Source: Octopus sinensis
Lineage: Eukaryota
Reading direction: 5' to 3'
Length of the DNA: 64,000 nt
NCBI RefSeq assembly: GCF_006345805.1
Contig: NC_042997.1
Span: 192,820,001 to 192,884,000, forward strand
Shown: positions 1-64,000 of the stretch, piece after piece
Layout of the letters: every line of letters begins with the position of its first letter
Position numbering within the stretch: position 1 is the stretch's first letter
Translations under genes and position numbers: made by a program
The notes under the pieces: model-generated
Seen by the model: only the letters and a program-made list of their open reading frames with translations
What the model was told of the DNA's origin: nothing
Databases searched by the model: none

Positions 1-262
1 TATGAATAATTGTGTCCACAACAGTAGTATAGCTGTGACAGTGGTGGTGGGTCTGCCTTGGACATCACTTTTATGGATGTGGCACTTTTGAGTCGCTGTA
101 TGAGGTTGTATAGGCTTGTGTTGGGGTTGGGAGTGGGGTGAAAACTCAAGCACTCTCCCAGGAGGCACCTTCTAGGTTTGCCACTGATCCTACCATCACA
201 TTTACTATGACCTTAGTTGTTTTTTAGTTGTTTTCCTACATTCTTTGAGTTCTTTACATTAA

Positions 263-475
263 CCCTTTAGCATTCAGATTACTCTGTCAGATGTTATGCC
301 TATTTATTTCAATTGATCATATGTTATCTCAAAGCTTCAAGATTGCAATGATGTGATTGCTTATTTTTTTTAGAAAGACATTGTAAAGTAGGCACGAGAA
401 GTCAGATCTGGTCAGTCTGAACATGATACAGCTACAATATTTAGGCCAGATAAGGCCAATTTAAATGCTAACAGG
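263..475. mobile_element. piggyBac-like MITE
   Basis: TTAA at 259-262 and 476-479; ends CCCTTTAGCATT / AATGCTAACAGG (10/12 inverted match); degraded related copy near 37855-38010. Confidence 0.7.
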
Positions 476-1859
476 TTAATTTTAATTGGAATAATTTTGT
501 TTTACTAAATTGGTAGTTTTATACAAAATCAGTTGTTATTTCACTTGTATATTTTCTCGGTATAATAACAAGTATATTAATCCAATCTGTTTTGCTCTTT
601 ATGCGAACACATGTTAGTAAGATCAGTTTCATTCAGCTCTCTAACTTCGCTTTTATTACTAATAGCTACTTTTATTGGCAGTTTTCATTTATTACTAATA
701 GCTACACTTATATAAACAGTTTTCATAAAATTTCACTATAAGCAACTCAAAATGGAAAATGCTTCAATAACGATAGACATTTTAACAGAACTTTCATGTT
801 AACATTTTTTCCCCCTATCTTGCAAAATTGAAAACAGCTTCAATAAAAACAAGTTCACTGAACAGAATTTGCCATCTGCTAATGAGCTTCTTATATCAAT
901 CATTAACACTTGCTACTCTAGTTAGTTTGCTCTTGTTGACTAAGCTTAGCTGCTGCAGACAACAGAGATAATTAATTTTATTCTTTATTGTTCTAGCATT
1001 GATTTATCAACTTTGTATTTTCAAATGATCGTGATTGGTAAAAATTTTAATGAATGGAAAAGATCAGTTTCTCATTCTTTTGTCACTTTATTTTATTCCC
1101 ATGTGCATTTGTTAGTAATCTTCACAAACAGCTAAAAAAATTTCTGTTCCCCTTTAGTTTTTTTTAAATATTAGTTCCGAGTTAAATATGTGTATATTTG
1201 CACTTTTTTTTTGCATTTGCATTGTATGTATTTCTTTGAAATGCTAAAATGAATTTTTTTTTGTGTGTGTGATGATGATGATGATGTGTGTATACACTTG
1301 TAAATTATTCTTTCTGTTTTTATAAATTTTGTAAGGAAAATATTTTAATAGAATGTTCATGTTTTTACATATAATCTTTTACAGCTGAAACTGCTTTTAT
1401 GAAATGATTTAAATTAGTTTTGTAATAAAATACTTATATATCTCTAATTCAGTAGGCATAGCTTGTGTATATGCCTGCATGTTCATGTGCATGTATGTAT
1501 ACACAATGTAGTTTTATTTTTATTTTGAATATCTTTTATGGTAATGCAGTTTCTAAAATACTTTGTCTAACAGTCATTTTCTTCAGAAAGCATTAAATTC
1601 TAATGAACATAATTTTTTTACTGTATATTCTCTATTATGCATTTAATTATTTACAGTGTATTTTTCAAACTATATTTCTTATCTAATATTTAAAATGTGT
1701 ATTTTGATATTGAAGCCTGATGTGATCTTTGTATAGTACTTGTCTTAGGATTTTTATTTTCTTTCTACCACCAAAACAGATTAATTTTGTTGTGAAATAT
1801 CCATTTAATGCTAACATAATATATACTCACTTTGAAATTTCGTGTTTTTCACTTTGCAG

Positions 1860-2201
1860 ACTGTTCAGCTATATTAATTCAAAGGAAAAAAATCCTAGAG
1901 AAAAAACAAAAAAATGTGATATCCAATCACAAAGTAAACCCAATCACTAATAATGCTAAGTCAAGTTATTCACTTACAGCCGCTGCCAAGAACACGGGTC
2001 TCCAAAATAATTTGCCTGTTTTCTCAAAAACTCTTCCAGCTAATATTTCTCATAGCAATGATCTTAGTCATGGTCTTAGCTACAATCAGACTAACAGTGA
2101 TTCTGTAAACAATAATGAATTTAACAAACCAACAGACTGGTATATAAAACGGGGCCTTAATGAGTCTAACACCCGTTGGATTTCAAATCTGAAGAAAAAG
2201 G
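1860..2201 (+). CDS. Candidate cassette exon V1 (114 codons, Ser/Asn-rich), probably of the WIP gene
   Basis: Acceptor gtttttcactttgcag|AC, donor AAGG|gtataa, 342 nt, phase 1-1, open frame; the ORF composition turns to intron-like hydrophobic sequence after the donor. Confidence 0.6.
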
Positions 2202-2396
2202 GTATAATTATTATTGTCGTTTGTAGCTTAGTTAACCCTTGCCTATTTAGTGAGTTTTTCATCAGCTTTGCACTAAAAATGATTTTTAACCTCTTCACCT
2301 GTTTTAAATTAAAATTTTTTTGTGTGTTTTTCATTTTAGCTTTTCCCTATATATTTTTAGTATTTTCCCTAGTGCAAATTAGTTATTTTATAGACA

Positions 2397-2935
2397 CTGA
2401 TGTGGCTGTATGATAAGAAGTTTGCTTCCCAGCCACATGGTTTCTGGTTCAGTCCAGAAAGGCGGCAAACTGGCAGAAACGTTAGCACGCCGGGCGAAAT
2501 GCTTAGCGGTATTTCGTCTGCGTTACGTTGTGAGTTCAAATTCCGCCGAGGTTGACTTTGCCTTTCATCCTTTCGGGGTCGATAAATTAAATACCAGTTA
2601 CGCACTGGGGTCGATGTAATCGACTTAATACCTATGTCTGTCCTTGTTTGTCCCCTCTGTGTTTAGCCCCTTGTGGGTAGTAAAGAAATAGGTTTCTGGT
2701 TCAGTCCCACTGCACAGCTACTCAGGAAAGTGTCTGCTATCATAGCTCCAGGCTGACCAAATCCTTGTGAGAGGATTTGGTAGACAGAAGCTGAAAGAAG
2801 CATGACAAATGTGTGTGTGTGTGTGTGGTGTGTGTGTGTATGAGAGTATGTATGTATGTGTATAAATGTGTGCAAGTGTTACTGTTCTCTTGTCTTGATA
2901 TTGTATGACAGTTGTAAATGAGTGTCATTGTCTTT
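2397..2935 (+). mobile_element. tRNA-derived CORE-like SINE (family B), interrupted by a family A SINE
   Basis: Head tgtggctgta...ggttcagtccc, CORE-like aagtgtctgctatcatagc, (TG)n; split at 2456-2690. Confidence 0.8.
2456..2690 (+). mobile_element. tRNA-derived SINE (family A) with 17-bp TSD
   Basis: A-box-like tggcagaaacgttagc, B box gagttcaaattcc; exact TSD ggtttctggttcagtcc at 2439-2455 and 2691-2707. Confidence 0.92.
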
Positions 2936-2938
2936 CAT

Positions 2939-3769
2939 TTCCAGGTCTTCATGGGTCTACCTCTTCCACAGGTTCCCTCTACTGCTAGGGTGTGACACTT
3001 TCACACAGCTGTCGTCATCTGTATGCAGCACATGACCATACCTGTGCAGTTGTCTCTCTTGCACACCACATCTGATGCTTCTTAAGTCCAACTTTTCTCT
3101 CAGGGTGCTTACACTCTTTCATGTATGCACACTGACATTACACATCCAGCAGAGCATACTGGCTTCGTTCCTTGCAAGCTTATGCATGTCCTCAGCAGCC
3201 ACGACTCATATTTCACTGCCATGTAGCATGGCTATTCGTACACATGCGTCATACAGTCTACCTTATAGTGTGCTGTGCCTGAGAGGACCCATTAAGCCAA
3301 GTGCACCCATGCTGGTGGCATGTAGAGAATACTTTTCAAGTGTTGGACCTCACAGAGGCAAAGTGGTTGAGTTCCTTTTGAGCATTGGGCCTCATGGAGG
3401 CAAAGTGGCTGTGTTCCTTTCGATTGTTGGGCCTCACAGAGGCAATGACCGAGACCTTTGGCATTATGTTGTGCTTGAGAAGAAATCCCATCAAGCCAAG
3501 CAAAATCGCAGTCGTAGCAGATACTGGTGTCATGCAAATTGCCACATAAACACCCCCCGATGTCATGCAAATGGCACCCATGCCGGTGGCACGTAAAAGC
3601 ACCCATTACACTCTCGGTGTGGTTGGCATTAGGAAGAGCATCTAGCCATGGAAAACCATGCCAAATTAGACTGGAGTCTGGTGCAGCCCTCCAGCATGCC
3701 TGTCCAGTCAAACCGTCCAACCCATGCCAGCATGGTTAACAGATGTTAAATGATGATGTTGATGATGAT
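2939..3769. mobile_element. RTE-clade LINE 3' end with 5' inversion
   Basis: Minus segment 2939-3264 encodes degenerate KGRLYDACVR..AMLHGSE...YGHV...GTCGRGRP.KTW. Plus segment about 3270-3769 carries the ORF C-terminus/3' UTR and a (GAT)n tail. Confidence 0.8.
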
Positions 3770-4190
3770 AAACATCTCACTTTTCATGTAGTCACTAATG
3801 ATCATATAGAACTAATTGTGTCACTTAATCCTTCCATCTGGGCCACAAACATTTGAGATTTTCCAGATTTCTGCTCTGCAAAAGTAGAAACAAATTCAGG
3901 AAACTTGTTATATATATTGTTTTCTCTATCAGTGTTTTACAGCTCTAGTTACAAGCTCATTGGGATCGTCTCTCAAGTGGACGTGTATGTTTTGAGTGTG
4001 GATAAGTTTGACGTACAAAGGATAGCATTTAGATAGATTTCATTTTGTAATTAAGTAGATATAAGAGCAAGTACTTTGAGTGTTTACGTTCCTCAGTACT
4101 GAAGTCAATACAACACAAGTTTACAAATTAAGTTTTTATACCCCAGCACATATTTAGATACCAGCATTCCTCTTCCTGATCATCATCTCA

Positions 4191-4237
<47 letters not shown>

Positions 4238-4350
4238 CGTTTTTGGATTTGGTTTGCAAGATTCTTTATATGAGTTTGTGTGTTGAAGCATATTCTGTTG
4301 TGTCTGGGGAGAGTATATATGTCTGTGTGTGTGTGTATATATATATATAC

Positions 4351-4642
4351 ACACTGTTGTGTCTGGGGAGAGTCATTTTCGTTTTGTGCTTTATGATTTA
4401 ACACACTCACCGGTAAAATTTCCACTTATTTCTTATTTTTATTTTCCTAAAATTTTCGTTGCGTCTTGCAACCTTTTCAATAGTCTTGACTCAATGTATT
4501 TATGTATATATGACTATTGAAAAGGTTGCAAGGCGCAACAAAAATTTTAGGAAAATAAAAATAAGAAATAAGTGGAAATTTTACCGGTGAGTGTGTTAAA
4601 TCATAAAGCACAAAAAGAAAATGACTCTCCCCAGACACAACA

Positions 4643-4646
<4 letters not shown>
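4351..4646. mobile_element. Fold-back element in (TA)n/(TG)n, Penelope-like candidate
   Basis: 135-bp arms (4351-4485, 4512-4646), 3 mismatches, 26-bp spacer; partial direct repeat ctgttgtgtctggggagagt just upstream. Confidence 0.8.
4446..4485 (-). ncRNA. Minimal hammerhead-ribozyme-like motif, U3-A8 variant
   Basis: Minus strand GACUA-UUGAAAA-G-GUUGC-aagac-GCAAC-GAAAAUUU-UAGG: 3-bp stem I, 5-bp stem II, GAAA, palindromic stem III. The plus-strand mirror copy at 4512-4551 has G12>A. Confidence 0.55.
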
Positions 4647-4697
<51 letters not shown>

Positions 4698-5120
4698 TAA
4701 ATAATGTAGTAATGATAACAGTTATATAAATATCAAATTTTGTTCTCAGTGTGAATCAGATAATAATAATAGAGATAATTATGTAATTAGTTCTATTTGT
4801 TCTAATGGCAATTCTCCCCATGTTCCTCTTACTTTATCATTTCTAAATAAGAAGCATTTTCTTGTAAGAAGTCTAATTTCTTAGAGAAATTATTATTGTT
4901 GTCTTTTGAATCTTTTCTTTACTTGTTTAATTTACAATATTCATTTTCTTTTGTAATTAGAAATAAATAATTTATTTTGCATTAGTTTTAATTATAGAAA
5001 TATCTAACATAATTAACATATTTGTTTTCAACCCAGATTAGTTTTATTTTCTTAACTAATTAATGTTTTTTTTCTCATATTTCCTGAACTGCCTATAACT
5101 TAACGATTTGCCAATTTCAG

Positions 5121-5804
5121 TTCGTCGGCTATCGGCGTTTTCCTTTCCTGTGATGACATCTTCCAAGTCCAGCTTTGAAATCACACCAAATATGCAATAT
5201 TCTTCTCAAACATCTTCAGTGCCTCAACATTCTCCTAACCAATATGTAGCCCACTTAAAAACAACAAAAGCAGATACATCACCATCATCGTCCCATTATG
5301 CATCACCAGTGTCTCATCAGAATAAGAGCTCTGTTATTATTAACAAACCTGAAAAGACTCAGCAGATGGAATCAGAAATTATCACTACTCCATCTTCTAG
5401 AACTAATCAAGATATCTCTAATGACATAAGTAGTCCTAGCCTTACTAGCTCTGATAATTATCTGTCTCCCTATCAGTATTCTAAACCATATTCTTCTCAG
5501 AGTGTTGAGAATAATATCAATGTTCCCTCAGCAGTACCAGCACCACCATTGATTGAACAGATCCAAGCCAATTTGAAAAAGCTAAAACATAGTTCTCCTA
5601 AAATGGCCAAAGCTAGGACAAGCAGTGGAAATAAATCCAACTTGAAAATTATTCAAGGTTCTCCTTACCATACGTCATCGAAAGCTGCCAAAACACTAGA
5701 ACAGCAGCTTCATTGTCTGCGCAAGACCTCAATCAACCGTAAGACTACATCTTTCGAACCTTCGGCACCAGTCTCAGAATGGAAACAGAAGTTGAAAATG
5801 GATG
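5121..5804 (+). CDS. Candidate cassette exon V2 (228 codons) with WH2-like motifs
   Basis: Acceptor ccaatttcag|TT, donor GATG|gtatac, 684 nt, phase 1-1; encodes PAPPLIEQIQANLKKLKHS and TLEQQLHCLRKT. Confidence 0.68.
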
Positions 5805-8301
5805 GTATACAATGCACAGTTATTAGTTTTAGAGTTTTGTCGTTTGGCACTTTGCATAAGCGTATAATTAATTATAGAATTTCCCATCTTCTTGAACACT
5901 CACACAAACATGTTACCGCCTTGCAAAACTAGTATTCAGTAAGAACTAGCTAACTTTTTATAGCTGTGTTTATCTCTCTCTCTCTCTCTTATTTATAAGT
6001 TGTTTATAATTTAACCTTTAAAGGTATTTTTTAATATGCTGACCATTGATAAAATTTTTTTCGAAAAATTTTATCCTACATTAGATATATATATATATAT
6101 ATTACTTTATATAATTACAAGTATAATTATAATTAGGGTTCAGCAAAATAAAAAATTTGCTTTGCCACATACCAAGCTTTTAGAAATAGCAGCCAGAGAA
6201 CTTAGCTATTTCTTCTACTGTAAGAAAGATCTCCCAGACAATGTATACTCAAAAACTATTCACGTAGGCATAGAGGAAAAAATAACAAAAATTCACCAAA
6301 CAAGAATATTATTGATAGTAACTTCAAAGTCACTATCAACAATGTTCTTGCTTAAGACTAATAAACTCTACAAAAGTATAGAGTAACATCTGAGATTAAT
6401 GTAAAATTGTTTTTATTATAAGTGAACATAAAAACAACTATTATGGACATGGCTACATGTCTCAAGCTGGTGTCATGAGAAATGCTTCTTGTACACTATG
6501 TAAGGTGGATGGTGCTAAGGACATCCAGCCATAGAAACCAAGTCAAAACAGAAACCTGAGTGAGAGGAGGTCTTCCAACCCTCTAGGCAAGCAGTGCTCC
6601 TGAGTATATGCTGACTCAGACCATGTGATCCATCTACCCCATGCTAGCATGAAAAGCAGACATAATATGACATATATGTATATAAATATATATATATGTT
6701 GTCATATTATATAATATTATATAATAATCAGCTGCTGGAAACAAACAGCAAAGTTGGTGCTAATGTACCCACCATGATGAGTCAATTAATTTTAATTAGT
6801 TAAAAATTTCTTTGCTCACTACATTATATATGTATGTGTGTTGGTGCCTTCTTTACTATTTTTGTTATTTCTGTTGACTTAGATAAGGCTTTTTGATCAG
6901 ACTTATGGTAAATTTTATGCTATGAACTGATTGCTGACTGTTTTTCTTTCATATGCCTTTAAAATAATTTATCCTTATGAATATGAATATTTCCCATGCT
7001 GTACCAAAGTTTTCTGTGTGATCTACAATGTGTTGGTTTATAAACCTTCGCAGACATAATTGATAAATCTCAAGTATGTTGGATTGGCAGAATCGGACAA
7101 AATGCCTTTGTGCTGTTTAGTTGCATACAACTCTTAATGTTCCGAGTCCAAATCTTGCTGAGATCAACTTTGCCTTTCTATCAAGGTGAATTAACTAAAT
7201 TACCAATTGTGTACTAACGTCAATAGTATTGACTAAACCCATCCCTTCATAATGGCTGTTCTTTTGCCTTCGGTAGAAATAATTATTTATATACTTAAAA
7301 AACCTTGTGAACAATGTGTTCATAATGCTAAACCAACAAGATTGTTGTTTACCCATTTAATTTCAGTATCAGTTTATCTTAATGAGAAATAATTTAAGCT
7401 ACAAGTAATAAAGATTTTAATATTATTTTATTTTAAGGATAGTGGGTGACTAAAACAACAGAGAGAGAGAATGATGGATTAACTATTTTGTAGTATTTAG
7501 TTAAAACAGTTTTATATTTGAGTTCAAATCCTTTCTAAGCCTTTTCGCCCTCCTAGGGTTAAAAAAATATTTACCAGTAGATACTGTTGTCAGTTTAGCC
7601 ATTCCTACCTTCTTTCAAAATATGTGGCACTGAACTTGTCAGAAATCAACATAAATTTATTATTGATTTTTCTTTTAATTAGTATGTGTATGTAATTTTT
7701 TTTGCTTGGTACATCATTATAGAAACTTTGGAAGCTGTAGACTTTTCAAAGTGTGACTGATTTCTTTGCCTGTGTTAGTAGATGCTAACATATGCCCACC
7801 ACACTGACATGTCAACATAGCAGCAAAAGATTTAATGCCAGCTTTAAAGACTTAATAACTACAGATTCCCATAAAGTTTTACACTAAGAAATTATTCAAC
7901 CTATTATCTGTATCATTGGTTCTAAATCATTTTTTGCCTATAGTCCCCTTTCACTTTACTGAACCTCCATTGCCATTCAATATGTATTTAAAAAAATCCT
8001 TCTGTATTTTATAATTAAATGTTATTAGGAACTACATAAAAAAAAGTAAAGTATTTTGTGCATTGTAGAAGTGTAAACAACTTATTATTCATAAATTTTA
8101 ACAACAAAATCTTACATGAATTCCCAAGAGTCATGTAGACCCAATTGAGAACTATTGGTCTATATTGTTGTGGGCTTTTTTTTTTTTTTTTTTGAAACAG
8201 TAGTAATTAATTTAAAGCTTATAGAATTGAGAATCTATGTTTTTATAATCTACCTCTCTGTTCTCTTTTTGATTATAATTTGAATAATTTAAAATTTTCA
8301 G

Positions 8302-9102
8302 CTCCCAGTTTCCATAGATTTTCTGCTTCCCGTTTGAATATTCGCCAACCTGGAACTCCCCGGCATCGTTCTGCAGCTATGTCTCATTTTAGACCTGTAG
8401 CTTCAACAAACACTCCGAACTCTTACAATTTGACTAAACCTTCTTCAAATATTGTTGCAACTAACTCCACTAATGTTTTAACTGTTGCTGCTAAATTTTC
8501 TAACTTCGACCAACAGCAAGTATATCCAAAAGAGACTAAGAAAGAATGTATCATCTACGAAAAACCTCAACTGTCCTCCCAAAAGTATAAAAGTCCAGTA
8601 ACTAGTATTTATGAATCTGCAGCAGTTTTTGAACAACCCAAAAATTCAGCATACAAACTACCTAAACAGTTTTCACAACAATCTACAGTATCACAAACAA
8701 CTTCTGAGGAAAAACCGGCAGAATTTCTGGAAGTTACTCTGAAATCGACAAAGTTTTCAACTTTATTTTATGGTGCTAAAAAAGATCCCAAGAAGGATTT
8801 CACACCATTCGGAAATTACAACCGATCACCTTACGGGAACCCGTCTTTATTTAAGAGTAATAATAATCTAAACCCGTATGCAAGATCCGTTTCCTACCAC
8901 GGGCCACTTTCAGAAGCTTCCTACTCAAAGTCTTCACAAAGCTCAGGCAGTTATTTCCAACCAATTGGTTCATTCTTCCAGCCTTCGTTTATGTCCCATT
9001 CTGAGAGAGGATATTCAGAAAATACCTATCAAATGTCAGCTTCGGCACCATCACTGGTTCAAAATCGTATCAAATGGGCACGGAACATGTCTTCATATGA
9101 TG
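8302..9102 (+). CDS. Candidate cassette exon V3 (267 codons, Ser/Thr/Tyr-rich)
   Basis: Acceptor aaaattttcag|CT, donor GATG|gtattg, 801 nt, phase 1-1, open frame; contains EFLEVTLKST and SLVQNRIKW. Confidence 0.68.
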
Positions 9103-9990
9103 GTATTGTTCCTGTTGTGTTCCTTCCCCTTATGCACATAGTTTCCTTCTGCTATACAGCTCATTTCTACCCACTGTTTTGCATACAATCTAAAGGTTTA
9201 GTGGCAAAGCTTCAAACTCTGGCACCGAAAAGAGGGGGGAAAAAATACCAAAAAATCATATAAACAAACCCATAAAAAGTAATTTATAATTAATTATATC
9301 GTTATTGAGGTTAATAAGGATGTTGGAGTATCATCATTAAAATTGAGGTTATTTAATTGCATTCTTTTCTAATCTGAGCAAAAATCATGATTAAACCGAC
9401 TTACCCATGAGTTGATTAGATAATTATTTGTAACATAGTAAAATACCCTGAGTTGGCAGAATTGTTGGCATGCTGGGCAAAATGCTTAGTGGCACTTCAT
9501 TAATTCTTTTACTCTTTTGACTGCAGCCATGCTGGGGCACTGCCTTTTAGTTGAGTAAATCGACCCCAGGACTTATTCTTTGTAAGTCCAGTACTTATTC
9601 TATCAGTCTCTTTTGCCGAACCGCAATGGACTTCCATACAGTTTCTGTCTACCACTCACAAGGCATTGCTCAGTCTAAGGCTATGGTAGAAGGTACTTGC
9701 CCATAGTGCTGCACAGTGGAACTGAACTCAAAACCACGTAGTTGCAAAGCAAGCTTTTTTACCACATAGTCATGCTTATTGATAAAATGTCTGTAATGCT
9801 GCTATGGTAACCTTCTCTCTATATATATATACCAGAGATCTTGTGTAATAATTAATGCGTCCTCCCTCCAAAGGTAATAGCTGACTTAAAATGGTTATGA
9901 CTGAATCATAACCATGCTTTGGCCTTCACTTGCGGTCACTTTACAATTATTGATTGGTGCCTGTTTAATATTACTGGCTGTCTCAATACC

Positions 9991-10212
9991 TATTTCTTTA
10001 CTACCCACAAGGGGCTAAAAACAGAGAGGACAAACAAGGACAGACAAACGGATTAAGTCAATTATATCGACCCCAGTGCGTAACTGGTACTTAATTTATC
10101 GACCCTGAAAGGATGAAAGGCAAAGTCGACCTCGGTGGAATTTGAACTCAGAACGTAACAGCAGACAAAATATGGCTACGCATTTCGCCGGGCGTGCTAA
10201 CGTTTCTTCCAG
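9991..10212 (-). mobile_element. SINE family A, 5'-truncated, 9-bp TSD
   Basis: Reverse complement of the 2456-2690 element; ctcaatacc at 9982-9990 and 10213-10221. Confidence 0.88.
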
Positions 10213-10552
10213 CTCAATACCAGTTGTGCTAGGTTGTCACTGATTGATAAGTGTAACTAGTAGTCTGTGCCTTTCTATATACAGTGAGGTAAAATGAACT
10301 GGCAAGAGTTAAGTACTCTTGCATGAGAGATGTTTAAGTGCTAATGATACATTATGAGCCATCAGTTGCTCATGTCCATTTGACTTCATTTACTTCTCTC
10401 ACTTCAATTGATATACAAGAACAACCAATTGTATTAGATTTGTGATTCACCATTGATGGTTTAAATGATTAATTCTAAGCCAAAATTAATCGACGTGTTT
10501 AACCAGCCAATTGCCAATTGATTAAAAAAACATTAGTTGGAAAATGAGAATC

Positions 10553-10745
10553 ATCATCATCGTCATTTAACATCCGCTTTCCATGCTAGCATGGGTTGGA
10601 CGATTTGACTAAGGGCTGGCGAACCAGATGGCTGCGCCAGGCTCCAATCTGATCTGGCAGGGTTTGTACAGCTGGATGCCCTTCCTAATGCCAACCACTC
10701 CAAGAGTGTAGTGGAACTCTGAGAGTGTAGTGGCACTCCGAGAGT
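10553..10745 (-). mobile_element. RTE LINE 3' tail copy
   Basis: (ATC)n, palindrome ccatgctagcatgg, ctggatgcccttcctaatgccaaccac; many similar copies across the window. Confidence 0.75.
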
Positions 10746-11083
10746 GTAGTGAATATAAAAATAAAGCAGTTAAGTAAAGAAATCTGAAAATTATATTTAT
10801 ATCAAGTAGTTTGTTGATGGTCACTAAGGAGCAAGGAATAAATTCCCACCCTGCTTCTCCGAGGACATAGTTTCAATTCCATGTAGAAGCTAATTCATTC
10901 ATGTGTGTGTAATAGACAATAAGCAAAATAAGAGATGACAAGGGTGGGACAAGTTTTAACAAATGTATTCATTTGACATTTAAAAGGAAGAGAAAGAGTC
11001 TTGATGTTTCAGACATTAATCCATCTTTAAAAAATATAAAAATTGTGGGAAATGTGTGTGTTCGTGCATATGTTTAGATCCAC

Positions 11084-11474
11084 AGGCGCAGGAGTGGCTG
11101 TGTGGTAAGTAGCTTGCTAACCAACCACATGGTTCCGGGTTCAGTCCCACTGCGTGGCATCTTGGGCAAGTGTCTTCTGCTATAGCCCCGGGCCGACCAA
11201 TGCCTTGTGAGTGGATTTGGTAGACGGAAACTGAAAGAAGCCTGTCGTATATATGTATATATGTATATGTGTGTGTGTTTGTCCCCCCTAGCATTGCTTG
11301 ACAACCGATGCTGGTGTGTTTACGTCCCCGTCACTTAGTGGTTCGGCAAAGAGACCGATAGAATAAGTACTGGGCTTACAAAGAATAAGTTCCGGGGTCG
11401 ATTTGCTCGACTAAAGGCGGTGCTCCAGCATGGCCACAGTCGAATGACTGAAACAGGTAAAGAGTAAAGAGTAA
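11084..11474 (+). mobile_element. SINE family B, full length
   Basis: ggcgcaggagtggctgtgtggtaag head, B box ggttcagtccc, CORE-like cttgggcaagtgtcttct, internal (TA/TG)n, (AGAGTAA)n tail. Confidence 0.88.
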
Positions 11475-12068
11475 TGTATTTTCATTGATACTATTTAGCT
11501 AATAGTGATGACTTTTAATTCCGACATAAGTAAGCAAAAATATGTCACTTTAACAGTTCATGTGAAGTTGTGGAATAGTTGGCTTCATTTGTAAAAATAA
11601 GTGAGGGTCAATATTAGAAAGAGCTTCTAATCATAAAATGCTGCCTCTACAAGTCTTTTCTAATTCAAGCCAACATGGAAAAAGTAGTCATAAAAACGAT
11701 GGTGATGACTGATAGATATCAAGAGTGAAGAAGGAAAACCTATATACATGATCACGTGATTGACCAGACTATTGAATGTTGTACATTGCTGGTCACAATG
11801 CACTTTGCATTGTTTTAGCTTTCAAATAATGCCTCCTCGCTGGTTAGGTGAGCAGGCCAATATTCCATCACAGGGTTATTCATTTACATCTTACATCTGA
11901 GTAGATTGGTGTGTTGTGAAATTATGCGTTTTGCTCAAGGACACAACATGCCACCTGGTTCGGGAATCAAACCCACAATCCAGCAATCATGAGTGCTATG
12001 CTCTAATCACTAGGTCATGCGACTTTATTCATATGTAAATAACAATTAGATTCAATAATAGTAGTATT

Positions 12069-12544
12069 GTGGAGGCGCGTGGCATAAGATTGTGGTTTCG
12101 ATTCCTGGACAGGGCGACATGTTGTGTTCTTGATCTAAACACTTCATTTCACATTGCTCCAGTCCACTCAGCTGGCAAAAATGAGTAACGCTGCAATGGA
12201 CTGGCTTCCCATCCAGCTGGGGAACACATATACCATGGAAACCGGGCCCATGAACCTGGCTAGGCTTTAAAAGGGCACACTTGTGGAGGCGTATGGCTTA
12301 GTGGTTAGGGTGTCAGCATCATGATCGTAAGATTGTGGTTTCGATTCCTTGACTGGGCGACGTGTTGTGTTCTTGATCTAAACGCTTCATTTCACATTGC
12401 TCCAGGCCACTCAGCTGGCAAAAATGAGTAATGCTGTGATGGACTGGCGTCCCGTCCAGCTGGGGAACACATATGCCATAGAAAAAAAGGAAACCGGGCC
12501 CATGAGCCTGGCTAGGCTTTAAAAGGGCGCAAGAAAGAAGAAAG
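12069..12544 (+). mobile_element. Head-to-tail dimer of tRNA-SINE family C
   Basis: Two gtggaggcg...gtttcgattcc...gctccagtccactcagctgg units; single 12-bp TSD aatagtagtatt at 12057-12068 and 12545-12556. Confidence 0.85.
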
Positions 12545-13323
12545 AATAGTAGTATTAGTGAGTTACAATGTAGACAAAATTGAATTCAACTTATTAGCCT
12601 CATTAATTTAACAAAATTAATCAAACAAATACCCACTGCCCAAACTCTTATTGCCATGTAGTGTTAGATTCACTAGATTTAGTAAATTCAGTTCAGTGTT
12701 TTCTAAATTCTCTGTGTTCTGAATTGATGAAATGTGTTGCCGTATTTGATTTGAACCTAACACTTCCCTTTCACTTCTTTGCAGCTTAGTTACCCACCTG
12801 AAAAGCAGTACCACCCGTTTCAGGGAAAGCACTGTTGTATAGATCAGTGGAAATAGTTTTGATTTACTTATGCACTTTAGACCTTTTTTTATTCGATTCT
12901 GATTTCTCTGTTTTATAATATCTTTTTATTGTTAAGTGATGTGTGAGTATTGATTACTGATAAAATAATTTTTATTTATTATTTGCATTTTTTAAACTTA
13001 CATTGTTTTGTCTGTAATTTTCGTATTTATATCTGGTAATTAATATTAAATGACATATTTCTGGTATTTGAAGAATTGTATTTAGTGAACGATATTCTCT
13101 GCCCTTGAGAACTGTTTTGATTTTAAGTTGTTTTCTCGATTTTTGTTTTATTTATTTATTTCAATTTTTTAATCATTAGTATTGTTATTTGTACTCTAAA
13201 TAATTTTTTAATTGAAAATTCTTTTTATAGCAAAAATGTACATTATTTATAATTATATCTTACTTGTAGTCATGAATAGTATATAAAGTTACCTCCCTTG
13301 TGACAGATTTGCTTCCCTTTTAG

Positions 13324-13353
13324 GCTGTCAGCCATGTTACCATTCCACTTTTT
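13324..13353 (+). CDS. Candidate 30-nt microexon (GCQPCYHSTF)
   Basis: Acceptor tttgcttcccttttag, donor TTT|gtaagt, frame-preserving and open in phase 1; splice-signal evidence only. Confidence 0.25.
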
Positions 13354-14259
13354 GTAAGTGGATCATTCCAAAATACAAAATATATACAACTTGTAGTATC
13401 TGAAATTCAGAAATGATTTGTGTTAAATATTTACAGCCACTTACTATACCACAAAATAATACTGACTGAGGAAATGGTATAAATTATCGTATCTAGATCA
13501 ATGTTAAGTTTCTGGGTTCTCCACAAGATTTCATATTTCATTGTCAAATGCACACCTCCAATTATTTTTAATGCCTAATAGAATAGGAATTATTAATTGG
13601 TGCCTTGTAGTAGGCAATACTGTATGATAGTAATTATTTTGGCTGGGAATAAAGTTTGCGATCCCATTTATAATCTCCAAATAGAATCATTCTTGTATGT
13701 CTCCAAATTGGATGATGCATGAATGTTACAAATTCCCCTTTCTGTATCAAGCTAAAGCTTTTTTTTTTTTATATATATATTTTTATTTAATTGTTGCCTG
13801 ATAGTCAATCGCTCTATCTGCAAACAGAGAGGTTGTGACTTGCAGGGAATTGATATGGTTAATTTTGATTTTAAGATGTTGGAGATTATTTTGTTGAGAA
13901 ATAGTTATTGGTTCGAAAGACTATGTGTAAACGTTTGATGTTGAATGTAATGAAAAAAGGGACAAGAAATAGTCCTAATGATCTGAGTTTTTCTCTTTAG
14001 AAGTAGAAGAAGCAAATATTTGAGCATAATGACACATTAAAGATTGGTTATCAATGATGTTGGTGTGGGGCTAGTCACACAGATGATTTCTGAATATGTA
14101 ATATTTTGCCTTCAAACTTTGACTTTCTTCTACAATTTTATCTTTGATTTTAATATTTATATGACAATATTCTATAATTTAAGATATGTTTTAACTCACT
14201 GTGCATGGCGTTTTCTGTAAAATATAGATTTTCTTCTAAATCTTCTTTTTCCCTATCAG

Positions 14260-14376
14260 TATCTTTGGACCATTTCTTCATTGCAGCTAATCAAAGTACA
14301 GATACAAAAGATGATACAGTCCGATCTTTGGTCAAAGACCGTATCAACTCTTGGGGAGGACATTATAAAGATGAGG
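14260..14376 (+). CDS. Candidate cassette exon V4 (39 codons)
   Basis: Acceptor tcttctttttccctatcag|TA, donor GAGG|gtataa, 117 nt, phase 1-1; VSLDHFFIAANQSTDTKDDTVRSLVKDRINSWGGHYKDE. Confidence 0.62.
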
Positions 14377-15765
14377 GTATAACTGACTTTATCTTTTAAA
14401 GTTTTGATGTATCAGTAGCAATGGTCACAACAGGTAGTTAGTTGCACCTGCATGTATATGTTCAGTAAAATATGTTTATCACTGAATATTGCCATAGTTT
14501 TCTCCCACAATTTGGTTCTACAACCTTTTAAGTCAATTATGTAATCACCTGCTTATTAATGAGGTTCCTGTCCTGAACATCTCACATATATATACTATAG
14601 CATTTAAAAAACCTTGGCTCAGTATTTAGTATAGAACTAAATATTCTAAATAACTACTGCTTAAATGAAATACTTAATGAAAACTATTAATAAACGTAAT
14701 CAATAATGTTCAGTGTTAAATGACCTGTAGATGAGTTGCCAATATTGTATGTTAGTGTACTGTACAATATCAGATATTTGAGAAAATAACTAGAAACCTA
14801 TATATCTTACAAATAATTCTGGATGCAAGTTATTTAGAAGTTAATATTGTGATAGTTAATTAAGGTCAATAGAAATTGTTAATCTGGTACTAACCTCAAA
14901 TCATTATTTTAGATTTCTAAGAAGTATTCATAGGATTGTAATGAATATATGTAAATGTAGCTTAACCAGAACTTGTTAATATTATTTAGAATGTTTCAAC
15001 AAAAATAGTAAATGAACGCTGTAGAAAAACAGTGTGGCTATAGAAAAGAAGTGTGCCTAATGATTTTAAATTTTGATTAGAAAATTTTAGGCATTTGAAA
15101 ATTATAACTAAAATTTTTTTATTAAGTCCAAATCTTTTCTTTTCTCATTTTTTCTTTCTTTTTTTTTTTTGTATATGTACTATCAAATAACTCTTGCTTG
15201 AAAATATTAGTCATTAATTATTCAATTTATAGATAAATATTTTTTTTTCAGATTCTCTCTTTCATAATACCTTAAACAACACCCATTGACATAAGAAATA
15301 ATAGTTATTTTTCTATTTTATAAACAGTTTATGAAATTCCACCTACTTAGAATTCTTTTAAAAATACTAACAAATTTTTCTGGCTACTGTCTATATGTCT
15401 ATATATATAAGGTGCATTATAGAAGTCAAGGCATGACAGGGATCTGGTGATAGTAAAAGATTACAGAAAACAAGCACAATGTCAGGAAAGCTATTTTCAT
15501 ACCTAATTCCTATCCTGTTCCCCCTTTTCTGTCGTCACAATATTTTTTTTTTGTTCACTTTCATTTGTTGTCTTATGGTCATTGATGTATATACTGTTTA
15601 ATTTTTATTTGCTTTATCATAGTAATGATATTGAGCATCATTTAGTTATATACACCATATTTACTTGTGTATAAGTTTCACTATTTTACGCTTGATTTTA
15701 ACTGGAAAAACTGCAGCAACTTACACACAAGCCTGACTTATACACATGTAATTATGGTGTGTTTA

Positions 15766-15814
<49 letters not shown>

Positions 15815-17098
15815 TTCCTTTATTTTGCTGCTGTGATATATTTATTTTTCTCTCCCTATTTTAGTCATTAATTTTATTTAATTATTTTTCAGTAATTTGC
15901 ATGTTAATTATATATGAATTCTAATAATGTTGATTCTTATCTTCATTGTATGTCCAGAAAAGAAACAAAAAATGCATTTTCCTTCCGTTTTGATTTTATA
16001 TATATATATGTTGTGAATTATTGTTAAGTGGTGAACTATTGTTTTACTGAGAGGATGAGCTATAATCTAGTCAAAAAGTAATTTGTGATTTTGTTTCAGT
16101 TTTCAGTGTTTTTTTTTTTTAATGTCTATTCAGAATTGCAAGACTATTGTAGCATCTTTATTCTTCTATATATACAAAGAGAAATCTCGTCATCATTATC
16201 ATTTCCAACATCATTATTTCAGTTGTCATACTTTTTTTTATTACTGCATAATTGTGTTTCTATGTAAGCCTTGGATTCACTCAGTATTCTTTTTATCTTC
16301 ATGTATTGAAAAAATATTCTGTGCAACATGTGGGGAGTGTCTTTTACATCAGTGTTATTATCTCTCCATACATTGTGTCACCATCACCACCACCACCACC
16401 ACCACCACTATCATCATCATCATCTGTATATCATTGTGAATATGCTGTATCATTTGTCCCCAATTGTTTTTTTCCCCCCCTTGTTATTGATCAATAATTG
16501 AGTCATGATTTGAGAAATCATTAAGCAGGCATTGGTTACCTTTATGTAACATCTACCTTATATGTTAAACTGTTGACTTAGTTCTGTATTTAGCAGATTA
16601 ACTGGATCACATATTGATGTTACTACTTAATGTGATTTACTATTACCTGAAGATTAATTTAGAGTATTCATAAACTGCTTTCAGTTGACAGAAAGATAGT
16701 TAGCTACATAGGTATCTAGATAAATAGCAACTAAAAATTGTATCTATGTTAATTTTATTCAATGTTTTGGTGTATGTTCAGCCATTTTCCAGAAAGTTGT
16801 TGCTGATAAGGGATCAAGGTTCTCTTGTGTTTGTTGTTGTTTAGTCCCAGGTCAACAGCAGTCAAGTAAACCTATGATAAAAAGGCTCATATAGGGGCTC
16901 CCTTGTTGGGATGTGTCCTTGGTTTGTTGTGTATATATATTGCCAACAGAAATAATTGTGTTTCTGATATTTGTTCACATATGGATGTATAGTTAAAAAG
17001 CTTAAGCTTTGAGTTCAATCCTACTACATTCCTCTCTGAGTAAATATTTCCTACTATAAATTGGGTCAACCAACACTTGATGAGTGTTTCTAATAAAC

Positions 17099-17329
17099 AG
17101 CGGTGAGCTGGCAGAAACGTTAGCACGCCAGGCAAAATGCTCAGCAGTATTTTGTCTGCCGTTAGATTCTGAGTTCGAATTCCACTGAGGTCGACTTTAC
17201 CTTCCATCCGTTCTGAGTCAATATATTTAGTACAAGTTATGTACTGGGGTCGATGTAATCGACTTAATCCCTTTGTCTGTCTTTGTTTGTCTCCTCTATG
17301 TTTAGCCCCTTGTGGGCAATAAAGAAATA
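17099..17329 (+). mobile_element. SINE family A
   Basis: Near full-length match to 2456-2690. Confidence 0.88.
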
Positions 17330-17659
17330 AAAAAAACTATATAAAATATGTACAGATGGTGAACACCCTGTTGGATGAAAAACAAAACCTGTCAAAGGAT
17401 GAACTCAGTAGAGTCCAAGGCCGTCCAACATCTGGGTGTGAGAGACCCCCTAGTCTTCATTTAAACATCTTTCTAGGTGAATGAAAATTCAGATATAAAA
17501 CCTGTGGGTTTTGTTTGCATCCAATGATGTAGATTAGTTCTTTTTGGGGAAATGCACACATTGTTCACAGAGTGGGGTTGGTCCTGTGCAAAACCTGTCC
17601 TCACTTTAAAAAGCTTCAGGCATAGGCATCCCTTGATTGTTAACATATCTAGTAACCTC

Positions 17660-17980
17660 CCTGAAGGCACATGGCTCAGTGGTTAGAACATGAGACTCAC
17701 AATCATGAGGTAGTGAGTTCGATTCCCTGCTGGGCTGTGTGTTGTGTTCTTGAGCAAGACACTTTATTTCATGTTGATCCAGTTCACTCAGCTGTAGAAA
17801 TGAGTTATGATGTCACTGGTACCAAGCTGTATCAGCCTTTGCCTTTCCATTGGATAACATCAGTGACATGGGTGACTACTGGTCTTCCATAAACAACCTT
17901 GCCCAGACTTGTGCTTTGGAGGGGAACTTTCTAGGTGCAGTCCCTTGGTCATTCATGACCAAGGTATAGGGGGTCTTTAA
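17660..17980 (+). mobile_element. SINE family C
   Basis: tggctcagtggttag A box, gagttcgattccc B box, ttgagcaagacacttt. Confidence 0.75.
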
Positions 17981-18130
17981 TAACCTCCCTATTGTGTGTT
18001 GCATACTATGGTTAGCCATAGCCAAAAAATTAGGACAGTTATGGCTGGAATGACTTTAGTTCTACTTGATTCAGGTTGACTTAGGGCTACACATCAAAAA
18101 GGTATAGTCTACCAACAAGCACAGGCACTG

Positions 18131-18174
<44 letters not shown>

Positions 18175-18584
18175 TCACAACAAATCGACCCCAGGACTTA
18201 TTCTTGGTAAGCCTAGTACTTATTCTGTCCTAGTACTCTTAACCACACATCCACACCTAAAATTCTGTTACAAAAGTAGAAATTTAAATATCAAGGTTAC
18301 TAACATTTATAATGGTGTTTGAACCTTTCTGAAAAAAGGGTTGTTAAAATTCCTCATAATAATTTGGCTGTCTACTTGTAGTAGTAGTAGTAGTAGCAGA
18401 AGCAGCAGCTGCTGTATGTGAGGCTGCTTTCCAAGCAATTCTTATATGCTCATTGCAAATGGGAAATCAATAATATTTTGTTTTCTGTAGATCGCTAGAA
18501 TGCTGATAGACAACACAGGACCCAAGGGTGTTGTGTGTGTGTGTGTGCGCGTGCATATATGTATGTATGTATGCATATGTGTAT

Positions 18585-18626
<42 letters not shown>

Positions 18627-18654
18627 ATATTATATATATATATATATATATACA

Positions 18655-18973
18655 TTTGAAGGTGTGTGGCTTAGTGGTTAGGGCATTCGGCTCATGATCA
18701 TAAGGTCATGAGTTCAATTCCTGGCGACCTGTTGTGTCCTTGAGCAAGGCATTTTATTTCACATTGCTCCAGTCCACTCAGCTGGCAAAAGTGAGTAGTA
18801 TCTGTATTTCAAAGGGCCAGCCTTGCCACATTCTGTGTCACACTGAATCTCCCTGAGAATTATGTTAAGGGTAGACGTGTCTGTGGAGTGCTCAGCCACT
18901 TGTACTTTAATTTCACGAGCAAGCTGTTCCATTAATTGTATCAGCTGAAACCTTCATCGTCATAACAAATGGA

Positions 18974-18975
<2 letters not shown>
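18655..18975 (+). mobile_element. SINE family C
   Basis: tggcttagtggttagg, gagttcaattcc, gctccagtccactcagctgg; similar copies near 34965-35285 and 62270-62430. Confidence 0.75.
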
Positions 18976-19010
<35 letters not shown>

Positions 19011-19013
<3 letters not shown>

Positions 19014-19169
19014 AGAAATGGGGTACTCAGAAATCTGGATGGTTTTATATTTACAGATATTTATTAGTATGTTACATGTTTTTATAAATCACATATAAAA
19101 ACATGTAACATACTAATAAATATCTGTAAATATAAAACCATCCAGATTTCTGAGTACTCCATTTCTTCT
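19011..19169. repeat. Near-perfect hairpin next to (TA)n
   Basis: 76-bp arms (19011-19086, 19094-19169), 1 mismatch, 7-bp loop. Confidence 0.9.
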
Positions 19170-19334
19170 AATATATAATACCTGTACATCATCTCCAAAC
19201 CTTCTAATGTATATATATATATATCACACCCATGCTAGCATGGAAGGTGGTCGTTAAATGATGACGATGATGAAGGTGAATATATAGATACATGCATATG
19301 TGTGTGTATTAATGCTTGTTTTTATGTCAAATTA

Positions 19335-19963
19335 TAATAAAAACAATTTACTATTCTTTTCTACTCTGAGCTCTAGGCCCAAAATTCTGGGAGAGGGTGG
19401 GGGCCAGTCGATTAAATTGACCCCAGTATGCAACTGGTACTTGATTTCTTGACCCCCAAAAGGATGAAAGGCAAAGTCAACCTTGGCAGGATTTGAACTC
19501 AAAACGTAAAGATACATGAAATACTGCTAGGCATTTCGTCTGGTGTGCTAACATTTCTGCCAGCTCACCACCTTAAAACAACTTAATATTAAACAGATTG
19601 AATTGCTCAATACTTTTTTTCTGGGACACATATTTATTAAACTTTTACTAGAAGAGGTGTAACAGCTACTTTGATGTTTTGGCCTGCAAGTCTTCATCAG
19701 ACTTTTAAAAGTCTAGTATTTGCATGCACACACACACACATGTTAGTGTGTAACAATCAGCACGCTGGGCGAAGTGCTTCGCGGTATTTCGCATGTCACT
19801 ACGTTCTGAGTTCAAATTCCGCCGAGGTCAACTTTGCCTTTCATCCTTTCGGGGTCGATAAATTAAGTACCAGTTACGCACTGGGGTCGATATAATCGAC
19901 TTAATCCCTTTGTCTGTCCTTATTTGTCTCCTCTATGTTTAGCCCCTTGTGGGTAATAAAGAA
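19335..19963. mobile_element. Two family A SINE copies (19335-19573 minus, 19757-19963 plus)
   Basis: Shared gcctttcatcc...ggggtcgataaattaagtaccag core. Confidence 0.8.
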
Positions 19964-20116
19964 ACGGTAACAGTCAGGCGAAGTACTCAATGCAAACGTG
20001 GAGTGCAAAGGTTTATACAGACCTGTCTACGAGCTTGTTACTTAGGGGTTTCTGCAGAGTGTAGACTTGTATGAAGAACTGGCTATATTCTGCAGAAACT
20101 CCAGAATTACACACAA

Positions 20117-20330
20117 CCCCCACCCCCAACTCCCCCACCCCCACCCGTTGGATTGGCCTAAATAAGCAAAAGCAACAATGACTGCGATGATTGGGGTGAT
20201 AGTTATGGTTTCCAGGAGGTAGAGACCTAATGAAGTTTTCAGTTCCTGCTACTGTTGCCTTGTTCTGTTAATGAAATATCACTTGTCAGCTGACTGCTCA
20301 TCTGTTGACAGCAGGTGACAATTGACAATT
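20117..20330. promoter_or_regulatory. Candidate enhancer: C-tract/CACCC array, ATTGG boxes, E-box and TGACA cluster
   Basis: Unique non-repeat DNA; five C-runs at 20117-20146; four CANNTG and four TGACA sites within 20280-20327. Motif evidence only. Confidence 0.3.
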
Positions 20331-20438
20331 ATAGTTACATAGTTACTACTGTCGGTCCATAGTTGTCATTGTGTGTGTGAGATGCACGTAAACACCTTCG
20401 TTGTAGGAAATGGTGTTTAGATCATAGACACAATTATA

Positions 20439-21500
20439 ATGAGTCATCCCATAAATAATGTGTTTTTTTCGTATACTTTTTTTATTTTTCAAAATTAAGA
20501 TAAACAAAGTTCATTTTTAATCTAAAATATACTCTCCTTCATTTTCTACTATGCTCTTCCATTTATCTGGTAGACTTCCAAAATTCACTTGTCCATGGCG
20601 AAAAATACTCATGTACTGTTCTGACCACATCTACAAAATTCATTTTTTTTCCATCCAAATGATTTTGAAGACTGCAAAATAAATGATAATCAGATGGGCA
20701 ACGTCCGATGAATATGGTGGATGGGGCATCGTTTCTCATTCAAACTGCTCCAGCATTTGGAATGTCATCCTTGCTGTATGTGGCCAAGCATTGCCTGGGG
20801 TGTCAGTGTTTCTCCTTTCCTGTCTTCGGCACTTGACATTTTTATAGAGAACCCATTTCTCATCACCAGTCACTATTCAGTCCAAAGCGGTTCATTTATG
20901 AAATATGGTACCAAAGAAGAGCACACATTCTCTCTCTGTGCACGATTAGACTCGGAAAGTTTGTGAGGAACTCATTGACCCAATTTGCTATCTTTTCCAA
21001 TGGCACACAGGTGTCACTGAATGGTTGAATGACTAAATCGAAGCTTCTCTGCAAGTTCCTCAACAGTTACAGTGGGTTTTGTTCCATCAGAGTTTGCAGG
21101 GCATCCTCATCGAACTCTACAAGTCTTCCAGATGAAGCTCATTTTCTAGGCTGTAGTTACCAGCTCAGAATTTCCGGAACCACCATTGACACTGGCTTAC
21201 ACTTATTGTCTGATCCCCATATTCTGCATTAATATTTCACGCACTTTCCGTTGCACTGTTGCCTTTATTGAACTCATAAAGCGAAGTATGCCAAATATGC
21301 TCCTTTGTCACTTCCATTATAGCTTCAAAAAATTATCTCTTAAAATCGAACTGCACTCATAAAAATTTGCACTAAGAGTACAGACAAGGTAAAATCACAA
21401 CCTGCTTTTATAACAATTTGATGCAAGTAGTTTATCCTATCCCACTCTGACTTTTAGTTCATACAATTGAAAAAACTGCATTATTTATGAGATGACCCAA
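20439..21500 (-). mobile_element. Degenerate, internally deleted mariner transposon
   Basis: TA-flanked imperfect TIRs (ATGAGTCATCCCATAAATAATG / TTGGGTCATCTCATAAATAATG). Minus strand reads MEVTKEHIWHTSLYEFNKGNSATE...QWWFRKF and HPPYSSDVA-SDYHLF with stops and frameshifts. Confidence 0.9.
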
Positions 21501-22149
21501 TATATACAGCATAATAGAGATACACATCTAAACTTTTGTACTTGTTTTTATACACATACACACCTGTGTATGCAAATGTGTAAATACGTGTGTGTTATTA
21601 ATTTTCTGTCCATTGCCTTCTGTGTTCAAATCCTACCATGGTCATCTTCATCTGTCATCCCTCTGGGGTTCAAGCAATCAGCTAACCTCCTACAGCCAAC
21701 TTACTGGTCTTGTGCCTATATTAGAAATTGCTACTTAATATAGGCGAACATACACATTTTTGCTCTGTAATGCTAAGTGTGTATGTTGTTATTTAACTTG
21801 TGGTCAACTCTGACCAATGAATACAAGCATTCTTTCCAGCCATGGCCATCCCGCCTTTTAGTGGTATCTACAACTACAATATACAATGTATCCCTTCTTT
21901 AGTTAAGATGGTAAAAATTTTGAGGTAAATTTGGCTGGTATTTTTAGCAAGTTAAGCAACCACATAGAAGCTCTGTATACTTACCTTAAAAACCTAGGTA
22001 TGTGGATCTGATATCTTAATGATAAATTGTGTAATCTAGATATTCAGTCAAGAAACTTCTGGAACAAAACTGTTGAGTCAGTTTTATTTATTTGTTTGTT
22101 TATCTATTTAGTCACTTGTCAGTTGTTTCCATTCTGATGTTGGTTTATC

Positions 22150-22500
22150 ATCATCATCATTATCATCATCATCATCATCATTATTGAGTGAAAGAGCAGT
22201 GCATGCCATCAAAGTGACACTGGGGTAAAGTATACGAAGCCCAGCATACCCGTCATGACTACCCATCTGATAAGGGTACACTAGACACATGCATCACAAC
22301 CATATGTGCGCGACATGGTGATCTCATATCAAGATAAACAGCATATGACCTTGCAGGTGGGCCCAGTTAGAATTTTCTTCTGGTCGAGTAACCCATCCCG
22401 CTCAAAGAGTCCCTGAATAAGTGTTGTTTAAGGATGTTGAACGAAACACCCATGTTTCCAGAGGTGAATTATTCAAACCCCAAAGAATCCCTCTCAGCAC
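22150..22500 (-). repeat. Unclassified interspersed repeat with (GAT)n tail (probable retroposon 3' end)
   Basis: (ATC)n run followed by a GC-richer block unlike its flanks; family not identifiable here. Confidence 0.45.
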
Positions 22501-22634
22501 AACATTATTATTATTATTATTATTAATATCAGTATTATGTATAACTTGTTCCTCTTTGTTTGACATTGCTTTGTCTTGTGGTTTACTTGAGCAACTTTGT
22601 CTGAATTACAAAGCCTTCCAGTTACCTTTTAGCT

Positions 22635-22847
22635 CTGTGGTTCTCAACCGGGGTCCATATGGCCCTTGGTGGGGTTCTTATAAGGTTCTGTTATTAAAAT
22701 TTATCCACAATAAATTGGTTATACTTCTACAGTACACAAAATATTTTAAGCTGTGATAGTTTTTAGACATGGAATGGCTGGTAGGGTTCATCCAGGTAAA
22801 ATAGGAATTAAAGGGGTCCGCAGATAAAAAATAGTTGAGAAACATTG
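22635..22847. mobile_element. hAT (Charlie-like) MITE
   Basis: TIRs CTGTGGTTCTCAACC / AGTTGAGAAACATTG; degenerate 8-bp TSD ttttagct / tgttaact (6/8) with central TA. Confidence 0.7.
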
Positions 22848-23269
22848 TGTTAACTATTCTATATGTTAGAGCAGTGAGCTTACTTCATCAGAAGGTATCA
22901 CATGCTTATATTGTAACCACTAGCATAGCTAGAGTGTGTGCCACCCGGGATGGCCATTCCATTTGCAGCCCCCGGACCCCACAAAAATCCACATATTGCC
23001 CTACAGCAGACTCAAAAGTACCGCCCCATTAAAAGTGCTGCTCATGACGGGCTGCACCTACTGTCCCCCCTCCAGCAACACTAGTGTTTGTAACCTCTCC
23101 GTCCTCTTTTTTGGATTTGGTTTGGGGGAACAACTATGTCTTTGGCCTTTGTATGGCCCTCTGACACCAGTGAACCCAATGTGGTTAACATTCTTCTTGA
23201 ACAATAACAAGTCAACAGTAGTGCTCTCCTCATTCAAGGGGCTCTTGAGGGAGCAAGTTACTTGGTGAC

Positions 23270-24090
23270 CTCACTGGTGCCGGTGCCATATAAAAAGCAC
23301 CCAGTACTCTCTGTAAAGTGGTTGGCATTAGGAGGGGCATCCAGCCATAGAAACCACACCAAAGCAGACATTAAAATTTGACACAGAACCATCCCAACCT
23401 CCACAAGCATGGAAAATGGACATTAAATGATGATGATGATGGATGAGAGGGAATTCCAGAGAACCAATGTTCTGGGGAGGAAGAATTGTACATAGTGGTT
23501 TGTGTGAGTCTTGGGAAAGTGTTCACAAAACCTAACCCAAGATTTTTGTCCTTGTGCCTATATTAGATCATTTTTATTATCCTCCTCCTCCTCCTGAAAT
23601 TGCTAGACTTGTGCCAGAGCTGGCAGAATCACTAGCATGCCAGACAAATTACTTGGCAGCATTTCTTCCAACTTTGTTCTGAGTTCAAATTCTGCTGAGG
23701 TTGATTTTTGCCTTTCATTCTTTTGTGGGGGTCAATAAAATAAGTATCACTCAAGAACTGGAGTTGATGAAATCCTCTCTTCCCTTTCCCCACAAATTTT
23801 GGGCCTTGTGCATATAGTCATCATCATCATCATCATCATCATCGTTTAACATCCCTTTTCTATGCTAGCATGGATTGGACGGTTCGACCGGGGTCTGGGA
23901 AGCCAGGAGGCTGCACCAGGCTCCAGTCTGATCTGGCAGTGTTTCTACAGCTGGATGCCCTTCCTAACACCAACCACTCCGTGAGTGTAGTGGGTGCTTT
24001 TTACGTGCCACCAGCACAGGGGCCAAAGGAGGCTGGCAAACAGCCACGATCGGTCGGAGCTTTTTATGTGTCACCAACACGAACGCCAGA
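23270..24090. mobile_element. Cluster: RTE tail (+), SINE A variant (+), RTE tail (-)
   Basis: Same diagnostic motifs as the other copies. Confidence 0.7.
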
Positions 24091-24414
24091 AAGGATTATT
24101 ATGGATGCTTTGGATCTTCAGTTGAAGATCATCTAAACTGGATCTAAATGGTGTGGTCAATATTCCTGGAAATAAAGAAAAGCAAAGCCAGTCAATTGAA
24201 CTTCTTCAGGTTTCTGGAAACATTCTTGGAAACATCCTGCTCATTCATGTTAGTGGACTGTTGGAATAGCTGACAAATTAAGCCTAGATTTTCCAAATGT
24301 ATTGAGGTGGACTTAGGCCCAGTACTTTAGGCCATCCAAATCATATTTAGAAACGGTTTTCGTTTGATTAGTGGAGAGGAATAATGTCAACATACACAGA
24401 TTCCGAGTTAGTGG

Positions 24415-24794
24415 TTTTTACTCTTTTACTTGTTTCAGTCTTTTGACTGTGGCCATGTTGGAGCACCGCCTTTAGTCGAGCAAATCAACCCCAGGATTTA
24501 TTCTTTGTAAGCCTAGTACTTATTTTATCAGTCTCTTTTGCCGAACCGCTAAGTTATGGGGATGTAAACACACCAGCATCAGTTGTTGGGTGGGGGGGAC
24601 AAACATATACACACACATTCATACATACATACATATATACGACAGGCTTCTTTCACTTTCTGTCTACCAAATCCACTCACAAGGCTTTGGTCGGCCCGAG
24701 GTTATAGTAGAAGACACTTGCCCAAGGTACCGTGCAGTGGGACCGAACCCGGAACCATCATGTGGTTGGTAAGCAAGCAGCCATTCCTGCGCCT
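24415..24794 (-). mobile_element. SINE family B, full length
   Basis: Reverse complement of 11084-11474. Confidence 0.88.
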
Positions 24795-25469
24795 ATGAGT
24801 GGCTACAGACTAACTTGGATAAAACTCAAATGAATATCCAGTTTCTGGGAACTATACGTTTTCCTCCAGACACAGAAGACTTACAGGACCTGATTATTAC
24901 TATAGATTTTAATTAAAATTAATAATTGCTGTTGTTTAGTCCCCAGACCAACTTGATAAAGTAGACCTATGAGCAAAAATATTCCAACCATGACTACCCC
25001 ATCTGTCTTCCGGGTACCGTGCCGTAAGGGAAATTTAGCTACTGTTTCTTGTTGGTCGAACTAATTTACTCTGCACGCGGGGTTTTCTAAATTTAAAAAA
25101 GAAAAATTAAATGTAAAAGTGAGAAATCTTTTTTAAAGAATCGTCGTTTCACCCTGAATCCTGTATCAAGTTTCTTGAAATTCTTGTGACAAAACACAAA
25201 TTTATTCTAATAGTGAACGTTTTCTTCTCCCCCTCTCTCACCTCCACTAGCTCCTGTTCGCATAACCATCCAACTTTTACCTCCACCTCTACGTGTGTGT
25301 GTGTGTGTGTGTGTATTTATCTACCTACTTAGTGAGCGGTGTTATTTCAAGTAGTTATGTATTTTCCGTCCACGTACCGTTGTAATACCGTAATCATGTT
25401 TTCATCCTCCTCATTTAACTTCACAAAACTACTGCCAGCAGTTTCATAGTTTGTTTTATGAAAGTATCT

Positions 25470-26294
25470 CGTGTTAGAGAGAGAGAGAGAAAGCGAGTCA
25501 GTCAGTCAGTCGGTGAAAAAAGAGAGAGAAGCTATTCAAATTATCCAAGCAAGCAATGTTATTTAGTCTTGCTTTTCTAGTATTGCTTTCGTTTTCGATG
25601 AAGGAAACTCACTAAGTTAATTAGACAATAAAGGTGTTCTTTCATTTCTCTTTCTCTCTCATTTTTTTTTCTTTTTTTTCTCACTAGCAGTCGATGAACT
25701 TATTTTCTCTCTCTCATCATCAGAGCTATATGCATCGCATCTTTTTCATCGTCTGTGCATTACACCACATCTCGCTAGCTTTCAGTCTTTTTGTACCTCT
25801 CTTAGCTAGTATGCACCTTTTTCAAATAAATGTGCGCACAAACACATACACATACACACACCGCAATCTCTCTCTCCCGTATACACACGGATTTACCTCT
25901 CAAGACTGCTTGTTACTATTAAATAATAAGAGACCTGCTTACTATTAAATAAATAACACACAATAACAGGAAGCTTGACTTCCAACAGTAATAACTGAAA
26001 GTTGGCTTATTACCACCGACTATCATAGATCGATACGTGTACCCACCTTTCCCACACAGACACACATACACACAAGCACACACTTTCTTCTACCTTAGTC
26101 GTCGTAGTAGTTTCTTTTACAATATCGTTGATACACGCGTACACGCTGCTGCTGTGTAATATAAATCGTAACTGGACACATGAGCTCAGCTGAGTTACTA
26201 TCAACACCACCATTTGTCTACTACTACTGCTGTCTGCCGTCCGTTTGTTTTACCCGAAAAACTTGAGATCTTCAACATAAACACTGCTGGATGA
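25470..26294 (+). promoter_or_regulatory. Candidate internal promoter and 5' UTR exon of a short WIP isoform
   Basis: Repeat-free, CpG-retaining block; (GA)n then repeated TCAGTC initiator-like motifs at 25498-25511; ends in ATGA|gtgagt. Confidence 0.5.
26291..26294 (+). CDS. Start codon plus 1 nt of alternative first exon (M-S when joined to 33412)
   Basis: ATG A|GTGAGT is phase 1 and joins in frame to give MSKKSNDSSPRGGGG; in-frame TGA 27 nt upstream. Confidence 0.5.
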
Positions 26295-27027
26295 GTGAGT
26301 GATAAATTACTTCTATTTCATTCATTCATTGTTGATATTATATTTCACCCAACCCCCTGTTCGAACAGGTCTAAGCTAGGATCACAAGCTTTTCAAGCCT
26401 GTCGCTTTAAGACTAAGCGTATCTAGTAGTATCATTTATCCGATGTCCTGCTGTATTTATTTATTTATTTATTCGGATGGCAGGGTGTGGTTTCAGTGAT
26501 ATTGGTTGTCATTTCTAGCAGATCTAACGGTCATGTAAATACCCCTTGGCAGTTTATTTTCTGTTCATATTTTTATCATTTCTTAATCTCCGTATTTTTG
26601 TCTTTGCAGCTCACGCTTTTTTTTGCGATATCATCTTTTACTTTATAACTACATAACTCTAGATGTTCCTCTATGCATGCCTGCATACGTAAATGTATGC
26701 ATGCATGCATGGTTTCATACATGTATATTGTATTTATATATGCATCTATGTATGCATGTTTGCATACATAGAGCATACATAGGTGTATATATTACTTACA
26801 CGTATGCATGTTTGTAATATGTGTAAACGTATCCGTAAAAGTGCGTACACGAATGTAGTCGATATGTGTACATGCATTTATGTGTATATGCATGCATAGA
26901 TGGCTGTTGTTTTTTAGCCGCAGGTCATCCCCGACCAAGTATACTCATGGCCAAAGATACTCGATTAATCCTTGACCGACCCGTCTTTTATTCAGACACA
27001 ATACTTTTTACAACATTAGCCAACGTG

Positions 27028-27112
<85 letters not shown>

Positions 27113-27719
27113 CACACACATACATGCACACATTAAAAAAAACACTAGGCTGTGATTTTAGAAGATTTAGCTGCTATTTCTATTGTCAAACAGTCTTGTA
27201 AAGGCTTCTTTATTGGTTTCATGTATACTGGGTGTGTATATATATATATATATATCTATGTGTCTGGGGAACTGTAGATCCCTTTTAACTATACGTATCG
27301 GGTTGTGTTGCTTACTATATCCATAGTTATGTGTGTACATATTATGTGCCGTTATGTATTTCTCTACCAATTTCTACTCGTGCCTCTGTCGTCTTATCTT
27401 CAATACCGCCTCTCTCTTATTCTTTCAAATGTAAACTATTTCATTTATTTATAGTTCGGCTATTATTACCGTTCCCTATTCATTTTCATTTTTTTTTCTT
27501 TCTTTCTTTCTAGCAGAAAAGCCCATATATTATATTACTATATAATTTAGGCGCGAGCGAGCGAACCTCTTAGATTTGGCATAGATAATTTTGTCTTTGT
27601 GCCCTAACAGTAGAAAAGTGTTGATGACTACATTCCAGTAGTCGTTCATACAATTCCTTAACTCAGCCCTAACAATCCTCCACATCCAAGTAACTCCTCT
27701 ATTGTGGTTGATATTACTC

Positions 27720-27726
27720 TGTGAGC

Positions 27727-27808
<82 letters not shown>

Positions 27809-28366
27809 GTATGTGTATGTATGTGTGTATGTGTATGTATGTGTGTATGTGTATGTATGTGTATGTGTGTATGTGTATGTATGTGTGTATGTGTATGTAT
27901 GTGTGTATGTGTATGTATGTGTATGTATGTGTGTATGTGTATATATATGTGTGTATGTGTATATATATGTGTGTATGTGTATATATATATGTATGTATGT
28001 ATGTGTATATATGTATGTATGTGTATATATATATGTATGTATGTGTATATATATATGTATGTATGTATGTGTATATATATATGTATGTATGTATGTGTAT
28101 ATATATATGTATGTATGTATGTGTATATATATGTATGTATGTATGTGTGTATATATATATATGTATGTGTGTATATATATATATGTATGTATGTGTATAT
28201 ATATATATGTATGTATTGTATATATATATATGTATGTATGTATGTGTATATATATATGTATGTATGTATGTATGTGTATATATATATGTATGTATGTATG
28301 TATGTGTATATATATATGTATGTATGTATGTATGTGTATATATATATGTATGTATGTATGTATGTG

Positions 28367-28435
<69 letters not shown>
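27720..28435. repeat. Compound (TA)/(TG)/(TATG) microsatellite, about 715 bp
   Basis: Almost unbroken purine-pyrimidine alternation. Confidence 0.95.
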
Positions 28436-29060
28436 TAGGGGTACGTTACGCCTCAATAATATATGTATAGAAATTAAATATAAATTATAAATTACAAAGT
28501 GGGACAAGAACGCAAAAACACACAAAGAGACGACACAAAAAAAAAACAGACGGGTCACTCGAAGCCTCTAATCTTCAGTCGGAAACCACCGGATCATCTT
28601 ATGTATATATGTATGTGGTAATATTTTGACAATTGTGCTATATAAAAATTTTTCACATTGTCAAACTGCTGAACCTGTCAGCAAGTCTATCTCGAGGTGG
28701 CAACCGAATCTGTTACTAAATTTATGTAAGCATTTATTTTGCTACTACCGCGTGTCTCTTGTTCCTCTCCTCTATCCTACATGTAAATATATATATGTGT
28801 ATGTTTATATATGTACACCACACACACACACACAGCAGTCCTTTAAGAATTGCAGTGTGTGTGTGTGTGTGTGTGTGAATCTAAATTCCAATTCTTCAAG
28901 GTTCTTGTCAACAGTACAGTTTGGCAATTAAAAAAATTGATATTGTAATTAAAGGGTGTAGTAATTATAATGGAAAGAGAAATATAGTTTGTTGTGATTG
29001 TGAGATTTGTGGTGGGAGGAAGGGGTCCAACTTCATTTTACATTTAAACTTTTTCTTCAG

Positions 29061-29168
29061 AGACAAAATATCTTCAAGAAAACAACTTTGCATTTGAAAT
29101 TTATAAATTTCCTCACCAGATTCTGGGACTTGTCCAAAAAAACAAGTTGGAAAGTATGTGTGTTTATG
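29061..29168 (+). CDS. Candidate 108-nt phase 1-1 exon
   Basis: Acceptor aaactttttcttcag, donor ATG|gtgagt, open frame TKYLQENNFAFEIYKFPHQILGLVQKNKLESMCVY. Confidence 0.38.
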
Positions 29169-29383
29169 GTGAGTAGGAAGACATCTTCACTATAATACAT
29201 GACATATTCGACATTTCTGGCTGAATATTCCTCAGCAAATTCTCTGAGACTTACAAAGAGAATTAATTGGACAAGGTGGTGCAAAATCACATGTTTATAA
29301 GTCATCTGAATTTTACAGTTCAACTAAATTATGCAGAGACATGAATCTGTGTATATTATTATTATATATCCGTATTATTATAT

Positions 29384-29796
29384 AGGTGTAGGAGTGGCTG
29401 TGTGGTAAGTAGGTTGCTTATGAACTACTTAGTTCCGGGTTCAGTCCCATTGCGTGGCACCTTGGGCAAGTGTCTTCTACTATAACCTCGGGCCAACCAA
29501 AGCCTTGTGAGTGGACGGAAACTGAAAGAAGCCCATCGTATATATGTATATATATATGTATGTATGTGTGTGTGTGTGTATGTTTGTGTGTCTGTGTTTG
29601 TCCCCCCCCCCAACATCGCTTGACAACCGATGCTGGTGTGTTTACGTCCCCGTAACTTAGCGGTTCAGCAAAAGAGACTGATAGAATAAATACTAGGCTT
29701 ACAAAGAATAAGTCCTGGGGGTTGATTTGCTTGACTAAAGGCAGTGCTCCAGCATGACCAAAGTCAAATGACTGAAACAAGTGTAAGAGTAAAGAG
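29384..29796 (+). mobile_element. SINE family B, full length
   Basis: Matches 11084-11474. Confidence 0.88.
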
Positions 29797-30714
29797 GATC
29801 CATAGCCTGTGCTGTATTGTCTCGTACTCAATTATTTTTTGGCTGTCAGCCTTGTACTATTATATAAATATGTTTGCACTGAACCATGCTTGTTTACTTT
29901 TTAATAAGTATCTTTCAGAAGCAAATGATGATGAAATATTAATTAACAGTCAAACTGGTTGGTTCCTCTGTCATTCTAAGCTGCCAAAAAAGATCCCTCA
30001 TGGGTCTAATTTCACAGCCAGTTTAAATACATAAGGAACGTGGGAAGGGGGTTTTCAATCCACTCTCTCCCACCTCTGGGACAAAGACATTTTTGACTCC
30101 CCCACTTAAATTAACAGGTGTGAAAGGTGAGAGGAATTTTTATGACCCTTCACATCTGCAACATGTGATGGTGAGCAACTATTTCACGGTCCTCTCTTGC
30201 TGTGCATGCCTCAGAATATTTTTATTTGTACTAAATATACTTGGATGGCCACACCTAGGTTTTTTCCCCTTCATTTCTTCCATTCAAGTCATTGATCTTC
30301 TCTTACTGGTTGAATAGGGTTGACTATGTTAATCAACTAGACGTAATTACAGATAACTGAACCTAAAAGCCTACAAGGATGTTTGAACATGAACATTGGA
30401 CTTGCTAGTAATAGCAGCTAAATCTCCCTGAAATTTCAAATAGCCTGCTTGTAAAAAAAAGAGGTGGGGGTTCCTGTCACATTGAGAAATGTAACTTTAG
30501 ATACACTAATTCGAATAAAACTTCAAATGGTCATAGGTGTGCTTGATCAGGGTTTCCCTCAATCTTAACAACAACAGCTATGAAATTAGGACCTAAACTG
30601 AGATTTTAGTAAAACCTAAGCTTAAAAAGAGACAATGGGTAAACATGTAATGTGGTCGATGGATACGGTTTTTAAAAGAGGAAGGAAGACAAGTTGGATA
30701 ATATAAACAGAGAT

Positions 30715-31053
<339 letters not shown>

Positions 31054-31066
31054 TATATATATATAT

Positions 31067-31098
<32 letters not shown>

Positions 31099-31945
31099 TG
31101 GTTACAAATCAACTTCTTAACCATGTAGCCATAGCTGTGCTTCTGTTTGGTGTTCTGTGCTCCATTCTCTGCACCTCTTTCCTTATACACTCTGTGGATG
31201 AGCAATTGTTGTTTGTATTTTAATTGCTCTCTTAGGTCTGAAGGAAGAGGCTGGGCCCATAGCTTTTGGAAAACCCTCCAAAACCAAGACTTTCTAATTG
31301 TTCTGCTATGTGTGCAAGACCAGGGACAGATTAGACTCTACTATACATGACGGGCTTCTTTCAGTTTCCGTCTACCAAATCCACTCACAAGGCTTTGGTC
31401 GGCCCGAGGCTATAGTAGAAGACACTTGCCCAAGGTGCCACGCAGTGGGAATGAACCCAGAGCCATGTGGTTGGTAAGCAAGCTACTTACCACACAGCCA
31501 CTCCTGCGCCTATTAATCATTTTTGTTTTTTTGTTTTACTGTTGTTTGTTGTATCTTGTGTTTATTGAGAACTATATTATCAGATGTGTCCTTATATTTA
31601 AGGTAGTGTTAAGAGGTGATTTGTGGGAGATTTGGCTGCTGTTTCTGGCACTGTTGGTTCCTGAAGCTGAGTCGGATCTGCAATGTATCATGTATACACA
31701 TAGCAGAACACCTAAAATTTGCTGCTCTTGGAGAGCTTGCAAAGGCTATGGACTCAGGAGCCCTTTCCTCAGATCTAGCTAAGAAAATAAGAAGCTGGTG
31801 TACTCTTTAGCACCATGTTGCATTGTGAGCCGGATCAATTGGGAAAAGGTGGGAAAATCCTTGAGCTAAGGCTGTTTAGTTATCTCCCTTTATTTTCTTG
31901 GTTCAAATCCTGCAGCTGTTGATTTTACAGCTCATACTTCCATAT

Positions 31946-32251
31946 CGTGGAGGCACAATGGCCCAATGGTTAGGGCAGCGGACTCGCGGTTGTAGGATCG
32001 CGGTTTCGATTCCCAGACCAGGCGCTGTGAGTGTTTATTGAGTGAAAAAACCTAATGCACCACGAGGCTCCGGCAGTGGGTGGTGGCGATCCCTGCTGTA
32101 CTCTTTCGCCACAACTTTCTCTCACTCTTTCTTCTGTTGGCCTGCTCGCTTAGCCAGCGGGGTGGCGTTATTTGAGGGCTAACACATTGTGAAGCGCATT
32201 GTGACCAGCGATGTGTAGCAACATCTGATAGCCTGGTCGGTCACGGTGATC
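31946..32251 (+). mobile_element. tRNA-SINE family D, CpG-rich (young)
   Basis: tggcccaatggttagg A box, gtttcgattccc B box; 10-bp TSD acttccatat at 31936-31945 and 32252-32261; older minus copy near 11750-12020. Confidence 0.85.
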
Positions 32252-32266
32252 ACTTCCATATAAATA

Positions 32267-32476
32267 CAATAATCCCTCGACTATTGCGGGTGTTATGTTC
32301 CAAAACCACCCTGCAATGGGTGAAAATCCATGAAGTAGAAATAGTACTGAACTGTATATTTTTTTCCATTATTTTTATAATTTGTAAATATTTATTTTAT
32401 TACAAATGCAAATTAACCCCACGGAGGAATCGATGAAAACTTTAATAATAAACCGTGATATGGCGAGGGATTACTT
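32267..32476. mobile_element. Tigger/pogo-like MITE
   Basis: TA-flanked imperfect TIRs CAATAATCCCTCG / CGAGGGATTACTT, 210 bp. Confidence 0.65.
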
Positions 32477-32764
32477 TACATGACATAAATGCTGTCAAGT
32501 ATTTGGGTTCAGTTTGACCCCCACAAACCCCAAAATATGTGGCCCTGTATTTGTGTTAATCATTTTATTTCATCATCAGGAATATAAAAATATATTAAAT
32601 TTCAAATATCTTTCCTTTTTTTTTTTTTTTTGCTTTTTCATTGAAATTTACATAAAGCAGTTTTGTTATCATGATAATGATATCTCGTTATCATTAATGA
32701 TATACTATTATCATTAATGAGAAATTAGAAACCGTTTTCTTTCTCTTTTTTTCTGTTCCCCCTG

Positions 32765-32803
<39 letters not shown>

Positions 32804-33411
32804 TCATTTGCTTTTAGAACATTTTGAAATTCATCACCATCATTTTCTGCATTCCTCAGTCTCTTTGTGTGTCTGTGTAATCTAAATTTCATTCTGTATT
32901 CATATCTCTATTTTTCCATCACATCTGTCCTCATTCACTCTCTCTCCAAAAAAAAAAATGTAATTTTTACTCTGTGCATATAAAACAGAAAATAAGAAGA
33001 GGGAAAATGTGTTGATTTCTTTGTAATATGTTTGATTTAATCTACAAGTTTTATTTATTTATATATATATGTATATGTTTTTTTTTTTTTTTTGAGCGCA
33101 ACACATTTTTCTGTTGCTCTCATAGTAAATTATTTAATATGAAATCTCCAAAGGATTTGCAGGAGTAACATTTTGTTCATGGAAATTTTTTATTTATATT
33201 TATTTTTTTTTACATATCATTCTATCTTCTGTTTCATTTCTTACTCTTTATTTCATTGCATATTAATCTTTTTTCTCCCTCATTTCTTGTTCTAAAGAAA
33301 ACAGTCATGAGCAAGTATATTATTATCATAGTATATTTCAATGATTTTTTTATTTTCAATTGTAATAATTTCCATTTTAATTATTAACGCTTTCTTTAAT
33401 GTTATCCCCAG

Positions 33412-33549
33412 GTAAGAAATCAAATGACAGCTCACCACGAGGTGGCGGAGGTTTTCCTCCAAACAAAATTGGAGGCATGGCTGGCGAGTTATTCCCTGGA
33501 GGAATACCAAAATTTGCAAACAAAGGTCAAAAACAGAGAATACCAGCAG
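33412..33549 (+). CDS. WIP: WIP/verprolin constant exon (Gly-rich, GELFPGGIPKF)
   Basis: ttatccccag| acceptor, CAG|gtaagg donor, 138 nt, phase 1-1; matches the WIP-family GGLFxGGxPKL block that follows the WH2 domain. Confidence 0.85.
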
Positions 33550-33813
33550 GTAAGGTTTTAATAACTTAAGGATCTAGTCATGTTAACAATATATCAGTAT
33601 GTATGCTTGCATCTCCAAAAATAGCCATCATCGTTGTCATCACTTAATATCCATTTTCCATGCTGGCATCAGTTGAACAGTTTGACAGGAGTTGGCAAGG
33701 CCAGGGGCCGCATCAGGTTTCATAGTTTAGGCTTGGTTTCTACAACTGAATATCCTTCCTAGCACCAACCATTTTGCAGAGTGGACAGAGCATTTTTTGT
33801 GGCACTAGCACCA

Positions 33814-34437
33814 GTGCTTTTTGCATGGCACCATCACCAGTGCTTTTCACATGGTACCATCACCAGTTCTTTTCACATGGTACCATCACCAGTTCTTTTT
33901 ACATGGTACCATCACCAGTTCTTTTCACATGGTACCATCACCAGTGCTTTTCACATGGTACCATCACCAGTGCTTTTCACATGGTACCATCACCAGTGCC
34001 TTTCACATGGGACAATCACCAGTGCCTTTCACATGGGACCATCACCAGTGCCTTTCACATGGGACCATCACCAGTTCTTTTCACATGGTACCATCACCAG
34101 TGCCTTTCACATGGGACCATCACCAGTGCTTTTCACATGGTACCATCACCAGTTCTTTTCACATGGTACCATCACCAGTGCTTTTCACATGGTACCATCA
34201 GCAGTGCTTTTCACATGGTACCATCACCAGTTCTTTTCACATGGTACCATCACCAGTGCCTTTCACATGGTACCATCACCAGTTCTTTTCACATGGTACC
34301 ATCACCAGTGCCTTTCACATGGTACCATCACCAGTTCTTTTCACATGGTACCATCACCAGTGCTTTTTGCATGGTACCATCACCAGTTCTTTTCACATGG
34401 TACCATCACCAGTTCTTTTCACATGGCTCCATCACCA
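33814..34437. repeat. 26-bp minisatellite, 24 units
   Basis: Unit gt(g/t)c(t/c)tttcacatgg(t/g)accatcacca; 624 bp = 24 x 26; embedded in a minus-strand RTE 3' tail. Confidence 0.95.
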
Positions 34438-35576
34438 GTGCTTTTTATGTGACACCAATATATCACAGGTATGGCTATGTAGTTGAGAAGCTAACTTTGC
34501 AAGAACATGGTTTTCAGTTGAGTCTTCATTGCATGGCATCTTGGCCAAGTGTCTTCGATTACAGCTTTAAAATGGCTAATACCTTCAGTTTGACCTTGAT
34601 ATGTGAAAACTTGGGCAAGTGTCTTCTATAGCCTCAGGTTAACCAACTCCTTGTGAATGAACTTTGGTGAATGGGGACTGTGCGTAAGACCATCGCATGT
34701 GCACATGCACATCAACACTTCTTGCGACTAGCAGTGATGTTTATATCCTCCGTAGGCAAACACTGACCATGACAGTAACTGATGATCAATTTACTCATCT
34801 GTTTTGACATTGCTTGCAGAAATAAGTGGGCAAGGAGTTTGTTTGGAGGAAGGACTAGTTTAACATGGATCTAGCAAGTAAGATACAATAAAGTGCTGGG
34901 AAACTGGCTGAGAGATGGTCCTGGGTGGAGAGGATATGTGACAAGCTCTTCATTGTAGTTCTTGTGGAGAAGTGTGGCCTTGTGGCCAGAGTATTCAGCT
35001 CACAATCATTAGTCATGAGTTCAATTCCCAACAGCACACTGTGTCCTTGAGCAAGACTCTTTATTTCATGTTGCTCCACTCCACTGGCAAAAATGAATTG
35101 TACCTGTATTTCAAAGGGCAAACCTTGTTACACTGTGTCATGCTAAATCTCCCTGAGATGATTACATTAAGAGTACTCATGTCGGTGGAGTGCTCAGCCA
35201 CTTGCTCGTTAATTTCATGAGCAGGCTGTTCCATTAATCAGATCAACTAGAACCCTCATTATTGTAACCGACAAAGTGCCAGTTTAGCCCTGGGTCAACT
35301 CAGATTAAGTAGATCTATGATTAAAGACATACAAGCAATGATCTTCTCATCTTTTTTTTAGGGGTTTGTAGGACTATATTATTTAATATGATGGACTTCC
35401 CCACAGTTTCATAACCTACAGAGCACCAGTTCTTTGTAGTTTATGTGGTTTGTTGTGAGAGATTGAGGACCTAGGCAGGGCTGGCATTTATGCATTATTG
35501 ATCTAGAGTACACGTCTTGTACTCCACATATGCATTTTGTTTCTTTCCTTATCATCTATGTGTCCTGTGCCTGTTG

Positions 35577-35900
35577 TAATAATAATAATGAAATTATTGT
35601 ATATAGTGCTCAGGTGTGCTACAACTCATCAAAGGTGCACGTAAAGTACATAGAATTATGTATAAAAGTCAGGAAAGGGAACAGTGTAAGAGTCATGATA
35701 TACGTATGTGCATGTATATGGATGGGGTGGATATCGGATGTAGTGTTGGTGAATTTCAGGAAGCATGGAGATTTTAAAGGATGTAATGTCTCAGCAACTA
35801 ATAACTGATGCAGGTAGTTTGTTCCATACTTCAACAACTCTGAGTATGAAAAAAATTTTTCCAAACGTCGGCCTTTACCTGGGATGTGGTCAGTCCACTT
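35577..35900 (-). mobile_element. CR1/L2-like LINE 3' fragment
   Basis: Same 3' end (...gagcactatatacaataatttc(att)n) as 39690-40158 and 38037-38140. Confidence 0.7.
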
Positions 35901-37363
35901 ATGCATACCTTCCCTTCTTAGGACACAAAACTCTGCTTGCGAAGACCTGTTGAGGCAAGTGAAATTGAAATCGATCAAAAATCAATGGAAATTGTAGCCG
36001 TGATACCAGTGCCGGTGGCACGTAAAAACCCACCAACCAATCGTGGTCGTTGCCAGCCCTGCCTGGCATCTGTGCCGGTGGCACGTAAAAAGCACCCACT
36101 ACACTCACGGAGTGGTTGGCGTTAGGAAGGGCATCCAGCTGTAGAAACATTGCCAGATCAGACTGGGCCTGGTGCAGCCTCCATGGTTTCCCAGACCCCG
36201 GTCGAACCGTCCAACCCATGCTAGCATGAAAAACGGATGTTAAACGATGATGATGATGATGATGATGGGAGATGTGCTGTCTTCTGACTTCATAGAGGTG
36301 CTGCTCTTAGTAATTCATCTTCTATGCATGTGTGATAGCTCTTTATGCTGTTGAATATAATGCTTTGACATTCTTGTTTTATGTTGATGACTAGTATACG
36401 GGTAAACAGTTTATGTATCATACCTATCTTTTACTTGTTTCAGTCATTGAACTGTGGCCAAGCGAGGGCACTGCCTTGAAGGGTTCTTGTTAACCAGATT
36501 GACCATAGCACTTAAGTCTGACATTTATTGATATCCTTTGCTGAACCTCTAAGTAAACAAACCAGTACCATGTCAAATGGCAGTGGGGGACATACATACA
36601 CATACACACACGTGGATTATGATGGGTTTCCACACAGTTTCCATCTACCAGATTGATTTAGTGCCGCTGGACTGCCTCCTGTGCAGGTGGCACGTAAAAA
36701 GCACCATTTGGGCATGGCCGTTGCCAGTACCACCAAACTGGCCCTTGTGCCTGTGGCACGTAAAAGCACCCGCTACACTCTCAGAGTGATTGGCGTTAGG
36801 AAGGGCATCCAGCTGTAGAAACTCTGCCAGATCAGATTGGAGTCTGGTTCGCCAGACAACCCATGCTAGCAGGGAAAGCGGACGTTAAATGCTGATGATG
36901 ATGATGATAATCAGCCCAAGGACTGAACCTAAAACCATGTAATTGTGGTTGAAAAGTGAGTTTCTTAAGCATACAGCCATGCCTGTCAAAATACTCAGAT
37001 ACTATTTCTAAGACAGAAATAGTATTTATTTCTGTCTTGTAAGGCATCATTAGTCATTTGACTTCAACCTTTGAAGTTTGAGTATATTCCAGTTCTGACA
37101 AGGAAACCTAACTTTTGTGGTGCAATTTTGAGGTTGATGTGGATTCACCGAAAGAGACTCTTGTTTGACCCTGCATCACCTATTCACTAACCTCAGACAT
37201 AGCTAGGACTGCATTATCTGATATGTCCTTCCATTTGTATGGTGGTAGATCTGATTTGAAGGAGATTTGATTTCCATTTCTAGCAGGGCTCTCTCTCCCA
37301 TTAGCTCAACCATAGGAGGTTGCTGGAAATAGTAAAAGGTAGCTTGTGGTAAGATGTGATGAT

Positions 37364-37783
37364 CTCTCTTTACTCTTTTACTCTTTTCCGTGTTTCAGTC
37401 ATTTGACTGTGGCCATGCTGGAGCACTGCCTTTAGTCGAGCAAATTGACCCCAGGACTTATTCTTTGTAAGCCTAATACTTATTCTATCGGTCTCTTTTG
37501 CCGAACTGCTAAGTTACGGGGACGTAAACACACCAGCATCGGTTGTCAAGTGATGTTGGGGGGGACAAACACAGACACACAAACACACACACACACACAT
37601 ATATAAATATACATATATACGACAGGCTTCTTTCAGTTTCTGTCTACCAAATCCATTTACAAGGCTTTGGTCGGCCCGAGGCTATAGTAGAAGACACTTG
37701 CCCAAGGTGCCACACAGTGGAACTGAACCCAGAACTATGTTGTTCGTAAGCAAGCTACTTACCTCACAGCCACTCCAGCACCT
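37364..37783 (-). mobile_element. SINE family B, full length
   Basis: Matches the reverse complement of 11084-11474. Confidence 0.88.
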
Positions 37784-38824
37784 GAGTATTTATAAAAAGA
37801 AAAGAAAAAAAGGCAACATATGAGTTGGCAACCATTGTATCTGTGCCAGAATCAACTCATTAGCTTTCAGATTATTCTGTCAAATGTAATGCTTATTTAT
37901 TCACATAGCTTTGAATTAATCATCTTGTAGCTTTGAAAATTTGATGATGTGATTGCTTAGCTTTAGAATGGAATTGTAAGGTATGTATGAGGAATTGGAT
38001 CTGGGTAGTTTGAGAGTGTGTGTGTGTATGTATATAATAACAATAATAATGAAATTATTGTGTATAGTGCTCAGGTGCACTACAACACATCAAAGGTGGA
38101 TGTACGGTACATAGAATTATGTACAAAAGTCAGGAAGGTACTATGTACTGTACTGGCACCTTCGATGTGTTGTAGTGCACCAGAGCACTATACACAATAT
38201 ATATATACATACACACAACAGGCGACGCAACGATCACATTACTGCGTCGCCTTACTAGCACTTGTGTTGGTGGTATGTGAAGCATTCGAGCAAGGTCATC
38301 ACCAGTGCCGCTGGACTGGCTCCTGTGCAGGTGACACATAAAAGCATCCACTACACTCTCGGAGTGGTTGGCGTTAGGAAGGGCATCCAGCTGTAGAAAC
38401 TCTGCCAGATCAGATTGGAGTCTGGTTTGCCAGATCTCAGTCAAATCATCCAACCCATGTTAGCATGGAAGGCAGACGTTAAATGATGAAGAACAGGTTT
38501 CTTTCAGTTTCTATCAAATCTTCTCCCAAGGCTTTTTGTCAACTTGGGGCTATAATAGAAAACTTAACCCCGCACCTGAAATTGCTGGCCTTGTGCCAAA
38601 ATTTGAAATTATTATTAATTTGGGGTTTGGTTCATAAATTAACATGAAATTTTTGTGAAAGGTTTTAATTTCAATAACTTCAAAACTAGAAGGTTTTATC
38701 AAAGGACCAGGGTCATTATCAGGTGAGCTGGTATCAAAAGGGCTGAAAACCTGTAACATTTTCTTCTTCAGTTTCAGAAAAATGGTTGTCATGATTTTGA
38801 AATTTTCCTTTTTTTCTGTATCAG

Positions 38825-39547
38825 GTAATTCATCTCCAAAACCGGTGCGCTTACCAAATGGACCTACCAATCCGACTGATTTCAGATCCCAACTCAATAA
38901 AAATGTATCAAACGGTGGCTCGGTGATCAATGATAACAAGACTTTGCCACAACGGAACGTACCTGCAACTCGTAAATTTCAGCCTCCAACTCCTCATCCT
39001 GTAAACACTAGCAATGACATCAACAGCAACATCACCAACAATAACCACTCTGTTAATGTTAATACAACCCCCAGCCCATCGCAACACACTGCTGGTGGCA
39101 TTGCAATGAACGTTGGCGGAGGACGTCGGATGCCAGGATCACATCCGCCTCCACCTCCCCCACCACCTCCAGGTCGTCCTCCCTCTCTGCCCAACAACCG
39201 AACACCAAATAAAAACCGGCCATCCAGCATGATTGGAAGGCCTTTACCTCCACCTCCAACATTATCTTCCTCCTCCTCCTCGTCCTCTTCAAGCTCTTCC
39301 TTAAACCGAGCCCAGCCTCCACCACCACCACCACCACCCACACGAGGTCCACCACTCCCTCCTGAAAGGGTAGCCAGTAGCAGTGGGACACTACCAAGGT
39401 CAAAACCTCCAGCTCAGAGGCCTCCTCCTCCACCTCCTACAAGACCACCTGCAGGCCCTTCCCGGGTAATGATCCAAAGTCAAGAAGGCCCAAGTCCTCC
39501 ACAGCGAACATCAAGTAATCTTAGTTCGAGCAGCAACATGAGCATGG
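38825..39547 (+). CDS. WIP: WIP/verprolin proline-rich constant exon (241 codons)
   Basis: tttttctgtatcag| acceptor, ATGG|gtaagt donor, 723 nt, phase 1-1; several poly-Pro tracts and GRPLPPPP / GPPLPPER SH3-ligand-like motifs. Confidence 0.9.
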
Positions 39548-39569
39548 GTAAGTTTGCTTTTAACCTTAA

Positions 39570-40323
39570 CCCTTTCGTTATTGTATTTATTTTGAGATGC
39601 TCTGTGTTTCTTTCAATTATTTCAAATATAACAAAGAATTTAGTAAAATAACTTAGCTATCATTAAGCTTGTGTTAGGAGGATTATTATAATAATAATAA
39701 TAATAATGAAATTATTGTATACAGTGCTCAGGTGCACCACAACTTGTCAAAAGTGCATATAAAGAATATGCAGTAATGTACAAATGCCTGGGAAGTGAAC
39801 AGTGTATGAGTCAGATACATGCTTGCGTGTGTATGGAGGGGAGAAAATCAGGTGTAGTGTTGGCGAATCTCAGGAAGCATGGAAGTTTTGAAGGATGCAG
39901 TGCTCCGACAACTAACAACTGATGCCAGCAGTCTGTTCCATGCTTCAGCAACTCTTAGCATGAAAAAATGTTTCCGAAAGTCAAGGGAGCTGTGCTGTTT
40001 TCTGACTTTGTGAACATGTCCACGGGTGTTAGACATATGGAGTTTGAAAAGGTGCTCAGAGTTATTGTTAGTAAGATGGTTAATAATTTTATGGGTGCCA
40101 GACGTCGGAGTTTCAATGTATCCATGCCCAGGGAAGTAAGGCATTCAGAATATGGCAAATGCCTGATGTACGGTATTTTTATTCAAAACTTATGGAAATA
40201 TGGCAAATGCCTGATGTACGGTATTCTCTTGGCTGCACAAGGTTTGGTGAAAGATTTTTATTCAAAACTTATGGAAATAAGACATTTGTACTACAGAGCC
40301 AGATCCGGTTTCAGCTGGGTTAA
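39570..40323. mobile_element. piggyBac-like (TTAA) MITE interrupted by a CR1-like LINE; second left-half copy at 40615-40745
   Basis: TTAA|CCCTTTCGTT start duplicated at 39566 and 40611; right end ...gctgggTTAA at about 40323. Confidence 0.55.
39690..40158 (-). mobile_element. CR1/L2-like LINE 3' fragment
   Basis: PYSECLTSLGMDTLKLRRL and TRGHVHKVRK...RKHFFMLRVAEAWN, typical post-RT C-terminal motifs; (ATT)n tail. Confidence 0.85.
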
Positions 40324-42159
40324 TCTTTTGTTGATGAATTTATTAGTTTCTGCTTTTATGTAATTCAACTTCTTTCACTTTGTTTCAGAGACAGTCTTAC
40401 TTTAATTATTTGCTTTTGATGCTTTATAATCTGAGGTTTCTTGAAAAATAATGTTGAGAAGAATTATTTATTTTATAATGTTTGGTTACTGTTTTTAAAG
40501 AAAATATCTTGTGAGAGAGTCAAAACAAAAAACAAAAAAAAAGCTTACAAATCTGTTTGTCATTTTGAAATATTTCAAAATACCTTGCAGTTGAATGCCA
40601 GTCAGTTCTGTTAACCCTTTCGTTACTGTATTTATTTTGAGATGCTCTGTGTTTCTTTCAATTATTTTAAATATAACAAAGAATTTAGTAAAATAACTTA
40701 GTTACCATTAAGCTAGTGTTAGGAACATAAATTGTGACTAAATTGTGACTGGCTTCCGTGCCGGTGGCACGTAAATTGCACCAATCCGACCGTGGCCGTT
40801 GCCAGCCTCGCCTGGCACGTAAAAAGCACCCACTACACTCACGGAGTGGTTGGCATTAGGAAGGGCATCCAGCTGTAGAAACATTGCCAGATAAGACTCT
40901 TTTGCCGAACCACTAAGTTACAGGGACATAAACACACCCCTATTGGTTGTCGAGCGATGTTGGGGGGACAAACACAGACACACAAACATATACACACACA
41001 TACACATATATACATATATATGACAGGCTTCTTTCAGTTTCCATCTACCAAATCCACTCACAAGACTTTGGTCATCATCATCATCATCATCGTTTAACGT
41101 CCGTTCTCCATGCTAGCATGGGTTGGACGGTTCGACCGGGGATCTGGGAAGCCAGAAGGCTGCACCAGGCTCCAGTCTTATCTGGCAGTGTTTCTACAGC
41201 TGGATGCCCTTCCTAACGCCAACCACTCCGTGAGTGTAGTGGGTGCTTTTTACGTGCCACCTGCACAGGTGCCAGGCGAGGCTGGCAACGGCCACGGTCG
41301 GATTGGTGTATTTTATGTGCCACCGACACGGAAGCCAGATGAGGCGAAGCTGGCATCGGCCACGAGTCGGATAGTGCTTTTTACGTACCACCAGACCAGG
41401 GATCCTGGCTGGTTCAATTCGATGTCCGTGACTATAGTAGAAGACACTTGCCCAAGATTGGTGGCAGTTTTCTCTGCTGCTGTGCGTATCACATGATGAA
41501 GGGTCATCACAAACAGTGAGATACTGTCATTCAACCCATCCCAGTATGGGAAAAAATAACTATAAAATAACGATATGGTGAACCACTAGGTACTTTGATG
41601 AAATTTCTTAATGATGAGCTCATTATTTAGAATTCTTGTTGAAATGCAAATGACCAGAGTGATTATGAATACTTGGTTGTGCTATATGTAGCCTTGCAAT
41701 TTATCATCAGCCCTTAGTTTAATTCCAAGAGCACTTACACATCAATAATATCCCTTTCACCCACTCCCCAGTGACTACTAGAAAACACACAATTTTCTCT
41801 CTTTTCCCTCTCTTTTCATATCCACTCTGATTATCGGAATATGAAAGTCAAATAACTAGATATGAGGTGCCAGCTGTCACAGCCATTAATATCTCTTGCT
41901 TTTTGGTATTAAGTAGTTTTCAACTTCTCACCTATGTACACTATGTATGGATATATATATATATATGTGTGTGTGTATGTGTGCATGCATGTATACACAC
42001 GCACATTATATACTCTATCGAAACTCACTTTACAAAATTTTAAATAATATATTTATTCTTTTTTATATCTTATAAAAATGAATTTCTGTTTCTTTATTGG
42101 AGAATTTTGTTTCCAAATTTCACTATTATCATCATCATCATCCTCATTGTCGTCGTCAA

Positions 42160-42630
42160 ACCAGCAACCTGGCAGAGTCATTAATTAGCATGTTGAGCGA
42201 AATGCTTAGTGGTATTTCGTCTGCTGCTATGTTCTGATTTCAAATTCCGCCAAGGTCAATATTTGCCTTTCATCCTTTTGGGGTCAATAAAATAAATACC
42301 AGTCAAGCAATAGGGTTGATGTGATCGATTGTCCCCCTCCCCACAAAAATCCAGTCCTTGTGCCTATAGTAGAAAGGATTATTATTATTATTATTATTTA
42401 GGTGGCAAGCTGGCAGAATCATTAGCACGCTGGACGAAATGCTTAGCAGTATTTTGCCCATCACTACGCTCTGAGTTCAAATTCCACCAATGTCGACTTT
42501 GCCTTTCATCCTTTTGGGGTCAATAAATAGAGTACCAGTGAAACACTGCGGTCAATATAATCAACTAGTTCACTCCCATCAAATTTCAGGCCTTATGCCT
42601 ATAGTAGAAAGGATTATTACTGTTATTATT
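42160..42630 (+). mobile_element. Two tandem SINE A variants with (TTA)n tails
   Basis: Each ends ggccttgtgcc...tagaaaggatt(att)n; the next head starts directly in the tail. Confidence 0.75.
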
Positions 42631-42914
42631 ATTATTATTATTATAGTGCAGAATAAAATGTCGAAAATCAATTTTTATCAACCAACATTTTTTCTACTTA
42701 TACTACATGTTATTTTCCAATCTCAGTAAATTTTAACATAAACCAAGTTATTTCCCTTGAAATGGGTAAAGCTTTCAATTTTGTTTCGCTATCATTCAAG
42801 AGATCACTAACTAGATGGATTTAAAGCTTCATAACTAGTTGCTTATAATTCTGGTATACCTTTGTACTCGGTCAGTTTTCTCACTCTCTTCCATCTATAA
42901 AAGCCTTGTTTGTA

Positions 42915-43380
42915 TGTCATCATCATCATCGTTTAACATCCGCTTTCCATGCTATCCTGGGTTGGACGATTTCACTGAGGACTGGCAAACCAGATGGCTG
43001 CACCAGGCTCCACTCTTGATCTGGCAGGGTTTCTACAGCTGGATGCCCTTCCTAACGCCAACCACTCTGAGAGCGTAGTGGGTGCTTTTACGTGCCACCG
43101 GCATGGGGGCCAGTCAGGCGGTACTGGCATTGACCTCACTCGAATCTTTCTACACATCCCACTGGCACAGGTGTCAGTAAGGCGATGCTGGTAATGATCA
43201 CACTTGAATGGTACCTTTTACCTGCCGCCGGCATGGAAGCCAGTTAGCTGCTCTGGCAATGATCATGCTCAGATTGGTGCTCCTATCACCCTACTAGCAC
43301 GGGGCTCAAGTGCCAGTAAGGCGACGCTGGTAACGATCACACTCGAATAGTGCCTTTTATGTGCCACTGGCATGGGCAGT
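42915..43380 (-). mobile_element. RTE LINE 3' UTR with internal repeats
   Basis: (ATC)n tail, ctggatgcccttcct motif, repeated aaggcga(t/c)gctggtaa(t/c)gatcacact blocks. Confidence 0.7.
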
Positions 43381-43730
43381 AACTTTTCCTGAACATCCTC
43401 CAGGAATGGACATCTTTGACAAACAGTACAATAAATGTTTGATGTGATTTCATTCAACAGCACAAAATCCATTTACTAAGCATGTCAGTGAACGTAAACT
43501 CATGTCATAGTCTGTTCTACTTGTGAGAAGAAATACAATTCACCTCATTCTTTACAAATGCCAAATCTTTCTATATATGACAATCTCCTTTAAAGGCTAC
43601 AGACTCCACCTAGCCAAGACCACATTACAAAGGTTTAATTTCCTCTTCATAGCCAGGTGAAACGGTAGCAATGAACAGCTGGCCCTCCAGCATTACAGTA
43701 TTGATTGCATACATAGGAGAGGACACCACC

Positions 43731-43765
<35 letters not shown>

Positions 43766-44775
43766 AGATAAATTCAATGCCATCTCTTTTATAAACAATG
43801 AGAATTATAAACAAATGAATTGCTAGAGAGAACCTAAAGGGGTCTGTGGCCCATGTGTTCTTGGTGATCCATTATACCCATAATCCAAGCACTTTACTTT
43901 CAAGGCCTAAGTCCACCTTGCTCTGAGTATAAATACTGCTCGGTGGTTCAATTCGGGGACACCACTGCAGGAACAAAATGACTTGCAAGTGACATTTGTT
44001 CCACCCCTCTGTGATCTGAGTTCAGACCTTGTCAAAATCAACATTGCATTTCTCCCTTTCAGGGTCACCAAAAGAAAAAGTGTTAATCCAGGACTGTGGA
44101 TTGACTCAACTATTAGAGGATCAGGCAAGATGCTTTGCCCTATCGCTTCCAGTCCTTTGTATTCTGACAGCAGCACTTGCTACAACATTGGTGCAAGGCT
44201 GTGTCAGTCCAAGTTGGTGGCCTTTCCCCTGTATAGACATCAGTGGCATAGACAGGAAAGATTTTTGAGAACATGCATGGTCAACATTCTGCACTCACAT
44301 GAGTTAGAGAGACAGTATTGTCTGTTGTCATTTCCATTGACAAATCGTCCTTTTGCTCTGCACATTTGAAGACAAATGGAATGGAAACTTTGTTGCTTGA
44401 TAAAACAGATATGGGTTAGTAGCAGGAAAACTGTAAAACAATGCCTTAAGTATATGTATTCATCTAACCCATGCTAACACAGAAAAACAAAGGAATATAT
44501 ATAGTCCTAGCACCTGTGCCATTGGCATATGTAAAAAGATTCAAGCGAGGTTGTTGCCAGTACCACCTGACTGGCCCCCGTGCTGGTGGCACGTAAAAGC
44601 ACCCACTACACTCTTGGAGTGGTTGGCATTAGGAAGGGCATCGAGCTGTAGAAACACTGCCAGATCAAGACTGGAGCCTGGTGCAGCCATCTGGTTTGCC
44701 AGCCCTCAGTCAAACCGTCCAACCCATGCTAGCATGGAAAGAGGACGTTAAACAATGGTGATGATGATGATGATG

Positions 44776-45125
44776 GGTGTGGTTGTGTGGTTGAGATTAT
44801 TTCCCGACCATATGGTTCCTGGTTCAATGCCACTGTGTGACACCTCAGGCAAGTGTCTTTTTCTGTAGCCCCAGGCTGACCAAAGCCTTGTGAGTGATTT
44901 TTCTAGATGGAAACTGAAAGAAGCTCATCATATGTGTGTATGTGTATCATTTGGTGTCTCCTTGTCTTGTCATAAAAACATGTTTGGCCATAGGGAAATA
45001 TTGCCTTACTCAGTAACTGGTGAGGGTTGGTGACAGGAGGGGCATCTAGCTGTAGAAAATCTGCTCTCATCAAAACGTCCAACCCATGCCAGCATGGAAA
45101 ACAGACATTAAATGATGATGATGGT
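44776..45125 (+). mobile_element. SINE B-head variant carrying an RTE-type 3' tail
   Basis: tRNA/CORE-like head followed by gacaggaggggcatctagctgtagaaa...ccatgccagcatgg...(gat)n. Confidence 0.65.
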
Positions 45126-46540
45126 TGATATATATATATATATATATATCCCTCTCTCTTTCGGAGAGGCACAAGCAGCTACATGCACATATACATACAC
45201 GGCAGTAACTTCCGCCTACCAAATTCTATCACAAAGCTTCGGTTGGCCCGGGGCTATAGCAGAAGACGCTTGCCCAAAGTGCCATGCGGTGGGACTGAAC
45301 CTGAAACCATGTAGCTAGAAACCAAGCTCCCTACCACACAGCCATGATGATGATGATGATATATATATATATAAAAATTAAATGAATATAAAATTAGCTT
45401 AGTTATGACCTTGTTATATTTTCTCTTAGGCATCACACATTTATTAAATATTCCACATTTTCTGTATTCAACCACAAGGCCTTTTATTTACTTATCCATT
45501 ACGTATTTATTCAATATATCTTTTATTTACTACAACTTGTTTACTGTAATGAGCTATAATTTTTGTTTACATAGCTGTTGATTGTTTATATATACATTGC
45601 ATCCAGTTTTATTTACTTAACAGTAAACTGTTCATTTACTGTAACCTGCTTATTCTTCATATGTAACTATGCTCCATTTTAATTATTTCAATATGTTTCA
45701 TTTGCTTAATTATGACCTGTTTTACTTACATACATCTGACCTGTTTTCTTCTAGTTCCTCTTGAATATATCCTCTTTAATATTTTGTCATCATCATAATG
45801 TTATTGTCCAGTTTTCCTTGCTTGCATAAGTCAGACATTGAGGTAGATTTTCTGCTGTCAATACTCACCTGTTTCCAAATCAGGTAATATTTCCCCCATG
45901 GCTAGACATGTTTTCACAGAAAACCAGTGATGAATGACAATGTTTATATTATGCAATATCAAGACAAAGAAAAATAAGCATACGAGCATACACACACACA
46001 TACAATGAGCTTCTTTCAGTTTCTGTTGACCAAATCCTCCCACAAGTCTTTGGTCAGCCCAGGGCTATACTAGAAGACATTTTTTGAAGGTGTCAGTAGG
46101 ACTGAACCCAAAGCAGTCTGGCTGGGAAGCCAACTTCCTAACTACACAGCCATGCCTGCACTAACTCCTCCTCTGAATTTGGAGCAACTAATTTGTGTCA
46201 CACCAACAGGATATATTTGTCAATAGATACCATCTTGCTAAATCACTGTCATGGGACATATCAAATGTACAGTCCTCTTTCCATGACTCACTTGATTTTT
46301 CTGAAACTAATCTATGCTTAAGGCAGCAAGTTGATAGAACCATTAGCATACCAGGCAGAATGCTTAGCAGTATTTTGTCGGTCTCAACATTCTGAGTTCA
46401 AATTTCGCCAAAGTTGACTTTGCCTTTCATCATTTTGTGGTTGATAAAATAAGAGTACCAGTTGAGCGCTGGGGTTGATGTAATTGATTTAACTACTCCT
46501 GGGTATGAGTATAAAGGTGGGGCAAAAAATTGCATCCTTC

Positions 46541-46758
46541 TTATTTCTTTATTGCCCACAAGGGGCTAAACATAGAGGGGACAAACAAGGACAGACAAAG
46601 GGATTAAGTCAATTACATCGATCCCCAGTGCGTAACTGGTATTTATTTATCGACCCCAAAAGGATGGAAGGCAAAGTCGACCTCGGCGGAATTTGAACTC
46701 AGAACGTAACGGCAGACGAAATATTGCTAAGCATTTCGCCCAGTGTGCTAACGATTCT
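46541..46758 (-). mobile_element. SINE family A
   Basis: High-identity reverse copy. Confidence 0.85.
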
Positions 46759-47569
46759 GCATCCTTCTGTCAATCCATGTTGAGCCAGTGTAACAGAGTA
46801 GGCTCATCAAACCAATATGATCTCATGTTCAAATTCACAGCCTAGACATCAGACCATGGTTGGTGGAGAGAGCATGCTGTGGCCCTCATTCTGCAGTGAA
46901 CTGAATATGGGCAGTCCAATCCTAATCCGAATCTGTGTTTACATAATAAATGTGGCTACATTATCTCACTGAAGTCAGCACTTGTTTCTGTTGCTTCAAC
47001 CTTCTTTATTTGCTGTATCTTTACATTGTTAGAGTTGTCTAAACTTAAAAACCTTTTAGTTGCAATCCCTGTCCCATTCACTTACATAATTCTTTTTTTA
47101 ATCCCACATTACCCTTAATCTCTCACTTGATTTCTAAAGATTTGGAGCAGTATACTTCATCACAGGCCTATGAAACAGCATCTACACATTTGCTTAAACC
47201 ACTAGAAACAGCAGCTAAATCTCTCTCAAACAACACCTTTATGAAACATGCAAGGACGCATTGGATGATGGAATCCTAAATAGATTATACCTAAAAATAA
47301 AATGACGGGTGGCTTGGTCTAGGCTGGAATTATCATGATCTCATCATTGTTTAACATCTGCCTTCCATTCTAGTATGGGTGAGATGGTTTCACAAGAGCC
47401 AGCAGGCAGAAGCCTGCACCAGACTTCTGTGACTGTTTTGGCAGGGTTTTTACAGCTGGATGCCCTTCCTAACAGTAACCACTTTGCAGAGTGGAATGTT
47501 TAAAATATTAAGTCTGTTCATCCAGTGTTGATCTTTAAGGGGATTGTTTTGTAGGTAGACATTATTATT

Positions 47570-47892
47570 ATGGCTGTGTAGTTAAGAAGCTCACTTCTCA
47601 ACCATGTGGTCTCAAGTTCTGTCCCACTGTGTAGCACCTTGGGCAAGGGTCTTCAATGTTGCCCCCAGAATTGAACAGACTGAAAATGAAAGAAGACTCT
47701 GTGTGCGTGTGTGTATGTACTTTTGTCTTGACATCATGTGATGGTTTTAAACAAGCATCACTGTCATACAAGCATTATTACCTTGCTTGGAAGCAGGTAA
47801 GAGTTGGTGACAGGAAGGGCACCCAACTGTAAAAACCTGCCTCAACGAATTCCGTCTGACCCATGCTAGCATGGAGAAGTGGACATTAAATC
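47570..47892 (+). mobile_element. SINE B-head variant with RTE-type tail
   Basis: Same structure as 44776-45125. Confidence 0.65.
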
Positions 47893-48539
47893 ATATTTGT
47901 ATGTCCCACCAATCACTTGTCTTGTTTTATTGGCAATCTTATTTGGTCAAGCTTATTTGGATTCCTTTGACTCTGGTCATTCACCCATCACATGAAATAG
48001 TTCTTCTGTGACTGAACAATGCATATCTTTGCTGAGTGACCAATGCTATTGCTACTATGTTATCTACCCATCAACTAAACAAAGCTAGTCTCAAGAACAA
48101 GCTGCTATTTATTCTGATAGTTTGCATCAGCATGAAATAAAAACAGCAAAATTGCATGTTTGAGAGACAAAATGATAGTTAGGCTTCATGTATTGCCCTT
48201 TGTTAAAGATGGGGAATAAAGAAAACATTTGTATGTTCATTTTCAAAAAACATTTCACCAGAGATTTTCGTGGTCTTCTATAAACATGTGATCTGCTGCA
48301 ATATCCATAGTCCATGGTACTGTAACGTACAATCTGCTACTAAGACCTTACTTGATATTGATTATTAAGGCAAATCAACAAAGACTCTATCTGACCTGAT
48401 CTAATAAAAAGGTAATCAACAAATGCTGAAATTTTAATCCCCCTAAAGTTCAAACCAATATCACTAGACTTAGCACAGTTTTCTCTCTCTAATGCAATTG
48501 AAAGATTTTGGTAGAGGTATGACATTAACAGAAGACATT

Positions 48540-49062
48540 ACTCTCTTTACTCTTTTACTCGTTTCAGTCATTTGACTGTGACCATGCTGGAGCACCACCT
48601 TTAGTTGAGCAAATCGACCCCAGGACTTATTCTTTGTTAGCCTAATACTTATTCTGTCGGTCTCTTTTGCTGAACTGCTAAGTTACAGGGATGTAAACAC
48701 ACCAACATTGGTTGTCAAGCGGTGTTGGAGGGACAAATACAGACACACAAACATATACACACACATGCATATATATATACGACGGGCTTCTTTCAGTTTC
48801 CGTCTATCAAATCCACTCACAAGGCTTTGGTCGGCCCGAGGCTATAGTAGAAGACACTTGCCCAAGGTGCCACGCAGTGGGACTGAACCTGGAACCATGG
48901 TTGTCCAGTAGTGGTGGAGGACAAACACAGACACAAAGGCACACACACACACATACACATAAATCAGGCTATAGTAGAAGACACTTGCCCAAGGTGCCAT
49001 GCAGTAGAACTGAACCTGGAACCACGTGGTTGGGAAGCAAACTTTTTACCACACAGCCACCA
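48540..49062 (-). mobile_element. SINE family B with partial internal duplication
   Basis: ggctatagtagaagacacttgcccaagg block occurs twice. Confidence 0.8.
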
Positions 49063-49162
49063 GTTCTGATCATTTACTAACCAAATCTTAAATGTCACCT
49101 ACAATAGATTACTGCTAACTTACTGGGGACATAGGTCATTCACCTGATTTACTCATTAATAT

Positions 49163-49591
49163 GGTATAACACTGGCAGAAACGTTAGCGCACCGGACGAA
49201 ATGCTGAGCAGTATTTCGTCTCTCTTTACGTTCTGAGTTCAAATTCCGCCGAGGTCGACTTTGCCTTTCATCCTTTCGGGGTTGATAAATTAAGTACCAG
49301 TTATGCACTGGGGTTGATGTAATCGACTTAATACCTATGTCTGTCCTTGTTTGTCCCCTCTGTGTTTAGCCCCATGTGGGTAATAAAGAAATAGGTATTT
49401 CGTCTGTCTTTACGTTCTGAGTTCAAATTCCGCCGAGGTCGACTTTGCCTTTCATCCTTTCGGGGTCGATAAATTAAGTACCAGTTACGCACTGGGGTCG
49501 ATGTAATCGACTTAATACCTATGTCTGTCCTTGTTTGTCCCCTCTGTGTTTAGCCCCTTGTGGGTAGTAAAGAAATAGGTATAACACTGGC
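49163..49591 (+). mobile_element. SINE family A dimer with one 14-bp TSD
   Basis: TSD ggtataacactggc at 49163-49176 and 49578-49591; second unit starts at ggtatttcg (49394). Confidence 0.9.
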
Positions 49592-50029
49592 TCTATTTTG
49601 GGTTTTTTTGTTTTGTTGTTTTTTTCTGTCTCTTCTATTACTGCTACGACAACCTCTGTTCTTCTGAACCAACTTGATGCATTCCACTCCGTTTCATCCC
49701 GCTCAGCCTGACACCTGTCTCTTCTCTTCCAATCATTCCTTTTGTGCCTTTGCTCCAAAATTCCACTTAAACACTTTGTCCAATTTTCATTTGCCATAAT
49801 TATAACCTTCGAGTACTCTCAATAACTCACATCTGTTGTAGTCATATTAGGTGTGTGTGACAAAATGTAGAGCAAACTGTGTGTTGTCACATTTTTTATG
49901 AAAATACAGTGTATTTTTAATTACTTCTAGATTTGTTAATCTATGTTTCTAGTTTACCCTTTCTTCCAGTTGCTAAAACAACTCACTATGATAATCCTTA
50001 TATCTCAGTTGATTTATAGCTCCAGATTA

Positions 50030-50644
50030 TATGTATGTATGTGTGTGTGTGGTGTGTGTGTGTGTATCTATGTATGTATGTATGTATGTATACATATATA
50101 TGTATGTGTATATACATATATATGTATGCATGTGTATATATATGCATGTGTATATATAAATGTATGCATGTGTGTATATATATATATGTATGTATGTATG
50201 CATGTGTGTATATATATATATGTATTATGTATGCATGTGTGTATATATATATATATATGTATTATGTATGCATGTGTATATATATATATGTATGTATGCA
50301 TGTGTATATATATATATGTATGTATGCATGTGTGTATATATATATGTATTATGTATGCATGTGTGTATATATATATATATATGTATTATGTATGCATGTG
50401 TATATATATATATGTATGTATGCATGTGTATATATATGTATGTATGCATGTGTATATATATATATGTATGTATGCATGTGTATATATATATATGTATGTA
50501 TGCATGTGTATATATATATATGTATGTATGCATGTGTATATATATATATGTATTATGTATGCATGTGTATATATATATATGTATGTATGCATGTGTATAT
50601 ATATATATGTATGTATGCATGTGTATATATATGTATGTATGTAT

Positions 50645-50682
<38 letters not shown>

Positions 50683-50719
50683 GTATGTGTGTATATATAT
50701 GTATGTATGTATGTATGCG

Positions 50720-50750
<31 letters not shown>

Positions 50751-50866
50751 GTATGTGTGTATATATATGTATGTATGTATGTGTGTGTGTATATATATAT
50801 GTATGCATGTGTGTATATATATATGTATGTATGTGTGTATATATATATATATGTATGTATGCATAC

Positions 50867-50897
<31 letters not shown>

Positions 50898-50950
50898 CAT
50901 GTATATATATATATATACACACAGACACACACACTCACATACATTTTTAT
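50030..50950. repeat. Compound (TA)/(TATG)/(TGCA) microsatellite, about 920 bp
   Basis: Seen directly; higher-order unit tatgtatgcatgtgta(ta)n. Confidence 0.95.
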
Positions 50951-51782
50951 GTATGTACATACATATAAAACACTTGTGACTTCATTTTCCATTGATTGTA
51001 TTTATAAATCAATGCAAAATAGACGCTTCAAAGTTTGTTGACTTTAAAATTTTATTGCTTTATCTATATTGTCAGTGACTTCACTGTCAAGCTGCATTAA
51101 TTCTTACCAAGTCTCACAGCAGAATATATATACTGTTACCATACATATATTTGTTCAGCTGTTGTCTGTTGTTATTTTCTCTATACTAGCTTTGGCAGAC
51201 TTTGAAGGCTTCTGTAAGCTGGATAATCTCATATCTAGTTAATCTATGTATAATAAGTAGGCTCGCCTTAAATCTTGCTCCTCTAATAACCGTGCGCATG
51301 TTCATCCACAGATTTAGGATTATAGTAGGAGGAGGAATGCCAGACACTCTGTGAGTTAAAATATATCACCGAGTCAAGTGAAACAGTCTGAAAATTCATG
51401 TTGTTCTATGAGGATACAAAGACAAATTTCTGTTGATGGAACTATCATTTTTTGCATCGTTCGACACATTCAAACTGGATTTGTAAAATGTTAACCAACT
51501 TATTTTTATTTCCATTATCAAGTTACATTTTCTTTCATATGTAATCTAACAAACGAAAGCCGTAAAGGTGGGGGGAAAAAATAGATGTTTTACTGTTATA
51601 CTTTTCTTTGTTTATTTTTACATTCATTTACTTTGTTGTCTGTGACTTCTGTCAGATCTTCTTCAAATATTGCTATCTTTAATACTGGAAATATTCTTAT
51701 AAACGAGACTAAAAATATATTTCTTGGATGTTATTCATCTGAATGATTTCCCTGCTTTAAGTGTTCCAGTTCACTTGCACCG

Positions 51783-53024
51783 ATGAATAACAATCCTCAG
51801 TTTTCTCATTCATATAGCAACCTAGCTAATGGTTACTATAACTACCCCGCTAACCAATGGTACCAGCCGGTTCCTTATAATATTACCCCTAATGGCAATG
51901 TCCCATCTCTGGTTACCTCAAGTAACTCCTCTACGACTACCAATTCCAAAAACACCAACAATAATTCTAACAGTTCCATTAATGCCATACAGCCAAGCGC
52001 ACCTCCCCTGCCCCCTCCTCCCCCATATACTGTATTCCCATCTAATACCCAACATTCAGACACCAGGGCCCATTCGGCACCACCTCCTAGCTACTATCAA
52101 TCTCTCACCTTCTCACTTCCTCCGGCTACCCAGTTCTCCCCTTCCAACTTCTCTCCTCCCCCCATCAACCAAAGTTTCCCCACCGGCCCCACTAACCAAT
52201 GTTCCCCTACCAGCTTCTCTCCTCCTCCCCCCTATAACCAGTGTTCCCCTCCTGGCTTCTCTCCTCCCTCCTATAATCAACGTCCTCCTACTAGCTTCTC
52301 TCCTCCTCCTAACCAATATTCCTCACCCAATGTCCAACATTCTTCTTCAAATGGTAATCTCAGTAATTGCTCAACTCCACCTTCTCCCACCCACACTCAG
52401 TATCCCCCATCACCTACCCACTACTACCCTTATCCCTATGGCTACCCTTCTCTTATCAATCATTTTGCCACTTATCGACCTCCGCCCCCTCTTGACTATA
52501 TTCCCAAATATATTGATGATCAATGGAAAGAAAGGATATGCAAGTTTTTGGACTTACCTTATGACCCCCGAGCTAATACTAATAATAACCCTATCTTAAA
52601 AGGGGGCTATTACGGGACTGTTTATTCTGTAATGAGTGATGGCAACTGTTTTTTCCGCTGCATCAGTCAGGAGTTGACCGGACAGCAGACATATCATTCC
52701 AAATTACGAGCAAAATTGTGTGAATTTATTGAAAGCCATAGAGAAAAATTTGAAGCTTATGTCGACTGCAGCTTCTCAAAACATCTTCGGAGAATGAAAA
52801 GAGACAGTACATGGGCAACTCATGCTGAAATATTCGGCATGGCAACTCTTCTTGGTTGTTCCATTTATGTCAACACAAAATATGGTTTCACAACCGAATG
52901 GCTGCAGCATGACCCAGTGTTTCAGTATCACACGCCACTGCCAGGCTACCATCGACAGCCAGCTCTGGGGAAAATCTATGTGATTCATGTCGGAGAAGTA
53001 CATTTTAATCTCTTCGTTGTGTGA
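51783..53024 (+). CDS. Intronless OTU-family cysteine protease (putative deubiquitinase) with Pro/Tyr-rich N-terminus, nested in the WIP intron
   Basis: 413-aa ORF; SDGNCFFR (D286, C289), WATHAEIFGMA, HFN (H407, N409); in-frame stop 39 nt upstream; AATAAA at 53807 and 53849. Confidence 0.88.
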   Translation: MNNNPQFSHSYSNLANGYYNYPANQWYQPVPYNITPNGNVPSLVTSSNSSTTTNSKNTNNNSNSSINAIQPSAPPLPPPPPYTVFPSNTQHSDTRAHSAPPPSYYQSLTFSLPPATQFSPSNFSPPPINQSFPTGPTNQCSPTSFSPPPPYNQCSPPGFSPPSYNQRPPTSFSPPPNQYSSPNVQHSSSNGNLSNCSTPPSPTHTQYPPSPTHYYPYPYGYPSLINHFATYRPPPPLDYIPKYIDDQWKERICKFLDLPYDPRANTNNNPILKGGYYGTVYSVMSDGNCFFRCISQELTGQQTYHSKLRAKLCEFIESHREKFEAYVDCSFSKHLRRMKRDSTWATHAEIFGMATLLGCSIYVNTKYGFTTEWLQHDPVFQYHTPLPGYHRQPALGKIYVIHVGEVHFNLFVV

Positions 53025-53474
53025 AGAAGAATTTTCAAGAAACGGATTAAATTTACTCATTCTTCAGTCGTAATCAACCATCTTACCTGTTTTTCGCACA
53101 AAAGTAAGAGTTGCTTTACACTCTGCTGTTATTCATTTTCTGTAACAAAACCATTTATCTGGACTCTTCCTGGTCTGTTTCATCCTCATCTCCAAATTAT
53201 AAACTTACCGTGAATATCATTATAAACTCTGTACTCGTTTGGCTGCTGTAGTGCTAATTGGAATTTCTTTATGAAGAACCAGGAATGTTATAATTAACCT
53301 GTGTCTATAGGAATTTTTAAAACAAAAAAAAATATAGAAAAGATTCATAGTGAGTTGTAATTTATTCTTTCTTTAAAATTCTAAGTTTTATTGTTCTTAC
53401 AACTTAGTTTATTATAAAATTTAAGTTAACTTTGTTGCTTTATAATTGAAGTCTACTGTTATGACTTTTGCTTA

Positions 53475-53745
53475 TATCATCATCTTCATCATCTTCATCA
53501 TCATCTTCTTCATCTTCTTCATCATCATCATCTTCTTTTTCATCATCTTCATCATCATCATCATCATCTTCATCTTCATCATCATCTTCATCATCATCAT
53601 CTTCATCTTCATTATCATCATCATCATCATCTTCATTATCATCTTCATCATCATCATCATCACCATCATCATCATCTTCATCATCATCTTCATCATCATC
53701 ATCATCTTCTTCTTCTTCTTTATTATTATTATTATTACCAGTTCA
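53475..53745. repeat. (TCA)/(TCT)/(TTA) trinucleotide tract
   Basis: Seen directly. Confidence 0.95.
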
Positions 53746-54132
53746 ATGCTACTCAAATTCTTGTTAATGTCTGACCAAGTAATACTAACTTCAAATTGTA
53801 GTGTTGAATAAAAGCATCCATTATGTGAAATGAATTGTTCTTCTCACCAATAAATTTAAACTTTTGAGGCAATGAACTGTCAGGTTATGATACACACATT
53901 GGTAAATTTGATGTAAGACCTTCAGGTATAATTTGTTGTTGTTTGCATGTATCCAGACATTTATCATTTCTGAATATGTGCAGATGACAGCATCATTTCA
54001 CATAACGAATGCTATTATTCAACTCTACAGTTCAAAGTTAGTATTGCTTGGTCAAACAGTAACAAGAATTTGAGCAGCCTTGAATAGATTTGTTCTTCTA
54101 AAAGTCATTTCTCTATTATTATATCATTATTA

Positions 54133-54474
54133 CAGTGTGGAAGGTGTTTATAAGCCATTTAAGAAACACACAAAATCCGTTAGATTCACTTCAACATTTC
54201 AATTTAATTTGTCAAAATATTTCCGTCGCTTTGAGACCGCGACCTGTTCACTGACAAAATTCCGTGCTGCATCCCTTAGATTTTGTCAGTGAACAGATCG
54301 TGGTCTCAAAGCGACAAAGATATTTTGACAAATTAAATTGAAATGTTGAAGTGAATCTAACAGTTTTTGTGTGTTTCTTAAATGGCTTATAAACACCTTC
54401 CACGCCGCAATTGTTTTCGTTCCAGCACACGATCTCAGATCAGGTCACTTGCTATGCAAGTACATCTCTGTAAT
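54133..54474. mobile_element. Fold-back element, Penelope-like candidate
   Basis: 124-bp arms (54137-54260, 54280-54403), 19-bp spacer; atatcattatta repeated at 54121-54132 and 54475-54486 (TSD-like). Confidence 0.8.
54208..54260 (-). ncRNA. Minimal hammerhead-like motif, G3-C8 variant
   Basis: UUUGUCA-GUGAACA-G-GUCGC-ggucucaaa-GCGAC-GGAAAUAUUU-UGACAAA: 7-bp stem I, 5-bp stem II, palindromic AAUAUU; A13>G in this copy; mirror copy at 54280-54332 more decayed. Confidence 0.5.
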
Positions 54475-54691
54475 ATATCATTATTATTATTAAGATTATA
54501 TCGTTAGCATGCCACACATAGTGCTTGATGGCATTTCAGCCACCTTTATGTTCTAAATTCAAATTTCACCAGGGTAGACTTTGCTCTTTATTTTTTCAGG
54601 GTTACATCAACTCCAGTTGATCACTGGGGTTGATGTAACTGACTTACCCCACTCCTCTGAAATTACTGGCCTTGTGCCAAAATTTGAAACA

Positions 54692-56385
54692 TTATTATTA
54701 TTACTACTACTACTACTTATTTTTAATTTACATGTTTGTTACAATCACTTGCCAAGACACACCCAGCATCCTAGGGCGAGTGAAGGCTAAGAAATGTTAC
54801 AGTATGATTGAAAGCTTGGAGAGGGGAAGTGGTAGGGGCAGTAGTGAAATATATCTTCATGCAATACAACACAGACATTTAAATTCATAGGGGCTTTCTG
54901 AGGATGTGAGCAGAACTTGTTAGCATAATCTTTTGGATTTCTCTGAGACATGGTTTTCCTGCGACGTTGTCTAGATGTTTCTGACATCCTTTTTTTTTAT
55001 CATATCAAGAGTATCTACAAATACAGGAATAGTTTTTACCTCTTGCATTTCAATTTCTGGGTCCTTAAATTTACTTATTTTGTCAAATTCTTTGACAGAT
55101 ATATTTGTATCAGTGGGAACACTTACATCTATTAGTCTACAAGTATTTTCTTCCCTGTCTTTTATGACTATGTCTGGTTGATTAGCCTGGATCGTTCTGT
55201 TGGTGTTGACTGGAAAATCCCAGAGGATAGTGACATTTTTACCTTCAATGGCTGGCTCAGGATGATGTTCATACCAGTAAGCAGGAATGTTGATTTTTAT
55301 AGTGTTTACATATTTTCCAATGTAAATACTGTCCTCCCCTATTGTGGCAATTTTTGTATTTGTTTGGTGTCAGCACTGGACATCCCTAGATTAGATGGTC
55401 TATTGTTTCTTCAAATGTGTCACAGAATCTGCATTTGGGGTCAGAACCATTTTGAAGAACATTAGCCTAGGTGTTTTTGGTAAGCAAGCTTTGGTCTTGT
55501 ATTGCTAATATGAAACCTTCAGTCTCTGCTTTCAGTCCTGAACTTCTCAGCTACTGATGGCCTGTTGCTTGGTCTACATCAGCATTTCGGCTTCAAAGTA
55601 TACACTATCCACGATGAGGCTTCTGGCCCCACCGCTCCTCAATTTGTTTCTGCCCTTTCTTTTTTGCAGTCTGTTTGATTCGTTTTGCTTGTTTGGTAGC
55701 AGTGGTTTCAGGTTCTTCATCTAATTTAGAGTTAATGCCGAGTTCCCTTGTGAATTTGCAAGCTTCCTTGACAATAGAATGTAATTTTTTGCCGCCTTTG
55801 TGTTTGCACACAAGCAACAGCATCCAGTCCTCTGTATTAGATAAGTACCTGTTCATTGCTATTGTGGAGGTCCTATAGCACAGTTCTACCTGCATCGTTC
55901 CTCTTCCCCTAATACTTCTAGGTAGGTACAGAGAATCAACATCTGCATTTGGATGGTGCATGTTCTTAGATGTTAGTAGTTTTCTTATCATCCTGTCCAG
56001 GTGTTGGAGCTCTATAAGATTCTAGTTAATGATGTTAAAACTGTATTGGACTACTGGAAGTGCAAGGGTGTTAATGGCTTCATTGCAATTTTTGGAATTG
56101 AGTCCAGTTTTTAGTATGAGTCTTATTCTTCTGTAATATTCCTTTCTTATTTTTTCCTTTATGGTAGCATGTTGTATACCATCTCCTTCGTTTATCCCCA
56201 GGTATTTACTGCTTTCTTGTGGGTCAAGCTCCTTGATGGTAGTGTCAGTATCTAATTTAACAGAAGCTGTTTGCTTCAGCTTGCCACTTACAAAAGTTGC
56301 TTTAGCACACTTATCAAGGACAAAATCCATTCCGATGTCATTACTGAATTCCTTAACAATTGATAACAGCCCTGCTATCAATAAA
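54692..56385 (-). mobile_element. 5'-truncated R4/Dong-like non-LTR retrotransposon (RT C-terminus, CCHC, restriction-like endonuclease)
   Basis: KYLG, LYLPRSIRGRG, CRFC...ETIDHLI.GC, NQPDIVIKD...LIDVSVP...KE.DK; stops and frameshifts; 3' end runs into (TAG)(TAA)n. Confidence 0.88.
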
Positions 56386-56469
56386 ACAAGTACCAGTTGA
56401 ACATTGGGGTCACTGTAATTGAGTCATCCCCTCCCCCAAAATTGCTGCCCTTGTGGAAAAATTTGAAAC

Positions 56470-56502
<33 letters not shown>

Positions 56503-56713
56503 GGCGGTGAGCTGGCAGAGTCGTTAGCACTCTGGATGACATGCTTAGCGGTATTTTGCCCCTCGCTTTGTTCTGAGTTCAAATTCTGCCAAGGTTGACT
56601 TTACCTTTCATCATTTCAGGGTCAATAAAATAAGTACCGGTTATGCACTGGGGTCGATGTAATCAACTCCATCCCTTCCCCCAAATTTCAGGCCTTGTGC
56701 CTCCAGTTGAAAA

Positions 56714-56747
<34 letters not shown>

Positions 56748-56950
56748 ATGTTGTTAGCATGCTGCACGAAATGTTTAATAGTCTTTCATCTGTCTTCGTG
56801 CTCTGACTTCAAATGCTGCTGAGGTTGACTTAGCCTTTCATTGTTTTAGGGTTAGTAAAATAAGCACCAGTTGATCCCTGGGGTTAATGTAGTTGACTAG
56901 CCCCTCTCAATGAAATTTCAGGCCTTGTGCCTATAGTAGAAAAAAATCAT
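56386..56950 (+). mobile_element. Array of three SINE A variants separated by (TTA)n
   Basis: Repeated aagtaccagtt..ctggggt..atgta units, tails in (TTA)n. Confidence 0.75.
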
Positions 56951-57476
56951 TATCATTGTCAGATTTAACCAATCTTATCATAGATTATGTTTCAGAGAAG
57001 AAACAGCCCAAAAGATATCAGTCACATGGAAAAATAGTGTTAATTCATTCAATGTAGGAAACATCGAAAAGCTAATTAGGAATAATTAGGCAACGAGAAA
57101 ATGACACTTCCATGCTATCATGATGAATGACATTCTGGATTGACGATAAACATTTTCTATTTAGCTGACCTTTGTCACCAAAGGTGTGCAGTGATGGCAC
57201 ACTGAATGAAAGGAATTTAAGCCACAGAAATGTAAATACATGGTTCTAGTCAGAGAAAGTGGGAGAGAGGGAGAAAAAGAGACAGACAGACAGACAGGCA
57301 GAGAGGGGTTGGGGGTAGTAAACTCTGTTCATCGTCTTCTGTTTTATTCCATTCAATAACTTCTACCATATTTTTCTGTTTAATATAGAAAATATGGAAA
57401 AGGTATTTAATGGAATGAAATTAATGAGAGAAAATGAATTAATTCATTACACATCTCTCTCTCTCACTCTCACTCA

Positions 57477-57481
57477 CTCAC

Positions 57482-57552
<71 letters not shown>

Positions 57553-57557
57553 AACAC

Positions 57558-57649
<92 letters not shown>

Positions 57650-57652
57650 CAC

Positions 57653-57702
<50 letters not shown>

Positions 57703-57750
57703 CACAACACACACACACACACACACACACAAAACACACACACACACACT
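57477..57750. repeat. (CA)n microsatellite with CAA interruptions
   Basis: Seen directly. Confidence 0.95.
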
Positions 57751-57863
57751 TGTAAAGCATTTACATTTTTACTTCTTTATGGTTTAAATTTATTTGATTG
57801 GGTTTCCTATCTCTGCACACTTTCTGATAAAATGTCAATTAATTAAATTGAAAGTATCACAAA

Positions 57864-57869
<6 letters not shown>

Positions 57870-57904
<35 letters not shown>

Positions 57905-58513
57905 TGGTGGTGCTCCAGCATGGCCACAGCTCGTGAGCTGAAACTAGATAAAATAAAAATAATTCTTTCTACTGGAATAATAATGATATTAATAATCAAT
58001 AATAATAATATTAATAATAACTATCAATAATAATGATATTAATAATAATCTTTTCTACTGGAAGCACAATGCTTCAAATTTGTGGGGAGGGGACTAGTCA
58101 TTTACATCGACCTCAGTGTTAAACTGGTACTTATTTTATTGACCCCTCGAAAGGATAAAAGGCAGAGTCAATCTCGGCAGAATTTGAACTCAGAACATAG
58201 CGACAGGTGAAATACTGTTAAGCGTTTCATCCAGCATGCTTACAACTCTGCCAGCTTGCCACCTTATTAATAATTATAATAATTATAATTATTATTATTT
58301 CAAATTTTTGCCACAAGGGCAGCAATTTTGGGGAAGTTGGGGTGAGTTAATTACATCGACCCCAGTGTTAAACTGATACTTATTTTATTCACCCCTCGAA
58401 AGGATGAAAGGCAAAGTTGACCTTGGCAGAATTTGAACTCGGAATATAACAGCAGACGAAATACCACTAAGCATTTCGCCCGGTGTGCTAACGATTCTGC
58501 CAGCACACCGCCC

Positions 58514-58544
<31 letters not shown>

Positions 58545-58830
58545 ATTAATAATCCTTTCACAAGGTTAGTTGATTACATTAACCTCGGTGCTCAACCGGT
58601 ACTTATTTTATTACCCTGAAAAGGATTAAAGTTAACCTCAGCAGGATTTGAACTTTCCATAAAAGCCAGAAGAAATGTCGCTAAGCATTTTTCGTCTGAT
58701 GTGCTAACGATTCTGACTGTAATAATAATCATGGTTTCAAATTTTGGCTCAAGGCCAGCAAGTGTGGGGGTGGGGGTACTTATTTCACAACCCTGAAAGG
58801 ATGAAAGGCAAAGTCAACCTTGGCCAAGTA
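57870..58830 (-). mobile_element. Array of three SINE A variants in (TAA)n
   Basis: Reverse-oriented equivalents of the 56.4-kb array, plus a SINE B tail fragment. Confidence 0.7.
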
Positions 58831-59029
58831 ATAAAACATAATGTTTGTTTTTACATAATTTCTTTTATATTTAGGTGTAATGTTACAAGAAACATTAAAC
58901 TTCATTGTATACTATTGTTTCATTCTTTAGTGGGTGGTAGAAAGATAGATTTTTAGTCTGGACTTAAATTTCAAATGGGATTAACAATGATTTTTATCCA
59001 GCTGAAAAATATGAGATTTTCACATATTC

Positions 59030-59710
59030 TGTGACATGAAGTATTCCAGATTGCAAGGCAACGTGCTAAAGAGAATTGAGACATTGTTGGGGAAAAGTAT
59101 ATTTGGAATGGTAATGGCACATTGGCCCTTGCTGATACTGAAAACAAAAGGACCTGGAAGTGCTACTGAGAAGTTGTTGAATGAGGATAATGCATGGAGA
59201 GAGGTGGGGTTACTCGAAATAAACCCAACAGAGATACCAATCATTGAAGTTACCAGGCATTGATCATCATCATCTTCATTTAACATCCATTTTCCATGCT
59301 GGCATGGTTTCTACGGCCGGTTGCCCTTCCTAATGCCAACCACTCTAAGAGTATAGTGGGTGCTTTTTACACGCCACTGGCACAGGTGCCAGTGACACAA
59401 CACCGGCATTGGCCATGACTACAATTTCATTTGGCTTAACAGATTTTCTCAAGCACAGTATATCGCCAAAGGCCTTGATCATTTGTCACTGCCTCCATGA
59501 GGCCCAATGTTTGAACAGTGTTTTTAATGTGCCAGTTAGGCAACACTGGTATTGGCTTTGACTACAATTTCACTTGACTTGATGGGTCTCCTAAGGTCTC
59601 AGTCACTTGTCATTGTCTCTGTGAGGCCCAACATTCAAAGATCATGCTTCACCACCTCGTCCCATGTCTTCCTGAATCTACCTCTTCCACAGGTTCCCTC
59701 CACCATGCAG
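59030..59710. mobile_element. RTE LINE fragments (59030-59200 plus, 59262-59710 minus)
   Basis: Plus: EVFQIARQRAKEN*DIVGEK...EKLLNEDNAW. Minus: VEGTCGRGRFRKTWDEVVKHDL plus 3' UTR. Confidence 0.7.
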
Positions 59711-60050
59711 CTAAAATCAAATCTTGTTTCTGCATTTTAAAGTAACATAATTTTTCCTTGCTTACTTTCCTCTTTGTTGAGTCTTAAGGGTATTGGCCAT
59801 GGAATGGTTCATCTGTTTATTCTGTAGACTTATGTCTTCTTTTGCGTGTATCCTTTCAATTACCTTGTCATTATTGAAATATTTTCACTTAATATTTTTT
59901 CTCTTTTATGCTGGGTGAAATGCTTAGCAGTACTTCGTCTGCCGTTACATTCTGAGTTCAGTTCTGCCGAGGTTCACAGAGCATAAACAGCCAGAAGAAA
60001 TGTCTTCAAGCATTTCACCTTATATGCTTACAGTTCTACTAGCTTGCCTA

Positions 60051-60083
<33 letters not shown>

Positions 60084-60084
<1 letters not shown>

Positions 60085-60173
60085 TGAGAAAGCAACCATA
60101 CCATGGGGATGTGCCAATACATACAGATAGAGAAATTAAGGCCAATAGGCCAGATATAGTTGTCAGAGATCAT
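60084..60173 (+). mobile_element. R4/Dong-like endonuclease-domain fragment fused to (AAT)n
   Basis: DVPIHTDREIKANRPDIVVRDH directly downstream of an (AAT)n run. Confidence 0.7.
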
Positions 60174-60789
60174 CTAGGTTAAATAAGTACCAGTTACACA
60201 CTGGGGTCAATGTAATTGACTTAATCCCTTTGTCTGTCCTTGTTTGTCCCCTCTGTGTTCAGCCCCCTGTGGGCAATAAAGGAATAAATATTTTTTCTCT
60301 TTATTAAAAAAGTTGCTATACAGTTAAGAAGGTTGTAATGCAAACACATGGTTTCAGGTTCAATACTACCACATGGCCCAAAACCTTGCCAGTGGATTCA
60401 GTAGACGAAAACTAAAAGACACCTGTTATATGTATATGTGTTTATATATGTGTGGGTTTGTGTGTGTGTGTGTGGCTATTTATGTTTCCTTGTCCAGAGA
60501 GTGTGTTAATTGTAAATAAACATCATACAAACAGTGTTACTTGTGTGCAACCTTCCGCAAAAACATGTCCAGCCATTATACTGTAAAAAGCTTTCAGTTC
60601 ACTCTGTAAAGTGGTTGGCATTAAGAAGGGCAACCAGCTGTAAAACCATTCCAAAACAGACAATGGAGCTTGGTGCAGTTCTCTGGCTTGTCAGCTCCTG
60701 TTAAACCATCCAGCCCATGCCAGCATAAAAGACAGACATTAAATGATGATGATGATGATGATGTAGTAGCAGTTTGGTTCTCATCCTGG

Positions 60790-60945
60790 ACCCAATACAA
60801 CTGACCACGTATTCACTTTATGGCAGGTCTTTGAGAAATCATGGGAATATTACCAAGTAGTGTACATTTGCTTCGTAGACCTCAAAAAGGCTTACAACTG
60901 CATGTTTTGAGGCATGCTGTGGAGGGTTTTGCAGGAGTTCATTTT
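60790..60945 (+). mobile_element. RTE-type reverse transcriptase fragment
   Basis: TTDHVFTLWQVFEKSWEY...CFVDLKKAYN. Confidence 0.75.
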
Positions 60946-61415
60946 TAGTATTCTTGTTTGTGAGAGCAGTCGTGTTTATTTTAGATATTTTCATTTTAAA
61001 AATCATCTCCGGCTAATCATTGAGAGGATGTTGGTGTTGCCTTGGCGGAGGTTTGCACTCTCTGAGTGTTCTTGTTTGTTATTTATTTTATCAATTGACA
61101 AAAAGCTAGTCAGCCTTGGCATAAACCAGATGGCATTAAATACTGCAAACCCTGTTTTGTTTTGTTTTGTTTTTTTTGTTACATTCAACAATTTCATTCA
61201 TCTCACACCAAGATATATAGATTTTTATTTCATTGCTTTTTTTTCATTTTTGTTCTTTCCTTCTTTGTCTAAGTCAGTTATAACCCCCTTCGTATCTAGG
61301 ATGCTATATGGGAATGCAATGATAAGAATACTTCTGATTTAGTTATCACTGGTAACGATTTGATAGAGTTGGAAGATGGATACAAGAACAAGTAGTTTGC
61401 GTGAATGTGTAAATA

Positions 61416-61981
61416 TTGGGTTGTCCGGAAAGTTCGTGCCGAATTTTAAAGGATAGAAAAAGATCAATAAATACTTGCCATTACATTTTTAATCAACCAA
61501 ATATGAACCATTTTGTTGTACAATGCGTCTTCATCTTTCCTTTAACTTGAAAATACCCTCTTCCCAGAACTTAGGTGGTTTCATAGCAAAGAATTCATCA
61601 AGGTATCTTTTTACGGCATCCAAGGAATTGAAATTTTTACCATTAAGACTATTCTGCAGAGACCTGAATAAGTGGAAATCCGAAGGAGCAATATCTGGTG
61701 AATATGGAGGGTGGGCTAACACACCCCAGCCGAGCTGCAGAAATTTTTGTCTGGTTCCCAAAGCATCAAGTGCCAAAAATGAACTTTCTTATCTTCCAAT
61801 TTAAAGGGTTACAGAATTAACACATGTTATAGGAACATAAACCTTCCTCCACAAAAAGATAGCTTAAACTGTGCTCTAAATAGAGGTGTAGTCAAATCCT
61901 ATTTTATGGACTCAACCATGTTCTAAAATAAGTCGAAAGGTAAGCTACTATAAATTGGCACGAACTTTCCGGACAACCCAA
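61416..61981 (-). mobile_element. Non-autonomous, internally deleted mariner with perfect TIRs
   Basis: 25/25-bp TIR TTGGGTTGTCCGGAAAGTTCGTGCC, TA TSD; HPPYSPDIAPSDFHLFRSLQN C-terminal transposase fragment. Confidence 0.95.
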
Positions 61982-62549
61982 TAGAACCAGGCACAGAGTA
62001 GGATCATTTCAATAGTGTGTTGGCGATAGTAAATGTTTCTGTTGGTACTGATAAGATGAAATTTGTTAACATCTACTCATTTCAAGAACTTTTATACCAG
62101 AAGCGCTGACAGGGCTCTGCCTCACTTCTGTCCTTGAAGACTTGCATACCCACCTACCTCTTTCTCTCTATACATAATGGACTAACCAACAGCAGCTCAT
62201 TTGCTCAACAGAACACATAGAATTAATTTTATGCTGACCCCTTTTTCCTTATTGTTTTAAATATGCTGAGGTGCATGATCTAGTGGTTAGGACATTGCAT
62301 CTGTAATCGTGAGATTGTGGTTTCAATTCTCAGACTTGATGGTGCATTGTATTCTTGAGTAAAATACTTCGTTCAGCATAGCTCCAGTCCACTCAGCTGT
62401 AAATGTGAAGGACTGGCACCCCTTACATGTGGCATATTGTGATCTTGATCTCACACCAGGTCCTAGGAGTCCTAGAGACATTAATATCCAGATGTTGTTG
62501 ATGATGATGATTAACTGTTTTTACATATTTGTCTTTTGTTCTCTTCTAG

Positions 62550-62654
62550 ATATTACAAAACGTGGCCATTTCCATGATGTATATGAATTTCCACCTCCTG
62601 AGCCTTTTAGTGGGTGTGCAAAGACATACCCTAGTCGTAATTCAAGAAATGCTG
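62550..62654 (+). CDS. WIP: WIP/verprolin WASP-binding-domain exon
   Basis: ttctcttctag| acceptor, CTG|gtaagt donor, 105 nt, phase 1-1; DITKRGHFHDVYEFPPPEPFSGCAKTYPSRNSRNA aligns with WIP ESRFYFHPISDLPPPEPY..TKSYPSK. Confidence 0.92.
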
Positions 62655-62859
62655 GTAAGTCAACTAATACACATTCTTTTTGTGTGTGTGAGTACTGTCT
62701 CCAACACCGGTCAGTTGTCCAGTCAGCCATGCCTACTTGTCTGTGTCCAAACAGCTGGACCCAGTTATTTCATTCTGACCTGTTGATGTAGAGTCATCCA
62801 TTTCATTTGGAAAAAAAAAAAGACAATGCCTAGATTTTTTTTCAATTTTTGTCATGGCC

Positions 62860-63360
62860 GATGCCAGTACCACTTGACTGGCACCTGTACTGGTGGCACA
62901 TAAAAAGCACCATTCGAGCGTGGTCATTGCCAGTGCCACCTGACTGGCTCCCATGCAGGTGGCATGTAAAAAGCACCCGCTACACTCTCAGAGTGGTTGA
63001 CATTAGGAAGGGCATCCAGTTGTAGAAACCTTGCCAGATCAGATTGGAGCCTGGCAGAAACGTCAGCACGTCGGGTGAAATGCTTAGCGGTATTTCGTCT
63101 GCCGTTACGTTGTGAGTTCAAATTCCGCCAAGGTCGACTTTACCTTTCATCCTTTCGGAGTCGATAAATTAAGTACCACTTATGCACTGGGGTCGATGTA
63201 ATCGACTTAATACCTGTGTCTGTCCTTGTTTGTCCCCTCTATGTTTAACCCCTTGTGGGTAATGAAAAAATAGGTACAGCCTTCTGGCTTGCCAGCCTTG
63301 AGTCAAACCGTCAAACCCATGCCAGCATGGAAGGCAGACGTTTAACGATGATGATGATGA
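62860..63360 (+). mobile_element. RTE 3' tail interrupted by SINE A (63053-63272)
   Basis: RTE tail sequence resumes at ggtacagcc after the SINE. Confidence 0.8.
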
Positions 63361-63417
63361 ACATATTCTAGGTGCTGGCCACACAGCTGGGGTTCTTTGA
63401 CAATTAGCATAATCTTT

Positions 63418-63641
63418 ATGTTACTCTTTTACTTGTTTCAGTCATTTGACTGCGGCCATGCTGCAGCACCGCCTTTAATCGAGCAACTTGACCCCGGGAC
63501 TTATTCTTTTGTAAGCCCAGTACTTATTCTATCGGTCTCTTTTACCGAACCGCTAAGTAACGGGGACATAAACACACTAGCATTGGTTGTCAAGCAATGC
63601 TAGGGGGACAAACACAGACACACAAACACACACACGCATAT

Positions 63642-63674
<33 letters not shown>

Positions 63675-63826
63675 CAACGGGCTTCTTTTCAGTTTCCGTC
63701 TACCAAATCCACTCACAAGGCTTTGGTCGGCCCGAGGCTATAGCAGAAGACACTTGCCCAAGATGCCACACAGTGGGACTGAACCCGGAACCATGTGGTT
63801 GGTAAACAAGCTACTTACCACACAGC
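63418..63826 (-). mobile_element. SINE family B, full length
   Basis: Matches the other family B copies. Confidence 0.85.
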
Positions 63827-64000
63827 TGCAGCATGTTTCATTTGTCTTGGTTAAACACTACTGGGCATGTTTTCAGCTTGAAAAAAATGGTTCTGTTTGT
63901 AGTCCTGAAAAATTTCCTACACTTTGGATTGCCCTAAAGACAACAATTAAAAGCTGCTGCATAAATATCAGTTCATAAAAGACAAAAAAACGAAAGATGG

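What the first reader, a model, noticed from the sequence alone, without database searches (positions are those of the whole stretch)
1860..14376. Cluster of four symmetric phase-1 exons that all end in the same weak G|GTAT donor
Seen: 342, 684, 801 and 117 nt, all multiples of 3, all with pyrimidine-rich AG acceptors in phase 1, and donors gtataa, gtatac, gtattg, gtataa. The constant WIP exons instead use strong gtaag donors. Any subset can splice in frame to 33412. Inference: a variable-region cassette of up to 648 aa inserted between the WH2 exon (not in window) and the verprolin core, co-regulated through a shared suboptimal 5' splice site. I do not know such a region from vertebrate WIPF or fly Vrp1.
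Basis: partly seen in the sequence, partly recalled or inferred. Interest (0 to 1): 0.72.

Follow-up and report, generated by a model that had tools for sequence, protein, structure and literature searches.

The report
Four conserved optional exons, octopus WIP
Four long protein-coding exons in the first large intron of an octopus WIP (actin-regulator) gene are real, at least two of them predate the octopus-cuttlefish split, all end in the same unusually weak splice signal and are absent from at least one mature WIP mRNA, so they most likely form an optional insert, although no transcript yet proves which gene they belong to.

Summary
Exons 1860-2201, 5121-5804, 8302-9102 and 14260-14376 have the stated lengths, AG acceptors, phase 1-1 frames and G|GTAT donors. 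They are the only four intervals on the + strand of the window that fit this pattern.

They are real coding exons. Open frames of this length do not arise by chance in this composition. Against a related octopus, dN/dS is 0.18-0.41, all exon indels are multiples of 3, and the splice sites are kept. E3 and E4 are also present, in the same order, phase and with GTAT donors, in cuttlefish DNA.

The encoded protein has no known domain. The one exon modelled, E3, is predicted disordered, with a few strongly conserved short motifs.

The downstream gene is a WIP/verprolin gene. An intronless Octopus sinensis retrocopy joins the WH2 exon directly to 33412, so one mRNA skipped all four exons.

Two things were not shown: that the four exons are ever spliced into WIP mRNA, and that the shared weak donor co-regulates them.

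My best reading, at 0.6, is a coleoid-specific optional cassette of WIP. The main rival is an unannotated gene nested in the intron. No named protein in the libraries searched contains these exons.

The parts
1860..2201 (+). E1, 342-nt phase 1-1 coding exon with donor G|GTATAA
   Evidence: Read. Its ortholog P0004/L012 in a related octopus is 92% identical at nt level, with dN/dS 0.29 and acceptor and donor conserved. An in-frame alternative donor GTGAGT at 2250 is put out of frame by a 7-nt indel in the relative.
5121..5804 (+). E2, 684-nt phase 1-1 coding exon with donor G|GTATAC
   Evidence: Read. Its ortholog is P0003/L011, with dN/dS 0.41, two 3-nt indels only and the donor conserved. It begins with RRLSAF. 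It contains PPLIEQIQANLKKLKHS, which looks WH2-like by eye but is not scored by Pfam WH2.
8302..9102 (+). E3, 801-nt phase 1-1 coding exon with donor G|GTATTG
   Evidence: Read. Its ortholog is P0002/L002, with dN/dS 0.18. Cuttlefish homologs are P0005 (Acanthosepion esculentum reads) and P0013 (L013 3667-4479, 813 nt, phase 1-1, donor GTATCCTAC). It has four conserved motif blocks. AlphaFold gives mean pLDDT 44 and a single helix at residues 251-262, LVQNRIKWARNM.
14260..14376 (+). E4, 117-nt phase 1-1 coding exon with donor G|GTATAA
   Evidence: Read. Its cuttlefish homolog lies 3.7 kb downstream of E3 on the same strand (L013 8156-8266, 111 nt, phase 1-1, donor GTATATTT). The shared core is TVRSLV.DRINSWG.
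33412..33549 (+). E5, constant WIP exon (glycine-rich, GELFPGGIPKF), phase 1-1, donor GTAAGG. It is the proposed downstream splice partner.
   Evidence: It is 93% identical to the O. sinensis retrocopy L001 10100-10241, where it directly follows the WH2 sequence.
38825..39547 (+). E6, constant proline-rich WIP core exon, phase 1-1, donor GTAAGT
   Evidence: It is contiguous with E5 in the retrocopy (L001 10236-10901, 86%).
62550..62654 (+). C-terminal WIP exon with a WASP-binding-type motif (HFHDVYEFPPPEPF), phase 1-1, donor GTAAGT
   Evidence: by reading. It shows that the WIP gene spans the window to at least 62.6 kb.

Best explanation
The four exons are lineage-specific alternative cassette exons of the cephalopod WIP (WAS/WASL-interacting protein, verprolin) gene. 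E3 and E4 are at least as old as the coleoid ancestor.

They lie in the intron of more than 33 kb between the WH2 exon (upstream of the window) and exon 33412. All are phase 1-1, like every other known junction of this gene, so any subset can be included in frame. That would insert up to 648 residues of mostly disordered polypeptide between the actin-binding WH2 motif and the glycine/proline-rich core.

The insert carries conserved short motifs. These are basophilic RRxS/RxS sites at the start of E2 and E3, an EVTLK.TKFS..YG.KKD block, an SYF.P.G.SFF.PSF block, and an amphipathic helix SLV..RI..W at the 3' ends of E3 and E4. These motifs are the likely functional units, as docking or phospho-regulated sites.

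The donors pair poorly with U1 because they lack +4A, +5G and +6T. Skipping is therefore probably the default, and inclusion needs an activator, which would make the insert tissue- or stage-specific.

Shown here: the exons are real, under selection and ancient; the donors are conserved; and a skipped mRNA exists. Inferred: splicing into WIP, default skipping caused by donor weakness, and the function of the motifs.
For: - The open frames are far beyond chance, and exon GC and codon-position GC are coding-like.
- dN/dS is 0.29, 0.41 and 0.18, with pooled Fisher p = 1e-16. All exon indels are multiples of 3, and acceptors and GTAT donors are identical or nearly so in a related octopus.
- E3 and E4 are conserved in order, strand, phase and GTAT donor in cuttlefish DNA. 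One source of that DNA is identified as Acanthosepion esculentum genomic reads.
- tblastx of the cuttlefish contig against the window finds only E3 and E4. No other conserved block, such as a terminal exon, appears in the 6.4 kb after E4.
- The host gene is WIP. E5, E6 and the C-terminal exon read as WIP, and the only database relative is named WIP family member 1-like and carries a Pfam WH2 motif.
- All junctions known for this gene are phase 1.
- The retrocopy joins WH2, E5 and E6 without introns, so the skipped form is a real mRNA.
- The donors match U1 at 5 of 11 positions, against 8-9 for the constant exons.
- These are the only four such candidates on the + strand.
- Neither E1 nor E4 carries a start or a stop signal. 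E1 has an acceptor and E4 has a donor.
Against: - No spliced sequence containing any of the four exons was found. All database matches are un-named genomic read-through ORFs of single exons.
- No named or annotated protein in the representative library contains them.
- The only mRNA-derived evidence, the retrocopy, lacks them. That fits equally well with their belonging to another gene.
- Their sequence shows no relation to known WIP regions or to any Pfam or PDB entry.
- A same-strand gene (OTU) is nested in another intron of this WIP gene, so nesting does occur at this locus.
- The baseline frequency of GTAT donors in cephalopod genes was not measured. Only three constant exons served as controls.
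Confidence: 0.6

Rival explanations
1. The four exons belong to a separate, unannotated, coleoid-specific multi-exon gene. It would be nested on the same strand inside the first long intron of WIP, or would overlap it from upstream. Its first exon would lie upstream of 1860 and its last exon somewhere between 14.4 and 33.4 kb.
For: - The retrocopy of WIP mRNA lacks the exons.
- The encoded sequence shows no similarity to WIP proteins or to any known domain.
- The OTU gene shows that same-strand nesting occurs in this gene.
- Agreement of intron phase with WIP would happen by chance about one time in three for a set of symmetric exons. This figure is my estimate from general knowledge.
Against: - No start-codon exon, terminal exon or other conserved coding block is visible in 1-1860, in 14.4-33.4 kb, or in the 6.4 kb after E4 in cuttlefish.
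- By general knowledge, a multi-exon same-strand nested gene needs its own polyadenylation site inside the host intron. That would truncate host transcripts and is uncommon.
- All four exons share the phase used by every known WIP junction.
Confidence: 0.27
2. The exons are used in WIP transcripts that start at the WH2 exon, or at an alternative promoter, but end shortly after E4 by intron retention or alternative polyadenylation. The product would be a truncated protein without the proline-rich core, not an internal insert.
For: Read-through of the E4 donor meets a stop after 7 codons in the window (KDE-GITDFIF*). The 19-kb gap to E5 leaves room for an alternative 3' end.
Against: The immediate stop is not conserved in cuttlefish, where read-through after E4 stays open. 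The E4 donor itself is conserved in both lineages, which argues that it is used.
Confidence: 0.07
3. The GTAT donors mark U12-type (minor spliceosome) introns, or recent U12-to-U2 conversions, rather than weak U2-type sites.
For: The cuttlefish E3 donor reads GTATCCTAC in two genomes, 7 of 8 positions of the U12 5' splice-site consensus RTATCCTT as I recall it.
Against: - None of the four window donors has the CC at +5/+6: GTATAATT, GTATACAA, GTATTGTT, GTATAACT.
- The acceptors have T-rich tracts ending in CAG.
- No TCCTTAAC-like branch site sits at the right distance before E4 in cuttlefish.
- The ACTTAAC before E2 is not conserved in the related octopus.
Confidence: 0.03
4. The intervals are chance open frames, transposon remnants or decaying pseudo-exons with no present function.
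For: No annotated protein and no known domain was found.
Against: - The probability of such open frames is 3e-4 to 4e-9 for E1-E3.
- dN/dS is well below 1 and indels preserve the frame.
- E3 and E4 are conserved between octopus and cuttlefish with their splice sites.
- Each exon is matched once in each of the related genomes examined, and no repeat-like copies were seen.
Confidence: 0.02

Closest known systems
Vertebrate WIPF1/WIPF2/WIPF3 (WIP, WIRE, CR16), fly Vrp1 and yeast verprolin
   Same: The host gene has the family layout. It has an N-terminal WH2 motif (seen in the retrocopy, Pfam 27 bits), a glycine-rich G.LF.GG.PK motif (E5), a proline-rich core (E6) and a C-terminal F.F....PPPEP WASP-binding-type motif (62550-62654).
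   Different: To my knowledge, no member of the family has a 648-residue serine/asparagine-rich insert between WH2 and the glycine-rich motif. None turned up in the protein, Pfam or PDB searches. It is not yet shown that the insert is part of the WIP protein at all.
Regulated cassette exons with suboptimal 5' splice sites (general metazoan alternative splicing)
   Same: The exons are symmetric and the donors pair weakly with U1. A skipped mRNA is documented, and a U-rich stretch lies downstream of the E4 donor with marginal octopus-cuttlefish similarity (p about 0.01 before correction for four tests).
   Different: These are four consecutive and unusually long exons (up to 801 nt) sharing the same GTAT(A/T) donor, which is conserved across a deep split. 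Inclusion has not been observed.
Tandem exon duplication / mutually exclusive exon clusters
   Same: The exons are neighbouring and of the same phase. E3 and E4 share a 3'-terminal helix motif (SLV..RI..W), and E2 and E3 share an 11-nt string CTTCGGCACCA near their 3' ends.
   Different: The lengths differ seven-fold. Apart from the E3/E4 tails (p about 0.03), pairwise similarity is not above shuffled controls. Nothing suggests mutual exclusion.
Multi-WH2 actin regulators (Spire, Cordon-bleu, thymosin-beta repeats)
   Same: By eye, E2 has PPLIEQIQANLKKLKHS and LHCLRKTSINRK..SAPV, and E3 has EVTLKSTKFS. These recall the helix-LKKT/V pattern.
   Different: Pfam WH2 scores none of them even at E = 10, whereas it scores the true WIP WH2. 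The linker spacing is shorter than in canonical WH2. This is a lead only.
Same-strand nested genes in long introns
   Same: The exons lie wholly inside a host intron, and the OTU gene is nested in another intron of the same host.
   Different: The OTU gene is a single complete ORF with its own start and stop. E1-E4 have neither and are bounded by splice sites.

Membership tests
WIP/verprolin family (host gene) | N-terminal WH2 actin-binding motif | tested here: met
   The WH2 exon is not in the window. The O. sinensis retrocopy of the same mRNA carries it immediately before E5, and Pfam PF02205 scores it 27.2 bits against a cut-off of 23.1.
WIP/verprolin family (host gene) | Glycine-rich segment with G.LF.GG.PK motif, followed by a long proline-rich core | tested here: met
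   E5 reads GGGGFPPNKIGGMAGELFPGGIPKF, and E6 has several PPPPP runs. The comparison with human WIP is from memory.
WIP/verprolin family (host gene) | C-terminal WASP-binding motif (aromatic pair followed by PPPEP) | tested here: met
   62550-62654 encodes RGHFHDVYEFPPPEPFSGCAKTYPSRNSRNA. This was judged by reading; no profile for this motif was run.
WIP/verprolin family (the four exons as part of the protein) | The exons are spliced into an mRNA that also carries WH2 and the WIP core | not testable with these tools
   No transcript data are accessible. Every database match is a genomic single-exon ORF. The retrocopy shows only the skipped form.
Alternative cassette exon | Symmetric phase, so that inclusion or skipping keeps the frame | tested here: met
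   All four exons are phase 1-1 and multiples of 3. The WH2 exon ends in phase 1 and E5 starts in phase 1.
Alternative cassette exon | Both the skipped and the included mRNA forms exist | tested here: inconclusive
   The skipped form is documented by the retrocopy. The included form is not observed. Purifying selection implies that the exons are translated in some mRNA.
U12-type intron | 5' splice site RTATCCTT | tested here: not met
   The window donors are GTATAATT, GTATACAA, GTATTGTT and GTATAACT. Only the cuttlefish E3 donor (GTATCCTAC) comes close.
U12-type intron | TCCTTAAC branch site 10-20 nt before the acceptor, with no pyrimidine tract | tested here: not met
   The acceptors have T-rich tracts. 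The only look-alike, ACTTAAC before E2, is not conserved in the related octopus. There is none before the cuttlefish E4.
WH2 domain (motifs inside E1-E4) | Match to the Pfam PF02205 profile | tested here: not met
   Five segments covering the candidate motifs gave no hit at E up to 10, while the control WH2 scored 27.2 bits.
Tandem exon duplicates | Sequence similarity between the exons above chance | tested here: inconclusive
   In shuffle tests the E3/E4 tails give p = 0.03, WH2 against the E2 tail gives p = 0.08, and all other pairs are not significant. The SLV..RI..W core is invariant in E3 and E4 of both octopus and cuttlefish.

The most novel reading that the evidence does not exclude
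Coleoid cephalopods have an ancient, unannotated long isoform of WIP. In it, up to 648 residues with their own helical, possibly actin- or calmodulin-binding, motifs and basophilic phosphosites are inserted right after the WH2 domain. Inclusion is controlled by a conserved non-consensus GTAT donor class, possibly a relic of a U12-type intron (the cuttlefish E3 donor is GTATCCT) or the target of a dedicated splicing activator. That would give cephalopods a tissue-specific switch on WASP/N-WASP-dependent actin assembly.
Probability: 0.12. Interest if true: 0.7.

Novelty: new variant of a known kind. Interest (0 to 1): 0.5.

Why it matters
If the exons are WIP cassette exons, cephalopods have an isoform of a core actin regulator that more than doubles the part of the protein encoded in this window. 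The extra sequence has been held under selection since before octopuses and cuttlefish diverged, yet it is absent from every named protein found in the libraries searched. This is a concrete case of conserved coding sequence missed by annotation.

It also offers a small, testable set of deeply conserved non-consensus donors for studying how splice-site weakness is maintained.

If instead the exons are a separate nested gene, that gene is a coleoid-specific protein with no known relatives. Either outcome corrects the gene model at this locus.

Tried and rejected
- **Pfam:** a scan of the 647-aa conceptual product and of five motif segments found nothing. A PDB sequence search gave only a low-complexity hit at E = 0.03.
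- **Word-indexed protein searches:** the search with the 647-aa product found nothing, although relatives exist in the collection. Its negative results are therefore unreliable here. For the same reason, failing to find the true O. sinensis WIP protein with E5+E6 says little.
- **OTU protein look-up:** an exact look-up, meant to locate the source genome and its gene models, found nothing on record.
- **Walking along the cuttlefish contig:** I tried to move from L013 towards a WIP core exon by looking up a neighbouring called ORF.
- **Metagenome scan:** a scan for E3 relatives found none.
- **Literature:** searches for cephalopod WIP or its splicing found nothing relevant. One paper identified run ERR12945500 as Acanthosepion esculentum short reads.
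- **U12-intron reading:** rejected for the window.
- **Extension of E1 to the strong GTGAGT donor at 2250:** rejected, because a 7-nt indel breaks the frame in the related octopus.
- **WH2-like reading of the E2/E3 motifs and general exon-duplication origin:** not supported statistically, except for the E3/E4 tails.
- **Flanking-intron conservation between octopus and cuttlefish:** only a marginal U-rich match downstream of E4.
- **Structure prediction of E3:** disordered with one helix, so no fold search was worth running.

Full report
**1. The observation**

Reading the window gives these intervals:
- E1 1860-2201, 342 nt
- E2 5121-5804, 684 nt
- E3 8302-9102, 801 nt
- E4 14260-14376, 117 nt

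Each follows an AG acceptor, is open when read in phase 1, and ends with G|GTAT. The donors are gtataa, gtatac, gtattg and gtataa. The lengths sum to 1944 nt, or 648 codons. The split codon always starts with G, so no combination can create a stop.

The acceptor tracts are 80, 65, 55 and 80% pyrimidine. E3's tract is A/T-rich rather than clearly pyrimidine-rich.

The four donors match 5 of 11 positions of the U1-complementary consensus. The WIP exons at 33412-33549 (gtaagg) and 38825-39547 (gtaagt) match 9 and 8. A third WIP exon, 62550-62654, also uses gtaagt.

A scan of the whole window for [Y-rich AG acceptor, phase-1 open frame of at least 90 nt, G|GTAT donor] returns exactly these four on the + strand. 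On the - strand it returns only three short candidates; by eye two lie in repeat or transposon-like sequence.

**2. They are real coding exons**

With a stop probability of 0.07 per codon in this AT-rich DNA, open frames of 342, 684 and 801 nt have probabilities of 3e-4, 7e-8 and 4e-9. Exon GC (0.34-0.39) exceeds flank GC (0.24-0.30), and third-position GC is lowest, as in the WIP exons.

An exhaustive HMMER search of 1.84 billion representative proteins with the 647-aa conceptual product found four un-named ORFs. Each is a genomic read-through of one exon:
- P0004 covers E1 at 88% identity.
- P0003 covers E2 at 80%.
- P0002 covers E3 at 88%.
- P0005 covers E3 at 39%.

The first three come from sequencing runs SRR118693xx of a related octopus. 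Against these contigs:
- The exons are 89-92% identical, while the flanking introns are 74-89% identical.
- All exon indels are 3 nt.
- dN/dS is 0.29, 0.41 and 0.18, with dS 0.21-0.29.
- The acceptors and GTAT donors are kept.
- The excess of synonymous change is significant for each exon, and the pooled p is 1e-16.

A stronger in-frame donor, GTGAGT at 2250, could in principle extend E1. A 7-nt indel puts it out of frame in the relative, which supports the 2201 boundary.

**3. E3 and E4 are old**

P0005 occurs in runs including ERR12945500. A cuttlefish genome paper identifies that run as short reads of Acanthosepion esculentum (doi 10.1101/2025.04.22.649952).

A profile search added P0013 on a 92.6-kb ENA contig. 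It is 77% identical to P0005, so it comes from a second cuttlefish-type genome. On that contig (L013):
- The E3 homolog is 3667-4479. It is 813 nt, follows a ttcag acceptor, is phase 1-1, and has donor G|GTATCCTAC.
- The E4 homolog is 8156-8266, 3.7 kb downstream on the same strand. It is 111 nt, phase 1-1, with donor G|GTATATTT.

A tblastx comparison of L013 with the window finds only these two exons.

Order, strand, phase and the GTAT donor have therefore been kept since the octopus-cuttlefish split. Published clock estimates, as I recall them, put that split at roughly 250-300 million years; I did not test this.

Conservation within E3 is concentrated in four blocks:
- F.RFSA.RLNIRQPGTPRHRSAAMSH.RP
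- EVTLK.TKFS...YG.KKD..K.FTPF..Y....YGNP
- SYF.P.G.SFF.PSF
- SASAPSLVQ.RI.WA.NMS

E4 keeps TVRSLV.DRINSWG.

AlphaFold2 on the four-sequence alignment gives mean pLDDT 44 and a single helix at LVQNRIKWARNM. The product therefore looks like a disordered region carrying short linear motifs. The starts of E2 (RRLSAF) and E3 (HRFSAS, RHRSAA) are basophilic-kinase-type sites by general knowledge.

**4. The host gene**

E5 encodes GGGGFPPNKIGGMAGELFPGGIPKF and E6 encodes a proline-rich core. Exon 62550-62654 encodes HFHDVYEFPPPEPF, the WASP-binding-type motif.

The only database relative of E5+E6 is P0001, named 'WAS/WASL-interacting protein family member 1-like' in Octopus sinensis. Its gene is a 603-nt intronless ORF. 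Locus L001 aligns to the window as follows:
- L001 10100-10241 matches window 33411-33552 at 93%.
- L001 10236-10901 matches window 38822-39537 at 86%, and follows on directly.

Both are preceded by EIHKGTKLRKAVTNDRSAPVV, which Pfam scores as WH2. P0001 is thus a processed retrocopy. It shows three things:
- The WH2 exon ends in phase 1.
- The WH2 exon is not in the window.
- A mature mRNA joined WH2 directly to 33412, skipping all four exons.

Every junction known for this gene is phase 1.

**5. What is not shown**

No sequence joins E1-E4 to each other or to WIP exons. All matches are genomic, including the other members of the 90% clusters.

The word-indexed search missed relatives that do exist. 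Its silence about annotated octopus WIP proteins therefore carries little weight. The exhaustive search would have found any protein model containing these exons, and it found none with a name.

A metagenome scan found nothing.

**6. Explanations**

*Cassette model, 0.6.* Position inside the WH2-to-E5 intron, same strand, and the gene's universal phase 1 all fit cassette exons of WIP. So do the splice sites on both sides of every exon, the absence of any start or terminal exon nearby, and the documented skipped mRNA. Weak, conserved donors fit default skipping with regulated inclusion.

*Nested-gene model, 0.27.* The main rival is an unannotated nested gene. This cannot be dismissed, because an intact OTU-domain ORF (51783-53024, Pfam 1e-14) is nested on the same strand in another WIP intron.

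*Truncated isoform ending after E4.* This is possible, but the stop that follows E4 in the window is not conserved.

*U12-type introns.* This reading fails for the window on both the donor and the branch site. The cuttlefish E3 donor GTATCCT remains a curiosity.

*Shared ancestry of the exons.* This could explain part of the donor similarity, but the evidence is thin:
- The E3 and E4 tails share SLV..RI..W (p = 0.03).
- E2 and E3 share an 11-mer near their ends.
- All other comparisons are at chance level.

*WH2-like motifs.* The motifs seen by eye in E2 and E3 are not recognised by Pfam.

**7. Verdict**

Its suggested conservation test comes out positive. Its assignment to WIP is plausible but unproven, and its co-regulation idea is untested.

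This is a new variant of a known kind: a lineage-specific optional region in a well-known gene, or else a novel nested gene. It is of moderate interest.

Noticed in passing
window 51783-53024 (+): An intact 413-aa single-exon ORF with a proline/serine-rich N-terminal half and a C-terminal OTU cysteine-protease domain (Pfam PF02338, 1e-14). It lies between WIP exons E6 and 62550-62654, so it is nested in a WIP intron on the same strand. It is not on record in the protein collection.
   Followed up: partly
L001 10001-10901 (Octopus sinensis, CM016867.1): An intronless, partly decayed retrocopy of WIP mRNA (WH2-E5-E6). Its first 603 nt are annotated as a protein-coding gene, 'WAS/WASL-interacting protein family member 1-like'.
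   Followed up: yes
window 4314-4683: A large inverted repeat between E1 and E2. The arms are 172 nt and 93% complementary, with a 26-nt spacer, and it is flanked by (TA)n and (TG)n runs.
   Followed up: partly
window 33809-34445: A tandem array of a 26-nt unit, 24.5 copies at 93% match, starting 260 nt downstream of the E5 donor.
   Followed up: partly
window 27500-28570 and 49940-51040: Two kilobase-long TG/TA-rich minisatellite arrays that stay open in several frames on both strands. They account for most of the longest 'ORFs' in the window.
   Followed up: no
L005 and L013 (cuttlefish), donor of the E3 homolog: The donor reads GTATCCTAC, 7 of 8 positions of the U12-type 5' splice-site consensus, in two cuttlefish-type genomes. 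No U12-like branch site precedes E4.
   Followed up: partly
window 5520-5590 (within E2): PPLIEQIQANLKKLKHS resembles a helix-LKK WH2 pattern and is conserved in the related octopus (PPLIEQIQSNLKKLKHS). Pfam WH2 does not score it.
   Followed up: partly
window 14388-14412 and L013 8290-8314: A U-rich stretch shortly after the E4 donor is 20/24 identical between octopus and cuttlefish. The shuffle p is about 0.01 before correction for four tests. It may be an intronic splicing element or chance.
   Followed up: partly
window 54974-56423 (-) and 61557-61694 (-): Minus-strand ORF fragments that read like retroelement and mariner-type transposase remnants. Pfam gave no hit for the three retroelement-like fragments (54974-56423), the only ones submitted.
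   Followed up: partly
window 2459-2627, 10051-10215, 17100-17269, 49172-49330, 63051-63209 and others: Many copies of a roughly 170-nt dispersed repeat, also present in O. sinensis L001 9085-9256 at 80-88% identity. It is probably a SINE.
   Followed up: no

What the first reader, a model, noticed from the sequence alone, without database searches (positions are those of the whole stretch)
51783..53024. Nested intronless OTU protease with a PSAP motif and four PPxY late-domain-type motifs
Seen: an unbroken 413-codon ORF inside a 23-kb intron where every transposon ORF is broken. It has an intact OTU Cys289/His407/Asn409 set. The N-terminus has PSAP (aa 71-74), PPPY (79-82), PPSY (101-104), PPPY (148-151), PPSY (161-164) and about five NQxSPxxFSPPP repeats. 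Established: P(S/T)AP binds the TSG101 UEV domain and PPxY binds WW domains of NEDD4-family ligases; the combination is used by retroviral Gag, ARRDC1 and LITAF. Inference: a deubiquitinase that docks on ESCRT-I and NEDD4 ligases, an architecture I do not recognise among standard OTU subfamilies. It sits inside a gene whose product acts in endocytic actin assembly.
Basis: partly seen in the sequence, partly recalled or inferred. Interest (0 to 1): 0.8.

Follow-up and report, generated by a model that had tools for sequence, protein, structure and literature searches.

The report
Conserved nested OTU deubiquitinase gene
An intact single-exon gene for an OTU-type ubiquitin-cleaving protease sits inside an intron of the actin regulator WIPF and has been kept there under strong purifying selection in two related animal lineages. 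Its proposed PSAP docking motif is not conserved, and its PPxY cluster is specific to one lineage.

Summary
The 413-codon ORF (51783-53024, +) is a real gene, not a transposon remnant.

- **Conservation:** Intact orthologues exist in six sequences from two lineages. One 92-kb contig has the gene in the same WIPF intron and the same orientation.
- **Selection:** dN/dS is 0.03-0.08 on the OTU domain and 0.2-0.3 on the N-terminal half.
- **Fold and active site:** The DGNC cysteine and the C-terminal histidine are invariant among relatives. The model (pLDDT 87) matches OTUD1, OTUD5 and OTUD3.
- **No fusion:** Splicing from the upstream WIPF exon into the ORF would hit a stop, so it is a separate cistron.

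- **PSAP:** It is absent from all five orthologues and is expected by chance (P=0.09).
- **PPxY:** The four motifs exceed composition (P=0.004) and persist in the sister species. They lie in a lineage-specific tandem-repeat expansion. The other lineage has 0-1.

Origin is unresolved: a retrocopy of a host OTU gene or a transposon-derived OTU. No transcript evidence could be obtained. I read this as a new lineage-restricted member of the OTU family, of moderate interest.

The parts
51783..53024 (+). Single-exon coding sequence, 413 codons plus TGA stop
   Evidence: Intact orthologous ORFs have the same start and the same stop position in L002, L003 and L001.
51783..52427 (+). N-terminal P/S/N/Y/T-rich low-complexity half (aa 1-215), presumed disordered. 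The first ~45 residues are partly conserved in both lineages.
   Evidence: Composition. dN/dS 0.21-0.27. Alignment.
52088..52345 (+). Tandem array of six 36-42-nt units (13-14 aa, NQxSPxxFSPPP-type). This is a lineage-specific expansion that carries two of the PPxY motifs.
   Evidence: It appears as a gap in the second lineage.
51993..52004 (+). PSAP (aa 71-74), not conserved in any orthologue
52017..52028 (+). PPPY (aa 79-82)
52083..52094 (+). PPSY (aa 101-104); PPNY in the sister species
52224..52235 (+). PPPY (aa 148-151), inside the tandem repeat
52263..52274 (+). PPSY (aa 161-164), inside the tandem repeat; PPFY in the sister species
52431..52511 (+). Conserved linear block (aa 217-243; 23 of its 27 residues identical in all six orthologues). 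Its first part is modelled as disordered. It contains YP[SA]L (52443-52454) and PPPPLDY.
52506..52547 (+). Pre-OTU helix (aa 242-255) carrying the D-x-Q-W-K-x-x-x-C motif. This motif is shared with a subset of invertebrate OTUs, including some Helitron-linked ones.
52593..53021 (+). OTU catalytic domain (aa 271-413)
   Evidence: Pfam. AF2 pLDDT 86.8. Foldseek OTUD1 4bop E=3e-9.
52647..52649 (+). Catalytic Cys289 codon in the DGNC motif
   Evidence: Invariant in 26- and 122-sequence alignments
53001..53009 (+). His407-Phe-Asn409 (His loop)
   Evidence: His is invariant in 26 sequences. The third position is D, N or E in all but one (M).
51124..51782 (+). Conserved 5' flank: candidate promoter or 5' UTR
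   Evidence: 87.4% identical to the sister species, against 77.3% at 4-fold sites
53025..53440 (+). Conserved 3' flank: candidate 3' UTR
   Evidence: 84.7% identity
53807..53854 (+). Two AATAAA hexamers (53807-53812 and 53849-53854), both present in the sister species
38797..39547 (+). Host WIPF-family proline-rich exon. The 3' end at 39547 is supported by the GTAAGT donor; the 5' end is approximate.
39548..62549 (+). Host intron (23,002 nt, phase 1) that contains the OTU gene
62550..62654 (+). Host WIPF exon encoding the WASP-binding peptide. The donor was assigned by eye.

Best explanation
This is a functional, single-exon host gene nested in sense orientation in a 23-kb intron of a WIPF-family gene.

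It encodes a two-part protein:
- The C-terminal 145 residues form an OTU papain-like cysteine protease. Cys289 in the DGNC loop, His407 and Asn409 form the catalytic set. A short pre-OTU helix packs on the core. By family this is a deubiquitinase that cleaves ubiquitin (or a ubiquitin-like modifier) from substrates.
- The N-terminal ~215 residues are a fast-evolving, proline/tyrosine-rich, presumably disordered region. I read it as a docking platform whose motif content differs between lineages.

Shown:
- The gene is intact in both lineages; its position in the WIPF intron is shown for the one orthologue with long flanks (L001).
- It is under strong purifying selection.
- It has the OTU fold and conserved catalytic residues.
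- It is not an in-frame extension of the upstream WIPF exon.

Inferred:
- Catalytic activity.
- An independent transcript.
- In the window's lineage, a tandem-repeat expansion created a PPxY array that could dock WW-domain proteins such as NEDD4-family ligases (about 0.4 likely).

PSAP is most likely a chance match. The only candidate docking motif conserved in all orthologues is a YP[SA]L (YPxL-type) motif just before the OTU domain.
For: - **Orthologues:** Intact orthologous ORFs occur in six sequences from two lineages, with the same start and stop position.
- **Synteny:** On L001 the order is WIPF proline-rich exon, OTU ORF, WIPF WASP-binding exon, all on the + strand.
- **Selection:** dN/dS is 0.032 and 0.083 on the OTU half, and 0.21 and 0.27 on the N-terminal half.
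- **Copy number:** An exhaustive profile search found only the two orthologue clusters below E=1e-100, then nothing until 3e-34. That fits a single-copy gene, not a repeat family.
- **Family:** Pfam OTU at 55.5 bits.
- **Catalytic residues:** D-G-N-C is invariant in 122 relatives. Cys and His are invariant in the 26-sequence alignment, and Asn409 aligns with D, N or E in all but one (M).
- **Fold:** AF2 pLDDT 86.8, pTM 0.85. Foldseek best matches are OTUD1, OTUD5 and OTUD3.
- **No transposon context:** No transposon protein remnants lie beside the ORF here or in L001. No terminal repeats flank it.
- **No fusion:** Joining WIPF exon end 39547 to either AG upstream of the ATG gives a stop after 9 or 5 codons. 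Joining it to 62550 is in frame.
- **Flanks:** They are more conserved than 4-fold sites: 87% and 85% against 77%.
- **PPxY:** Enriched over composition, P=0.004.
Against: - No transcript evidence was obtained. The related public contigs are genomic and collinear, not spliced or polyadenylated.
- The exact protein is not on record in the public gene collection, and no named annotated orthologue was returned.
- Protease activity and any binding are untested.
- Only two lineages were sampled.
- PPxY count falls to 1 or 0 in the second lineage.
- PPxY retention in the sister species is expected by chance (0.29).
Confidence: 0.7

Rival explanations
1. One reading: a deubiquitinase that docks on both ESCRT-I (PSAP to the TSG101 UEV domain) and NEDD4-family ligases (PPxY to WW domains), in the manner of late-domain proteins.
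For: PSAP and four PPxY motifs are present within about 95 residues. PPxY is enriched over composition.
Against: PSAP is absent from all five orthologues, including the one that is 87% identical, and is expected by chance at P=0.09. The PPxY array is lineage-specific. No binding data exist.
Confidence: 0.07
2. The N-terminal half is only a low-complexity or prion-like spacer. The PPxY matches are by-products of proline/tyrosine-rich composition plus a tandem-repeat expansion, with no WW-domain docking.
For: Two of the four PPxY motifs are sister repeat copies. The segment is missing in the second lineage, which has 0-1 PPxY. Conservation of key residues in the sister species is uninformative. 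dN/dS there is 0.2-0.3, against 0.03-0.08 in the OTU half.
Against: Four motifs against 0.70 expected. In the sister species the variable x position changed in two motifs while both prolines and the tyrosine were kept. The region is still under constraint (dN/dS well below 1).
Confidence: 0.4
3. Origin rival A: the gene is a domesticated OTU domain from a Helitron-type or other transposon.
For: - It is intronless and nested.
- Helitron proteins with OTU domains occur among its relatives: P0004 sits directly after a Helitron_like_N ORF, P0007 has a Pif1 helicase C-terminus plus three OTUs, and P0013 has the full RepHel.
- The pre-OTU motif is shared with P0004 and P0007.
- Four to five of the top 107 relatives carry Helitron domains, one an integrase and one a hAT domain.
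- Helitron OTU domains are described in the literature (PMC9741609).
Against: Per domain, Helitron-linked OTUs score only 42-55 bits, ranking below about 160 of 302 domain hits. Stand-alone invertebrate OTUs score 78-86 bits. The top rank of P0007 was a sum over three domains. No Rep or helicase remnant is nearby.
Confidence: 0.35
4. Origin rival B: the gene is a retrocopy, or an old single-exon paralogue, of a host OTU gene of the kind found in other molluscs.
For: Named hits among the best per-domain matches are molluscan proteins (Dreissena P0161 at 82.7 bits, Biomphalaria P0015 at 78.3, Mya P0164 at 72.6). P0161 is a multi-exon gene lying between ordinary host genes.
Against: Those proteins lack the pre-OTU helix motif and carry a C-terminal tail that is absent here. 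Identity is only 38-39% over the core. No poly(A) tract or target-site duplication is visible.
Confidence: 0.35
5. The ORF is an alternative terminal exon of WIPF, giving a WIPF-OTU fusion protein.
For: It is on the same strand as the host. AG dinucleotides with a pyrimidine tract lie 14 and 22 nt upstream of the ATG, and the one 14 nt upstream (ttccag) is conserved in the sister species.
Against: Joining the phase-1 donor at 39547 to either acceptor gives a stop after 9 or 5 codons. An in-frame stop lies 13 codons upstream of the ATG. The start codon and N-terminus are conserved in both lineages.
Confidence: 0.03
6. The ORF belongs to a still-mobile or recently mobile element rather than to the host.
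For: OTU domains are common in transposons (PMC9741609). The surrounding intron is repeat-rich.
Against: It sits in the same intron position in two lineages whose synonymous sites are saturated. It is single-copy in searches. dN/dS is 0.03-0.08. There are no element termini or partner genes.
Confidence: 0.02

Closest known systems
OTUD1 (human OTU domain-containing protein 1; PDB 4bop)
   Same: It is the best solved-structure match by sequence (E=1.9e-10, 44 bits) and by fold (E=3e-9, TMt 0.73). From general knowledge, OTUD1 is also a single-exon gene with a long low-complexity N-terminus before the OTU domain.
   Different: Identity is only about 20%. Invertebrate OTUs score much higher (78-86 bits). 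This protein ends four residues after the His motif, so it has no room for the C-terminal ubiquitin-interacting motif of OTUD1 (sequence; the UIM is from general knowledge). It has a pre-OTU helix motif. It is not an orthologue.
Stand-alone molluscan OTU proteins (Dreissena LOC127867825, Mya 'OTUD4-like', Physella LOC131939653, a Biomphalaria fragment)
   Same: They are the best-scoring named relatives, at 38-39% identity over the core, and of similar overall length (340-390 aa).
   Different: They have no proline-rich or PPxY N-terminus, no pre-OTU D-x-x-W-Q motif, and an extra cysteine-containing C-terminal tail. The Dreissena gene has introns and a different neighbourhood.
Helitron/Helentron-encoded OTU domains
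   Same: They share the OTU fold. The pre-OTU motif is shared with P0004 and P0007. P0004 has a proline-rich linker before its OTU. Helitron OTU domains are reported in the literature, with activity never tested (PMC9741609).
   Different: There is no Rep or helicase here. The gene is single-copy, syntenic and under purifying selection. Per-domain similarity is modest, at 42-55 bits.
Yeast Ubp2-Rup1-Rsp5 (a deubiquitinase coupled to a NEDD4-family ligase)
   Same: Possible working analogy. That deubiquitinase is held on a WW-domain HECT ligase and trims its products (PMC4276913).
   Different: Ubp2 is a USP, not an OTU, and is coupled through an adaptor. Here the docking motifs would sit on the enzyme itself. 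This is an analogy only, and no binding was tested.
ESCRT-associated deubiquitinases (AMSH, USP8; yeast Doa4 recruited by Bro1)
   Same: Possible working analogy for the invariant YP[SA]L. The ALIX V domain binds YPxL peptides (PMC4276913). My recollection is that Doa4 binds Bro1 through a YPxL-type motif; I did not verify this here.
   Different: The catalytic families differ (JAMM, USP). There is no MIT or rhodanese domain here. The motif match is four residues long and could be chance.

Membership tests
OTU cysteine proteases (Pfam PF02338) | Match to the family profile above the curated threshold | tested here: met
   55.5 bits against a cut-off of 23.3, E=1.1e-14, aa 285-367
OTU cysteine proteases (Pfam PF02338) | Catalytic Cys in the D-G-N-C loop | tested here: met
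   D286, G287, N288 and C289 fall in columns invariant in 122 relatives and in all six orthologues
OTU cysteine proteases (Pfam PF02338) | C-terminal catalytic His followed, two residues on, by Asp, Asn or Glu | tested here: met
   H407 is invariant in 26 sequences. N409 aligns with D, N or E in all but one (M).
OTU cysteine proteases (Pfam PF02338) | OTU fold | tested here: met
   AF2 pLDDT 86.8, pTM 0.85. Foldseek gives OTUD1, OTUD5 and OTUD3, then viral OTUs, with 67 hits at E<=1e-3.
OTU cysteine proteases (Pfam PF02338) | Isopeptidase activity on ubiquitin or a ubiquitin-like modifier | not testable with these tools
   No biochemical data
OTUD1 orthologous group | Closer to OTUD1 than to other OTUs | tested here: not met
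   OTUD1 scores 44 bits against 78-86 bits for unrelated invertebrate OTUs
OTUD1 orthologous group | C-terminal ubiquitin-interacting motif after the OTU domain (general knowledge) | tested here: not met
   The protein ends four residues after His407-x-Asn409
Helitron-encoded OTU | Fusion with, or adjacency to, Rep (HUH) and Pif1-type helicase | tested here: not met
   tblastn with 270 relatives, including full Helitron proteins, hits only the ORF itself, both in the window and in L001
Helitron-encoded OTU | Multi-copy, non-syntenic distribution | tested here: not met
   Only the orthologue clusters were found. Position in the WIPF intron is conserved.
Helitron-encoded OTU | Sequence affinity of the OTU domain | tested here: inconclusive
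   The pre-OTU motif is shared, but per-domain scores are only 42-55 bits
Late-domain-type ESCRT/NEDD4 clients (P[ST]AP plus PPxY) | Conserved P[ST]AP | tested here: not met
   Present only in the window sequence. Absent in 5 of 5 orthologues.
Late-domain-type ESCRT/NEDD4 clients (P[ST]AP plus PPxY) | Conserved PPxY | tested here: inconclusive
   Four in the window and in the sister species, one in L001, none in P0002, P0274 or P0275. Enriched over composition at P=0.004, but partly repeat-derived.
Late-domain-type ESCRT/NEDD4 clients (P[ST]AP plus PPxY) | Binding to the TSG101 UEV domain or to NEDD4 WW domains | not testable with these tools
   No interaction data
Independent nested gene | Own reading frame, not in frame with host exons | tested here: met
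   Splice-model joins
Independent nested gene | Own transcript with promoter and poly(A) site | not testable with these tools
   Only indirect evidence: conserved flanks and two conserved AATAAA hexamers

The most novel reading that the evidence does not exclude
A lineage-restricted OTU deubiquitinase has been wired into endosomal ubiquitin sorting by short linear motifs alone. An invariant YPxL-type motif would bind an ALIX/Bro1-family protein. In the window's lineage, a PPxY array newly made by tandem-repeat expansion would hold the enzyme on NEDD4-family ligases. That would make it an independently evolved counterpart of yeast Doa4/Ubp2 and animal AMSH/USP8, possibly built from a transposon-derived protease.
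Probability: 0.12. Interest if true: 0.6.

Novelty: new member of a known kind. Interest (0 to 1): 0.35.

Why it matters
If the gene is expressed, it adds a taxon-restricted deubiquitinase to the ubiquitin system of this animal group. No public gene set queried here returned it. It is also a clean example of a nested gene held in one host intron across deep divergence. The PPxY array illustrates how a tandem repeat in a disordered region could create a multivalent docking site on an enzyme. That is an interesting idea, but here it rests on motif matches in one lineage only.

Tried and rejected
- **Helitron origin as the leading reading:** The best non-orthologous hit, P0007, looked decisive (E=3e-34). 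Its score is the sum of three OTU domains. Per domain it ranks below about 180 of 302, so the claim was downgraded.
- **First structure prediction:** With only four close orthologues it was unusable (pLDDT 43). It was repeated with 122 sequences.
- **Transcript evidence from public contigs:** L002 and L003 are collinear with genomic sequence and bounded by repeats.
- **Exact-protein look-up:** Nothing on record.
- **Two metagenome scans for more orthologues:** Nothing found.
- **Literature search for the sample accessions, to name the taxa:** Nothing found.
- **Pfam on host exons and neighbouring ORFs:** No hits. The host was identified through the PDB instead.
- **Viral origin:** BFVD fold matches are weaker than cellular OTUD1.
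- **Rfam and tRNA scans:** Empty.
- **WIPF-OTU fusion:** Rejected on reading frame.

Full report
**Observation.** The ORF at 51783-53024 (+) has 413 codons and ends in TGA. All the stated motifs are at the stated residues: PSAP 71, PPPY 79, PPSY 101, PPPY 148, PPSY 161, four FSPP, C289, H407 and N409. It is the longest non-microsatellite ORF in the window. Its GC content is 45% against 37% for the window. The repeats are real: six 36-42-nt units at 52088-52345, which TRF reports as period 39, 2.9 copies. Pfam OTU scores 55.5 bits against a threshold of 23.3.

**Host gene.**
- + strand ORFs at 38782-39651 and 62405-62791 carry exons of a WIPF (WAS/WASL-interacting protein) homologue.
- The downstream exon matches the WASP-binding peptide of WIPF1 (PDB 9s9x_B, E=1.3e-5; also 2ifs and 1mke).
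- The upstream exon ends at 39547|GTAAGT and the next starts at AG|62550. Both are phase 1, and the join reads through in frame.
- Joining 39547 to either AG just upstream of the OTU start codon gives a stop after 9 or 5 codons. The ORF therefore cannot be an in-frame WIPF extension from that exon.

**Orthologues and selection.**
- A full-length protein search returned P0001 (417 aa, 87% identical, full coverage). It also returned P0002 and P0003 (73-74% identical over the C-terminal 46%). Two further close variants of P0002 exist.
- All have the same start region and the same stop position. The database call for P0003 had read through the TGA.
- The P0001 contig is collinear with window 51124-53865 at about 86%.
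- On the 92-kb contig of P0003 the order is WIPF proline-rich exon (L001 4.8-5.5 kb), OTU ORF (10.07-11.13 kb), then WIPF WASP-binding exon (19.45-19.57 kb). All are on the + strand. The nesting therefore predates the split of two lineages whose synonymous sites are saturated.
- Nei-Gojobori dN/dS is 0.115 overall for window vs P0001, split as 0.21 on the N-terminal half and 0.032 on the OTU half. For the other pair the values are 0.156, 0.27 and 0.083.
- The flanks are 87% (5') and 85% (3') identical, against 77% at 4-fold sites. In the second pair, conservation collapses about 0.84 kb upstream of the ATG. This fits UTR or promoter constraint but is indirect.
- None of the related contigs is a transcript.

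**Protease domain.**
- The OTU halves of the four orthologues with DNA in hand are 74-97% identical to the window's.
- In a 26-sequence alignment with distant relatives, Cys289 and His407 are invariant, and Asn409 aligns with D, N or E in all but one (M).
- D-G-N-C is invariant in 122 relatives.
- AlphaFold with four sequences failed (pLDDT 43). With 122 sequences it gave pLDDT 86.8 and pTM 0.85. That model shows a helix at aa 242-255 before the core and a disordered stretch at aa 216-233.
- Foldseek's best PDB matches are OTUD1 (3e-9, TMt 0.73), OTUD5 and OTUD3, followed by nairovirus OTUs. Viral predicted structures match less well.
- I conclude that this is an OTU protease with a complete catalytic set. 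Activity is inferred, not shown.

**Relatives and origin.**
- An exhaustive profile search found 4391 proteins at E<=1e-3, but only the two orthologue clusters and one further protein at E<=1e-30.
- That further protein, P0007, carries a Pif1-helicase C-terminus and three OTU domains.
- P0004 follows a Helitron_like_N ORF, and P0013 is a full RepHel with OTU.
- Four to five of the top 107 relatives carry Helitron domains.
- A pre-OTU motif (aromatic-x-P-V-D-x-x-W-Q-x-x-x-C-x-x-L) is shared with about 25 of them, including P0004 and P0007.
- This pointed to a domesticated Helitron OTU, but the lead of P0007 is a sum over three domains.
- Per domain, Helitron-linked OTUs score 42-55 bits. The best matches, at 78-86 bits, are stand-alone invertebrate OTUs, several of them molluscan.
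- One of these, from Dreissena, is a multi-exon gene lying between ordinary host genes.
- No Rep or helicase remnant or terminal repeat flanks the ORF.
- Origin is therefore open between a transposon-derived gene and a retrocopy or old paralogue of a host OTU.
- Helitron OTU domains are known, but their activity has not been tested (PMC9741609).

**N-terminal motifs.**
- In 20,000 shuffles of aa 1-215, PPxY occurs 0.70 times on average against 4 observed (P=0.004). P[ST]AP occurs 0.10 times against 1 observed (P=0.09).
- The sister species keeps four PPxY motifs, with x changed in two. With 85% identity in this region, keeping all 12 key residues has a chance of 0.29.
- PSAP is lost in the sister species and absent from the other four orthologues.
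- Two PPxY motifs lie in adjacent repeat units.
- The whole segment is a gap in the second lineage, where PPxY count is 1 (L001) or 0.
- No PPxY-rich N-terminus was seen among 114 other relatives.
- A block at aa 217-243 is conserved in all six orthologues (23 of its 27 residues identical), and its first part is modelled as disordered. It contains YP[SA]L, a YPxL-type motif. The ALIX V domain binds YPxL peptides (PMC4276913). This is a lead, not a result.

**Mechanism.**
- Most likely (0.7): a translated host gene whose product is an active OTU deubiquitinase, with a variable disordered docking region.
- WW-domain docking through the PPxY array in the window's lineage is plausible (about 0.4). 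It would resemble the Ubp2-Rup1-Rsp5 coupling of a deubiquitinase to a NEDD4-family ligase (PMC4276913).
- TSG101 docking through PSAP is unlikely.

**Limits.** There are no expression data and no annotated orthologue. The exact protein is not on record. Two metagenome scans found nothing. The taxa of the window and of the related contigs were not named by any tool.

**Verdict.** This is a new, lineage-restricted member of the OTU family. Interest is moderate.

Noticed in passing
window 41000-41600 and at least 25 other places (for example 3572-3769, 23824-24090, 36009-36265, 44571-44773, 62852-63054): A dispersed SINE-like repeat of about 270-340 nt, on both strands, 73-93% identical to the copy at 41000-41600. 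It accounts for many of the short ORFs in the introns.
   Followed up: partly
window 53742-53833 / 53993-54084 and 54129-54260 / 54280-54411: Two inverted-repeat pairs (87% and 92% complementary) lie just 3' of the OTU gene. The first AATAAA (53807) sits inside one arm, so part of the candidate 3' UTR may be a foldback or MITE-like insertion. The arm is also present in the sister species (L002 2429-2508).
   Followed up: partly
window 52431-52511 (aa 217-243): A block conserved in all six orthologues (23 of its 27 residues identical), modelled in its first part as disordered. It contains YP[SA]L and PPPPLDY.
   Followed up: partly
window 27530-28558, 49943-51041, 53446-53811, 57394-57846, 33774-34631: Long TA/CA-type microsatellite arrays, a (TCA)n array and a (CA)n array produce spurious ORFs of 90-340 aa. 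A tandem array of roughly 80-90 nt units lies at 33774-34631.
   Followed up: no
L001 10001-11143 (protein P0003): The public gene call for this orthologue reads through the TGA stop and starts 22 codons too early. The real ORF is 10067-11128.
   Followed up: yes
The pyrimidine tract and CAG 14 nt upstream of the ATG are conserved, so an acceptor there remains possible with a different donor.
   Followed up: partly
L004 8576-11839: On an unrelated 724-kb contig, a Helitron_like_N ORF is followed directly by a helicase C-terminus, a proline-rich linker and an OTU protein (P0004). This shows the Helitron-OTU architecture among distant relatives.
   Followed up: partly
window 55605-56381 (-): Two adjacent minus-strand ORFs (128 and 119 aa) have no Pfam match at E<=0.01. 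They are possibly remnants of a mobile element, but were not identified.
   Followed up: partly
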